The position numbers were made by a program, and so were the translations under genes. Below are positions 1-64,000 of a stretch of 64,000 bases of DNA, piece by piece. Numbering within the stretch: position 1 is the first letter of the stretch; every line of letters starts with the position of its first letter. Location of the stretch: NCBI RefSeq assembly GCF_023055435.1, contig NW_025964383.1:32550001-32614000 (forward strand), written 5' to 3'. Under the pieces are notes generated by a model. The model saw only the letters and a program-made list of their open reading frames with translations. It had not been told where the DNA came from and did not search any database. The DNA is from Haliotis rufescens. Taxonomy: Eukaryota.

Positions 1-99
1 TTAAGTCAACAATGTTGGCTATTAATGTAACAGTTAGTGATATGCACAGAACGAGAACTACATTGATATTCTAAGTTCTTTTATTTATATGTAACTGAA

Positions 100-1800
100 A
101 AGATCTGCATATAACTAAAAGTGACAATACCACCCTTTCCATAATTAGAAATAAATATATGGAATTGCATCTGGCATAATTTTGGTCACTTATGTGTCAG
201 TACGCATAAGTCCGCAATATATCCACTTACCAAAATTCGGAAGAGATGTTATTTATTTAGAATGTATTTAACCATCTTTTTACAGGACGGTCGACATTAA
301 TTACGTTTAGGACTTCATCAATAGACTTCCATTTTACTGAATCAAATACTTTTCAAAGTTAATACGTCGAAAATTTACTGGTTCGTTCATACATTCCATG
401 GCCATATAGTTCATTAAGGCATATTTCAGTTTATTTTCCTATATGTCTATCCAATATAAATAATAAGTGCTTGTGGTGGCACTACTTCTATAAAAAAAAT
501 TCTATTGTTGCTGATCATAACTTATACGAAGAATTATTGTGAATGATTACCAATTGTTGAGAAAGTGTTTTGGTTCAACGCTTTGAGGCAAAGATGTAAT
601 ATATCCCTGTTTTTGTTATACTAAAGTTCCTTTTAGTATAGTTATAGTAAATAGGATATTGATAATATATGATATATTTTAACGTCTTTACAAGAGACTA
701 TTTAAAATTCGACAGTATAACCCGATGGTCCGGGACATTTTCATTTCCTTTATGTTTGGGGGCGTTTGGTACTTCATTATAGGTTAATTCTCCCTCTATG
801 TTTTTATGTTAATCTGTATTCGGGTCAGGTGTACCTAAATGTTCGAAATCCTCGTGTGTACTCTAACAGTGATATTGGTAATGTCTTAATACAGTTGTAC
901 TTGGTTGGTGAATTATTTTGTTTTTGATACAGTTGTCCCGTTTTTGGTTTCAAGTTTTAACAGTGCTTTGTTTAAAAACTTCTTTCTCTCAATGGCAAAA
1001 ATATGTTTAGTTGGTTTCTCCAATTTTCAGTCCATTGCCTTTTGAGCTAATGATAAAACCTTCAATATTTGTATAAGTGACTTCATCTTATTTAGTTTTT
1101 GTTATATCTATGCTTGGTATTATTTGCGTCTAAATTAGCAATTAGCATGTAGTTCAGATTCATTTAGCAAAATTGAGCTATAATTTGTTGATTTCTTTCC
1201 TTTTCATTTTGTGATATTACGATTTCATACTTCTACTTTTAACATCGGTTAAAGTGTTTCCCAAGACAGTTTTCCATTTAAGTTAAATACGTGTATGCTA
1301 TCACTGTCCGTGTATTTGGTATATTGCGATTCAGCTTCCTGACATTTTCAGCAGTTTGGTGTATTCAGTATCAGTCAATTGTAGTGTAATTCGATATCGT
1401 GAATGATCTAATCTATAACTTAGGTTGGACCCTCTACAAGACAATTTCCTGACGTCCTCGAATAGAAAATAGAAAACAAAAAAATAGGCAGATTCATGAT
1501 TTGGGCCGTACTATATGTGTAAGGTGGTGTGTTAGGGTAGGTGTTTTGTAAGAAATTTAAGTCTGGCGTGCGTGATAATTTTCCTAACCAACGTACTTTT
1601 TTCTCTGTCAAGATCGAAGTCAAATTATTCTTTGAATATAAACTAATTCTGCACTCATTTTAGTGTCACTAATATATTTGTGTCTCCATATCACCTGTAA
1701 AGTGTGCATCCTGTAAACAATAGATGTGTGGTTTTCTGGTCTTAAGATGTCTTAACACAATCTACTTTTAAAGTTCTTGTTCTATTTCTGGCTATTTTAA
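100..1800 (-). mobile_element. Highly degenerate L1/Tx1-type LINE ORF2 remnant (endonuclease to RT start)
   Basis: Interrupted minus-strand translations give PHIYCLQDAHF (APE LQETH-like), a decayed KG.IIRSK..W.E.GEK.TKYF..LE-like segment near 980-1060 and KCPGPSGYTVEF (KSPGPDG.T.EF motif) near 705-745; many stops and frameshifts; boundaries approximate. Confidence 0.55.
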
Positions 1801-2977
1801 TGTTTTCATGGTTAACGACATTCTTTTCCCTTCCAAGAAATCACTTTGTTTTAAATTCTGATACTCATCATCAAAGTCATGGTGCTTGCATACATTACAC
1901 ATCCTTTCACCATCTTTTATTTTGTTACATCTGTGTGTTTCAATTTGTAAATAAAAGCGACAAAACACTTTCCATATTCCTAAGAAATGCCCTTGTTAAA
2001 TAATTTTCAGCCACAACCCCTTTCCCCTAAAAAGATAAGTATCAAAACATACATGAAGTTTCCATTCTGGAAGGTTGGTGATTCGAAATGCTAAACGTAC
2101 ACCATAACAGACGATAATACTAACAACCTCACAGAGATTCCATTCATGCTGCACGCCGATGCCTTCAGAGCGAGATTATAGGTCAAAACTGAAACAACGC
2201 CAATTCCTGGGATATGCGAAGATGAAATGGTAAACATACCGTTGACACAACTATCTGTTTTACACGACATACGTTTGCTACGAAATAGTTTTGTTACTTC
2301 ATTGCTCTTCAATATTTTGATCAAGTGTATATGTGAAGCTATACAATGTTTTCAGCCAGCGTTTTTCTGATTTTTAAATATTAGCAAGGCTTTGGGACCC
2401 TTTTATACTGCGATAAAATCTTACAAAGGACAAACATATTTTAAAATATTCACAAGGCTTGATCATGGCTATTAATTTTCTCCCGACGTTCCACCCACGT
2501 TAACCTCGTCTCTGTGCTTACTCCATGACCTATGTGACAAACATTTATAATATATGAATCATTTGGCATAGAGCTGGTAAAATAAACATGTTAACTCTAA
2601 ACATAACTAAATGCATATGGTTAGATCGAATACCGTAAGTTTACTTAATGGAATCTGTTTAAGAATGTTGCAGTTGCAAAACATCAACATTTAATAAAAA
2701 AAGTTAGTTCTCATTATTTAAAGTACTGCACTGATTTAAATATTTCAATATGAGTTGAGTCACTAATGAAAATTATTTTTAGATTATAACCATGGGTGTA
2801 AAAATGCATATTATTTCTGATATTTGCTTGGTATTTGCATGTAAATAGAAAATGTATAGCACCTTCAAAATGGTAACAACATAAGCAGTCTTATCTTCCC
2901 CATACATGTCAGTTAGATTTATCAGCGTTTCACTCGCTAAAACAGAGCCTGTGGCAACAATGAATAAGGTAACAAGA

Positions 2978-3283
2978 CTAGTACCGAAGTACAAGTGTGT
3001 TGTTTAAGCTAGGGGAAATGATTGTAAATTTTCTTCGTGACCAATCGTCAATACACTTCCCGTGCATAGCGTTCCACAAGCTTATCGTATTGGGTAGAAA
3101 CGGTTTAACATATCTCTGGGTCTTACATTTGATTGTCTGGATATCTGATCTATTTCTCAGGTTAAAATTATTGTTTTGCTGAGACAAGACTTGGAAATAC
3201 TTCATTAAGATATCCAGGCGAAATACCTGTAATAACATTGGTTTCATTATACTTTTTGTCATGACTGTTACAGCGACCTGCAC
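2978..3283 (-). mobile_element. CR1-clade LINE 3' ORF2 fragment
   Basis: ORF contains NFNLRNRSDIQTIKCKTQRYVKPFLPNTISLWN, matching the CR1/L2 C-terminal YNLRN...SFFP.TI..WN pattern. Confidence 0.6.
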
Positions 3284-3959
3284 CGCAAATAGTTCTCAGT
3301 GCGTTCAAATATATATTTTAAAATAAATAGTGACTGTTCGTTTGTGACAGTGTATCATATATGAAAACACTAGTCACTAAAAAGACACTATAAAATCAAT
3401 TTCTCACATTTTTTCCATATTACCTAAACTTAAATTCCTGAAGCAGTTGATTATTACATTAACCTTTTAGCAATTTCATAACTATGTGTTGTCCATGAAC
3501 AATAGCTTTGAAGTGTAATACGGCTTATTTATGTCATTCTGCCTCCTAAATTGAATGCTCTGCACTGACCGCTACCACCTACAGACCACTGCAGTGTCCT
3601 GTGTATATTGCCTAGTTGTTAACCCACACTTTGTCGCCGCATTGCATTTGTAACTTAAGCATGGCTTCGAGGGAGTTTAATGTGAAGGTTGTGAGATGTG
3701 AGACGGCAAAATGAAAGCGACAAAACTCTTTCCATATTAAAAAAATAATTAGATAAAGCGACAAATCTCTTTCCATATCCAATAGAAGTCACAGCATAAT
3801 ACAGAGGCGACTGTACGATTCTGACTATATCATGAACATGTGTTTATGAATCCTTCACCGGAAAGAAAAACACGGGAACGTATCTCACATCATACACATG
3901 CATCGGACATCATCTTTGTCACTGATGCATCTTATTTGGAAATGTCCTCCACATCTCTA

Positions 3960-4370
3960 CCATACACCTTTTTGAAAGCTTGACTGAGACTTTGAATTTT
4001 GATCAAACAGCTTCTGAACAAGAATCGTATGACGCCCTGTGGAATCTTCGAAGAAAGAGCATGCTCGATTGTATCTCAAAAGTTGTTAAATGTAAACACC
4101 AAAGGTTGGAGCTGCAGGAATATTAATCGACATGAGGGGAAAGTTGACTGTTGGAAAGTTGAAGTCATCCCTCTTGTCATACAGTCTTGTGGATAGTGTT
4201 TCGTCACCATGAATCTTTATGCATAAATGTAATATTATGAAACAGACGAGGCGGTCTCACTGGTCTCCTTTATTTCTAGTTCAGGTGGGTAAATCAGTGG
4301 AAGGGAATAGGCTATTTGATTGTTATTGAACGATATCAGATCATCGATATTTACATAGATGTTATTTATG
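3960..4370 (-). mobile_element. Penelope-like element reverse transcriptase fragment
   Basis: NIDDLISFNN...IYPPELEIKET, followed in another frame by LYDKRDDFNFPTVNFP...NIPAAPTFGVYI...RYNRACS, characteristic of PLE RT palm/thumb; frameshifted. Confidence 0.7.
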
Positions 4371-5019
4371 AGGAGGTCCAGCCTTTCAAATACTGTAATT
4401 CTGGCAAGTTTTGCAAGAAGGAAAGTTCTGCGAAAATTACGAGCGACACACACTCGCAATAATTTCAAGCCGCAATTATTGCTGCAGACCAACAAGGAAC
4501 AAAAAACGTAAGGATACATATTTCGTTTATTCACTTCCTCATATTGTCAAAAAGGCCAGAACATGATTAAATAATAATCCATCACATCTGTTTCCTTATG
4601 ACGCATTGTCACTCAGTGTTAATAATCTAACCAGGAAAATTCACTAACCTGCCACACCTAACTTTCCTTACATAACACTGAGCAGTCCAGATATCCCGAT
4701 TAAACTGCAGTTAGATAAACACGTTACTACAAACTTCCTTGTCAACTACAACAGCAAAAAACACTGACTGACACTGATCTAACTTTTCGCTGCTGCCTAC
4801 TCATAAGATATAACAAGGCAAAAGCAACTTTCATCTTTTGTAATCTCATAACCATGGTGTCGCAAAACTTTCCACACACAGTAGAGGATATTAAGTAAGG
4901 ATAAGAATTTATGCATGAACAAATTCTTTATTACAATTAAGATCAACGTTTCAGTGTAGGTTATAACACCGGTATCAAGCAAGTGATTTACAGAGTGTAA
5001 CAAGTATTTACACAGTATA

Positions 5020-5640
5020 ACCTTTATCCTGAGCAACTATATAGTACAACAGACAATACAGAACATCACCAAGAAATCTCAGAAATCCCCACGTCAACAG
5101 TCTGAACCCTTTGTGATCAGCCTCCCCTTCTTTGGAACAGTTAGCCACAAAATCCAGAAACCCTTAAAGAAACAGGCCAACATTGATATAGTTTTCAGGA
5201 GAAGGCATTCCATTCAGGGAAACCACCATCCAGCCACAAGCTAGAACCATCAGGAGCAGTGTGTCACATTCCATGCAATTGTGGACAACCTTACACTGGT
5301 GAAACATCTAGGCCCCTCAAAACCCGAATAAAAGAACAGCAAAGCTCAGTCTCCAAAGATGACTCTAAATCAGCTCTATTAGACCACATCCGTTACAACC
5401 CAAGCCACAGCATTCAGTGGGAGAGAGTCACAACCCTCGCTACCAACCTCAAAGACTTCAAGATCAGGAAACTACAAGAAGCTATCAACATCAAAGAATC
5501 CAGCCGTCAATCAACCGTGACCAAGGCTATTACATACCCCCGGCGTACCATCAACTCATCAAAGACCCCAATCAGCCATAATCCCGTTGTTTATATTACT
5601 GGCTTCATCCTTTGTTTATGTCACTGACTTCACCGATGAT
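5020..5640 (+). mobile_element. Penelope-like element GIY-YIG endonuclease fragment
   Basis: ORF 5259-5627: HIPCNCGQPYTGETSRPLKTRIKE...SALLDH...RKLQEAINIK, then frameshifted INRDQG; typical PLE GIY-YIG domain. Confidence 0.8.
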
Positions 5641-5658
5641 TGTCATCACTACCTTTGT

Positions 5659-8600
5659 GAGAAGAAGAAGATTTTTATTAACGTCTCACTTGTACACAAC
5701 ATTTTTGTTAAAACAAATTAAAAATATAGTTACATTAAAGTTGTATACAACCAATCCCACAGCGATTTATGAGAGACGGTACATTGTAAACAGGCACATA
5801 GTAAAAATAAGCAAAAGCTGAATATTAATATATACATACATTAATATACAATACAATGTTTAAGACTCAATGATATAAAATATTCCTCCGGGTATATAAA
5901 ATGTCATGGCAGGTTCTGGCACAGTAAAAGGTGAGGTCATTAGTTGATAGAATCCTAATAAATTTATCTTGCTGTCAAAGAAGTAAAATCTATCCATAAA
6001 CTATTCCACTTGTTGATGAGGCTAAAAAGTATATCGTCGTAAAGGGGACAGAATAAAAGGACATGCTTCTCATCTTCTATGACATTTTTGCAGTTAAGAC
6101 ACAGCAGCCGCATCTCTCTGGGTATGTTCTCGTATGTGCCCGTTTCGATCCGCAGAGGGGCCACGCCGAGTCTAAACTTTGCTAGTGCACTTCTGTGTTT
6201 GCGTAGGATTGGTCGACTGACAGCTTTCTTGTCCATATTCACTCATAAATTGTTTTTACGACCGTAACTTGCTGCTTCCACTATGTGCTGTTTCACTATG
6301 ATTGTTTCCTCCCATGACTGTTTGTATCTGTTAAAGACTGTATCATGTACAGTTTTAATAAAGAGACCCTTTTCCAGATTGCCGTCGTATAGAATGAAAT
6401 GACCCAAGTTGTAGTTCTGTAAAAAGTTCCTCACACGATGATTCCACTTTTTCAATGATATCTCATTTGCCCATCGGAATATTCTCTTGTTGATTCTCCT
6501 TGTACTTGTGTTGGCCATTCTCGCCCAATGTCTAGCAACACATGTCCATTGTCGGACCTCCGGTGGCACCCATCCAGAATCTCCATTCACGGCCAAGTTA
6601 GGGGCGTATTTTCCCAAACCAAGGTAAAACCGAATCGCTCTGTGGTGTAGCGCATTGACTGGCGAATGGACCTTGGTACCCAATATTCCTGCTCCAGAGG
6701 ACATTATTGGCCACACTAGAGAGTCATAAAGCTTTGAATACACGTTGAAAAGCAGATTTCCAAACGATTTCGCTTTTGCAATTAGAAGTCCAAGGGCCCT
6801 GCTTGCAGATTTAGTCACCGCCTTAGCCATCAGGTTTTTATCTAAATGTTCTGTGAGGAGCACTCCCAAGTAATGATAATTATCCACAATCTTCAGTACA
6901 TTATCTCCACATCTGAATGTTGCCGCTGTCTGGGTCACGGGTGATCCTCTGAAATGAATTATATTTGACTTGTCCTCATTAACGACCATCTTGTTGCCAC
7001 ACCAGGTGTCCAGCACTGACAGGAGTGTGTTGAGATCCTCCTCTATCTCTGCAAGAAGAGCTACGTCATCGGCGAATGCCAGGACGCTGACAACATCTTC
7101 ACCACATTGTACTCCGATCCCCAGTCCCTTCATGGTTGATATCAAGTCATTAATGTAGATGTTAAATAACATTGGCGATAAAATACATCCCTGTTTAAGC
7201 CCTTGTCTCACATTGATCCATTCGGTGTTGGAGTGGTTGACACGAACAACACATTGTACGTTGTGATAGAGGGATTTCATAGCACTAAACATTTTACCAC
7301 CGATTCCAGCTTGGGTCAGCTTATCCCTCAGTCGTTCCCTGCTAATGCCGTCATACGCTTTCCTAAAATCTATAAAGGCTACAATTTTCTTGTTTCAATA
7401 ATGGATGTTTTTATCCCTATATGGCCAGTTGTAGATCGGCCTCGACGAAAACCATTTTGCTCATCACAAATGACGTCATTCCTTTCGGCCCATGAGGTCA
7501 GTCGTTCATTTAGCACACTGCAGTAGAGCTTGTAAATGGCTGGAGCCAGGGTTATCCCTCTAAAATTCAGTGGATCTCTGAGACCTGAGGATGATGACTT
7601 CGGAATAGGACATATAATTCCCTGACACCATTGGATCGGTATCGTAGACGTCTCAAAACACACCGAGAAGAGCCTATGCAAAGTGTGGATGATATCCTCT
7701 CCCTTCAGTAGTTGTACTGGGATTCCATCAACACCTGGTGCCTTTCCACTCTTTGCTTTCACTACTGCGTCCCGATCTTCTTCCACAACTGCGCATTGTT
7801 CTTCTCGCACATCTCCTCCAGTTCACGGTGCATCTGACTCCTGTAGGTGCGTTTACACCTCTGTACACTCCTATCAAAGTCCTTCCTCAAAGCTATGTAC
7901 CTTTCCTTTTCCTCTTTCTTTCTCTGATCTTTAGTTCGTGACCATACTCTTTCTGCCTTGCACATTTTGTTCCATTTTCTGTTGAGATCATCATTCCACC
8001 AGGGTTGTTTTATTCGTCGACGTTTATTCCTTATTCCTTCTTTAGTTTATCTTCCTTTCTTCATTGGCAGTTTATTCTTCATTTCCCTGTGCACTACTTC
8101 CACAATTTCATCATAGCACTTATCAATGGACTTCTGATCCTTAACTGAAGATTCCAGTCTCCCAATGATATCATTCAGTGACCTCTGTATAGATTCTGAC
8201 GTCAGAAAATCCGAAGGCGGGTTATTCATAATGTAGTTACCTGTTTTGTCACAGTCTTCCAATTCTTCAGTCTCCTTTTCTGGTCTGTGTATATAATCTA
8301 CCTTCATCGTCCACTCCAGCATTGAATGATCAACTTTCAGTAGAGCACTTCCATCAATGACCCCCACACACCCAGATCGTTCCACAAGAGTAGACGGTCG
8401 CACAACATTAAAATCATTGAACCTTTCTAAACTTTCATATTGTATGAAACAATAGTCAACAACAGATGTACCTTGCTGTGAAACAAAAGTAAAATCATTT
8501 TAACAAACATTTCGTCCGTTCAACATACACGTATTAGCTCTTATCAAAAAGTCAATACATAATTTTCCATTATTATTAACTGTATAGTCCAGCACATGTC

Positions 8601-9150
8601 TCTCTGGGATAGCGTCCACGCCTTCAATAAAGGCTGTTTCCTCTCCACATCAACTGTTAAAATCTCCACATATAAATGATTTTTTTCTGAATTCATAAAT
8701 ATGTGATAGTAAACTATCATAAAAATGTTCAGCACACACATTCCGAGAAGAGTGGTCAGGGGGCAAGTAGCATACTGAAATATACTGGACACAATCATCG
8801 CATTTATTTTTCATAGCGAGCCATAGTATTCCCTCAATGGAATTTTCAGCAATATCAAAATCATAAAAAGTCAAAAGTTCTGTCTTTATAAGAAACTCCA
8901 CTCCTCCAGACCCTCTCGGTGCATTCACATGTAAGTTAGTACGGTTGTGACCAAACCAAACATAACCATCAACTTTAATAGTGTCCGATCCTCGCAAGTG
9001 TGTTTCCGTTATCCCTATAATGTCACAGTCTGCAAATCTTACTCACATCTGTCTGAGATAAGTGTTTTGAGATTCAGAGTCTGTGCCCCACCCTTTGGCG
9101 TTCCAGCACCCGCACTTGCATATATATGTTATTAATAAGTTAAACCGTTT
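5659..9150 (-). mobile_element. Non-LTR retrotransposon (RTE-X-like), near full-length ORF2, frameshifted
   Basis: APE endonuclease (WNAKGW, ETHL, GSGGV, YLPP, ICGDFNS; about 8400-9130), RT (KAPGVDGIP, RGITL, EQNGFRRGRST, GLKQGCILSPMLFNIYINDL, FADD; 6243-7810), C-terminal LRIETG.Y...C..C...EDEKHVLLFCPLY zinc knuckle; 3' AATAAA (5674-5679) and (TTC)n tail at 5659-5670; clade assignment is inference. Confidence 0.9.
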
Positions 9151-11639
9151 TTAATAATCAAAGGACATACATACAGTCGCGTTACTGTAAATATGAACAA
9201 AAATAGAAAATTGTTCAAACACATGTAAGTATATTTCAATAAGAAAGTGTGGGCTGACTGAAAGAAAGATCCTTTCCCTAACAAATCCTATACAAAGACT
9301 GTATATGAATGCATTTAGTCCAGTTGACTATGGCACATAAGTGTATTCTGTTCATGTCGCATATTGCTTGAATACCTAATGTTCTTCTTCCACTCAATGT
9401 TTTGGAACAACGATGGGATTTTTAAATGTCCTTGAAATGTTCACTGAAGATATTGAGAAAAATAGCATATAGTGAGTACATAAAGGAAATTACGTCATGC
9501 TTTTCAAGACCTAATGTTCAAAACAGAAACGCCTAAATCTAACAGCATTACTTTACTCATTCGTCACAAAATCAGTATTTGCAAAGTGCCAAAACAAGAA
9601 TGTAATTTCAAATTGTATCATAAGGTCTGAGCGTTATCATTATCTCAGTTGATAATTACACCATCAACACCAAGTTAAAACAAGGTTAGATTTTGGGATG
9701 GTTGTGGGTATGTAGTGAGATCCTAGTCTAGTTCATGTGTTACAGATCATAAACGTGTCAAGAAAAATCATGCAAATCCTTTGTTCCTTTTTGAATTAAT
9801 CATTATCCTGAGCACGTTTAGAGCTTAATACTTCTAGCACCTGTGCTAACTTTTTGTCATCATTTTTGCGCACATTGGAATCTGTTTCGGCAGATAATCG
9901 AGACTGATTACTCTCTGGTGTTGATGTTTCATATTAATATGAAATGTATACCGTGTGTACATCTGTTAACAACTTATGGACAAGACACTACTTAAAATCC
10001 AGTACTACAGCACTTAGCAGAACAAAACAGTTTATATATAATAGTATATACCAGATTTGAAAGTGATAGGAATCACAATGAAAGTTAATTTGTGATTTAG
10101 AAATATTATGCACAAGTGATAGACCCTGCTTATGAACAGAGAGTATTGATATCAGAAATATTGTGAACATATACACACCGCTATGAAGGGTAAGATAGAT
10201 CTTTAAGGGCTTTGTCATATACTATGATGATGGTTATGGGCCGGGGACGGATAGTAATGTCTGACTCTATTAAATATGTCGTGATAATAGGATATTTTAA
10301 TGTTCAACTTATGCAAATATATTGTTCACGTTATGTCACTTTCATTCCTTCATGTCTAACATTCGCGTACTATAATTTTAGCAAAGCCAGATATGCACAG
10401 TGTTTATCTGTGACTCTCATAGATATCAACTAACTGGCAAATTCACCAGTGACGGACACATTTGGTAGCCTGTCGTCATTATGATCAGTTCAACCCTCTC
10501 GCGTGCCCAACAAGAGGAGCTTTGCAGGGGGAAGCAAAGCCTCTGTGCACTCGTGTTGTCGAGATAAATGGTACGACCTCGTTTCACAATGGGACATAGC
10601 CTGCCTAGCGTGCTTGTGAGTGTTAAATGCACTAGATCGAATGTCGTAGGACTTGCCGAGAAATACTATACGTGCTCGCTTCTCGATCTCATCGTGACAA
10701 TGTCACAGTGAAATAAAACAGGAACAAGGACCAGCATGCAGTTACACAACGCTGTTTTGGTCGACATATGTTACACTTGCATCTTCGCTATAGTCACATA
10801 TAACCACGGACCTGTTATTATAGGTCCTTTAATTTAAATTATATGATTACTGAAACCATTTTACAAATTATTCGTTTCATGTAATCCTATCATCGGAAAA
10901 AGCACAGGGATGTCACAGAGGACAAGAGATTAAGAGATTAAGATATCAGGATGTGATTACTGTCACCGAAAACAAAGCGGCTCAGCTACAGCAGCAATTT
11001 AATATCGTCACAATTTGGACTTCCGTTCAGGTTTTTGTTATTGGAAACACTACTAATTTCACATAAATATATGATTTTAAAGTTTGATACTTACAATGAA
11101 GGGTTCAAATACTGTAACACATGATCTGATGTTATTGCTAGAGAATATAATATCTTACTTTGGTTTGTTTGTTGGTAAAGGCATAGTTTGAGCAGACATA
11201 CAGTCAATTTCTAAAATCTCAAAGGGCACAACATATTTACATCAACTATACAGGCTCGCTGGCCAGTCATTGTTTTATAAATCCTCGTGAAGTTTATACC
11301 TCGTACTTGTTGTGGTGAAGTTACCATATACCAGTAAATAATTCAATACTATTTATCGACAGAGTGTACTTGTTATGGAAATTTAGCATGAGAGGAAAAA
11401 ATCCCAGCCAATGAATGTTTTTTTAATGAATGACATCAGTATGAGATATCAATATTTATTGATCATACATGTGACCATACGTTGTATATAGTGTATACCT
11501 ATATGGGTATATTTCTGATGATCCTTGGTAGTAAACCTAGCACTTGTTCATGCAGACCCGTAGGAAATAATTTCAGTGCCTGAAAGTGCCCTACACATAT
11601 CTGTGCCAAACTAGCGGTTAAAATACCAAATACATGTTC

Positions 11640-11880
11640 ATTGTTAAATTCATTAAATTCGATTCATTGTTTGAGTTATTCATACTAAAGAGAGCTGTTG
11701 AACATGAAAGGTGTAGATAAGGATGTATGCTCTTATTGTGAGTATGAACAAGAAAGACTATTTCATGTGTATATTGAATGTGAACCTGTAAAACCATTCA
11801 GGGTAAAAATTGAAAAAGTTCTCTCTACCTACATTTAGCAAGTAGTATTTCCCTTACTGGAACATTCAATGAGATATTAT
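11640..11880 (+). mobile_element. L1/Tx1-type LINE C-terminal zinc-knuckle fragment
   Basis: Translation MKGVDKDVCSYCEYEQERLFHVYIECEPVKPF resembles the zf-RVT C..C....E...H....C..V motif. Confidence 0.5.
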
Positions 11881-13749
11881 TTTGTTTCAATAATTTTAGC
11901 AATTTTCCTTTGAAGCACATTTTGCTTCTGGCAAAAAGATGCATTCATGCATAAAGAAACATAGCTTGTGTCTCGACGTTAACATCAAAATTGTCAGTGA
12001 CATATTCAAAGTAGAAAAAAAAAATACCGTAAGAAATAATAGTTCACTGAACTGTTTTGCTAGAGAGGTGAATTGCCTTGGTTCATGCTTTGAAAGATGA
12101 CAAAGATGTGTCCATGTCTTGAAAAAGATACCGTATATGTATATGTCACTACAATTCTTTGTGAGGATGTCATATGTATACCTGTAAAAATATTGTAATG
12201 AATATAAACACCTACTGAACTGAAATAACAAATTACATAATTTTACAGTTGGGAATTCTCTGGCCATGGTTATTGGTCTGATTACATATTCCCACAGGGC
12301 ATTCTGTATTGTTTACATGTTTCCAACCTCCATCGTCTCGTTTAACCACTTTGTTTCATAATCTAGCCATGTATTCCCTATCTAAGGCTTTAAAGACGTT
12401 ACTAGAAAACATATTACTCAAAAGTGGCTATAAATTGAATCGATTTGAGTCTCACATATTTTGTAGATATATAAGGTGAGATTCACTTGTGTACAATAGC
12501 ACATATATAATGAAATTCACAAATTAATCATACGACTCGATATAATCTGTAACTGTATTGTATTGTGACGTCATGACATATTGACATCATAATATAATCT
12601 CAGTCTGTAACTGTGATCACTTCTCACTGAATATACAGCTGAAACATATAGCAGACCAATTCGTTAATATTGGCGTTAGGTTACTGATGCATGTATTAGA
12701 CGACCACTTTCCCAGTGCAAAGGCGTGACTGTTATGTAAGGCTACTGCATAAGATACCGTTCAGGGACGTTGTCTCCCGCTCGAACCTGAACTAACATGA
12801 TCATATGTGCCGTTCATGAGAACCGTTTCTCGGCATGAAAAATATATATATGGCACTAAGAGTTGGCGAAAAAGGATGAGCATGTACTGTCCTCCCGGTA
12901 GCACCCAACATCCCTGCACAACAGTACTCCTGCCATGCGACGGCGTCCAAGCTAGACAATCAAGTGATCGAGCAAACACATCCAGTGACACCATAGTCTA
13001 AAAGCGTCGGGAAAGCAACATCACATTCTCAACCTTAAACGTTATTCTTGGCACTTTTCCGATTCACCTGAACATTTTTTGTTACGTTTAAATATTCTGA
13101 AGCCTGGAGGGTTCGAACTACATGCGTTTTGTGATTTACTATAAGCCAATACATTGTGTGAATGAAGAATGAACAAACAGTATGGAACATATTTTATACA
13201 AATTCTGCATACATGTAGTTTAATTAAATGTTGTATTGAAGGCTATAGTGTATTGCTATTGCAATTAAATTGCAATAATTTGTATTGAATTATAAATCTA
13301 ATTCATTTTGTAATACAATTGTTATTTGTATGACAGTTTACTTTTTGTTTCAATTTGTAATCGACACGTAACAATGTGCGAACAGTACGGAAAATAAACC
13401 CTGCTAAAGACAGAAAATAGACTAGGTAAATGTTCATAGAATAGAAAAGCAATAATATGATATCAATAGGGAAATAAATGCTTCTGTTAATTGTGTAAAA
13501 CATATGTGTGTGGCTTTTATGTATGAATCGATATACATCTATATACATATATCTCTACATATTTTTAAAGCGTCAAAAATAACTAAATGTGTTGAACCCA
13601 AATAGTTCATTTAAAAGTCAATGGGATTTAAGCCTATTGACTTGTGAGAAAGGGAAGAGGTGCAAATATCAATAAATTATGTACAGTGAGACAATATGTA
13701 TGTCACAAATAGTTGTCCTTTCCTGACGCGACACGTTATAAACATAAGG

Positions 13750-14959
13750 TATACCCTTTCAAAAAATGAAACGTAATACGGAAATAGTTTTGCCATAAAA
13801 GTAAAATTAGCGGACCAAGAGGTGCAAAATGAACACAAGGACACCCAGTGCATTAACAAAAGAGTCATGGAGCTGCACGTACTGCACGAGCAGAAGCACT
13901 AAGAACGGCATTTAAGTGCAGGGCCTACGAGTACCTTGCATCTGCGTCAGTCGAACAGTGACAGTTTAACAACATGCCAAGATTAACAGAAATGCAAAGA
14001 AACAACGTCATAGGCCGCTTGCAGGCAGAGGAATCCCGATCAGCTGTAGCCAGGGTTTTCAATGTAGCGCCCAGCAACACCACAAGGCTATGGGATCGGT
14101 TTCAACAGCATGCGTCAACACGTGATCGGCCACGGTCGGGACGACCAAGAGTAACCACCCCTGCAAAAATTCGCTACATCAACGCGTCATATTGAGTCGA
14201 CAACATCGTCAACAACGACTGCATTGGTGTATGGCTGCAACGACAGGGTATGGCCTCAACTGCGATGGAGATATGTCTGGTTCAGCGACGAATCAAGATT
14301 TCTCCTCCGTCGAGGGGATGGAAGAGCAAGGGTCTGCAGACGTCGGGGAGAACGTTACGCCGGAAACTGCGGACAGGAAGTGGACAGGTTTGATAGGGGT
14401 AGCGTTATGATGTGGGCTTATATCTCTCATCATGGCAGGACAGGTTTAGCCACTATCCAGGGCAATCTTATGGATTAACATACATCAACGAAATTCTCAA
14501 ACCATACGTCCCCCCAATTGCAGACAATGGCAACGGTGTATTCCAGCAAGGCAACCGCATGCAGCACGTCTACACAACAACAACGTTGATGTTCTCCCCT
14601 GGTCCTCCAGATCCCCGGATTTGAACCCGATAGACGCCTTTGGGATGATTTGGATAGACGGCTACGCCGACGTCAACCACAACCCCAGACGTTGCAGCAG
14701 TTGGCGTTGGCGTTTGCATTGCAGGCCGAGTGGGCTACCATTCCCGAGGATGTGATTCGCATACAACGGGGAACATACGCGTTATTGATGGTAGCTGACC
14801 TTCTACTTGGACTTTTCCTATGTACCGATAACTGAGATGACTACAATCACTAACCGTTCTCTCCACAACATTTTGGCTCAATACCTTGTACGGTTCCTGG
14901 TATAAATGTATTTTCCTACCTCACACAAATCTGGCTATGCTTTTTTTGAAGAGCATATA
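13750..14959 (+). mobile_element. Tc1/mariner DNA transposon with pseudogenised transposase
   Basis: HTH N-terminus MPRLTEMQRNNVIGRLQA...DRPRSGRPRVTT (13974), WFSDESRF, VFQQGN, SPDLNPI..LWD (frameshifted); degenerate TIRs tataccctttcaaaaaa (13750) and ttttttgaagagcatata (14959). Confidence 0.9.
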
Positions 14960-17900
14960 AGGATTATTATTATAAGTCGGGTAACATCGAATTATATACG
15001 TATAAAGTTTCACCAAATCTTGCGAGGACAAGCGAGAACAACCATTACACCATTTATCAAACCTATCTGCCAAACAAGCCTAGCATGCCACTTCCTATTC
15101 TTTAATAGAGATAGAACGTCAACAGATGCGATCAGTGCAGCCTGAGCTCGGTGAAGGAAATGAATCCCTGCCTGTCCAGACTTTAAGTTGCTGAATAAAC
15201 ACTTTGACAGAAACATAACTTGTCACAATGAAGACAGTGAAGCTATATGGCCGACCATTCGGGAAAATGTCCCTATTTCACTGTATATTGTTTTGTGCTT
15301 GTATGTGGTTGATTTCACATGCTGTGTGTTTCACTTGAGAGGAGCATTTTTATAAATATGGATATTACTATGACTAAGACATTGACGTTTTAAAATATCA
15401 TGTCGCAGAAATAAGCATTTTTTATTGAAATATTTTTTTCTAAAAAAAGAGCCTATTTCTGTGTGTCACATTTACACTACAATGTTAGGTCCTTTGCGTG
15501 CCAGAATGTTATAATCATTGGTTGAAACTCGCCTTGGTTATGCGTCCTGGCTTTTCAGCACTATACCCGTGCTTGTAGGGTGCTTCTATATTTAGACACA
15601 GCTATGACAGTGACTGAAATACCTTTCAAAGTAGCGTTAGCCCGGACACATATCCATACGCCTTGCCATTAGTTATTTGTATTCTGTTTAGCCATGCATG
15701 AAAGTAAAAGGACAAAACCCTTTTTCATAGCCACCAGAAATCTCTGCTAAAGACAGGGTCGATTGTACAAATCCGAATGTATGACTCACTTACAAATAGT
15801 GATGATACCAGGTGTTCGGATGCTCGTGAGCGTATCCTACTCCTCCGGTGGCGCCCGTCACGAACACATATAAAATCAAGTCATTTGTTCACCTGAAATA
15901 AACACAGGAACACATGGTACAAGTCAAGGTAGGGAATTGCAATGGCCATTATTTCAAATCTGTTTGGGGGCTTAAAAGCGAAAAGCAAATATTGATAGTA
16001 TCGTTGTTACGTGTCGACATAATGTTATGACGTTCTTCTGAACCTATGCAGAAACAATGGTATACACTAGACTACAATTGTAACACTGTTGAACAAAATA
16101 TTACAATGCCATAACAGTATAAATCAATTAATTTGTGAGTACAACAAACATAATATATCATTACACATACTGGCATAAACTGCGGGCAAACACCCTGGGC
16201 TCAAGATTTCACACAGGGAAGACCCACGTGTGGGTAGTTACATCATAGGGGTGGGGTTGTGGTGATGTCTTCGTGTTAATCTATATTATTCCTGCAGTAC
16301 ATGGACACAATGCCAATATGTACATTGTTTGGAAACTCTATTAGGAATTTTTGGTTAGCCTAGGTCCCAGCAAGCTATGCGAAATGATCCGGTGGTCAGA
16401 CTTGATGACTTGGCTGACTTGGTGTCATCCTTCCCCGCAACTCCTCATAATATCAATCATTGGATTACCTGGTCCAGATGCTATTATTGACAGGTTGTCA
16501 TCATGCAAGTGGACAATTGCTGAGTGCGACCTTAAAGAAAAGACAAGCAATAAAAAACGACAAAAACATTTCTACACTTCTACATTCCGACTATATCAAA
16601 AGCACGTGTTTATGAATAAAATGGTGATTATTCCCCCACACGCACATATGGGAACATATGGTACAAGTCAAGATGGGAAAATGCATCAGGCATCATTTTT
16701 GTCACAGAACTCCTGGTATCATCACTATTTGATATTGATTCATAAACACATGGTCTGTACAATGTACAGTGTAACACTTTCGAAATATCTGTAAGAATGT
16801 TGTATTAATGGCATCTGTAAATAGCAATGTATCATTGTCCTCATCAACATATATATTTCATGCAAGGAGGTTTAGAAACTATCAGACAAATCATCTACAA
16901 CACAAACAGATTTTTCCTGTATGTCTGTGGGCTTTAACTGCAATGAAGACTTGAATAGTGGTGTGTACCTTCAATTCAGTTTGCTGTCCTCGCTTTTCCC
17001 CCTAGGGGGAACGTTTCAATACGAGAGGAGGGGAAGAGGAACAAGAAGAAAAGAGATAATAAATCCAACAGTTGTTAATAAACATTTTTGCCATGTAATA
17101 AATTATATTATCGATGCCAAAAGCTAATCCCATAAACTTGCTAATCGCAAAAGGATTAACGTGCAAATGAAGTCACATTGCAGGAACTGCTTTTAATGAC
17201 CTCAATACACCGATGTGCATAGCTTTCACAATAAAACAAGGTAGGGATTTTCCCGATGTGAGAGTGCTGGAAACCTGGCTCCACATCAGTTAGCACTGTA
17301 TAGTACATAGTTCGTTGTAATCAGCAATGTGTTCATGCGCGGTTCCTAAAATGACTTAAGGCTACAAAATACGTCACAAAATTCGATTGTTATCAATCAT
17401 CACACAATATGATCGAAGATGTTGCATTAACGATTGGGACACTCGGTCAATAACCTCTGTGTCGTATAGAGGCTGATCAGAATGCATTGATCCAGCATAT
17501 CTATTTTCTTTCTTTGGCTTCAGTTTTGTGTTCAGTATTTGATTATCATGTCAATGCACGAGGTATTTGGTTAAGTGAGGATTCGTTTACCTTGAAACTC
17601 TCGAAAACCACGTTTACTTTCAGGTAACCATCAATGAATAATTAAATAATCACTCCAATAGTTTTGAAATAGCATTACTATTAATACCTCACAAGATTGT
17701 AAAGAATCTTTGTTGTTTTTATTCCAGGGGTTTGTAATTTTATCGAAAAGAATACATTGTGCCTGAAAATTGATTATAAGATAATTATGCTTAAAAAAAC
17801 CTTATTGCCACAACAATAACATTGTCGCGAGGTGTTTTGCGTAAAAGGTATGCAGGCTCATAATTTTAAATAAAAAACAATCTGGTTTCGCAGCTCAAGC

Positions 17901-18406
17901 TAAAAAAGTACCTAATATCAAGGCAAAATCCCAGCCCCACTCCCTTTGTTTGCTACTTTATTTAGATTTTGTGCATTTGGGCTTCGCCTCTTTACATAAT
18001 AACCTATTTTAAATTTGTATGTTTACCTTTCAGATTTATTTAATATTATATGTTACAATTACATTCGTTGCATACAGTAATCTCAAAAGAATCTTCCAAA
18101 TTTGTTTACGGCGTGATCTTCAGAGAGCGAACTGGGGGTAAAAGTTTTCAATTTTAGACTTAGGCCTCCGTAGGGATCCGGATTTAAATAGGTCACCGGG
18201 GCCCTATTACCTGTCGTGAGAGGCGACGACAGTGTGGTTGTCCAACTGGCAGACACGCATTCAGTGCAGTGATTGGCTGAATATCACATGATGTGTATTC
18301 ATGCTTGACGTCAAATGTATACATAACAACCAAACCTTAGCTATAACGCAGTTTGAAAAATGCAGCCTTACAGTAGGCTTAGAGTGATTTTCATTTGATC
18401 ATTTGA

Positions 18407-19377
18407 TTGAGGCTTCCCGATGTCATGTTACTATGTGATTACTGTGAAGATGAGATACTATCAAAGACACAAAGTGTAACTGTGTATCACAAAGATGAGG
18501 ACGTGTGTTATGTACCACAGGGTGGTGATATACCAGAAGCGTATGAACATGTAACTGTGTGCGTACATGGTGACAATGTCATATATACCAGACAGGGAAG
18601 CAACGTACCAAGAGGTTTTGAATCTGTCTATGTCTATGTCACAGAACAAGGATTAATATATTCTAACGAAAGTACAGCACCAACTGGTTTTGTCCCTGTA
18701 CTTGTTTATGCCAGGAATGATTTCACATCCCGCACTAAGAAATCAACACTTAAACAGGTCGTTTTCACAGCGTGTCTAACGTGAGTATTTCGAATATCTG
18801 ATGTGAACGATATGCACTGTTGAAACTTTAGTCTGTTATGTATAGTTATGTTATTTATATTCCGAATTTGGTAATTTTTTATATTACAAATAAGAAACTC
18901 AACCGATTTCCAAAAATGTATAACTATACGAAAATGTATATAGCGGTATTGTGAACTGACCAGAAAGATGCTCGAGGGACTGTTTTTTAGTTCTGACACT
19001 CCTGCTATTTACTTGTTTACTTAGTCTATGTATGTTTCCCTTTCAGTGAACATATTCCACGGTGTGAGGAAGCAGTTAATAAGTTCCTCCAGTATGCGTC
19101 TTCTACTGATCGCATCTTGCCTATTGGGATTCACGTTAAGTACCTGTATGGTGTAGGACGAGAGGAAGATAACAAAAAGAAGAAAAGGGAGAAGAGAGAT
19201 CATAAAGTCCACCAGTTGTTGGAAAAAGTGTCAGCTTTGCGCAACTCCAACTCTGGATGTATACTGATTCATCTTGTTGGTCTGGCACCAGGGGATCATT
19301 TTACTGGCGCATTTGGAAACCACTTTGGAATATGTTACCAAAAACCTAACGGAGACAGACTACGTTACACAATTTAA
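18407..19377 (+). CDS. Two-exon ORF (18407-18780, 19047-19377): N-terminal ~25-aa repeats plus possible truncated Schlafen/AlbA_2-like domain; possibly a pseudogene
   Basis: Donor AC/gtgagt (18780) and acceptor tttcag/T (19047) join in frame; first ATG codon is at 18425 (ORF-track start is TTG); exon 2 encodes KRDHKVHQLLEKVSALRNSNSGCILIHL, similar to Schlafen CALLNSGGGVI; stop at 19377. Confidence 0.5.
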
Positions 19378-19659
19378 TTTGCTACATGGAAGGGGAGATA
19401 ATCGTCTACACTGGGATTGAAATTATGGAAACAGGTTAATATGTCAAATTATTCACAGTCCCCTCAGGCTGTGATGCAGCGATCTAAACGCAGATCAGAG
19501 TGCTAGATATATTTTGTATACTAAAATTTGTTCTTGTGAATATCATACCGAAGATTACTTCCACTTCTTTTTATGTGCACAAATTACTATGTTCTTCGAA
19601 ATGAAATGTATTTTTACCATCATGGTTACTCTTTACAAACGGTGTTATACGGAAATTCG

Positions 19660-20090
19660 TATTTTCAAAAGCCCTGGATCAAGGTAAAGAAGTAAGAGTT
19701 GGATTCTGTGACATTAGTCAGGCATTTGATAAAGTATGGCATGAAGGTTTGATACGTAAGTTACACTCTCATGGGATAAGTGGTAGGTCATTCGACTGGT
19801 TCAATAGTTACATGAAAGATAGAGTACAGCGTGGAGTGATCAATGGATACACCCCTGCTTTAGAATCTGTGTGTGCTGGCGTTCCACAAGGATCAGTATT
19901 AGGGCCATTACTGTTCTTAGTCTATTTAAATCTAGTTGCTGATAGTGATGGCAATATTAGATAATTTGCGGACGATACGTCCTTGTACATTAATATTGAT
20001 GATCCCAACATAAACGTTGCACAATTAATTGAAGATCTTGAAAGAGTATCACACTAGGCAGAAACATGGCAAGTAAAGTTTGATTTTTAA
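19660..20090 (+). mobile_element. CR1-clade LINE RT fragment
   Basis: FCDISQAFDKVWHEGLIRKL...GVPQGSVLGPLLFLVY...*FADDTSLY...WQVKF; in-frame stops. Confidence 0.9.
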
Positions 20091-20684
20091 AAATCCAAAA
20101 TGTATGCATGTTTCTTATCTCATTGTATGTGTTTTCTCTTTATATGCCCAAATTATAGAGCCGCATGGAGCAGTAAGCATTGCTTTGCTAAAGACCATAA
20201 CTTACACTCCGTTTTGCATGGAAATTCAACAAGTCTGCAAATTGAAACCTTCAAATTGTCGAATCAGTCCATATAACTTTATTGTTGAATTTGGTCGATT
20301 TAGTTTAAATGTTTAAATAATTGAATGATAATGATGGATGACATTCACCAGACTTCTGATATGCATTATGTGCATATCAATGAAACGCCTAAATGTTGAT
20401 AAGAGACAACATATTTATTTTTTATACTACATAGCCAAATAACCATGTCAGCTTTGATCTTTGTATTTTGTTTCCTGGTGAGGCATTCAAATAAACCTGC
20501 GGCCTATTTGCCAATCGATTTTCAAATTTTATTGGGGAATAAATATGTTTAAAACATACATCCATGGTACGTTAGCTAATCACTGATGTATCTTAGACAT
20601 GCATGACGCATTTTATTGAATGTAACTACATAAACAATTTTACTAATTTTGTTTAAGAAACACAGTTATTCCTTTTAACTTCAG

Positions 20685-23600
20685 ATCTAACTGATATCAA
20701 GGAGCTTAAGTGCAGAAAGTGGATTGTAGAGAGGGTAATGTATACTGACATTTCATTACGGAAATGTACTTATAACATAACTATAAAACGTCTTTAAAGT
20801 TCTTCTTAAGTTTCTACAAACGAAATTAAGTCATAAACAACATGCATTTCTGCAATACATTTGATTTCATAAATAAGTCAGTTGCTTTATCAATCTTGTA
20901 GCCCACAACATGTTTAAATTTGATTTTTCAGGAAATTGACAGAACGGAGAAACTAATGGATGCACTTACTAATGGTAACATTTTGTATACGTAACCACAC
21001 GAACGATAAAATAATATATATGAACTTATATAATTTACATGTGATTGACAATGATGACGACAGTGCCTTCATGATGGCGTTTTTTTTCTAGAAGTATGGT
21101 ATGTGCGTTTAAAACATGTTCCTTAAGTTATTTTATCACATATTAAATGTGCTTCAGATCAGTGGAGTCGAAGGATGAAATATCTAGAAGGAGACTTTGA
21201 TGTGCTGATATTGCTGTCGGAGAAGCTCAGACAAAACATTGTTGTAAGTGAATCTTATTTCGAGTAATTAATCGAAATTAATGTTAAAATTCGCATTTCA
21301 GACAATGTGAACAATCATGAACACTCTGCTGCAACATTCATTACAAAAGAGCTAGACATTTCTGCTATCGTGTGCCACATAGCTTTGACACACATTTTGT
21401 ACCTTCATGCAGATACTGTAACGGATACAACTAAACAAGATTGTACTACACTCGTGAGAGCGTAAGGAATAAACTTCAGGATTCACAGAATTCACTGATT
21501 CACTTCTCATTTGGTATTTTCAGTTTCAACAAAATAAGTGCAGTTCAGAGAAAAAGCTACGTGAACCAACAAGAGTGAAAATTTTAACTCACCAAGGACG
21601 TGAGTATTGTTGAATATTTACTACATCCCAGGATGTTATTACAAATGTTCTGTAGTTGCTACGGATTCCAAACGTCATATACCATTTCGTGTCTAGTTCT
21701 TGAACCATACCGTGATGTGATCAAAATAGTATGGAGTTCAAAGCCAATATGATTTGCAGTCCTTTACTTTCTACTTTGATTTGGTTGTCAAACTTATACA
21801 AAAAGATGAAACGCTGGATACCAAACAATATTTCGTCAAAACTCAAAGAGCCGTCGTATATTGTTGTATACATGATCTGGTAACAGCGATAAACAGGTTA
21901 ATGGCAATGACCATGTCTATATACATAGTGTTTGTGTTGTTTCTCCCTTTGATTTCCTACGTCTGCCTGTATTGTTATTCTAGAATAAGTATTATATTAA
22001 TTACTGTATATAATATATTTATACAATTAACATTGTTAAAGTTATTTATAAAACTCTAGAATAACTGACAATTTGCATAAAAATCTAGGAGACATATACG
22101 TGTTCTTTTTATTATGTACTTTTGTTAAAGTTACAAACAATGTATATTTATTATTTTCAAAACTATTTTCAGCGGCTGTACAAGAAGCGGAGCTGGTTGC
22201 ATGGCAAGAACGAGTGGAACAAGAAAAGAATGTTTTTCCTCTCCTACGATCGGTAAGAGTCCAAGTCTGTATGAGAAACAAATAGCAAAACATTATGTTT
22301 CAATAACACGCTGTTTGTACAAATATTTTAATAAATTTGCCACCCTTTTATGTTTTGTTTTTTGGTCCCAGGTTATGGAAAAGGACAGAACCAATCTCAT
22401 CTATCAAGACATTAAATTGGCTCATCTAAACAAAGGTAAGCAGACATTATCATCTTACGACATTTACCAGAATATTGCTGACTAACGTGCGTTTCAGAGT
22501 AATATGAGTGAAAATATCTTGTTGACGACAGACACTTTTGCTGTGCAGTTTTGATTCTTACACACATGTATCAGTTACATGTATATGGCCATGTTTTTGG
22601 GTGGATTTAACTGTGACTTACATTAAATTAACAAGTGTTTGTGAGAGTCAGGTTTAAGGAAAGTGGTACCTAATTTCAATGATATTACTCAGTGTGTTAA
22701 ACTTAACTTAAGAAAGAAAACCTAAAGTGACTCAGGTCGTAGAGTAAGTGAATAAGTGTTAGTATTGAACCACTAGGCTACATAAAGGTCCCTCCCAGGC
22801 AGTAGACACTGAGCATATTGGTTAAACGACGTACACCGGTAAGACGCTTGAAATCCGAGAGTCAGGTCGACAAAGGCTAAAGGGGCGCAACTCTAGCGCC
22901 TTTAGATAACATTACCACGTGTGACCCTTGTCAACAAGAATTATCACTAGTATCTATCATTTCAGCAAAACTATTTCTGAGAAATAATTGTTCTGTACTG
23001 CAGCTGCAGAATAACAACAAGTACATAATATCAATGTAACTCTGAAACCTAATACTTAGAGTACTGTACTGTTCAAGAGTTCAACATTTCAACCAGGTTT
23101 AACTAAATGCATATTGTAAATAAAACACTTCGACTCTATATACTTTTAGTTATCGTAAGTTATTAAAAACACATCTCCTGGTAATTAATTGATTCAGCAG
23201 TGTGTTTTTCAGAAATCTGCAGTTATTTAGTCCTTGGCTATTAACTCCTATAAGTGTAAATATATAATCATTTTTGTTGTTATTAATAAGCCACATTTCC
23301 GGCATAATCAGTGGTTTAATGTTTTTATACTAAAATAACTGAAAAACATATGAGAAACTAGTCAGGCGAAGGGACAATCTAAACTTCTTAAAAAAACTGT
23401 TGTTTTAGTCAAAGAGTGCTTCCCCCTTTTTACTATTAAGATATTCCTGAGCAGAATATTATAAATAAATTTTAAGTTGTATTAAAGTTTTGTCTCTGGT
23501 GTTATGGAGCTTGGACCTGCCCATAATCAAGTGAGGGATGGGATAGACTGAATTTAGTTGAATCACCCCACCTTCCCACAATTGCTTCAATCGAAATGTA

Positions 23601-26600
23601 GACGATATGAACTGTATTCGAAAGAAGGCTTCACCGACTAAACACACCCGAATTAAATCTTAATAGATAGACAATTAAGCTCATTTAGCGAGATGATTGA
23701 AATTGCGCTCGGAGTGTGTAAACACATCATTCAATGTGTAATGCTGCGTAAGTTGCAGATAAATTGAAAGCTGAATGTACATTTTACAAACCTTTGTTAA
23801 CTAGTTTAGAAGCAAGGTCAAAATGCTCTAGAAACAGTGTAATGATTTGTCTGGCAATGCATATTAAATATGTAGTATTACGTACAAAAAAGGAAGCGCC
23901 AATAAAATAGGACAATATAAACAATATACGTGTGTGTATACAGACATATACATACTGCCAAGCTTGTCAACGGTATAAGGGTATACGAACAGTATAAGGT
24001 ATAAGGATATATACCGAAACGTCGCCTTTAAAGTAAAGAAGTTGTTATCCATACATTTTCTCTACTTTGTCATCCGCCCACTTCTAAGTAATTCCTATCA
24101 AACAATTCATCCGTCGTCTACATTGAGACATGGCAATCAACACCATAGCTTGACAACGGACTAAGGATCTATACCGAAACGTCACCTTTACAGTAAATAA
24201 AGTAATTGTTATCCATAAATTTTCTCTACTTTGTATGGTATTTTAGTTTGGATATTTGACATATCCAAAGCTTGTACCACTTGAATAAGTTTGGAAATCA
24301 TTACTTTTCTTCCTGTGTAAGATCCAACTCAATTTACAAATTGTCACTGTAATAATTTCAGCCTCCAGAGAAGGAGAAGAGAAAATGAAGGACTCGTCAC
24401 AGAGTTCTGAATCTAAGTTCTGGAACCAACAGAACACAGCTCGTGCATTTCAGGAGTCGTCGGACGATGCTAAAGATGGATGGGAGCTACAGCACACAGA
24501 TAACGTAGAGGCAGAAGGGCGTACGTACCTGTCATTTCATCACTACTTTCAACACATTGACTGGATGCATAAATATGAAATATCTATTATCCTAAGGGAT
24601 AATGTTCGATTATGTTCGTATTGAAAAAAGACCTCATTATACTATTTACTTTTTTTCGAGGCATGCTTATGTTATAGTCGGAATCGTACGATCGACTCAG
24701 ATTCAGTATTTCGTCAAATAGCTCACGTCTAAGGTACTATAATCATTTTTTTCAAGGAAATGATCTGTCAACACTATTAGTCGTCTTTTATGTTTCCAAA
24801 ATAGAGAACTATCTCGGTACCTTTTTACAATAAACGAAGGATGTTTTAAAGATACATTTTCATACGGAAGGTGTAATGTGAACAGTCATTGATAAAGACG
24901 TACGTGCGCGTATATTATTGTTTTAGATCCTGAGAAGATCCCTGAAACGAGGGCGGAAAATAAAACAGGATCTTCTTCAACGGTAGGTGCCATGCTATTT
25001 GTTATTAGCTTGCTACCTGTCAACATTCATTGCATAATGTAAAGTTTGGTTCAACAGTTTAGTTAGTAAAATATGAATATGTAGTATCATTGTATACCGC
25101 TAGCTGTGTTTATCACTTCTAGTGGTGGTTGTAGACATTTACATTTTGTGCAGAAACAAACACCAGTACTGCCTTGTTACTACTAGATTAAAACACGGGG
25201 TTACTGTTGGGTACTGCAACAACTCCCTGGGTCACTGTTGGGTACTGCAACAACACATTGGGTTACTGTTGGGTACTGCAACAACACTCTGTTGGGTACT
25301 TCAACAACACTCTGGGTTACTGTTGGGTACTGCAACAACACACTGGGTTACTGTTTGGTACTGCTACAACACTCTGGGTTACTGTTGGGTACTGCAACAA
25401 CACACTGGGCTACTGTGGGTACTGCAACTACACACTGTTGATACTGTTGGGTACTGCAACAACACACTGGGCTACTGTTGGGTACTGCAGCAACACACTG
25501 GGTTAGTGTTGGTTACTGCAACAAAACACTGGGCTACTGTTGGGTACTGAAACAACACACTGGTTTACAGTTGGGTACTGAAACAACACTCTGGGCTACT
25601 GTTGGGTACTGCAACAACACACTGGGCTACTGTTGAGTACTGAAACAACACACTAGGCTACTGTTGGGTACTGCAACAACACACTGGGTTACTGTTGGGT
25701 ACTGCAACAACACACTGGGTTACTGTTAGGTACTGCAACAACACACTGGGCTACTGTTGGGTACTGCAACAACACACTGGGTTACTGTTGGGTACTGCAA
25801 CAACACGCTGGGTTATTGTTGGGTACTGCAACAACACACTCGGCTACTGTTGGGTACTGAAACAAAACACACATGGTTACTGTTGGGTACTGCAACAACA
25901 CACTGGTTTACTGTTGAGTACTGAAACAACACACTGGGCTACTGTTGGGTACTGCAACAACACACTGGGTTACTGTTGGGTACTGCAACAACACACTGGG
26001 TTACTGTTAGGTACTGCAACAACACACTGGGCTACTGTTGGGTACTGCAACAACACACTGGGTTACTGTTGGGTACTGCAACAACACGCTGGGTTATTGT
26101 TGGGTACTGCAACAACACACTCGGCTACTGTTGGGTACTGAAACAACACACTTGGTTACTGTTGGGTGCTGCAACAACACACTGGGTTACTGTTAGGTAC
26201 TGCAACAACACACTGGGTTACTGTTGGGTACTGCAACAACACGCTGGGTTATTGTTGGGTACTGCAACAACACACTCGGCTACTGTTGGGTACTGAAACA
26301 ACACACTTGGTTACTGTTGGGTGCTCCAACAACACACTGGGTTACTGTTAGGTACTGAAACAACACACTTGGTTACTGTTGGGTGCTGCAACAACACACT
26401 AGGCTGCTGTTGGGTACTGCAATAACACACTGGGTTACTGTTGGGTACTACAGCAACACACTGGGCTACTGTTGGGTGCTGCAACAACACACTGGACTAG
26501 TGTTGCATACTGCAACAACACACTGGGTTACTGTTCGGTACTGTTTCAACACACTGGGTTACTGTTGGGTACTGCAGCAACACACTGGGTTACTGTTAGG

Positions 26601-29600
26601 TACTGCAACAACACACTGGGTTACTGTTGGGGACTGCAACAACACACTGGGCTACTATTGGGTACTGCAACAACACACTTGGTTACTGTTGGGCACTGCA
26701 ACAACGAACTGGGTTACAGTTGGGTACTGCAACAACACACTGATGGGTACTGCAACAACACACTGATGGGTACTGCAACAACACACTGATGGGTACTGCA
26801 ACAACACACTGGGTTACTGTTGGGTACTGCAACAACACACTGTTTGGTATTGTTGGGTACTGCAACAACACACTGGGTTACTGTTGGGTACTGCAGCAAC
26901 ACACTGGGCTACTGTTGGGTACTGCAACAACACACTGGGCTACTGTTGCGTACTGCAACAACACACTGGGTTACTGTTAGGTACTGCAACAACACACTGA
27001 TGGGTACTGCTACAACACTCTGGGTTACTGTTGGGTACTGCAACAACACACTGGGCTACTGTTGGTACTGCAACAACACACTGTTTGGTACTGTTGGGTA
27101 CTGCAACAACACACTGGGTTACTGTTGGGTACTGCAACAACACACTGGGCTACTGTTGGGTACTGCAACAACACACTGAGCTACTGTTGCGTACTGCAAC
27201 AACACACTGGGTTACTGTTAGGTACTGTAACAACACACCGGGTTACTGTTGGGTATTTAAGCAACACACTGGGCTACTGTTGGGTACTGCAACAACACAC
27301 TGGGCTACTGTTGGGTACTACAGCAACACACTGGGCTACTGTTGGGTACTGCAACAACACACTGGACTAGTGTTGCATACTGCAACAACAAACTGGGTTA
27401 CTGTTGGGTACTGCAACAACACACTGGGTTACTGTTGGGTACTGCAACAACACACTGGGTTACTGTTGGGTACTACAGCAACACACTGGGCTACTGATGG
27501 GTACTGCAACAACACACTGGGTTAGTGTTGGGTACTGCAACAACACGCTGGGTTACTGTTGGGTACTGAAACAACACACTGGTTTACAGTTGGGTATTGA
27601 AACAACACTCTGGGCTACTGTTGGGTACTGCAACAACACACTGGGCTACTGTTGGGTACTGCAACAACACACTGGGTTTACTGTTGAGTACTGAAACAAC
27701 ACACTGGGCTACTGTTGGGTACTGCAACAACACACTGGGCTACTGTTGGGTACTGCAACAACACACTGGGTTACTGTTGGGTACTGCAACAACACGCTGG
27801 GTTATTGTTTGGTACTGCAACAACACACTGGGCTACTGTTGGGTACTGAAACAACACACTTGGTTACAGTTGGGTACTGCAACAACACACTTGGTTACTG
27901 TGAGGTACTGGAACAACACACTGGGTTACTGTTGGGTACTACAGCAACACACTAGGCTGCTGTTGGGTGCTGCAACAACACACTTGACTAGTGTTGCATA
28001 CTGCAACAACACACTGGGTAACTGTTGGGTACTGCAATAACACACTGGGTTACTGTTGGGTACTACAGCAACACACTGGGCTACTGTTGGGTGCTGCAAC
28101 AACACACTTGACTAGTGTTGGGTACTGCAACAACACACTGGGTTACAGTTGGGTACTGCAACAACACACTGGGCTACTGTTGGGTACTGCAACAACACAC
28201 TGAGCTACTGTTGCGTACTGCAACAACACACTGGGTTACTGTTAGGTACTGTAACAACACACCGGGTTACTGTTGGGTATTTAAGCAACACACTGGGCTA
28301 CTGTTGGGTACTGCAACAACACACTGGGCTACTGTTGGGTACTACAGCAACACACTGGGCTACTGTTGGGTACTGCAACAACACACTGGACTAGTGTTGC
28401 ATACTGCAACAACAAACTGGGTTACTGTTGGGTACTGCAACAACACACTGGGTTACTGTTGGGTACTGCAACAACACACTGGGTTACTGTTGGGTACTAC
28501 AGCAACACACTGGGCTACTGATGGGTACTGCAACAACACACTGGGTTAGTGTTGGGTACTGCAACAACACGCTGGGTTACTGTTGGGTACTGAAACAACA
28601 CACTGGTTTACAGTTGGGTATTGAAACAACACACTGGGCTACTGTTGGGTACTGCAACAACACACTGGGCTACTGTTGGGTACTGCAACAACACACTGGG
28701 TTTACTGTTGAGTACTGAAACAACACACTGGGCTACTGTTGGGTACTGCAACAACACACTGGGCTACTGTTGGGTACTGCAACAACACACTGGGTTACTG
28801 TTGGGTACTGCAACAACACGCTGGGTTATTGTTTGGTACTGCAACAACACACTGGGCTACTGTTGGGTACTGAAACAACACACTTGGTTACAGTTGGGTA
28901 CTGCAACAACACACTTGGTTACTGTGAGGTACTGGAACAACACACTGGGTTACTGTTGGGTACTACAGCAACACACTAGGCTGCTGTTGGGTGCTGCAAC
29001 AACACACTTGACTAGTGTTGCATACTGCAACAACACACTGGGTAACTGTTGGGTACTGCAATAACACACTGGGTTACTGTTGGGTACTACAGCAACACAC
29101 TGGGCTACTGTTGGGTGCTGCAACAACACACTTGACTAGTGTTGGGTACTGCAACAACACACTGGGTTACAGTTGGGTACTGCAACAACACACTGATGGG
29201 TACTGCAACAACACACTGATGGGTACTGCAACAACACACTGGGCTACTGTTGGGTACTGCAACAACACACTGGGTTATTTTTGGGCACTGCAACAACACT
29301 CCGGCGTTACAGTTGGGTACTGCAGCAACACACTGATGGGTACTGCTACAACACTCTGGGTTACTGTTGGGTACTGCAACAACACACCGGGCTACTGTTG
29401 GTACTGCAACTACACACTGTTTGGTACTGTTGGGTACTGCAACACACTGGGTTACTGTTGGGTACTGCAACAACACACTGGGCTACTGTTGGGTACTGCA
29501 ACAACACACTGGGCTACTGTTGGGTACTGCAACAACACACTGGGTTACTGTTAGGTACTGCAACAACACACTGGGTTACTGTTGGGCACTGCAACAACAC

Positions 29601-32600
29601 ACTGGGTTACAGTTGGGTACTGCAACAACACACTGATGGGTACTGCAACAACACACTGATGGGTACTGCAACAACACACTGGGTTACTGTTGGGTACTGC
29701 AACAACACACTGGGTTATTGTTGGGCACTGCAACAACACTCCGGCGTTACAGTTGGGTACTGCAACAACACACTGATGGGTACTGCTACAACACTCTGGG
29801 TTACTGTTGGGTACTGCAACAACACACTGGGCTACTGTTGGTACTGGAACTACACACTGTTTGGTACTGTTGAGTACTGCAACAACACACTGGGTTACTG
29901 TTGGGTACTGCGACAACACACTGGGCTACTTTTGGGTACTGCAACAACACACTGGGTTATTGTTAGGTACTGCAACAACACACTGGGTTACTGTTGGGTA
30001 CTAAAGCAACACACTGGGCTACTGTTGGGTACTGCAACAACACACTGGGTTACTGTTGGGTACTGCAACAACACACTGGACTAGTGTTGCATTCTGCAAC
30101 AACACACTGGGTTACTGTTGGGTAATGAAACAACACTCTGGGCTACTGTTGGGTACTGCAACAACACACTGGGCTACTGTTGGGTACTGAAACAACATAC
30201 TTGGTTACTGTTGGGTACTGCAACAACACACTGGGTTACTGTTAGGTAGGGGGTACGGGTGGCCCAGTCATCTCAGGCGCCGCGATTCGCTGTGCGGAGT
30301 GGCGTCCCTTGGGCACGCCAGAAACCTATGATTGTGGGTTCGAATCCCTGTTCGCCCCGATTATGTTTCTAGGTTTGTCAGCACCATACCCGTGCTCGTG
30401 GGTTTCACCGGAGTGGTAAACGTCTGAGACCTGCATCACTTCGGCCTTTCCTCCCACATTGAGCTGACACGCTGCGATATAACTGGCCCTGTTAAAAGCG
30501 GCGTTAAACCCAACTCACTCACCCATTACTGTTGGATACTGCAACCGGCTAACATCCTTTGTTGAACACATGAAACTGATCATGACGATAACATGCATTA
30601 CATACACAGTTCATGTAGAGGTTGATATTGACACGGATCAAAGCAAAGACGATTAAAATTGGAACTAATTTCAGGAGAAGCTGAACGATATCCACACTGA
30701 GGACAGGCCGGAACTCCAGGACACAGATGTTGGCGAGGCAGAGAGTCGTAAGCATCTGTCTCAATTAACCAAATATATCAGATTTTATTAACAAATCAAG
30801 ATTTTGTTTCTCTACACTAGTGGTAAAACCTTTTCTTATACGAATTTTAGTGTTAATTTCAGCACAGGGAACATGATATATTCAGTCAGTCACGTGAAAA
30901 CATATCCACTGTTGTATATATTACAGTAATTGTTTCTTCTCCAGGTACGCAAGAGATTGAATCTCTAAATGAAGAATTGGGCAGTTTAAAATCGGTAACC
31001 ATTTCCATACTCTTACACTGTAAGAATTTTACACTCTTATCCATACAAGAAACAATATTTTTAGGTCGATTGTTCAAGCTACATTTATGTCAGATGTTTT
31101 AACTGATAATCAACTTTTACATCATCTTCAACAGAGAAATATGATGAGACTAAACCTATAATCTTGATGGAAACGATGATGCAAGTTCATTTGGTTTCAG
31201 AACAGAGATCACAAAACGAGACAACTCGACAAACTACAAACTGATGGTTTGACACACGGCAAGTGTAAATTTACTTAGGGCAGGACATGCTTTTCCTATT
31301 CGCGAATCGACACTGGTTATTCCCTGGCGTTATTATTTTATATGACACTAACAAAGGTCTTTCATACTATGCATCAACATGTTTCACAAGAGGACCTGAC
31401 TACTTTCCCCAAGTGTTACCCTTATATATTGGTACAAGTTAGAAAATGACGGTCTGTTCATATTACGCAAATTACTATTGAAATGCATTCTGAACATGTA
31501 TTTAAAACTTTGTCATGAAATACGGAGCGATAACGACATGAATATACTAATGGTGAATTAGCTTGAGTCCGGTTGTATATTCCTTTAGTTTAATGAGGAG
31601 ATAAAAACAGCTTAAGATGCGCCATGTGTCTAGTAACACATGTTATGATTAATACCTTGTATCCTCCAGTTGAGTGGCAGAACTCTATTGACTACTTGAT
31701 GAGGTACCCGGAAGTTCTATCCCTGTTTAATGTGGATCTGTCAGGACTGGACAGTGTTAGCATTTTCCATCGAGAAGACCAAGATAAAAGCAACCTGCAA
31801 AGAAGAATGACACACAGACAAAATACAGTCTCCTTGAAAGACTCAAAGCAGAGGGTAACAATTGCCTTCTTTTGACACGCTTCAATATGTTCATATACAG
31901 GCTAACGTGTATTGGTTATATAATTGTTGTTTTTCGCTGCTGTAAGAAATATTTCAACTCTATCATGGTGCTTGTTAGTGTATGATGCCACACAATCAAC
32001 CAACTGAAGGGTCAATGTGTTAAGTGTGAGAACAGTCTTTCAGGATAGCAGGATATGATTAATTTCATATTGAGATTCCAACTGAGTTAAAGGTGTCTTG
32101 GTGGATATGTGACTGTCCTGTTATTTAGGATTTGTCACTTATGATTAAGTTGTATCGGGCATTGGAGTCAGTTATACTATTCTAGCTGCATCTGTAGGCA
32201 GTAATATGTGAACATATATCAACCATACCAGAGATACATTGTATATTCAACAATTGGTTACTCAGATGTTTCACAACACAATAACAACAGCTGATTTTAA
32301 CGGCAGCCTATACCAAACATCAGACTCAACCATGTGAATTCACTCATAATCAGTTTCTTGGTTTGTCAGCGCAATACCTGTGTTCGTGGGTTTCAGGGAA
32401 CAGGTAAACGTCTAAGACCTGCATCAGTTCCAGCATTCCTCCCACATCATCAACCTGACAGGCTGTAATACAACATAAATACTGTTTAAGGCGGTGTTCG
32501 GCTATATTCACTTATCCACTCACTCACTCATTCTCATCAGTAACACCGATGGCTACATGTTTAATATGGTCATGGAAGAATTGAGATAAAAACATTTAAT

Positions 32601-35600
32601 GTAGAGCTATGTTAGCTCTAGATTTGTGATGGTGATAAATTGAAACTACCCGATGCCAAGTGTAAATGCTTCACATACAGAACAGAGATTGTAGAGGTAT
32701 GATCATGTGTACAATGTGCGAGAAGCGTTGTTTGTGATAAATCAAAACCCCGAATAATTATCCTTGCATTTGTACAGATGTTGTCTACTTTTTTTACAGT
32801 TCTCTGGCGCAACATCAAAACTGGTTGTAGTGGAAAGGGAAGCTGGATACACTGCACAAGGTATGAATGGATCATTGTCAAAGAATGGAATAAGTTTCAT
32901 AGCTGACTTGGCAGGAATTATAACTAAAATCATGTCATCTTCCTGTCAGTATAGGGGCACGGGTGGCCCAGTCGTCTAAGGCGCAGCGATTCGCTGTGCA
33001 GAGTTGTGTCCCTTGGGCAAGCCAGAAACCTATGATTGTTGGTTCGAATCCCGGTTCGCCCCGATTCTGTTTCTAGGTTTGTCAGCACCATACCCGTGCT
33101 CGTGGGTTTCACCGAAGTAGTAAACGTCTGAGATCTGCATCACTTCGGGCTTTCCTCCAAACGCTGCGATATACTGTTAAACCCAACTCACTCACTCACT
33201 CACTCACTCCTGTCAGTATAGTGAAACCTCAATTGGATGTGATTAACTTGTATTTAAACACATTCTCAACATGGAAAAGTACAGCAAAAAGTCTATAATC
33301 CTATCTAACACATGTATCAACACATTCTCTCAACACGTTATGTTCTGTGTAATCTACAGATGAACGTCACAGTCCCTACAGGTCTACAGGTCTTATTCAT
33401 CTTTTGAGGAGGTACCAGCTGGGCTCCCTGAAGGAAAGAGATTTGACCACACTTACATTTGAGGTATAAATGGGGACATAAGGTAAAACATTACTGAAAA
33501 GATACTGTCGGAAATAGAAAACAGAATTTACGTTTCGACCTTAATTGTTTGCGTTAATAATTGTTTGCCAATCATGGAAAAAACTAATTTTAAAGTTATT
33601 ATAACTGCGATTTGATAAGGTTAGACAATAACAAGGAGAAAAGGACAAACATGGAGTCTGACGTCCAGTGGAACAATGCCGAAATACTAACATTTATTTG
33701 AAAAATTATTGAATAAATGAGACATCAATGCAAATACAGATGTAGTTTTGTGCTCATAACGAAAAAACGACATAGTGTTACCACTACGCATAAATTCTAT
33801 TAGTTCTGATTCAAAGCAATAACGCCAGTTGTTGATGCGATATAGAACCAGATTCCCAACAAGGCCAGGGTATTTGTAACGAACAAATATGTATGCGATG
33901 TCACACCGTGAAGCTTGTCACTGGCTCTGAACGCCCTAACGTACTCTTCAATGTTTTCTAGGTGATGGCAGAAGACGAGCAGCGACTCGCGGATCTGACG
34001 GCAAAGAATGCCTCCTTAGAAAAAGGTTTGTAGATTTGATATAGCTGTACATTCAGATTATTCAAAGTATGCCTTGAATAATTCTTTTATATGGCACCTT
34101 GAACCATATATTTACGTGTATGTCAAATGTGGAGTTTAAATGTTAATATCGCTATACCCACACAAAACATGTAATTAGAACAGTATCCTGTCATTAAAAA
34201 TGGACGACAATGATAAGTTTTCCGCCGTTTTAAGCAAAAGGGCGTGTAAATCGCGAATGCTTATATGCAAGCAATAATAGTAACTGCTCTTCATATAAAG
34301 TTCAATAAAATTAAATTTATTCAAAATTTTAATAATGCATCTTTCAATAGACATTCATGAACATCCCCTCAACATTAAGATGCACGGCGCACGATTTGAA
34401 TGTTTGCATGTTTGTTGGGAGCCTGATATTCACACAATGCAAACAGCACGCACTGATTGTTAGCTAACAAGTGCTCATAAAAAACACTTTTGTCTTACCG
34501 TAAATAACCCTTGCCCAGTGCCACGGTTTGCCGAAAATCAAAGCAACCTGTTGAGGGAGCATCTGGCCCCGACGTCCAGCAACACGCCCATTTTTGTTCC
34601 CACGTCAACGTCAGGGACGTCTAGCTTGGTGTAGACAGCATCTGAGGTTCAGAAGACAGGCTTGGGACAGTATACGTGTTTACAGATGAGTCCAGGTTAC
34701 ATCTGGATAGCTCCGATGGTCGTGCACGCAAGCGTAACTCACATTTATAAATTGTTATTGCAAGAGAATAACTAGCCTAGGTTTTCTGCCGAAACAGATT
34801 CTTCTGGGCGTAAAGGGAAAATAGCAGAGGAAAAACTTCTCCTTGACGCCGTGCACGACCATGGAAGCTATCCAAATCAATCCCGGATATGTGAACAGTA
34901 TACTGTCCAAGGCTTGGAACGCTTGCATTACTCAACGTCGGCAATTTTAGGGACATAAGTGTAATGGTATGGGTTGCCATCACAACTTATGTTTGAACAC
35001 AACTTATCCAAGTTAATGGCAAATTGCGTAACCTACGGAACGTCACGTTGCAGAAGGATAATACCCACCAATATGTTACAGTGTCGCAACGGTCATTTTG
35101 AAGCGGCATAGCATTTCTGTGCTGCCATAGTTGGCTGTTTCTCCAGATCTCAAGACAATATAACATGTATGAAATGAGACTGAACGACGCCTACGGCAGG
35201 ACCAGATCCAGGTGTTAACGCCAGCTAAGTTGGACCAGTTAGCGCCAACTCGGGTGGGCCAGTTAACACCAGCTCAGTTGGGCCAGTTAGCGCCAGCTCA
35301 GTTGGGCCAGTTAGCGCCAGCTCAGTTGGGCCAGTTAGCGCCAACTCGGGTGGGCCAGTTAGCGCCAGCTCAGTTGGGCCAGTTAACGCCATGTAGGGAA
35401 TCAGACACGGCTCGTCTTCGTGAGGAGAGAATGAAATAAGCACCTGGCTATCCTACCGCTCACTGTTGCATGGTAGATCGTTCATAAAGTAGCATGCAGG
35501 GCTTTATCTAGCACAGCAAGCTGATTGATGTCTTTGTTCAAGGGACGAGCTGTTTAACGTCGGCTTGTCGGAATCTTTGAAAACATGTATAACGGAACAT

Positions 35601-38600
35601 ATCTCATGATTAATGTCACATAGAAAAGTTCCAATTTGTGAAGCTCGATTTATCGGTTACTTTTCTTAGTTGTTGAAGAGGAATTGTTTACTTTTCAGAT
35701 TTTGGAAGCACTGTACATATTGTTGGAGCTGAATGCCGGCCTGAAGCTATCTCATGTAAGTATTTCCTGGAGTGAGTTAGTGAGTGAGTGATGCCAATCG
35801 CTGATCTCAGTATTCATAGACTCCCTACTGACAATCACAGATCTCAGTATTCATAGATTCAGTACTGCCAGTCACTAATCTCAGTATTCATAGACTCCCT
35901 ACTGACAATCACTAATCTCAGTATTCATAGACTCCCTACTAACAGTCACTGATCTCAGTATTCATAGATTCAGTACTAACAATCACCGATCTCAGTATTC
36001 ATAGATTCAGTACTGACAGTCACTGACCTCAGTATTCATAGATTCAATACTGACAGTCACTGACCTCAGTATTCATAGATTCAATACTGACAGTCACTGA
36101 CCTCAGTATTCATAGATTCAATACTGACAGTCACTGACCTCAGTATTCATAGATTCAGTACTGGCAGTCACTGACCTCAGTATTCATAGATTCAGTACTG
36201 ACAGTCACAAACCTCAGTATTCATAGACTCCCTACTGACAGTCACTGACCTCAGTATTCATAGACTCCCTACTGACAGTCACTGATCTCAGTATTCATAG
36301 ATTCAGTACTAACAGTCACTGATCTCAGTATTCATAGATTCAGTACTAACAATCACCGATCTCAGTATTCATAGATTCAGTACTGACACTCACAGACCTC
36401 AGTATTCATAGACTCCCTACTGACAGTCACTGACCTCAGTATTCATAGATTCAATACTGACAGTCACTGATCTCAGCATTCATAGACTCCCTACTGACAG
36501 TCACTGATCTCAGTATTCATAGGTTCCCTACTGACAGTCACTGACCTCAGTATTCATAGACTCCCTACTGACAGTCACTGACCTCAGTATTCATAGATTC
36601 AGTACTGACAGTCACCCATCTCAGTATTCATAGACTCCCTTCTGATAGCTGCTGATAGCTGTATTAGTGGAATCATAGCGACCGAGCTCGGTATCCACAG
36701 ATCCTAACATCCACGATATGCACCACAGTGTAATTCAAAGGGATACCTGATTGCTTTACCTGTTTACAGGAGATGAGTTGTACTTCGTCTCTTCCAGAAT
36801 ATGTTGGGCTGAGATTAATGCATCACAGTCATGTCATAGCGAGTCAATTCTGCACAGCCAACCATTGTACATACATAAGTGTGATGCGGTTCTTTAACGG
36901 TCGGGCCCGTGAAGATCTGGGGTTAGAATAGGTCTTCGGCAACCCATGCTTGCCCTAAAAAGGGCGACTATGCCTCGTAAGAGGCGACAAACGGGATCGG
37001 GTGGTCAGGCTCGCTGACTTGGTTGATGCTTGTCATCGATCCCAATTGTGTGGATCGATGCTCATGATATCAATCACTGGAGTGTCTGGTCCAGACTCGA
37101 TTATTTACAGACCGCCATCATATAGCTTGAATATTGCTGAGTGCGGCGTTAAACAACAAACAGACAAACAACATTAACAGTCGTGTGGCGTAGCTGTTGT
37201 TTACTTCCTGAGTGAGAGCTTTGCGTTCACACACTGAATGTGTAATATTTCTACTCAAATCTATCGGGGGTGTAAGCCTTGGAGGTTTTTTTTGGTCAAC
37301 TGAATACTCCGTTCCAGAGGTGATTCCTTTTTCCTGTGGTATTTTTTGTAATGACTGAAACGGACGTAAAATATTAGCCAACATCTTTCCTGAAAACAAA
37401 AGTTTTCAATTGTATTCCAGGCGGGAAAATTTACAAATATTCTTGACTTTCGTTTTAACTTCTGAACGTTCGGTAATGTATAAAGAAGCAATTTGAATGC
37501 ATGATAAATTCTTTCTGTGAGTGAGAAAAATGATCTTTCTGTCCGAAGTTGATCTGTACAGTGCACTGTGCAAGGCTCTTTAAAAAGTGTTGGACCCTAC
37601 ACCAGTATTTTATCAATCGCACATTATTTTAGGACATACTGATGGATATTGTAAGAACGATATAACCCTGAACAAAGATGTATATATGTTCTCAATCAAA
37701 GGTTATTCAATTGCTTTAACATGACATTAGTTATAGTATTACATCATCTTTTAGCCTGAAAGATCAAGCAAATATCTGAAAAAATTATTGTCAATTTCAC
37801 ACTACCAGTGATCCATTCCTGAAATTCTGGAGAATTTAGAACTATTCACAAAGGTGTTGTATTTAAATATGCTTAACCATTACACCAGTGAAGATCCGGA
37901 TAAGAATAGATCTTCCACAACCCATGCTTGTCGTCAGAGGCGACAATGCGTGTCGTAAGAGGTGACTAACGGGATCAGGCTCTCTAACATGATTCGTGCA
38001 TGTCATCATAACCCAAATGCGTGGATCGATGCTCGTTATTGTAATCACTGGAATGTCTGGTCCAGACTCGATTATTTACAGACCGCTGCCGCATAGCGGT
38101 AATATTGCGGTTTTGAGTGCGGCCTTAAACAACAAAACCCTTCTTTATTGCAATAGGCTTTTGTCAGCTTTGACTGAATCTCTATAACAATTCTTGTATA
38201 AGTACAATTATACAATCATGAATCTTATTCATTCTACACTGGAATAACTCAGAAAGCTGACGTTGTTGACGGACTTGCGACATCAATCACTGACCAGCGC
38301 TTGTGAACATTCCGCGACACACAGACTGTGACGATGTAACGGTGAAAGTGACTGAAGCGGACATAGAATATACCTGTTCATGCGGTGTATGATGAACAAA
38401 AAAATGTCAAAAATATCCTAAAACATGGAATTTTGTGGTTTATTTTTATCTTCTTTCGTAAAAGATTCATATAGAATCCACACACAAACACTTTTGTTGG
38501 GAAATTCACTCACTGAGGCCGTATTTCATACACGAACATCGTCCACGTCTGGCAGATATCTGCACAATGGGGGTAAATCAAAAGTGTACCAAAAATTCTG

Positions 38601-39557
38601 TTACATTGCCTTTTTCTGTGAATTATTCTATTTGTTTCTTAATGAAATGCATTTTGAATTCTCGTAGTAATAGTTTTACATTGTAATTAGCGCGCTAATA
38701 TAGCGCAGTTGTTGGAGATATTCTGTACTGATGAAAAACACAGACGAACATTCAGCGCGCTGTTTGGTGACAAGCAAACAATCAGCCGATATTTTCAGTA
38801 AATCTCTTTCTGTGTCTCAGTTTGTAACAAACAGTGAAATAAACTTGCTACACAACAAATACAATGTTTATTTCCAGGTCCTAAACGTCACCTGGACGCG
38901 GCTGGGGCCAACACAAGATACTGCCACGTAACTACAGACGGTCAGCTGGTCAACTCGCGGCTCGCCATACGGTATAAGAGGCGGAACAGACTACAGAGGT
39001 ACTGGGGGACCTGTAGCTCCCCCATCCCCCTTCCTCCACCCCCCTCCACCCTCAACCCCCACCCCACCACATCAACATACTGGGAGACAGAGACCAGGGT
39101 GCGGGTGGTGGAGGGAGTGCCGTGGTATGTCCTGGAGATTGGGGTTGTGGAGGCAGGACAGGTGGACAGTGAGTACTGTGTTTCTCTACAGCGTCGCTCC
39201 TGGAGTGTCAGTGTAGACAGATGTGACAGACACAGGGAGAGTTTCTGTACCACGGTGTGTCGGGAGGGGGTGCCGGGCGAGTGTCACCAGAACACCATGT
39301 CCCGCACTCCCGGCGCACAGGCCACCCTCCACTATGGCGTGGTGCTGGATGTGGGGAGGGGGAGAGTGGCCTTCATTGACTTGGACAGGGGGATTGTTCT
39401 TGGCAAGTATGATGAGGTGTTCCGGGAGCCTCTTGTCCCCATGTTTGGTGTTGGGCGGCTGTCATCCCTCCGCTCTGTGGCGATGAGTCTGATCAGCGGT
39501 GAGGATGTCGACATGACAGACACCAAGAGGGCCCTCGTCTACCAAGCGCTGAGATAG
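20685..39557 (+). CDS. Multi-exon gene: putative coiled-coil stalk plus C-terminal B30.2/SPRY-like domain (5' end unresolved)
   Basis: Phase-compatible GT-AG exons: 20685-20734, 20932-20974, 21158-21243, 21524-21599, 22173-22252, 22372-22435, 24362-24520, 24927-24982, 30675-30747, (30945-30994), 31670-31854, 32800-32860, 33360-33463, 33962-34025, 35699-35755, 38878-39557; open frame of about 610 codons if 30945-30994 and a disrupted exon near 31135 are skipped. Confidence 0.7.
23955..24235 (+). repeat. Tandem ~160-bp direct repeat resembling a Penelope pseudo-LTR with minimal hammerhead-like motifs
   Basis: Two copies of gcttg(t/a)caacgg...tataccgaaacgtc...ttgttatccata.attttctctactttgt, with CCGAAAC at 24014 and 24174. 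Confidence 0.5.
25196..30248. repeat. 31-bp satellite array (~160 copies) with 1024-bp higher-order repeat, intronic
   Basis: Unit ctgggttactgttgggtactgcaacaacaca; identical variant blocks offset by 1024 bp (27404/28428, 27597/28621, 27746/28770, 27991/29015). Confidence 0.97.
30249..30522 (+). mobile_element. tRNA-headed SINE (family A)
   Basis: A-box tggcccagtc..ct.agg, B-box ggttcgaatcc, tail gcggcgttaaacccaactcactcac; homologous to copies at 32955, 59898 and 62971. Confidence 0.85.
32955..33207 (+). mobile_element. tRNA-headed SINE (family A) with 14-bp TSD
   Basis: TSD tcctgtcagtatag at 32941-32954 and 33208-33221; A/B boxes; (ctca)n tail. Confidence 0.9.
35215..35392. repeat. 24-bp minisatellite (~7 copies)
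   Basis: Unit ccagctcagttgggccagttagcg. Confidence 0.9.
35795..36655. repeat. 37-bp minisatellite (~23 copies)
   Basis: Unit ctgacagtcactgacctcagtattcatagattcagta with an alternative ending gactcccta. Confidence 0.95.
36906..37172 (+). mobile_element. Short retroposon family B (no tRNA head)
   Basis: cccgtgaagatc.gggttagaataggtcttc...gtaagaggcgac...ggtccagactcgattatttacagaccgcc...gcggcgttaaacaacaaac; at least nine copies in the window. Confidence 0.85.
37885..38135 (+). mobile_element. Short retroposon family B
   Basis: Homologous to the 36906 copy. Confidence 0.85.
38878..39557 (+). CDS. Terminal exon encoding B30.2/SPRY-like domain
   Basis: Acceptor ttccag at 38877; open frame CPKRHLD...YWETE...LEIGV...YGVVLDVGRGRVAFID...FREPLVPMFGV...ALR*; SPRY hallmarks YWE, GV, GV.LD..G.V.F, F..PL.P.F; AATAAA just after the stop. 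Confidence 0.8.
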
Positions 39558-39769
39558 GAAATAAACTGGTTCTGTAAAGTTGTCTGTGTAACTGAGAGAT
39601 TTCTATCAACTGTTTCAATGACAGGCGAGGAAAGTGAGTGAAGCGGACATAGAAGTGTTCGGTTTGTGTTGTGTTTGTTGTGTACAAAATACGACCAAGT
39701 TCTTCACATGTCTGGTTTCACTACTTTCCTCGTTTCTCATGGGACTGAAATACATTTTAAATACTCACA

Positions 39770-40085
39770 GTAATATTGTTATGATGAATCTATTGCTGTA
39801 GTTGCTGAAATTATGTCACAGCAACAACTTTCTGAAATGTGATGTGACACAGGAGTGAGTGCACAGACAAAATGTAAAATTTCTTTCAAAACAAGATTTC
39901 TTCTGCTTATATTGATTTAATACTATAAAATTAGTGTTTTAAATCCCCACATGACTATTGTTACGATGAAATTATTGCTGTAGTTGCTGAAATTATGCCC
40001 AGACAAAAATGAGCACAGACCAAATGTAAATAAAAAGTTGCTTCGAAACAGATTTCTTCAGCATATATTGATTTAATGCCATAAC
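39770..40085. repeat. Imperfect ~180-bp tandem duplication downstream of the SPRY gene stop
   Basis: attgtta.gatgaa..tattgctgtagttgctgaaattatg...gcacagac.aaatgtaaa...atattgatttaat at about 39775 and 39957. Confidence 0.7.
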
Positions 40086-40300
40086 ATAATTAATTCCAAA
40101 CCACACATTATACTGTTTAGATGGGATTGTTGATGTAGTTGTGGAAACTAAACTGCCACAGAAAATGAAAGTCAACCTCAATGTCTGATTCTGGCAAAAT
40201 GTTTAACAAACAAGAAATGATTATTCCACTGTGATGTACTTGATACAGGGATCCTGGTGGTGTTCTGTACCTAGTCACGTATATGTGTAATTGTATATGT

Positions 40301-40565
40301 TTGTTTTGTTTGTGTGTTTGTTTGTTGTTTAACGCCGCACTCAGCAATATTCCAGCTGTATGACGGCGGTCTGTAAATAATCAAGTCTGGACCAGACAAT
40401 CCAGTGATTGACATCATGCGCATCAATCCACGCAATTGGGATCAATGACATGCATCAACCAAGTCAGCGAGCCTGACCACCCGATCCCTATTAGTTGCCT
40501 TTTACGACAAGCATAGTCGCTTTTTATGGCAAGCATGGGTTGCTGATGGCATATTCTACCCCGGC
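40301..40565 (-). mobile_element. Short retroposon family B with 12-bp TSD
   Basis: TSD aattgtatatgt at 40289-40300 and 40566-40577. Confidence 0.9.
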
Positions 40566-40872
40566 AATTGTATATGTACATGTGTGACATGTAGATATTG
40601 AGACCACATATTTAATTTAATCTATATAGTCAATATTTATTTAGTGAGGTATATAAAATACTGACCTGCACAAAAAATGTTTGTTTAAATTAAATCTGGT
40701 GAATATCTCAAAGTATTTTGGTGTCTTTCTTTTATATCTTACAGATGTATTTTACATTGTTCATAATCATGTACTTACTTGTAGTATGACTAAGAAATAC
40801 ATTGGCTTAGATATAAATTCGGAGATTGTAAAGATTACGGTGCCATGCAAACAAACATAACATGAATCTCTA

Positions 40873-41090
40873 TGAGGTGAGGTGAGGTGAGGTGAGGTGA
40901 GGTGAGGTGTAATGTGGTTTAACGTCGCGTCCCAGATTATTGCACTAATACAGCGACGTGCAAGCACGTGTGTGTGTATGTGTGGCTGCTTGTACTAGTT
41001 CGGACATATGCCGATTTATAGTGCTTGCCCACTGAGATTCCATGCCACAGTTTAACATGAATACCCCATTCAGACACAGAATTACGTTCG
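40873..41090 (-). mobile_element. SINE family C, 5'-truncated, (CACCT)n tail
   Basis: Homologous to 41600-41925; (gtgag)n tail on the plus strand. Confidence 0.75.
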
Positions 41091-41344
41091 ATAACATTTC
41101 TGAAGTCATCAGTATTTGTGTAAATCAGAGTCATTGTTTATTAAAAAAACTCTATATTTTCCAGCATCATATATAATAAAAACAAAACCGATAGGTCAGT
41201 TCAATGGAAGGTAGCCAAGTTGTGCTTCATTCACTCGCCATTCATTTGCCTCGTACATGTTGTACCTGCTGTGTCCATGGTCATAATGGGTTTCCTTTAC
41301 CATGTTAAATGGAGACACCAAAAGGACACATGTTGTTGTTTACA

Positions 41345-41585
41345 GATTTGTTTGCTTGTTTGTTTAACGCCACATTCAGCAATTTTCCTGCTTTATGGTG
41401 ACAGACTGTACATAATCGAGTCTGTACCAGACTACCCTGTGATTGAAATCATGAGCATCTATCTACACAATTGAGATACAATGACATGCATCAAAGTCAG
41501 CAAGCCTGACCACCTGATCAAGCATAGCTGCCCTTTTCAGCAAGCATGGGTTGCTGAAACCTATTCTAACCCGGATCTTCAGGGG
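41345..41585 (-). mobile_element. Short retroposon family B
   Basis: Reverse-complement homology to the 36906 copy. Confidence 0.8.
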
Positions 41586-41599
41586 TCCTTTTTGAAGAG

Positions 41600-41925
41600 A
41601 AGAGAGGTGAGGGGACACGGGGTTTAACGTCGCGTTCAAGATTATTGCACTGATATAGTGATGTGTGTATTTGTGGCTGCTTGTGCTAGTCCAGACTGAT
41701 GCCGATTTATAGTGCTAGCCCACTGAGATACGATGCTGCAGTTTAACATGAATACCCGACTCCGACACAGTATACTGACTCTAAGCCGACCAGTCCTTGT
41801 TTTAGCCCATTAATGCCGAGCACCAGACAGGGTAATAACAAGTATCATCTTGTTACGTCTTTTGGTCTGACGCGGCTTGGAACCCTGAACCTCTACGCTG
41901 GACGCTCCACCACAAGACCACAGCA
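41600..41925 (-). mobile_element. tRNA-headed SINE family C (Meta/MESC-like central domain)
   Basis: Minus strand: degenerate tRNA head, then gatacttgtt...ctggtgctcggcattaatggg...aaggactggtcggc...gtcagtata, resembling the MetaSINE central domain (family assignment from memory). Confidence 0.65.
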
Positions 41926-42706
41926 GTGGTCAAAGAAAAGAGAGAGCTGACACACAATTTCATCTACAATGAACTCCACATGTACGTGTTACGGATTTGG
42001 GCATGTTCCACTGAAACAGCAGAACATTACATTAAAAATAAACAGTTTAATACCGCACACAGCAATATTCTAGCAGCCTGTAAATGTCGAGTCTGGACCA
42101 AACGATCCAGTGATTGATATTGTGAGCAACAATCCAAGCTATCGCGTACATTGACACGCAATTAAGAGTCACCAGGTCCCACCACCCAATCCACCATGTC
42201 CGCTACAACTATTACATGTTGCTTTGGACCTATTCTAACAAGGAATCACAATGTAGGAGTACATACATAGGACATATTAATTAATTTCTCATAATTATTT
42301 TATTTTTTCTTCAATTTTTAAGATTTCTGAAAGGTGTTTTTTATAAACATGAAAAGATATATATTTAAACCTAATGAAATGAGACTATTCAAGCCTTTGA
42401 ATATAATGGAATATTTCATTTCAGTGAATTAAAGATTATTTCAGTGATATGCTGTACCAGCTTGCACGGGAAGTGAAATGACTAACACTTTGATGATACC
42501 ATGAACTGACAAACCTAGGGTTGGTATCAGGGCGAAAAGGGCATTCAAACAAAAGGTCAGCGGATCATTGAATAACTAAGGGACGCAACTCTGTTGTAGA
42601 TAATAACACAGTCTGAGAGGCCTCATCAAGTGTATAATGAATAAATGTTGCATGTGAATAAATTAGCAATATTTCAGCTGTATCATGCATGACAAACTGT
42701 AAATAA

Positions 42707-42833
42707 GGTGAGTGAGTGAGTATTGTTTTACGCCGCTTTTAGCAATATTCAAGCAATATCACGGCGGGAATCGAACCCGGGTCTTCGGTGTGATGAGCGA
42801 ATGCTTTAATCGTTAGTCTACCCGACCGACCCT
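42707..42833 (-). mobile_element. tRNA-headed SINE family D, internally deleted
   Basis: B-box ggttcgattccc; tail aatattgctaaaagcggcgtaaaac..(actc)n; related copy at 52975-53140. Confidence 0.75.
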
Positions 42834-45800
42834 CTGTAAATAAGGAATCTGGACTAAACAGTGATCCATGCAGTTGGGGCAGGATGATGCACAATCACAC
42901 TTTGTAACCATCCAATCCTCACTGGTCTGACAAGCTCAGGATACTTCCGATCTATTCTGCCCTGGAAACCCCATTCGGCCAACTTACGGGAACATGGAAG
43001 TGGGTAGTGCCAGTACGAAAAGCCTCTTTAGTCTTCTTTGAAATGACAAAACACTCAAGAATTATTGCATCGGTTTAATTTGAGAACAGATCTGCACAAT
43101 AGGCATTTAAAACCTAACATAAATACAAACTCAGTCATTATAATAAAATGGAAAATAAATAATGATGACTCTTGTCCTACGACATGACTACTACTGTCTG
43201 CAAGCAAAGACACTCTTCACCTCTCCGAGATGACAAGCACACGTTCACCCAGTGAGGTATTTACCTCGTGTTGAGTTACTATGGTGATGTGAAGATCCGA
43301 CAGATGACATCAAATACTAAGACACACACGATTTGGTCTGAATAAACTTAGCAATGATAATGATAGACAACTCACTAGCTACTGACAAGTCACCAATGTT
43401 CAAAAACATCACAAAATGTTGGGCAAGAGGAATTAATTAACCAAACACTGCATTTCATGTATTTAAACATTCAGGGTTAATGTTGTTTTTAAGTATGGGC
43501 GGCATTAGGTTCCAATTGAAGACGTCCTAGTCTGTTTCCTTTGAACAAGGTGAAAGATCTTACTACTTCCATGAAATGAGAAAGCCAAATAGTGACTACT
43601 AAACTGTTTGAAGCAGATAGCTCATTGTGTTAATTAGGGTAACTTTAATGTGATCCAATGTAAGCCTTCATGTAAGAAGATGACCTCTTGTATCAATGGT
43701 CAAGTAGGTCCTGAACAAAACGTCTACTGTGGTAAACTAAATGTTTTAGCATACTTTTACTGTAGCTGTCAGGAAATATTCACTTCTGATTTGCTTTCAT
43801 TCATAACAGTTGCGGTTGTATGTGATCACAAACCTATTTCTATTTCAACACTGGGAATTCAACATGAGGCACAAATTGAGTTATTTAGTATAAGATGTCA
43901 TCTGTCAATGGCTGAAAGGTAGGTAATGAAGGCATGTGGTTAGTCATGAGGTTGTCGTCACATTTCAGTAGGTGTGCTGTAGCAAGTGACATGGCATGGC
44001 TGAACACCGTTACATTCTTTAAAGGGGGCCTGGTGTTTCACTCAAGGTCTATATGTTGTCATGTGCCATGCAGGATGCTAAGATGACGTCTGTGAACTAA
44101 GGTTAAACCTTAACTGACACATGGATTTATCATTCAAAACTGTCCTTCACAGGAGATATGGCTGCAATGATATTGCAGCACAATACTTTGCAGTCTATCT
44201 GATCCTATCGGGTACCAATGATATCACAATAAGATGACGTAACTAATCTCTGAAATTGAAGCAGGTAAGCTCTACTTTTAACACTCAACACACTAGTGTT
44301 TACTGTTTACAAAATGCCAAAAAAATCAAGGAATGAGTTTGGAGAATGGACAGAATCTTACCCTGGTGCCTTTTTAAATAAAATTTATCAACACTTGACA
44401 ATAAAAGTTTAAACTCCTGGGCAAACCTCGGAGCTGGAAACCTAAATCTACTCATGTTGATATATTTAGTATGAAAAGACATTTGAGTGAGATTCTCTAA
44501 TTACAATATAAAATTTCAAAAGCGGGTTTTGTATCCATTGAATGAAACTTGCTGGGACTGCCAATCTGTCCGAGCATAGTCCCCCTTTAACTTTCAAGAG
44601 TAAGTTACTGAAAGTTGTCACGAGATGTATTCATGTAAGTACATGGTCTCGCTCTTGACCTTTTACCTTGATACATGTTGTACACACCATAATGAATCAA
44701 AATTGAATGAATCTACAAATCATTCCTTGACATGTTTTGTGAAGATACTTGAACCGCCCCTGAACATTGTAACTTGCTACAGCACTGTAACTCTCTCAAG
44801 AGGAGGACATGAAAATAAGGGCAAACTCCAAAGTTAAAACAACAGAGAACACATCCTGATTTTACAATGTGAACCACATCTATTTGTTGAAGAATGTACG
44901 TACAAATTGACAGTTGTAAACCCTAACAGTATTTTCAGCATATCAACCCCATAAACCTGATCTTTTCTGTGTGGTTATATTTCCATTTTCCTCCTCTTTG
45001 AGACAGGAACTTTTTGTGTTACCATGGCAACAGGATAAAGTCAATCACAGCATGAAATTAAGGCAACAACAAGGTAATTACTAAATTTCCATCCAAACAT
45101 CAGATACAATCCTTTTTTTTCTGAAACAACCGTAATAAGGATTGTAGACCTTAGTAAAATGTACTCGAACTCAGAGGAACACAATGACTTTTCACAGCTT
45201 TACCTTCTGACAAAAGTCAGTCTACTTCAAGGGTAGCAGGAGAACAGAAGTTCATCTGAGGAGTCCTTAGATTAAGACTTGGATTTTTTGGCCACTTGTT
45301 TTTACGTATTGCAAGCATTATTGAGTAATCCGAACAACAAAAACTGATCACACACACACGTGAAAATATACTAGTATGTCGCTGTTCCCTATCCTGCTAC
45401 ACCCATCAGTACGACTGTATTTCATGTGTCAAGTAATCAGGATATAATGATTCCTGTCGCGATGCAAGTGTTGCGTACATCGATCTACATACCGGGTGTA
45501 TTTACATCAACGTGACTTTCTCCACCTTGTTCATGGTCACCCATGTTCACATGATCCTCCGTTCAACCTGAACTGTTCAGGAAACTGTTCACTTAACATG
45601 GCAACAGTTAATCTGTACATGAACGTGAATGTACATAAGAAAAGATGTAAAAAATCAGAGGTATTCTAAACAGTTGCTTGTTTCAGTTGTATGACCCTTA
45701 TTCTATGCCACAAACATCTTATTTAACAAAGACTAAGAGTAAACACCCAAAATGTAGTGCTACTTCTGTTAGGATCTGTGAACAAAGGCAGCCATGAGGC

Positions 45801-46365
45801 TTGGAGAATTCTCATCATGACAATGCAATGTGCAGATGTAATTATGCCTCATTATTGTACATGAATATGAGCTGGACACTCCTGTCACGTAGCAGCAGAT
45901 TGTACGTCCGTAGGAAGCAAGACGCCCCAGCCCAGGATCTCAACCAAGACCTTGTACTTTCTGTGCCCATTTTACTTGGTAGGGAATACAAGACAAGACC
46001 ATCAAAACAACATGATCAGTTTGACTGAGGCTAATTTGGCCTGGACAGGAAGGTTCAACCATATCTTATAATTAGGCTTCTTTCTTGTCAATCCGATCAA
46101 AGAATGTACACAAGTCATCAATCGTGTATTTATATTATTAACTGTTTCATATCCTTGAAATAATGCCTGGTAATCAATGCAAACTGATACTTCAGATTTG
46201 GGGAGTTTAATTACTATAGCCATATCAAGCCTCATTTGAGTCATGACCATGTTGTGTTCAGCATACAGCAATATGGGCCACTCCATATCTAGTCACACCA
46301 GACAGGTGGGCCACGCTATGTTCAGAGGATGCCTCAACCAGATACAAAGCAAGATTGAACACCTT

Positions 46366-46690
46366 CACACCAGACAGGTGGAAATGACCAAGATGTATAC
46401 AGCATCTGGCTGAAGACCTACAGCAAGATGGGACACCTCCACACCAAACAGGTGTAACTGACCAAGATGTAAAAGACATCTGGCTGAAGACCTACAGCAA
46501 GATGGGACACCTCCACACCAGACAGGTGGAACTGACCAAGATGTAAAAGACATCTGGCTGAAGACCTACAGCAAGATGGGACACCTCACTACCAAACAGG
46601 TGCAACTGACCAAGATGTATACAGCATCTGACTGAAGACCTACAGCAAGATGGGACACCTCCACACCAAACAGGTGCAACTGACCAAGAT
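46366..46690. repeat. 74-bp minisatellite (~4.5 copies)
   Basis: tgaagacctacagcaagatgggacacc recurs at 46411, 46485, 46559 and 46633. Confidence 0.9.
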
Positions 46691-49539
46691 CAACACCTGG
46701 CTTGTATCCTGCTGAAGACATACATGAGGCATTTCCATATCTCTGCACATCAGACGGGTGGTCAAGGAGTTGAGTCTTTCAGTGTCCATATCAGCATCAG
46801 GTAATGTTCAAATTGACTGTATTTGTCCATCTGATATATCAGTTCCCAAATGTGGACTTCTTTAAAAGACCACAATACCAAAACGACGTCTTCAATCCTG
46901 TTTTGTCTAATGGCAGATTACTATTTCATAACCGATCTTCACTGGCAATGTTTCAATCTTCTCTTGTTGCAATCTGCAACAACTGATCTTGATCTTACTG
47001 TTTTAACAAAATGGTCATTACTTGCTCAAGGTTTTAAGGAATGAGACCACTGGTGCTGAGAACAAACCATTTGAAACAGGATTTAGTTGTCACCTTCTTA
47101 CTGTTTCATGCCGTACAAGAGAAGATTGGGATGGATATGCAGCATAAATCTCCTGTTTTCCAATGCCAAAGTCAAGGTTAGTTCAAGTACCACAAATAAA
47201 GTCGACTGCTTGTCTCGTAAGCATGGAAGTATAATACATTATGTACATGTCAATGGTAACCAGTGGTGACGGCCAAGAGAGCAGCTGTGTTCACAGAGCG
47301 AGAAGGGCATGGTGCTTTCAGCTCCAACATTTCAGCATGGCTAGCAGAGCTACCAGTAGAAATTATTTTGCAAAAGACTTTTTTCAGCTTACATTTTCAT
47401 CTTCTAACCATTGTAGTAAAATTTAAATATTCCAAACAAAGTCTCTTTAAACATAGCTGAATGAACAAAACCGAATCAATAAACCATTTATTCGGTCTCA
47501 TCACAAACATAAGATAATGTCAAATTTCGGTACATATCTTGGAAATATCTTGTATTTTTCAGATACCATGGTAATATGGAGCAATACACATGATCATTTT
47601 TGTTTTCAATACTAACATTGAAATGTTGGCTTTTTCCTGTTTGTGTTTTCAGAGACCATTGGAATGAGATGTCTTGTCAAATGAACAAATCAGTGTAAAT
47701 TCTTAAGGGCACATCCGCTTTGTGAGACGCTCTGTAACACAGCTGGTCATGCCTTGTTCATCCATTGCAACACTGTTGCACTGTACACAGTGTTGTGTCC
47801 AACACTCACCCCAGTGAAATCTGTAGATTCTTCCACTGCAAGAGCATGGAAGGTTCCATACAAGACTTTTGGGGGAGTTACAAAGTGTCGAATATACCAG
47901 AGAGAATTCTAATACTTTCATAAGCACCTGGCTTATGAAAAATGTTAGTCTCCTGAAAAGGGACTCACAGATTTGATTGCCTTTTAACATTACTCTTTGA
48001 AATCAGTCAAAGCTGGTGCTTATGAAATCATTACAAATCTTCTGTCATCAAAGTCATACGCTGTCAAGTTCATGATAGTGTTTGCAATCTGCTAACAGAT
48101 ATACAATGTCCAAAATATGCTTTATCATAAATATACAATGAACTACTATAACGGCTACATTAAACACACATGTTAAGTTCATAGACTGAAATGGCAAAAA
48201 CATGGGACATTGCAGTTTTCAAATGCAACATCTATTAATGAGTAAGGTGACTGGATTTCTTCGGCCTATTCTTCAAAATTGGTTATTACAAACAAAATAA
48301 TACCAATCCCAGAAAAATATATAATCACACAGAAACTGGATGTGATGTTCAGAAGATACAGATGGACCAAACTTCATTTGATAATCTGTATATTGAAGTT
48401 CAACAACCCTGTATTCTACCTCCTACCAAATCACGTATTGGTTACCCTAGGATTCGGTTTTATTTTATACTTGCAAGAAGCTCAGAATGTAGGAAATCAT
48501 TTTACACAATCTCTGATAATTACAAGACAAAACATTTTTAATTTTATTCCATGGTTCAATGTCTCAGAAATATGCAAAACATCTTCTACTTGTAATTTGC
48601 TCGAAGAACAAATATGTTTACCAATTTAATCCCATTTGATTACTTCCAAACAATTACCAATGATATGTGATATAACAAAATGCACAGATATACAAAGAAG
48701 GTATTTAATATATAATCTTAAACCAAAAACCAACGATCAAAGGGAGACAATCTATTGACATCCAGTTATCACCCCATTATAGGTTCTCCTTTTTCAACAC
48801 AAAAAAACCCTGACCAATGGCTATGACAATTTAAAGACTAAATGTCAAGATTTATCAAAAGCATTATTAAAATTGTAGAAGTGAACACTTTGTCAAACAT
48901 TTATTCAGCCCTTAGACCCTTGATTTCCCTTTGATAAAGGATGTGAACTCTCAGTATTTCATACCAATATAATAACACTCAGTTCTGATAGTACGGAAAT
49001 TAGCAGGAAAACAACAAGCCTCGCTTCTTCTTTTTTTGGTGCAGCTGAACTGCATTTTTTTCTATTCTAAAAGCCATGAATTATATTGATATGTCACAAT
49101 ACACAACACAATTGGATATAAATATGACGCAAATACTAGTTCACAAACGCAGATGTTTACACACAACAAAATGTGTGTATAAACGGTAACATGAACCCTT
49201 TCTTTCGAAAGCAGTTTTTGTGATTCACAAGAAAGGAGAAGACATGTTTATCTTTTTTCTTCAATCCCTTTTGTCCGTATCATTTGGAGTAAGTATCTCT
49301 CAGACACCACTGTCTGGACAGATTTCTCCTCACTATCAGGCACAGCAATCACAAACTTATATTAACCACAACACACGTTTAGTCTCACCTGTGATATTGT
49401 AACTGCTCCCAACAAGAAGGGACAGAATCAAAACAACACTTTCTGTCCTTGCACAACCAATGTCATTCATCTACGGAAAGGAATCATTTGCTGTGTCTGC
49501 AATAACGTGAAGAAATCTACCCATGTGAGCAGTGCCAGT

Positions 49540-50285
49540 AAAGTGACTCCTTCCTCCTCCATGACTGCATGAGATGTAGGGATGCAAGGTCAAGGATGGA
49601 GAAAGTGACTCCTCCCTCCTCCATGACTGCATGAGATGTAGGGATGCAAGGTCACGGATGGAGAAAGTGACTCCTTCCTCCTCCATGACTGCACGAGATG
49701 TAGGGATGCAAGGTCACGGATGGAGAAAGTGACTCCTTCCTCCTCCATGACTGCATGAGATGTAGGGATGCAAGGTCACGGATGGAGAAAGTGACTCCTT
49801 CCTCCTCCATGACTGCATGAGATGTAGGGATGCAAGGTCACGGATGGAGAGAGTGACTCCTTCCTCCTCCATGACTGCATGAGATGTAGGGATGCAAGGT
49901 CACGGATGGAGAAAGTGACTCCTCCCTCCTCCATGACTGCATGAGATGTAGGGATGCAAGGTCACGGATGGAGAAAGTGACTCCTCCCTCCTCCATGACT
50001 GCATGAGATGTAGGGATGCAAGGTCACGGATGGAGAAAGTGACTCCTTCCTCCTCCATGACTGCATGAGATGTAGGGATGCAAGGTCACGGATGGAGAAA
50101 GTGACTCCTTCCTCCTCCATGACTGCATGAGATGTAGGGATGCAAGGTCACGGATGGAGAAAGTGACTCCTCCCTCCTCCATGACTGCATGAGATGTAGG
50201 GATGCAAGGTCACGGATGGAGAAAGTGACTCCTTCCTCCTCCATGACTGCATGAGATGTAGGGATGCAGGGTCTGGGTGGAGAAA
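49540..50285. repeat. 62-bp minisatellite (~12 near-identical copies)
   Basis: Unit aaagtgactccttcctcctccatgactgcatgagatgtagggatgcaaggtcacggatggag. Confidence 0.97.
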
Positions 50286-52262
50286 GGATAAGCCTTGACA
50301 GGAACTTGGCAAATGTCATGACTTCAGGCATCTCCAAACAACTGCAGATCATTGACAACATGTTCGAAATTAGAAGCATGGTCACAGTTGGAGATGGTGA
50401 TAACACAATATTTGCTCAAGTTCACCTGAATGTTCATCTGAGAGGTTGTTCCTCTTTCGAAAGAAGTCGCAAGTCGTTCCATAGACTTGAACAATGTCCA
50501 GCTTCTGGAAGCTTTCACTGTCACATCAGTGAAACATTTCTCCTTAGTTTGTCCTTGACGTCCACTATGAGGACTGTCCAATGGTCACATGACTTCTGTC
50601 TGGCTTGACCATTACTTGATGTCCAGTCCTAAACATCAGCTTGGCCTTCAAGCTTTTCTTGTTGGCTGGTGTCCAATGATTATTGGATATTGTCTGTCCA
50701 ACGGACATGTTGGTTGTTCATCCATAAGGATGTAATTCTCTGTTGTTGGATTCCCATCAAGATGTAAGATAAGCTGCATCAAAGTCCCTGTCATTTTGGG
50801 GGAAAGTTTACAGCAGTTCGTATGTAGCAGAATACATTTACTGCACTTTACAATATCTGCTATTAAATTAAACTGTTAAAGCCAATAACATTAAATAGCC
50901 AACAATTATTACATGTATAAGATTTCTTTTTTCTGATAAGTTTTCAGAATCTATTTTGTTTTAGAAAAATAAAAATAGAAAATAAAAAAATATATATATC
51001 CCATCCACATCTTCTCTGTTACATTGTCCTAGTCATGAGAGAAGACTGAACACTATTCTACAGGGATAATTATTGGTAGAATGTAGACTTAGTATCTTAC
51101 ATCTTGTGGAAACAATGAGATAAACAGGTGTCATCTCATATATAGTCGGTACAATTCAGATTTCTTTTCTTGTGACAGGAATCCATCACTGACAAAACAA
51201 ATCTCGTATTATGCATTTACAATAATATGTTCTCTACACAAGAAATTATTCAACAGAAGGGTGACTTTCATTCAATGTGAGAGTAACAATAAACAGCATA
51301 CTGTAGTATGTATTGATTCAACAATCCCAAAAAGCTTGTTTCGAATAAAATAGTTTGGATGACACTTTCAAATGTATAATATGGCCATAGCTTCACAATT
51401 ACTCCATATTCCAGCGTACGATATGGCGTAATGCTGGCAGTTAGTCTATGTTCAAATGGAAACTGATACAGATATCTTTTTATGATGCATATTAAAGTAG
51501 TCGCAAAGGTGGTGCAAAACAATTCATAATAAACAGCAGCTTATAACATCTGTGACATCCTAGCAATTCAAAGCTAAAGGAACTGCATCTGGAACAATGG
51601 TTTCTATTACCATCAAAACAAAATTATGCTGTTAGCATTTAAAATTTTACACTTTAGAGAAGAAAGTAGACTAGTGGTGGCTCTTTGAGGGCAAACTTCT
51701 GTAGCAGCGGTCTTCATTGGCACCTTCTTCATGTAAGCTGCACCATAACGCTGAAGACACTCCAAATAAGTCAAGTCGCAAGTTGGATTCAGCTTCAGTG
51801 TGTCCATTATCGATTTTAATGTCACAAGAGTGCTCTCCCTTTACAAGAGTGCTCTCCCTTTACAAGAGTGCTTTCCAATTGCCTCCATTCTCTCCAGGCA
51901 CAGGTTTTAAGTTCTTCAGTCAATCAAAATAATTTATTGTTTCAACACACACAACTTGTCTCAGTTAACATAAGCTTTATGCACTAATACTACACTTCTA
52001 GAGAATTTCTATTCACAAAATTTGGCAACCTCAGCAGCAAATTTTCATCAGTGGTTTGTGTCGCCATTTTGGAGTACACAAATCTTTCAGGTATAAAACT
52101 CTCGCCAGCACTCATCAATAACTGAGATAACAAACCAGGTTGGGGTTAGCACTAACTGCACTGTGTGTGGGAGCACAATTGGGCTAGCTCATGCAGTAGA
52201 TCACTCACTCAGTCATGGTAATATAAGTACTTTGCACAAGGATTGTCCAGAGGGAGACCACT

Positions 52263-52762
52263 CTACTCTCCATTCACCATTTGTTCTTTGGTTTTGGCAG
52301 GATTGTTCACTTTAGATTTTGCACTTTTAGAGTCTGAGTCACTTCCACTGGGTTGATTTGCCACCTTCGCTTGTGCTGGTGGTTTCCGGGGCTCGCGTTG
52401 CTCTCTCGGAGCCTCTTTCTGAGGCCGAGGAACCTCCCGAGGAACCTGGGAGGAGCTGGCATCACCAGCGCCATTCATCTTATCAGCATTATTTACAGAG
52501 TTTTTGTAACCTTGGTTACCCGCCGAAGCAGAAAGCTGAGAACTGGACTGTCCGCCTTCAGTTCTGCCAGCAGCCTGTTGGGTGGGAGGGGCATTACCAC
52601 CCCCTCCTCGTACCCCACCCCTCGGGGGCATACCACCATACCGGCCACTGCCTCTAAAGTTGGAAACACTGGTGTCGGTCTCAGTGCCTGAAGTAAATCC
52701 TCCACTGCCGCGAACTCTGTTTCGCCTTCGCCGTCTCCGCCTGTCCCGCCGCCTGTCGTAAT
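52263..52762 (-). CDS. FMR1: FMR1 terminal coding exon
   Basis: [31 protein letters not shown]...RGGVRGGGG...KEQMVNGE* (TAG at 52263-52265). Confidence 0.92.
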
Positions 52763-55700
52763 CTGGTTGAAAGAAATCACATTGGGTTTATAATTTGTTT
52801 GTTTGCTCAATGCCACACTCAGCAATATTCAAGCTATATGGTGGCGGTTTACAATCTGTGATTTGAAAATCTATTTTTGGTATTCACCTGCAACACTGGA
52901 GAGCCTAGCTTGTGGTTATCTGATGATACCAGCCTGACAAGATTGAAGACGTTTATGATTTTGGTTTGTTTTTTCTTTGTTTGTTGATTCACACCACACT
53001 CAACAATATTCCAGTTATATGACGGCAGTATGTGAATGTGCAGGAGACACCAGAAATGGGCTTCACACACTGACTGTGGGGAATCGAACCCCGGGCCTTT
53101 GGCTTGACGAACAACAAACAAGAGCTAACCCACAGCCTCTGGCACAAGACAAGATACAGACCACAGCTTCTTAGGGTGCCTGGGCCTAATATGCCCTCAA
53201 GAAAATTACCAAACGATAATAAAGACAATATCTAAACATCCATCTCTATGTAAAAAAATAATTACCTTGATCTTGGCTGTTGACACTGGCGTTATCTAGG
53301 ACGGTATCATCATCATCAGTCATCCGACGACGTGAACGGCTATCGCGGGAGTCATCATCATCATTGACTACAAACAAAGGTTAATGAGTACATTACAAAA
53401 TACAATAGTTCTTTGGCCATATTTTGTGAAAAAGTTAATAGAAAATTAGATAAAGGATGCATGTATAGATCAAAGGATTAACTTTTTACGAAATACAATG
53501 AATGATTATAGTCTTGATTCTATAAAATTATTCAAGTCATGCAGCTATACAAATATATATTAGTCAAGCAAACGCACAACTGCACCCAATAAAACATACC
53601 AATTGTTGTTCTCTGTTCAAAAAGGTTTAGTATCAAACAAACCAAATGCAGAAATAACAAGTCAGGCAGGAAACAAGCTGGTGTTCTTTTCATATTTATA
53701 ACAAAAGGGGCTATATTTTATTAATTTCAGAAACATAAAATTAGTTCCAATGAAGAGTTCATGGCTAAGACTAAACGAAACTACACCAGAAGCAATTCCT
53801 GAGCATTTGAACTACACCTAACACAAAATCAAATCCTCTTAACAGCAATTTTAACTAAATTCTTTATTTATATTTCCTCAAAAGATCAAGAAGAGGGCTT
53901 TAATTACTCAATTTTAAATAATTTATTTATATTGATAGCAACAGTAAATGAGTTGGCTTTTAAAAGGCATTATATTTATTTCTGGTCAGCGAAATAAAAA
54001 AAACCACTGAATTTTTTTTTTCTTTTGACATTTCAATTTCTGTTGGAGTCCAACGGATTTGCGACCATAGTCATACCTTGATATTTACTGACAAAACTTC
54101 TAGAAAATATTCCTCCTGACAGTCCCCCAACCTGAATCTCAGTTTCTCGAAACCTTTCCAAGGAAATTGGGTCCCTTCAATAACCCAGAGAGAAAACATT
54201 CTCCCAATGTACTCTCATCTCTTCAACAAAGCCACACGCATCACTCCTCATGCTGCCAGAGTTAGTTCCACAGTGGAGGTATTAACAAGCTCATGGAAGG
54301 GAAAAGCAAACAACATACATGTCCGTGTGACTTTAAGTCTCAGGTGATCTGCCGTATTATTGTGTCCTCGATAGCCATCGTAGTGTTCGTAATCTGCCAA
54401 ACAGAGAACAACCCTACAGCATGCCGCTACCTACCAGAACCATGCAATACAAGATGTGCCCACAATGTCCAGCTTCCGCTCAAACACAGTAATGCTGGAG
54501 AAGTCTTGCTCCAATGTAAATGTGCAATGGCAGATCAAAGCTCATGTAGCTCACCTGATTTTATTACCAGACTGTAAAGCTCACCTAGATCATATTATAA
54601 AATGCTGTTTCAAAACTATTCAGTTAAAATGTCTGAGTATTACATCAATTTAGTCAGGTATTAGATCAACTTTTTTAACATCATTCAAACATAATTGCAA
54701 CAAAAGGTAAAGCCTTTTCAAGACAAAGATCCTTCTTTTCCAGGCGAAAAATAACACCCATGTGTGCTTTCGAAGAGATAAGGATTCTTACTTTATATCA
54801 CTATCAGAATGGCTCTATTTATACATCCAAATACACAAAAATATTCAAATCCACACACAAGTTATAACACTATTCATCAAAAGTGTGAGCTGTTGAAGGA
54901 ACACTTAAGTCCCGTATTTTGGGTTCTCTTCTCACCAAACTTTTCTGGGATGATAAAATAAGAATACAGTGAAGCCAAATCATTTTCGGGAATGATGATC
55001 AGACCGTTGTCTTATTTCTCCTTCTATGAGCATTTTTATTAATTGACTATTGTTCCTCCCATTACAGTTGTTTTTATTTTCATTTTCATTTTTTTAATTA
55101 AAATCCTAATACTTAAACACAATGCACACAAAAGATTTAAAATGGAAACAAAAAACAAGACTATTATTTTTTTTTAGCCTAAGTTAAATTTAAGTATGGC
55201 CATTGGACACATCCCATTTCCATGCATGCATGCTATACTGCAGATAGAGTGAGTGAGTGAGTCAATAGGTCTTAATGTTACAGTAGCTATATATCACAGT
55301 TAGTCCACCAAGGTTTCTTTGCTTGTTGTCTAATGCAGCACTGAGCAATATTCCAGCCATATTCCAACCTGTAAATGATGGAGTCTGGACCAGGCAATGA
55401 AGTGAATGATATTGTGGAACAACATTTCAAGCCATCAATTTTATAATAAAGTCATCGTGTCTGCCCACCCAATCCATGGGCCAGGCTATTACGATCAGCA
55501 AAGGTTGCTGGGAGTAAGTCTAGACCATAATTCCACATGGGGCTTCTGTGTTGAAAGATCAAGTGTGATAATTTTCCAATAACTAAACATGCACAATTCT
55601 CTGATTTGACAGTTGTAGCTATATGTATATGTATGTATACACACAGCTGCGTTTTTATTAACAATTTGACATAAAACCTGCACAACATGCCGAGTAGCTA

Positions 55701-58700
55701 ACGAAGGATACAGATAAAGGTAACTATCACATAATGGCTTGTGTTATTGAGCGAGGAACCAGGATGATACACTTAGTATCACGATCTGATAAATACACAA
55801 ATGGGGTCACCTAGCAGGAACTACTTTCAACATGTTCACGCTCCAGACATCGTTGCAATGATTGTTTCTCAATGAACTATGTACTAATGTACCCAGTATG
55901 CAGGGGTTTCATAATGTGTCGCCGCGTTTCTGTTTGCAAACATGGCTGCTAGTCATGTGGCACTATATGATGAACTGGGCGGTTCACTCAAACGTATTCA
56001 TACACGGTTTCTAAAGCCACAGACTTATATAAGACCGTGCTAAAGCTAATTCATTGAGTGAAATTCTGTCTTAAAATTCCATTATTTTAACATAGATATT
56101 ACATGATAAAGAGATTATTACCCTGTCTTTCCGTATTGTATATATCATATGATTATTGAAATGTTAATGTTTATTCCTGATATGTGATATCTACAATATG
56201 GAAACACACGAGTAATAATAACTATGAACTGTAAGCCAGACATAATAAATATAGCTCATGTCATGTTGTATGACTGAGTGATTCATGTCTCCCCGTAAAC
56301 ACATTGTCTTTTCCAGTGAATGAATAACATCCAATACTGATATGCTGATATGTGATTAATCTATTTTGTTTCTCATAATAATTTATTATCTTCCCAAATT
56401 TTTTGTTATTTTGCCACATTCCTATTTCAATATTGACAAAGAAAACCATATGCTTTTTTTTCTGAATAAAAAACGCATTTTCAGAACTTGTCTTCCTTTT
56501 GCAGTCTATACAAGTTCAAGTACTGCCCTATCTGTGTTTATACATACAGTGAACAATTCAATGAGTTACATCATTCCTTTGTGAGGGGCAAATACCTTAT
56601 GCTGCGGTACACACTTTATTCATCAATTGAAGAATGAACTGTTCTTAATATTTGCTTTCATTGCTTTCCCGCACATCATAATCAATATGTCAAGCAGCAG
56701 TATGCAACACACCATTCCCTATGAAGATTCCCAAATCTATTCATGCTGACTGACATGCTACAGTGACACTTACCCGAGTCTCTACGAGATGAGTACCCAG
56801 CGTACCTCCCCCTACCACGCCCTCTCCGGTAGCCACGCCCCCTTCCACTCAAAACACTGTCAGTCAAGTAGCCGGATGTCCGCCTCTCTTCTGCCATCAC
56901 TTCCGCTGACCAATCACCAACAGGCTCTGGAGACGTCGCTTCATCCCCTGGTACAGAGGCAGAGAGGTGAGGTGAAGTGGGGTTTATCGTCACGTCCAAG
57001 ATGCTTGCTCTCGTATAAAGTCTGTGTGTGTGTGCTGTGTATGTGATGGTGTGAGATNNNNNNNNNNNNNNNNNNNNNNNNNNNNNNNNNNNNNNNNNNN
57101 NNNNNNNNNNNNNNNNNNNNNNNNNNNNNNNNNNNNNNNNNNNNNNNNNNNNNNNNNNNNNNNNNNNNNNNNNNNNNNNNNNNNNNNNNNNNNNNNNTGT
57201 GTGCGTGTGTGACTCATGCCAATTTTATAGTGACGGACCAAACACTGTTTTTATCCACTTAGGCCACCTCAAGTATAGCAACATCATGATGGGAAGACCC
57301 TTAGAGAAGCATCCCGGAAATTGTACCACAGTGAGAAATCAAACCATGGTCTAGATTAGCAAATACCACAAGGCTACCCTACTGCAGTGTTCTAAATAAG
57401 GCTGGTGGCAGGTAGATCTTGTGTCGGGCCTGTAGTTTCAAATATGTATGGGTTCTTTAGGCCTGCAGTAAAAATAAGTGTCAATTTATTCGTGACAATA
57501 AGCTGCAGATTTCTAAATGATGGCCTGAAGAGTTTAGTCAGGGCCTGCAGTCTGTGCTACTGTCTACTGTCCTATTTTGGTTCTGAAGTCATCAGTTCAT
57601 CTCACCAGTATTCATGCCATGCCTCTCCGTTGCCCATCTCCGGCCTCGTCCCATGCCACGCCCACCTCGACCACGCCTCCCTCTTTCATCTGAGTATGGG
57701 TCATTGCTCCCTCTGAAATGTAATCATACGTCAAACGAACTGAAGCAGACACTGAATGGTCCACCCAAACTGTCCTTCGCATGGTAGGATATTCAGTTTC
57801 CAGATAGATACAACATGACAGAAAACTACATTTTACGGATAAGGAAGCTTTTGAACTTCAGACTTGAAAATTGTAAATCAAACAGTGTGAACGAGTAGGG
57901 TCATAAGCACATAAATGGCTTACTCAAACTCAGGGGGCATATCAGCCTTGGGGAGAAATCACACCTGGGTTTTAGACCGCAACTCTCCCCTTCATGACTC
58001 TTACAATAAACAAGCTTACAATAAAGAAAATCAAACCCAGGTTTTTGGTTAGTAAAGATGGAGTGCTATAACTGTGAGGCTAGCCCATCACTTCAGAACA
58101 GACAATAGCAGACCAGTAATAGAGTAATGAGTTGCCTTCAAACAAAACATACGAACCTCCTTTCCCGTGGTGGGGGGAAGTAGGGCCCAGACTGGGGGCC
58201 AGAGAGACTCTTCAGCTGTTGGTCTATCTCCTGCTTCGCTTGTCGCAGTTGCTCCACTTCCTGTAACAAAACAAAGGAACATGCTTCTCACTGATGGGAC
58301 ATATAGGCATCTGATGCAGCATTTGAAATTCGCACTAATGCTGTAGTCCTTGCCAAACTGCCCAGTAGTTAAGGTATCATAAGGACCAGTAGAAATATAC
58401 CATTTTCAAGGGTTTTGCAATATGTTATCATTATAAGGTTGCTTGGTTTGTTGTTTAACGCCGCACTCGGCAATATTCCAGCTTTATGACGGCGGTCTGT
58501 AAATAATCGAGTCTGGACCAGACAATCCAGTGATTGATATCATGAGCATCGATCCATGCAATTTGGATCGATGACATGCATAAACCAAGTCAGCAAGCCT
58601 GACCACCCAATCCCATTAGTCACCTTTTACGGCATGGATTGCTGAAGACCTATTCTACCCCGGATCTTCACGGGTCTAGGACTAGTGGACAAAAACATGT

Positions 58701-61700
58701 TAGTTTTTACCACCCAGATGGATATGCAGCTTTCATTATGCTTCAAACTTCTCAGGAGTGTTACAAGCTGGTTGCTAACTACAGTCATTTTGAAATTGTT
58801 TCGAGAAACTGAAATGCCTCTTTTATCACAACAACCTTGTGGTATTTAACATAAATTTCAAATACCAAATTATCACTTCACCAAAGAAACAGAGAAATTA
58901 CAGTTTCACTTTTTTTCATTGTATAAGTTTCACAGCCATGTGGAAGAGAAAGTACTTACCCTTAAATGTGTTAAGTGGTAGTCTAATAACAGCTGTGCAT
59001 TTGCAATACTTTCTACAGTTCCCACGAAAATAAAAGGCACCTGTCCCTGAAACTCAAAGGTCTGAAAAACAGTCAAGATCTGATCATCTTGCAATTTGTT
59101 TATTTGTTTGTTGTTTAACGCCATACTCAGCAATATTCCAGCTATATGACGGCGGTCTGTAAATAATCAAGTCTGGACCTGACAATCCAGTGATTGACAT
59201 CATGAACATCGATCCACGCACTAAGGTCAGTGAGCCTGACCACCCGATCCCGTTAGTCGCCTCTTACGACAAGCATAGTCACCTCTGACGGCAAGCATGG
59301 GTTGCTGAAGACCTATTGTACCCCGGATCTTCACGGGTTTGATCATCTTGCAATTTCATCATGTAAAGAATGAACTGCTAACAGCTATCAGAAAACTGAC
59401 ACTTAATATCACAGTCAAGACAATGATCAACTGCAAACATAGGCTTTTCGTACAAACAGTATACAGGATCTGGTTCCGCAATTTAACCAAACAAAAGTTT
59501 CCATCAGACATACAATGCAACTATACTGAACAAGATAATTAATAATCAACTTTTGTGTTGTATTGTTAATACCTCTTCTCTTGGCTGGTCAGTTTCGTTG
59601 TCCCCCTCAATTTTGACCCTCACAACACCCGACTTGTCCACTATGTCTTGAATGTTTCGACCATTCTTCCCTATCACTTTGGCTGAAACAAGACAAGTCT
59701 CATATTCAAGTGGTACATGAAGCAATGTTTTTACCTTTTCAATAATGCTTTGTCAAGGGGGAAAACATGTGGTGTTGACTGTGTACAGGGTTTTACTAAA
59801 CTTATAAACACAACAGAGCTCACATTTTCAAAGAAGGATGAGAGAGTGGGTGGGTGGGTGAGTGGGTGAGTGAGTGAGATGTGTTAACATCACTTTTGAG
59901 TGAGTGAGTTGGGTTTAACGCCGCTTTTAACAGTATTCCAGTTACATCACGGCGAGTCAGCTTAATGTGGGAGGAAAGCCCGAAGTAATGCAGGTGTCAG
60001 TCGTTTACCACTTTGGTGAAACCCAGGGGCACGGGTATGGTGCTGACAAACCTAGAAACATACCGTATTTTCTTGAGTATAGTGCGCACCCATGTATAAT
60101 GCGCACCCCCCTCTAGCGGGTTCAATATTTGATCGCGAGAATTTCATGTTGACATAGAATCGTCAAACAAAAACAAATATGACTTTTATTGAGTCAAAGT
60201 ATGTCATTTATGATATATGTATCGATTCTCTGTCAACTAAAGTTCGTTTCAAGGCGTCAATAGCGGTATTCTGACCGTGGTTGCTGTTAATAACGGTGAG
60301 TTGTGCGATCTTCCGATCGCTTCACACACGATTTCGCCAAAATTAATAAAAACAATATTATAAGGAATTTTGAATAAAATTAATGAAATAAGTTACAAAC
60401 ATAAGTCCAGATATACAAAGAACACTTTTTATAGCCAGACAGTGTAATTACATGATTATTTTGCGTACTTCAGTATGGATTTGTTGACATGGTATTTCCG
60501 GTGTTTCGTGCTCACGGTAATGTCTTTCCATGGGGGAAAAAAACATCCAAACTCATAATTCGTGTATAATGCGCACCCCCTTCTACACAGCTGTGTTTTT
60601 TCGAAAAAAAGTGCGCACTATACTCAAGAAAATACGGTAATTGGGGCGAACTGGGATTCCAACCCACACTCAGAGGGTTCTAGCGAGCCCAAGGGACACA
60701 ACAGTGCAAGCGAATTGCTGCACCTTAGAAAACTGGGCCACCCGTGCCCTTGGAGAGTGGGTGAAGGCGTCTAAAATTAAGTCAGCAATAAAAGATCTTT
60801 AAAAAGAACCTAGGTGTGTGCATGTAAGTTGTTGTTTTTTACAGTTTGGAAATAATCGCTCATGTCCAGGAAATAATAGTAGATGATTGCATGGTCCTAA
60901 CTGTCGCCACACAATAATTCCTCACATGTTTTGTTTGTTTATTTAATGCCACACTCCGCAATACACCAGTGATATGATAGTGGAGGTGACAATCCAGTGA
61001 TTGATATCACGAACAACAATCCACGTCGTCATGGTACAATGACACACAAAGAACTAAGTCAAAGAGGCTGACCACCCAATCCATTAAGTTGCCTCTTAAT
61101 GGCCAGCAGAGGTTGCTTGTGACCTATTCCAACCCAGAAGCATGACAGGGTTGTGGAAGCCACCATACAATCAGTCAAGGTGTAATTACACCTTAAACCA
61201 GTCCAGAGACCAAACTATATTCAATCCAAACAGTCTGACAGTGTTGACAAGCATTGTATTCAGCCTCATACAACTGAGATGTATTTTGCTGCTTGAATAC
61301 GAAAACCAGGAATAACCTACATCAATGAAGACCGCTTGTGCCCAATAAATACACTGGCTGACTCAAATATGTCTTTGTTTCTTGATACTTACCCACTAGA
61401 TCTCTTGGGACTTGAAATGTCTGTTCAGCAAATTCTAACATGTTTCTAGCTTGTTTTACAGCTTCTGGAGTCTGAAATTCATGAAGGCAAAAAGTTGAAA
61501 ATGTATAACTGGTATGTTTCTCCCAGAACCCTGGATTCTGTCACTCCCAAGCTTAAGTACAAGTTCAAATATTAAGCAGCCTTAGCTTTAGACTTTTTAA
61601 CTTTAGAATGATTACAATGGGGGCCTTCCAAAATAACATACAGACATAACTATTAAAAAAGTTAATCACAGCCTTTTACAAATTAAAGTAGGATTTGTTA

Positions 61701-61923
61701 AATCAACATTACCAAGAACATAAATCTGCCATGTAACACGTGTCCATCATCTCACCTCTCCGTACACTTTAAACGTGCATGTATTCTCGTCAAGCTCGAT
61801 GCCAGTGATTCCCTCTACTTTGCGAGCCTGTTGAATGTTAGCACCGTGTGTTCCAATAGCCAGGCCCATCAGGTCGTCCCGTACACAGAACTCCTCCATG
61901 AACCCCGACCGGATCTTGGTGCT
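52263..61923 (-). CDS. FMR1: Fragile X messenger ribonucleoprotein 1 homolog (FMR1/FXR family), 3' part; 5' exons outside the window
   Basis: In-frame GT-AG exons 61923-61756, 61471-61393, 59682-59573, 59046-58960, 58260-58157, 57712-57606, 56947-56774, (54393-54319), 53367-53266, 52762-52263; KH1 [20 protein letters not shown]2 [41 protein letters not shown] boxes, VNG terminus. Confidence 0.97.
52975..53140 (-). mobile_element. tRNA-headed SINE family D
   Basis: B-box ggttcgattcccc, body gtgtgtgaagcccatttctggtgtc, shared ggaatattg tail. Confidence 0.75.
53266..53367 (-). CDS. FMR1: FMR1 exon
   Basis: [33 protein letters not shown], similar to FXR RRRRTDED.VL motif; 102 nt. Confidence 0.88.
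54319..54393 (-). CDS. FMR1: Candidate FMR1 cassette exon (75 nt, phase 1-1)
   Basis: ctctgtttggcag/ ... /gtatgt; open frame [25 protein letters not shown]. Confidence 0.45.
56774..56947 (-). CDS. FMR1: FMR1 exon, DWS motif plus RG-rich box
   Basis: [57 protein letters not shown]; /gtaagt. Confidence 0.88.
57058..57197. other. Assembly gap (140 N) within a TG-rich SINE-like segment
   Basis: Run of N. Confidence 1.
57606..57712 (-). CDS. FMR1: FMR1 exon, RG-rich
   Basis: [35 protein letters not shown]; phase-compatible; /gtgag. Confidence 0.88.
58157..58260 (-). CDS. FMR1: FMR1 exon, NES/coiled-coil
   Basis: [34 protein letters not shown]; 104 nt. Confidence 0.93.
58443..58676 (-). mobile_element. 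Short retroposon family B
   Basis: Reverse-complement homology to the 36906 copy. Confidence 0.85.
58960..59046 (-). CDS. FMR1: FMR1 exon, KH2 C-terminal part
   Basis: [29 protein letters not shown]; 87 nt; /gtaagt. Confidence 0.96.
59098..59339 (-). mobile_element. Short retroposon family B, full length with 17-bp TSD
   Basis: TSD tgatcatcttgcaattt at 59081-59097 and 59340-59356. Confidence 0.92.
59573..59682 (-). CDS. FMR1: FMR1 exon, KH2
   Basis: [37 protein letters not shown]; 110 nt. Confidence 0.97.
59898..60750 (-). mobile_element. tRNA-headed SINE (family A) interrupted by a MITE
   Basis: Family A sequence resumes exactly across the 60061-60639 insertion (aaacctagaaaca TA attggggcgaac). 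Confidence 0.85.
60063..60637. mobile_element. Non-autonomous Tc1/mariner-superfamily (pogo/Tc2-like) MITE
   Basis: Perfect 27-bp TIR ccgtattttcttgagtatagtgcgcac, TA target duplication, subterminal direct repeat gtataatgcgcacccc, no ORF. Confidence 0.92.
61393..61471 (-). CDS. FMR1: FMR1 exon, KH1/KH2 junction
   Basis: [26 protein letters not shown]; 79 nt; tttcag/ and /gtaagt. Confidence 0.96.
61756..61923 (-). CDS. FMR1: FMR1 exon, KH1
   Basis: [56 protein letters not shown]; cag/ and /gtgag; 168 nt. Confidence 0.97.
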
Positions 61924-62938
61924 CTGAACATGGACAATGGAACATTTCTTTCACATGACCTACACACGTGACACCCTGACCGGATCTTGGTGCTCTGAAC
62001 ATGAACAATGGAACATTTCTTTCACATGACCTACACACGTGACACCCTGACCGGATCTTGGTGCTCTGATCATGGACAATGGAACATTTCTTTCACATGA
62101 CCTACACACGTGACACCCTGACCGGATCTTGGTACTCTGAACATGGACAATGGAACATTTCTTTCACATGACCTACACACGTGACACCCCAAATGGACCT
62201 TGGTACTCTGAACATGGACAATGGAACATTTCTTTAACATGACCTACACACGTGACACCCCGACCGGATCTTGGTACTCTGAACATGGACAATGGAACAT
62301 TTCTTTCACATGACCTACACACGTGACACCCCGACCGGATCTTGGTACTCTGAACATGGACAATGGAACATTTCTTTCACATGACCTACACACGTGACAC
62401 CCCGACCGGATCTTGGTACTCTGAACATGGACAATGGAACATGGACAATGGAACATTTCTTTCACATGACCTACACACGTGACACCCCGACCGGATCTTG
62501 GTTCTCTGAACATGGACAATGGAACATTTCTTTCACATGACCTACACACGTGACACCCCGACCGGATCTTGGTACTCTGAACATGGACAATGGAACATTT
62601 CTTTCACATGACCTACACACGTGACACCCCGACCGGATCTTGGTACTCTGAACATGGACAATGGAACATGGACAATGGAACATGGACAATGGAACATTTC
62701 TTTCACATGACCTACACACGTGACACCCCGACCGGATCTTGGTTCTCTGAACATGGACAATGGAACATTTCTTTCACATGACCTACACACATGACACCCC
62801 AAACGGATCTTGGTACTCTGAACATGGACAATGGAACATTTCTTTCACATGACCTACACACGTGACACCCCGACCGGATCTTGGTACTCTGATCATGGAC
62901 AATGGAACATTTCTTTCACATGACCTACACACGTGACA
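61904..62938. repeat. 71-bp tandem array (14 units) containing the FMR1 KH1-exon splice acceptor
   Basis: Unit gacaccccgaccggatcttggtactctgaacatggacaatggaacatttctttcacatgacctacacacgt; two units carry extra 14-bp sub-repeats. Confidence 0.97.
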
Positions 62939-62970
62939 TCCTTGCTAACCCCACAAACCACGGCTAATCA

Positions 62971-63225
62971 GAGTGAGTGAGTGAGTGAGTTGGGTTTAAC
63001 ACCGCTTTTAACAGTATTCCAGTCATATCACGCCGTGTCAGCTTAATGTGCTAGGAAAGCCTGAAGTGATGCAGGTCTCAGACGTTTACCACTTCGGTGA
63101 AACCCACAAGCAATGGTATGGTGCTGACAAACCTAGATACATAATCGCGGCAAACCAGGATTCGAACCCACAATCATAGGTTTCTGGCGTGCCCATGGGA
63201 CGCAACTCTGCACAGCAACACTGGC
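62971..63225 (-). mobile_element. tRNA-headed SINE (family A)
   Basis: Reverse-complement homology to the 30249 copy; (gtga)n tail. Confidence 0.85.
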
Positions 63226-64000
63226 AGCAGACCAGCCTATGTTTGAACTTTGATAAATTTATGGGACCAGGGTACAACCTGCTTTTGTTTGGTGCAACGT
63301 GGTGCATGTTAAATCAAGTTCCTTAAATCGAGAATTGAAATAAAATAAATAAAAACATTCAAAATACTATTGACTGACTGAATCATGCTGAATGAGTGCT
63401 GCTGCTACTAATATTCTGAACATCAGCAGTGATAGTAGCTTGACACAACGTGCCCCGTAACCGTCCGTGTGTGAGAGAGGTGCTATCACATATATACATT
63501 GTATCGGGAACCAGGTGTTGTACATTTGGAAAACAATATCAATGCTGCAGGACACCCCAATATCTAGTGGACATTTCTATCTCTTCTCAACACTGATGTT
63601 ATGTTTGTTCTATCCTTCAGACAAGCTGAATTCTTACCACAGCAAAAAACATCTCCTGGAACACTTCTAGCAATATCTCAAAGCTGGGGCTGATGTGTTC
63701 AGGGTACAGTGTTTCAGCTGGCTTTTGAAACCCAGGAGACTGGCAACTCTAAAAATCCCCTCCCCCGTCCACATTTTTGACATTCATGGCTGACAAATTC
63801 GATGAAGTCATCTCTAAAGTAACTTAGTTGTGTTTGTTTGTTGTTTAACAGCGCACTCTCTTTTTCTGTTTTCTCTTTTCCCCCGGAATATTTCATTTGG
63901 GTTTGAGATGACATTTCTCATTATCACTGATGCTTTGTTCAACAACAAAGATTTATAAGGTACTTTATTTACCGGTCCACAGGCACTGTTAGTCATATGA

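Follow-up and report, generated by a model that had tools for sequence, protein, structure and literature searches.

Which of 14 tandem copies of one 3' splice site is used in splicing, and what do the other 13 do? The question is raised by the minus strand of a 64,000-nucleotide stretch of Haliotis rufescens contig NW_025964383.1 (the whole of the DNA analysed, hereafter the window), in which the end of an intron and the start of the exon that follows, encoding part of a KH1 domain, are repeated as a minisatellite. Arrays of this layout are known from amphioxus as "mirages": in BflGb6, the 3' end of an intron and exon 2's 5' portion are tandemly repeated, with 6 and 3 units in two haplotypes (PMC3087553).

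A 14-unit minisatellite spans the 3' splice site of the KH1 exon

In the assembly, minus-strand positions 62938-61903 resolve into 14 head-to-tail units, 12 of 71 bp, one of 85 bp and one of 99 bp. Each unit consists of 50 nt of the intron 3' end and 21 nt of the KH1 exon start, with 1-3 nt of microhomology, so that, as in a mirage, every one of the 14 units spans an intron-exon boundary while only unit 14 runs on into the KH1 exon. Within the pyrimidine tract, a nested 14-bp piece occurs in one additional copy in the 85-bp unit and in two in the 99-bp unit. Sequence changes follow an order from unit to unit, one being common to units 11-13 and another to units 12-14, as expected from minisatellite turnover; in their exonic part, the units differ at positions +3 and +18. 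A sequence-only reading of the locus had described a 71-bp array copying the 3' splice site of the KH1 exon 14 times, and this description holds; its division of the unit into 51 nt of intron and 20 nt of exon is corrected here to 50 and 21, and its decoy acceptor coordinates were wrong by one base. The features of the array are as follows (sequencing runs X2, X8, X15 and X16 are introduced below):

61903..62938, minus strand: minisatellite of 14 units, the final unit being the authentic intron/exon junction (tandem-repeat analysis; head-to-tail joint in X2, X8 and X15, in variant form in X16)
61974..62938, minus strand: 13 decoy units, each with an acceptor (sequence; acceptor-extension reading; local splice matrix)
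62888, 62817, 62746, 62647, 62576, 62505, 62420, 62349, 62278, 62207, 62136, 62065 and 61994, minus strand: first "exonic" bases of the decoys
61923, minus strand: first exonic base after the authentic acceptor
61924..61973, minus strand: authentic intron end (tract and AG), source of the unit's intronic portion (sequence; junction use in spliced contigs)
62650..62697, minus strand: nested 14-bp sub-repeat, 3.4 copies, in the 99-bp unit (tandem-repeat analysis)
62423..62456, minus strand: nested 14-bp sub-repeat, 2.4 copies, in the 85-bp unit (tandem-repeat analysis)

The peptide encoded by the exon at 61923-61756 is 100% identical to an H. rufescens FXR1-like protein, P0003, and matches the PDB structures of FMR1 (E 8e-24) and FXR1 (E 1e-21). 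P0003 carries the Pfam entries Agenet, KH0, KH and FXMRP1_C. Joined together, ten exons of the window match P0003 over 507 codons with 0 mismatches, and the protein reads directly across the array junction without insertion; the upstream exons and 5' end of the gene lie beyond the end of the window (past base 64000). Judged by sequence, from the KH1 match and the full-length family homologue, the array-bearing gene is a member of the FMR1/FXR family. The parts of the gene in the window are:

61756..61923, minus strand: 168-nt phase-0 exon encoding the linker of the FMR1/FXR protein and the beginning of its KH1 (protein match; spliced contigs in X15 and X16)
61750..61755, minus strand: authentic donor of the 168-nt exon (local matrix score 8.6, authentic range 3.5-10.7; the spliced joint skips 284 nt)
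61471-61393, 59682-59573, 59061-58960, 58260-58157, 57712-57606, 56947-56774, 54393-54319, 53367-53266 and 52762-52263, minus strand: nine more coding exons (0 mismatches to P0003)

The array is present in public sequencing runs

Four of the 24 listed public runs (X2, X8, X15 and X16, from three studies and under two organism labels) were compared with positions 61200-61975, a stretch that contains only the last array unit; contig depth gives no copy number. This choice of runs omitted the best DNA run, a possible source of the window, as well as three raw-read RNA rows (small-RNA libraries); X15 and X16 come from one study and were taken to be RNA by guess. The head-to-tail joint, at which the sequence goes back 71 positions, was present in all four. 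In the DNA run X2, the contig with the array joint had a depth of 75.1, compared with 14.8 in the flank, and in X8, which bears the second organism label, the corresponding depths were 71.2 and 29.9, with the upstream flank of the array present as a loose end. The joint in X16 had a variant form whose letters match unit 10. Positions 61865-61901 were uncovered in X2, as was the downstream intron in X16. The dominant unit types and the depth ratios vary among the runs, a weak hint of allelic variation from contigs that give no copy number.

These data bear on whether the array is an artefact of assembly, which the sequence-only reading had named as an outcome that would refute it. The copy number of 14 is that of the assembly, and the window contains a single N gap (140 bases, 57058-57197, within an FMR1 intron). 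Against an artefact stand the ordered private variants borne by the units and the recurrence of the joint across three studies and both organism labels; because the joint occurs in a DNA run and in X8, under the second label and with the same upstream flank, the existence of the array is upheld, and we regard an artefact as extremely improbable.

Within the downstream intron, at window positions 61651-61658, X15 (organism A) and X8 (organism B) share two substitutions and an inserted stretch of 55 letters that the window and X2 lack.

Assembled spliced RNA joins the upstream exon to the last acceptor

X15 and X16 both yielded spliced contigs, in which the joint skips the 284-nt downstream intron and the intron ends are GT-AG. 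In the main contig of each run (depth 29.3 in X15 and 18.1 in X16), letters of the upstream exon abut 61923 and are followed by the subsequent exons, and these upstream-exon letters encode the residues that precede the junction in P0003. The main contigs show no break where a decoy product would diverge, and the table of loose ends for the two runs contained one upstream-exon contig per run and no decoy-joined contig, in assemblies that lose rare forms. Regular splicing thus appears undisturbed, as in a mirage, in the sense that the dominant contig uses 61923 in two of two spliced runs, minor isoforms being invisible in contigs. The earlier proposal that exon definition would rescue the last acceptor fits these junctions, which lead from the upstream exon to 61923 in either spliced run. 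As the published mirage arrangement, however, it is not new.

Array sequence was also found in both spliced runs, at depths of 9.85 versus 29.3 for the spliced contig in X15 and 14.3 versus 18.1 in X16, depth being a poor measure. A contig of the downstream intron in X15, at a depth of 3.05, suggests unspliced RNA or DNA background. X16 had no intron contig, so decoy use in that run is not separable from background. Any leak to the decoys would be invisible in these data, because contigs drop rare variants and substrates of nonsense-mediated decay (NMD) are depleted in steady-state RNA. The spliced contigs of X15 and X16 each differ from the window at one position close to an end of the exon piece (61756-61926); candidates are the final base of the upstream exon and the synonymous exon position +3, which varies among units.

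Acceptor strength and AG scanning are unlikely to single out the last copy

We scored the splice sites with matrices built from only 21-23 sites of the window; the donor matrix rests on 21 local donors, with authentic scores of 3.5-10.7 on leave-one-out. All 13 decoys retain the AG, and the local acceptor score, 5.9 for the authentic site, is 5.9 in ten decoys, 3.0 in two and 7.7 in one (61994), indicating that the copies keep their splice signals, as those of mirages do. The description of the 13 acceptors as near-identical is therefore apt for the ten that score as the authentic site does and less so for the two with a weaker tract and for 61994, which is stronger. In the 1.06 kb of intron upstream, there are 69 other AGs, three of which score as well as the true acceptor by this small local matrix.

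AG scanning starts at the chosen branch point and not at the 5' end of the intron. The AGs at -24 and -36 make it likely that a branch point lies inside the unit. Since the decoys score like the authentic site and each unit would hold its own branch point, neither strength nor scanning from branch point to AG would select the winner. The expectation that first-AG scanning would favor upstream sites was a misreading, as every unit has a tract and an AG of its own and a further 69 AGs lie upstream.

Exon size, by comparison, does differ between the authentic site and its copies. Paired with the donor at 61755, the decoys would define exons of 239-1133 nt versus 168 nt for the authentic acceptor, and all 22 mapped internal exons in the window are 50-185 nt long, with introns of 119-5692 nt. 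RNA structure was rejected as a mechanism that masks the decoys, as the predicted fold over the last four units and the exon start showed nothing unusual (z -0.21).

Premature stops in predicted decoy products occur at chance level

Extension of the exon to any of the 13 decoy acceptors leads to a premature stop, 84-958 nt upstream of the exon end, with nine extensions frameshifted and four in frame. In every case the stop lies more than 50-55 nt upstream of the downstream junction, the position at which alternative splicing is coupled to NMD (AS-NMD), but this is expected by chance. The intron end itself contains two stops in the frame of the exon, which make every in-frame extension non-productive:

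61951..61962, minus strand: in-frame TAG (61962-61960; -39) and TGA (61953-61951; -30) in the intron end

Because of this TAG and TGA, none of 3416 hypothetical duplications at this junction was productive. Among shuffled 71-nt units, 360 of 20000 were productive, and the other mapped acceptors in the window gave 0 of 23 with the same geometry and 14% averaged over all geometries. The idea that the non-productive frames are "designed" was therefore rejected. We also rejected a canonical splice product in which a decoy would supply the initial 21 nt and the true exon everything after them, as the last unit has no AG at the place needed.

These results qualify the view that every extra acceptor is nonproductive: all 13 extensions do stop, but each of the 13 decoys also offers an in-frame, stop-free micro-exon of 27 nt. 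Micro-exons of 14, 20 and 35 nt had been listed as out of frame, which is so, but the list omits the 27-nt option. Similarly, the statement that in-frame decoys run to the TAG in the last unit describes the extension from 62136, while the other three of the four in-frame extensions stop earlier.

The upstream copies are probably silent passengers

What was observed directly is that the array exists, that other samples contain it and that the dominant junction lies at 61923. We consider it probable that the locus is a junction-spanning mirage minisatellite in which splicing, as seen in the assembled RNA, goes to the last acceptor and the 13 copies before it are lost with the intron as silent passengers. 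The array may have originated by a 71-bp tandem duplication at the short microhomology that exon position 21 shares with intron position -50, and could then have expanded and turned over by slippage or unequal exchange, as neighbouring units have variants in common and the 14-bp piece is re-duplicated inside two units. The winning copy would be the one that pairs, across an exon of normal size (168 nt), with the strong donor at 61755, and the one followed by real exon sequence, where the decoys return to intron after 21 nt. A rare slip to a decoy would yield an mRNA with a premature stop, likely cleared by NMD, and the array could be tolerated at small cost because such slips would be NMD substrates.

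One point against silence also speaks for a leaky array, in which decoy splicing would rise with copy number and lead through premature stops to NMD, so that allele length would tune FMR1 dosage: the nearest decoy, 61994, equals or exceeds the true site in strength (7.7 versus 5.9), and the 239-nt exon that it would define is not of extreme size. All 13 extensions are eligible for NMD by position, both spliced runs contain array sequence, the dominant unit types vary among runs (a weak hint of allelic variation), and human TERT provides an example of intronic VNTRs that shift splicing and NMD (PMC11830802). Neither of the two spliced runs contains a decoy junction contig, however, the premature stops are at chance level, and, as far as the reports go, the published mirages (PMC3087553, PMC3902484) and the CBS 844ins68 duplication (PMC2630376) splice normally. 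The peptide of one in-frame extension shares no words with database proteins of 103-2000 residues, which, the search being a weak one, counts only slightly against the idea. The repeat-length-dependent AS-NMD rheostat suggested by the sequence-only reading thus finds no support here, its stops being expected by chance and the contigs containing no decoy junction, and we consider a leaky array unlikely.

A nascent micro-exon is the other functional alternative: a decoy acceptor together with a GT 27 nt downstream would, in some tissue, add the residues STKIRSGCH to the linker before KH1. An example of this option is:

61968..61994, minus strand: potential 27-nt in-frame, stop-free micro-exon with GT, in unit 13 (local donor score 5.4; 4.4 in unit 2)

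In each decoy unit the GT at +27 is the best-scoring donor (4.4-5.4), inside the authentic range, by a matrix that is itself small, a point that weakens the argument. Annotated FMR1/FXR isoforms of two other molluscs insert residues at exactly this junction, the equivalent of 61923 (seven in frame in P0018 of Littorina saxatilis and six in P0052 of Mya arenaria), and since these isoforms carry extra residues there, the linker before KH1 appears, from the protein sequences, to tolerate insertions. A route to exon gain has been proposed for mirages (legend to Fig. 7 of PMC3087553). On the other side, no use of the 27-nt cassette was seen in the abalone spliced contigs, the insertion being absent from the main contigs of X15 and X16 and from P0003, and exons of 27 nt usually need dedicated enhancers. 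We think it quite improbable that the array is used in this manner. A wider proposal, in which the array is a live polymorphic splice regulator, with longer alleles giving more decoy use and NMD and with the in-frame 27-nt micro-exon before KH1 in some tissues, also seems to us unlikely; if true, the locus would be a mirage observed while it turns into an exon, as well as a dosage dial for the abalone fragile-X gene. Silent removal with the intron remains our preferred explanation.

A turtle FXR2 record (P0078) has seven extra residues at the same junction, and an alternative acceptor or micro-exon before KH1 is possibly recurrent across these records.

Comparison with known repeats at splice sites

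The abalone array is an example in a mollusc of an arrangement already in print, and its principle is known. In BflGb6, RT-PCR suggests normal splicing, and gain of exons or introns from mirages has been proposed (PMC3087553); further amphioxus mirages are described in Adh (Adh3), troponin C (TnC) and PGBD5 (PMC3902484). The likeness extends to the tandem unit of intron 3' end and exon 5' part, the retained splice signals, the terminal position of the authentic junction, the normal mRNA and the turnover of units. The abalone array differs in its host, a mollusc, and in its dimensions, 14 units of 71 bp compared with 6 or 3 of 150-160 bp in BflGb6 and of 10-72 bp in Adh3.

A close parallel in humans is CBS 844ins68, a 68-bp duplication of an intron/exon 3' junction in which the downstream copy is used and the mRNA is normal (PMC2630376). 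The two share the duplicated 3' junction, an almost equal unit size and use of the downstream copy, but CBS has two copies and the abalone gene 14. Silencing by G runs and hnRNP H is reportedly involved in CBS 844ins68. The abalone G run is also present in the authentic exon. On the donor side, the 37-bp VNTR in intron 7 of human F7 contains 5-9 identical donors, of which only the exon-adjacent one is used (PMC1557585); there, too, the end unit spans the junction and the exon-adjacent site is chosen, whereas the abalone array lies on the acceptor side. When beta-globin 3' sites were duplicated beside an exon of 14, 55 or 205 nt, splicing was inefficient and only the distal site was used, in vitro and in one study (PMC5389562).

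Intronic VNTRs that modulate splicing include TERT VNTR6-1, which shifts splicing and NMD via G-quadruplexes (PMC11830802), and the ABCA7 VNTR (PMC5954066). TERT VNTR6-1 and the abalone array are both intronic minisatellites near splicing events, but the former works by G-quadruplexes and not by copied acceptors. Another abalone gene has an intronic minisatellite that is polymorphic in length (PMC6905558). Our literature search found papers on Haliotis minisatellites and introns, none of them on junction arrays, and no paper on the abalone FMR1 array locus.

In fragile X, a CGG trinucleotide in the 5' UTR of human FMR1 expands and silences transcription. The abalone repeat is not a short CGG-type repeat in a 5' UTR; it has a 71-bp unit, lies mid-gene at an internal intron/exon junction and shares with the human expansion only the gene family. 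The link to fragile X is nominal, and the suggestion of a different kind of repeat expansion in a fragile X gene does not carry beyond that shared family.

The locus extends mirage arrays to a mollusc, which is of modest importance. It is also a natural substrate, in a conserved gene and with 13 near-identical decoys, on which to ask to what extent exon definition by itself determines the acceptor that an invertebrate chooses, and whether copy number costs expression.

Other arrays and genes in the window

Minisatellites are common in the window. Of eight longer TRF arrays tested, one, the array described above, sits on a mapped exon boundary; none of the other seven does, the nearest boundaries being 46-5573 nt away:

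25193-30248: tandem array, 31-bp unit
35214-35391: tandem array, 24-bp unit
35801-36645: tandem array, 37-bp unit
39885-40168: tandem array, 156-bp unit
46348-46690: tandem array, 74-bp unit
49540-50286: tandem array, 62-bp unit
51824-51876: tandem array, 19-bp unit

On the minus strand the 62-bp unit, which is situated some 2 kb beyond the FMR1 stop, includes a tract and AG resembling those of an acceptor. An intron of the neighbouring gene has an open frame of 88 codons that contains the 24-bp array. The remaining features of the window are:

20687-39557, plus strand: multi-exon gene with a 100% match to H. rufescens LOC124127832 (P0122), 14 exons, 0 mismatches, first exons left out
6243-9042, minus strand, and 5187-5627, 13962-14835 and 19605-19964, plus strand: open frames that by eye resemble pieces of LINE endonuclease/reverse transcriptase and Tc1/mariner transposase

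The gene matching LOC124127832 has one GC donor, at 31259, and belongs to an expanded abalone family whose relatives include proteins annotated as TRIM/B-box.
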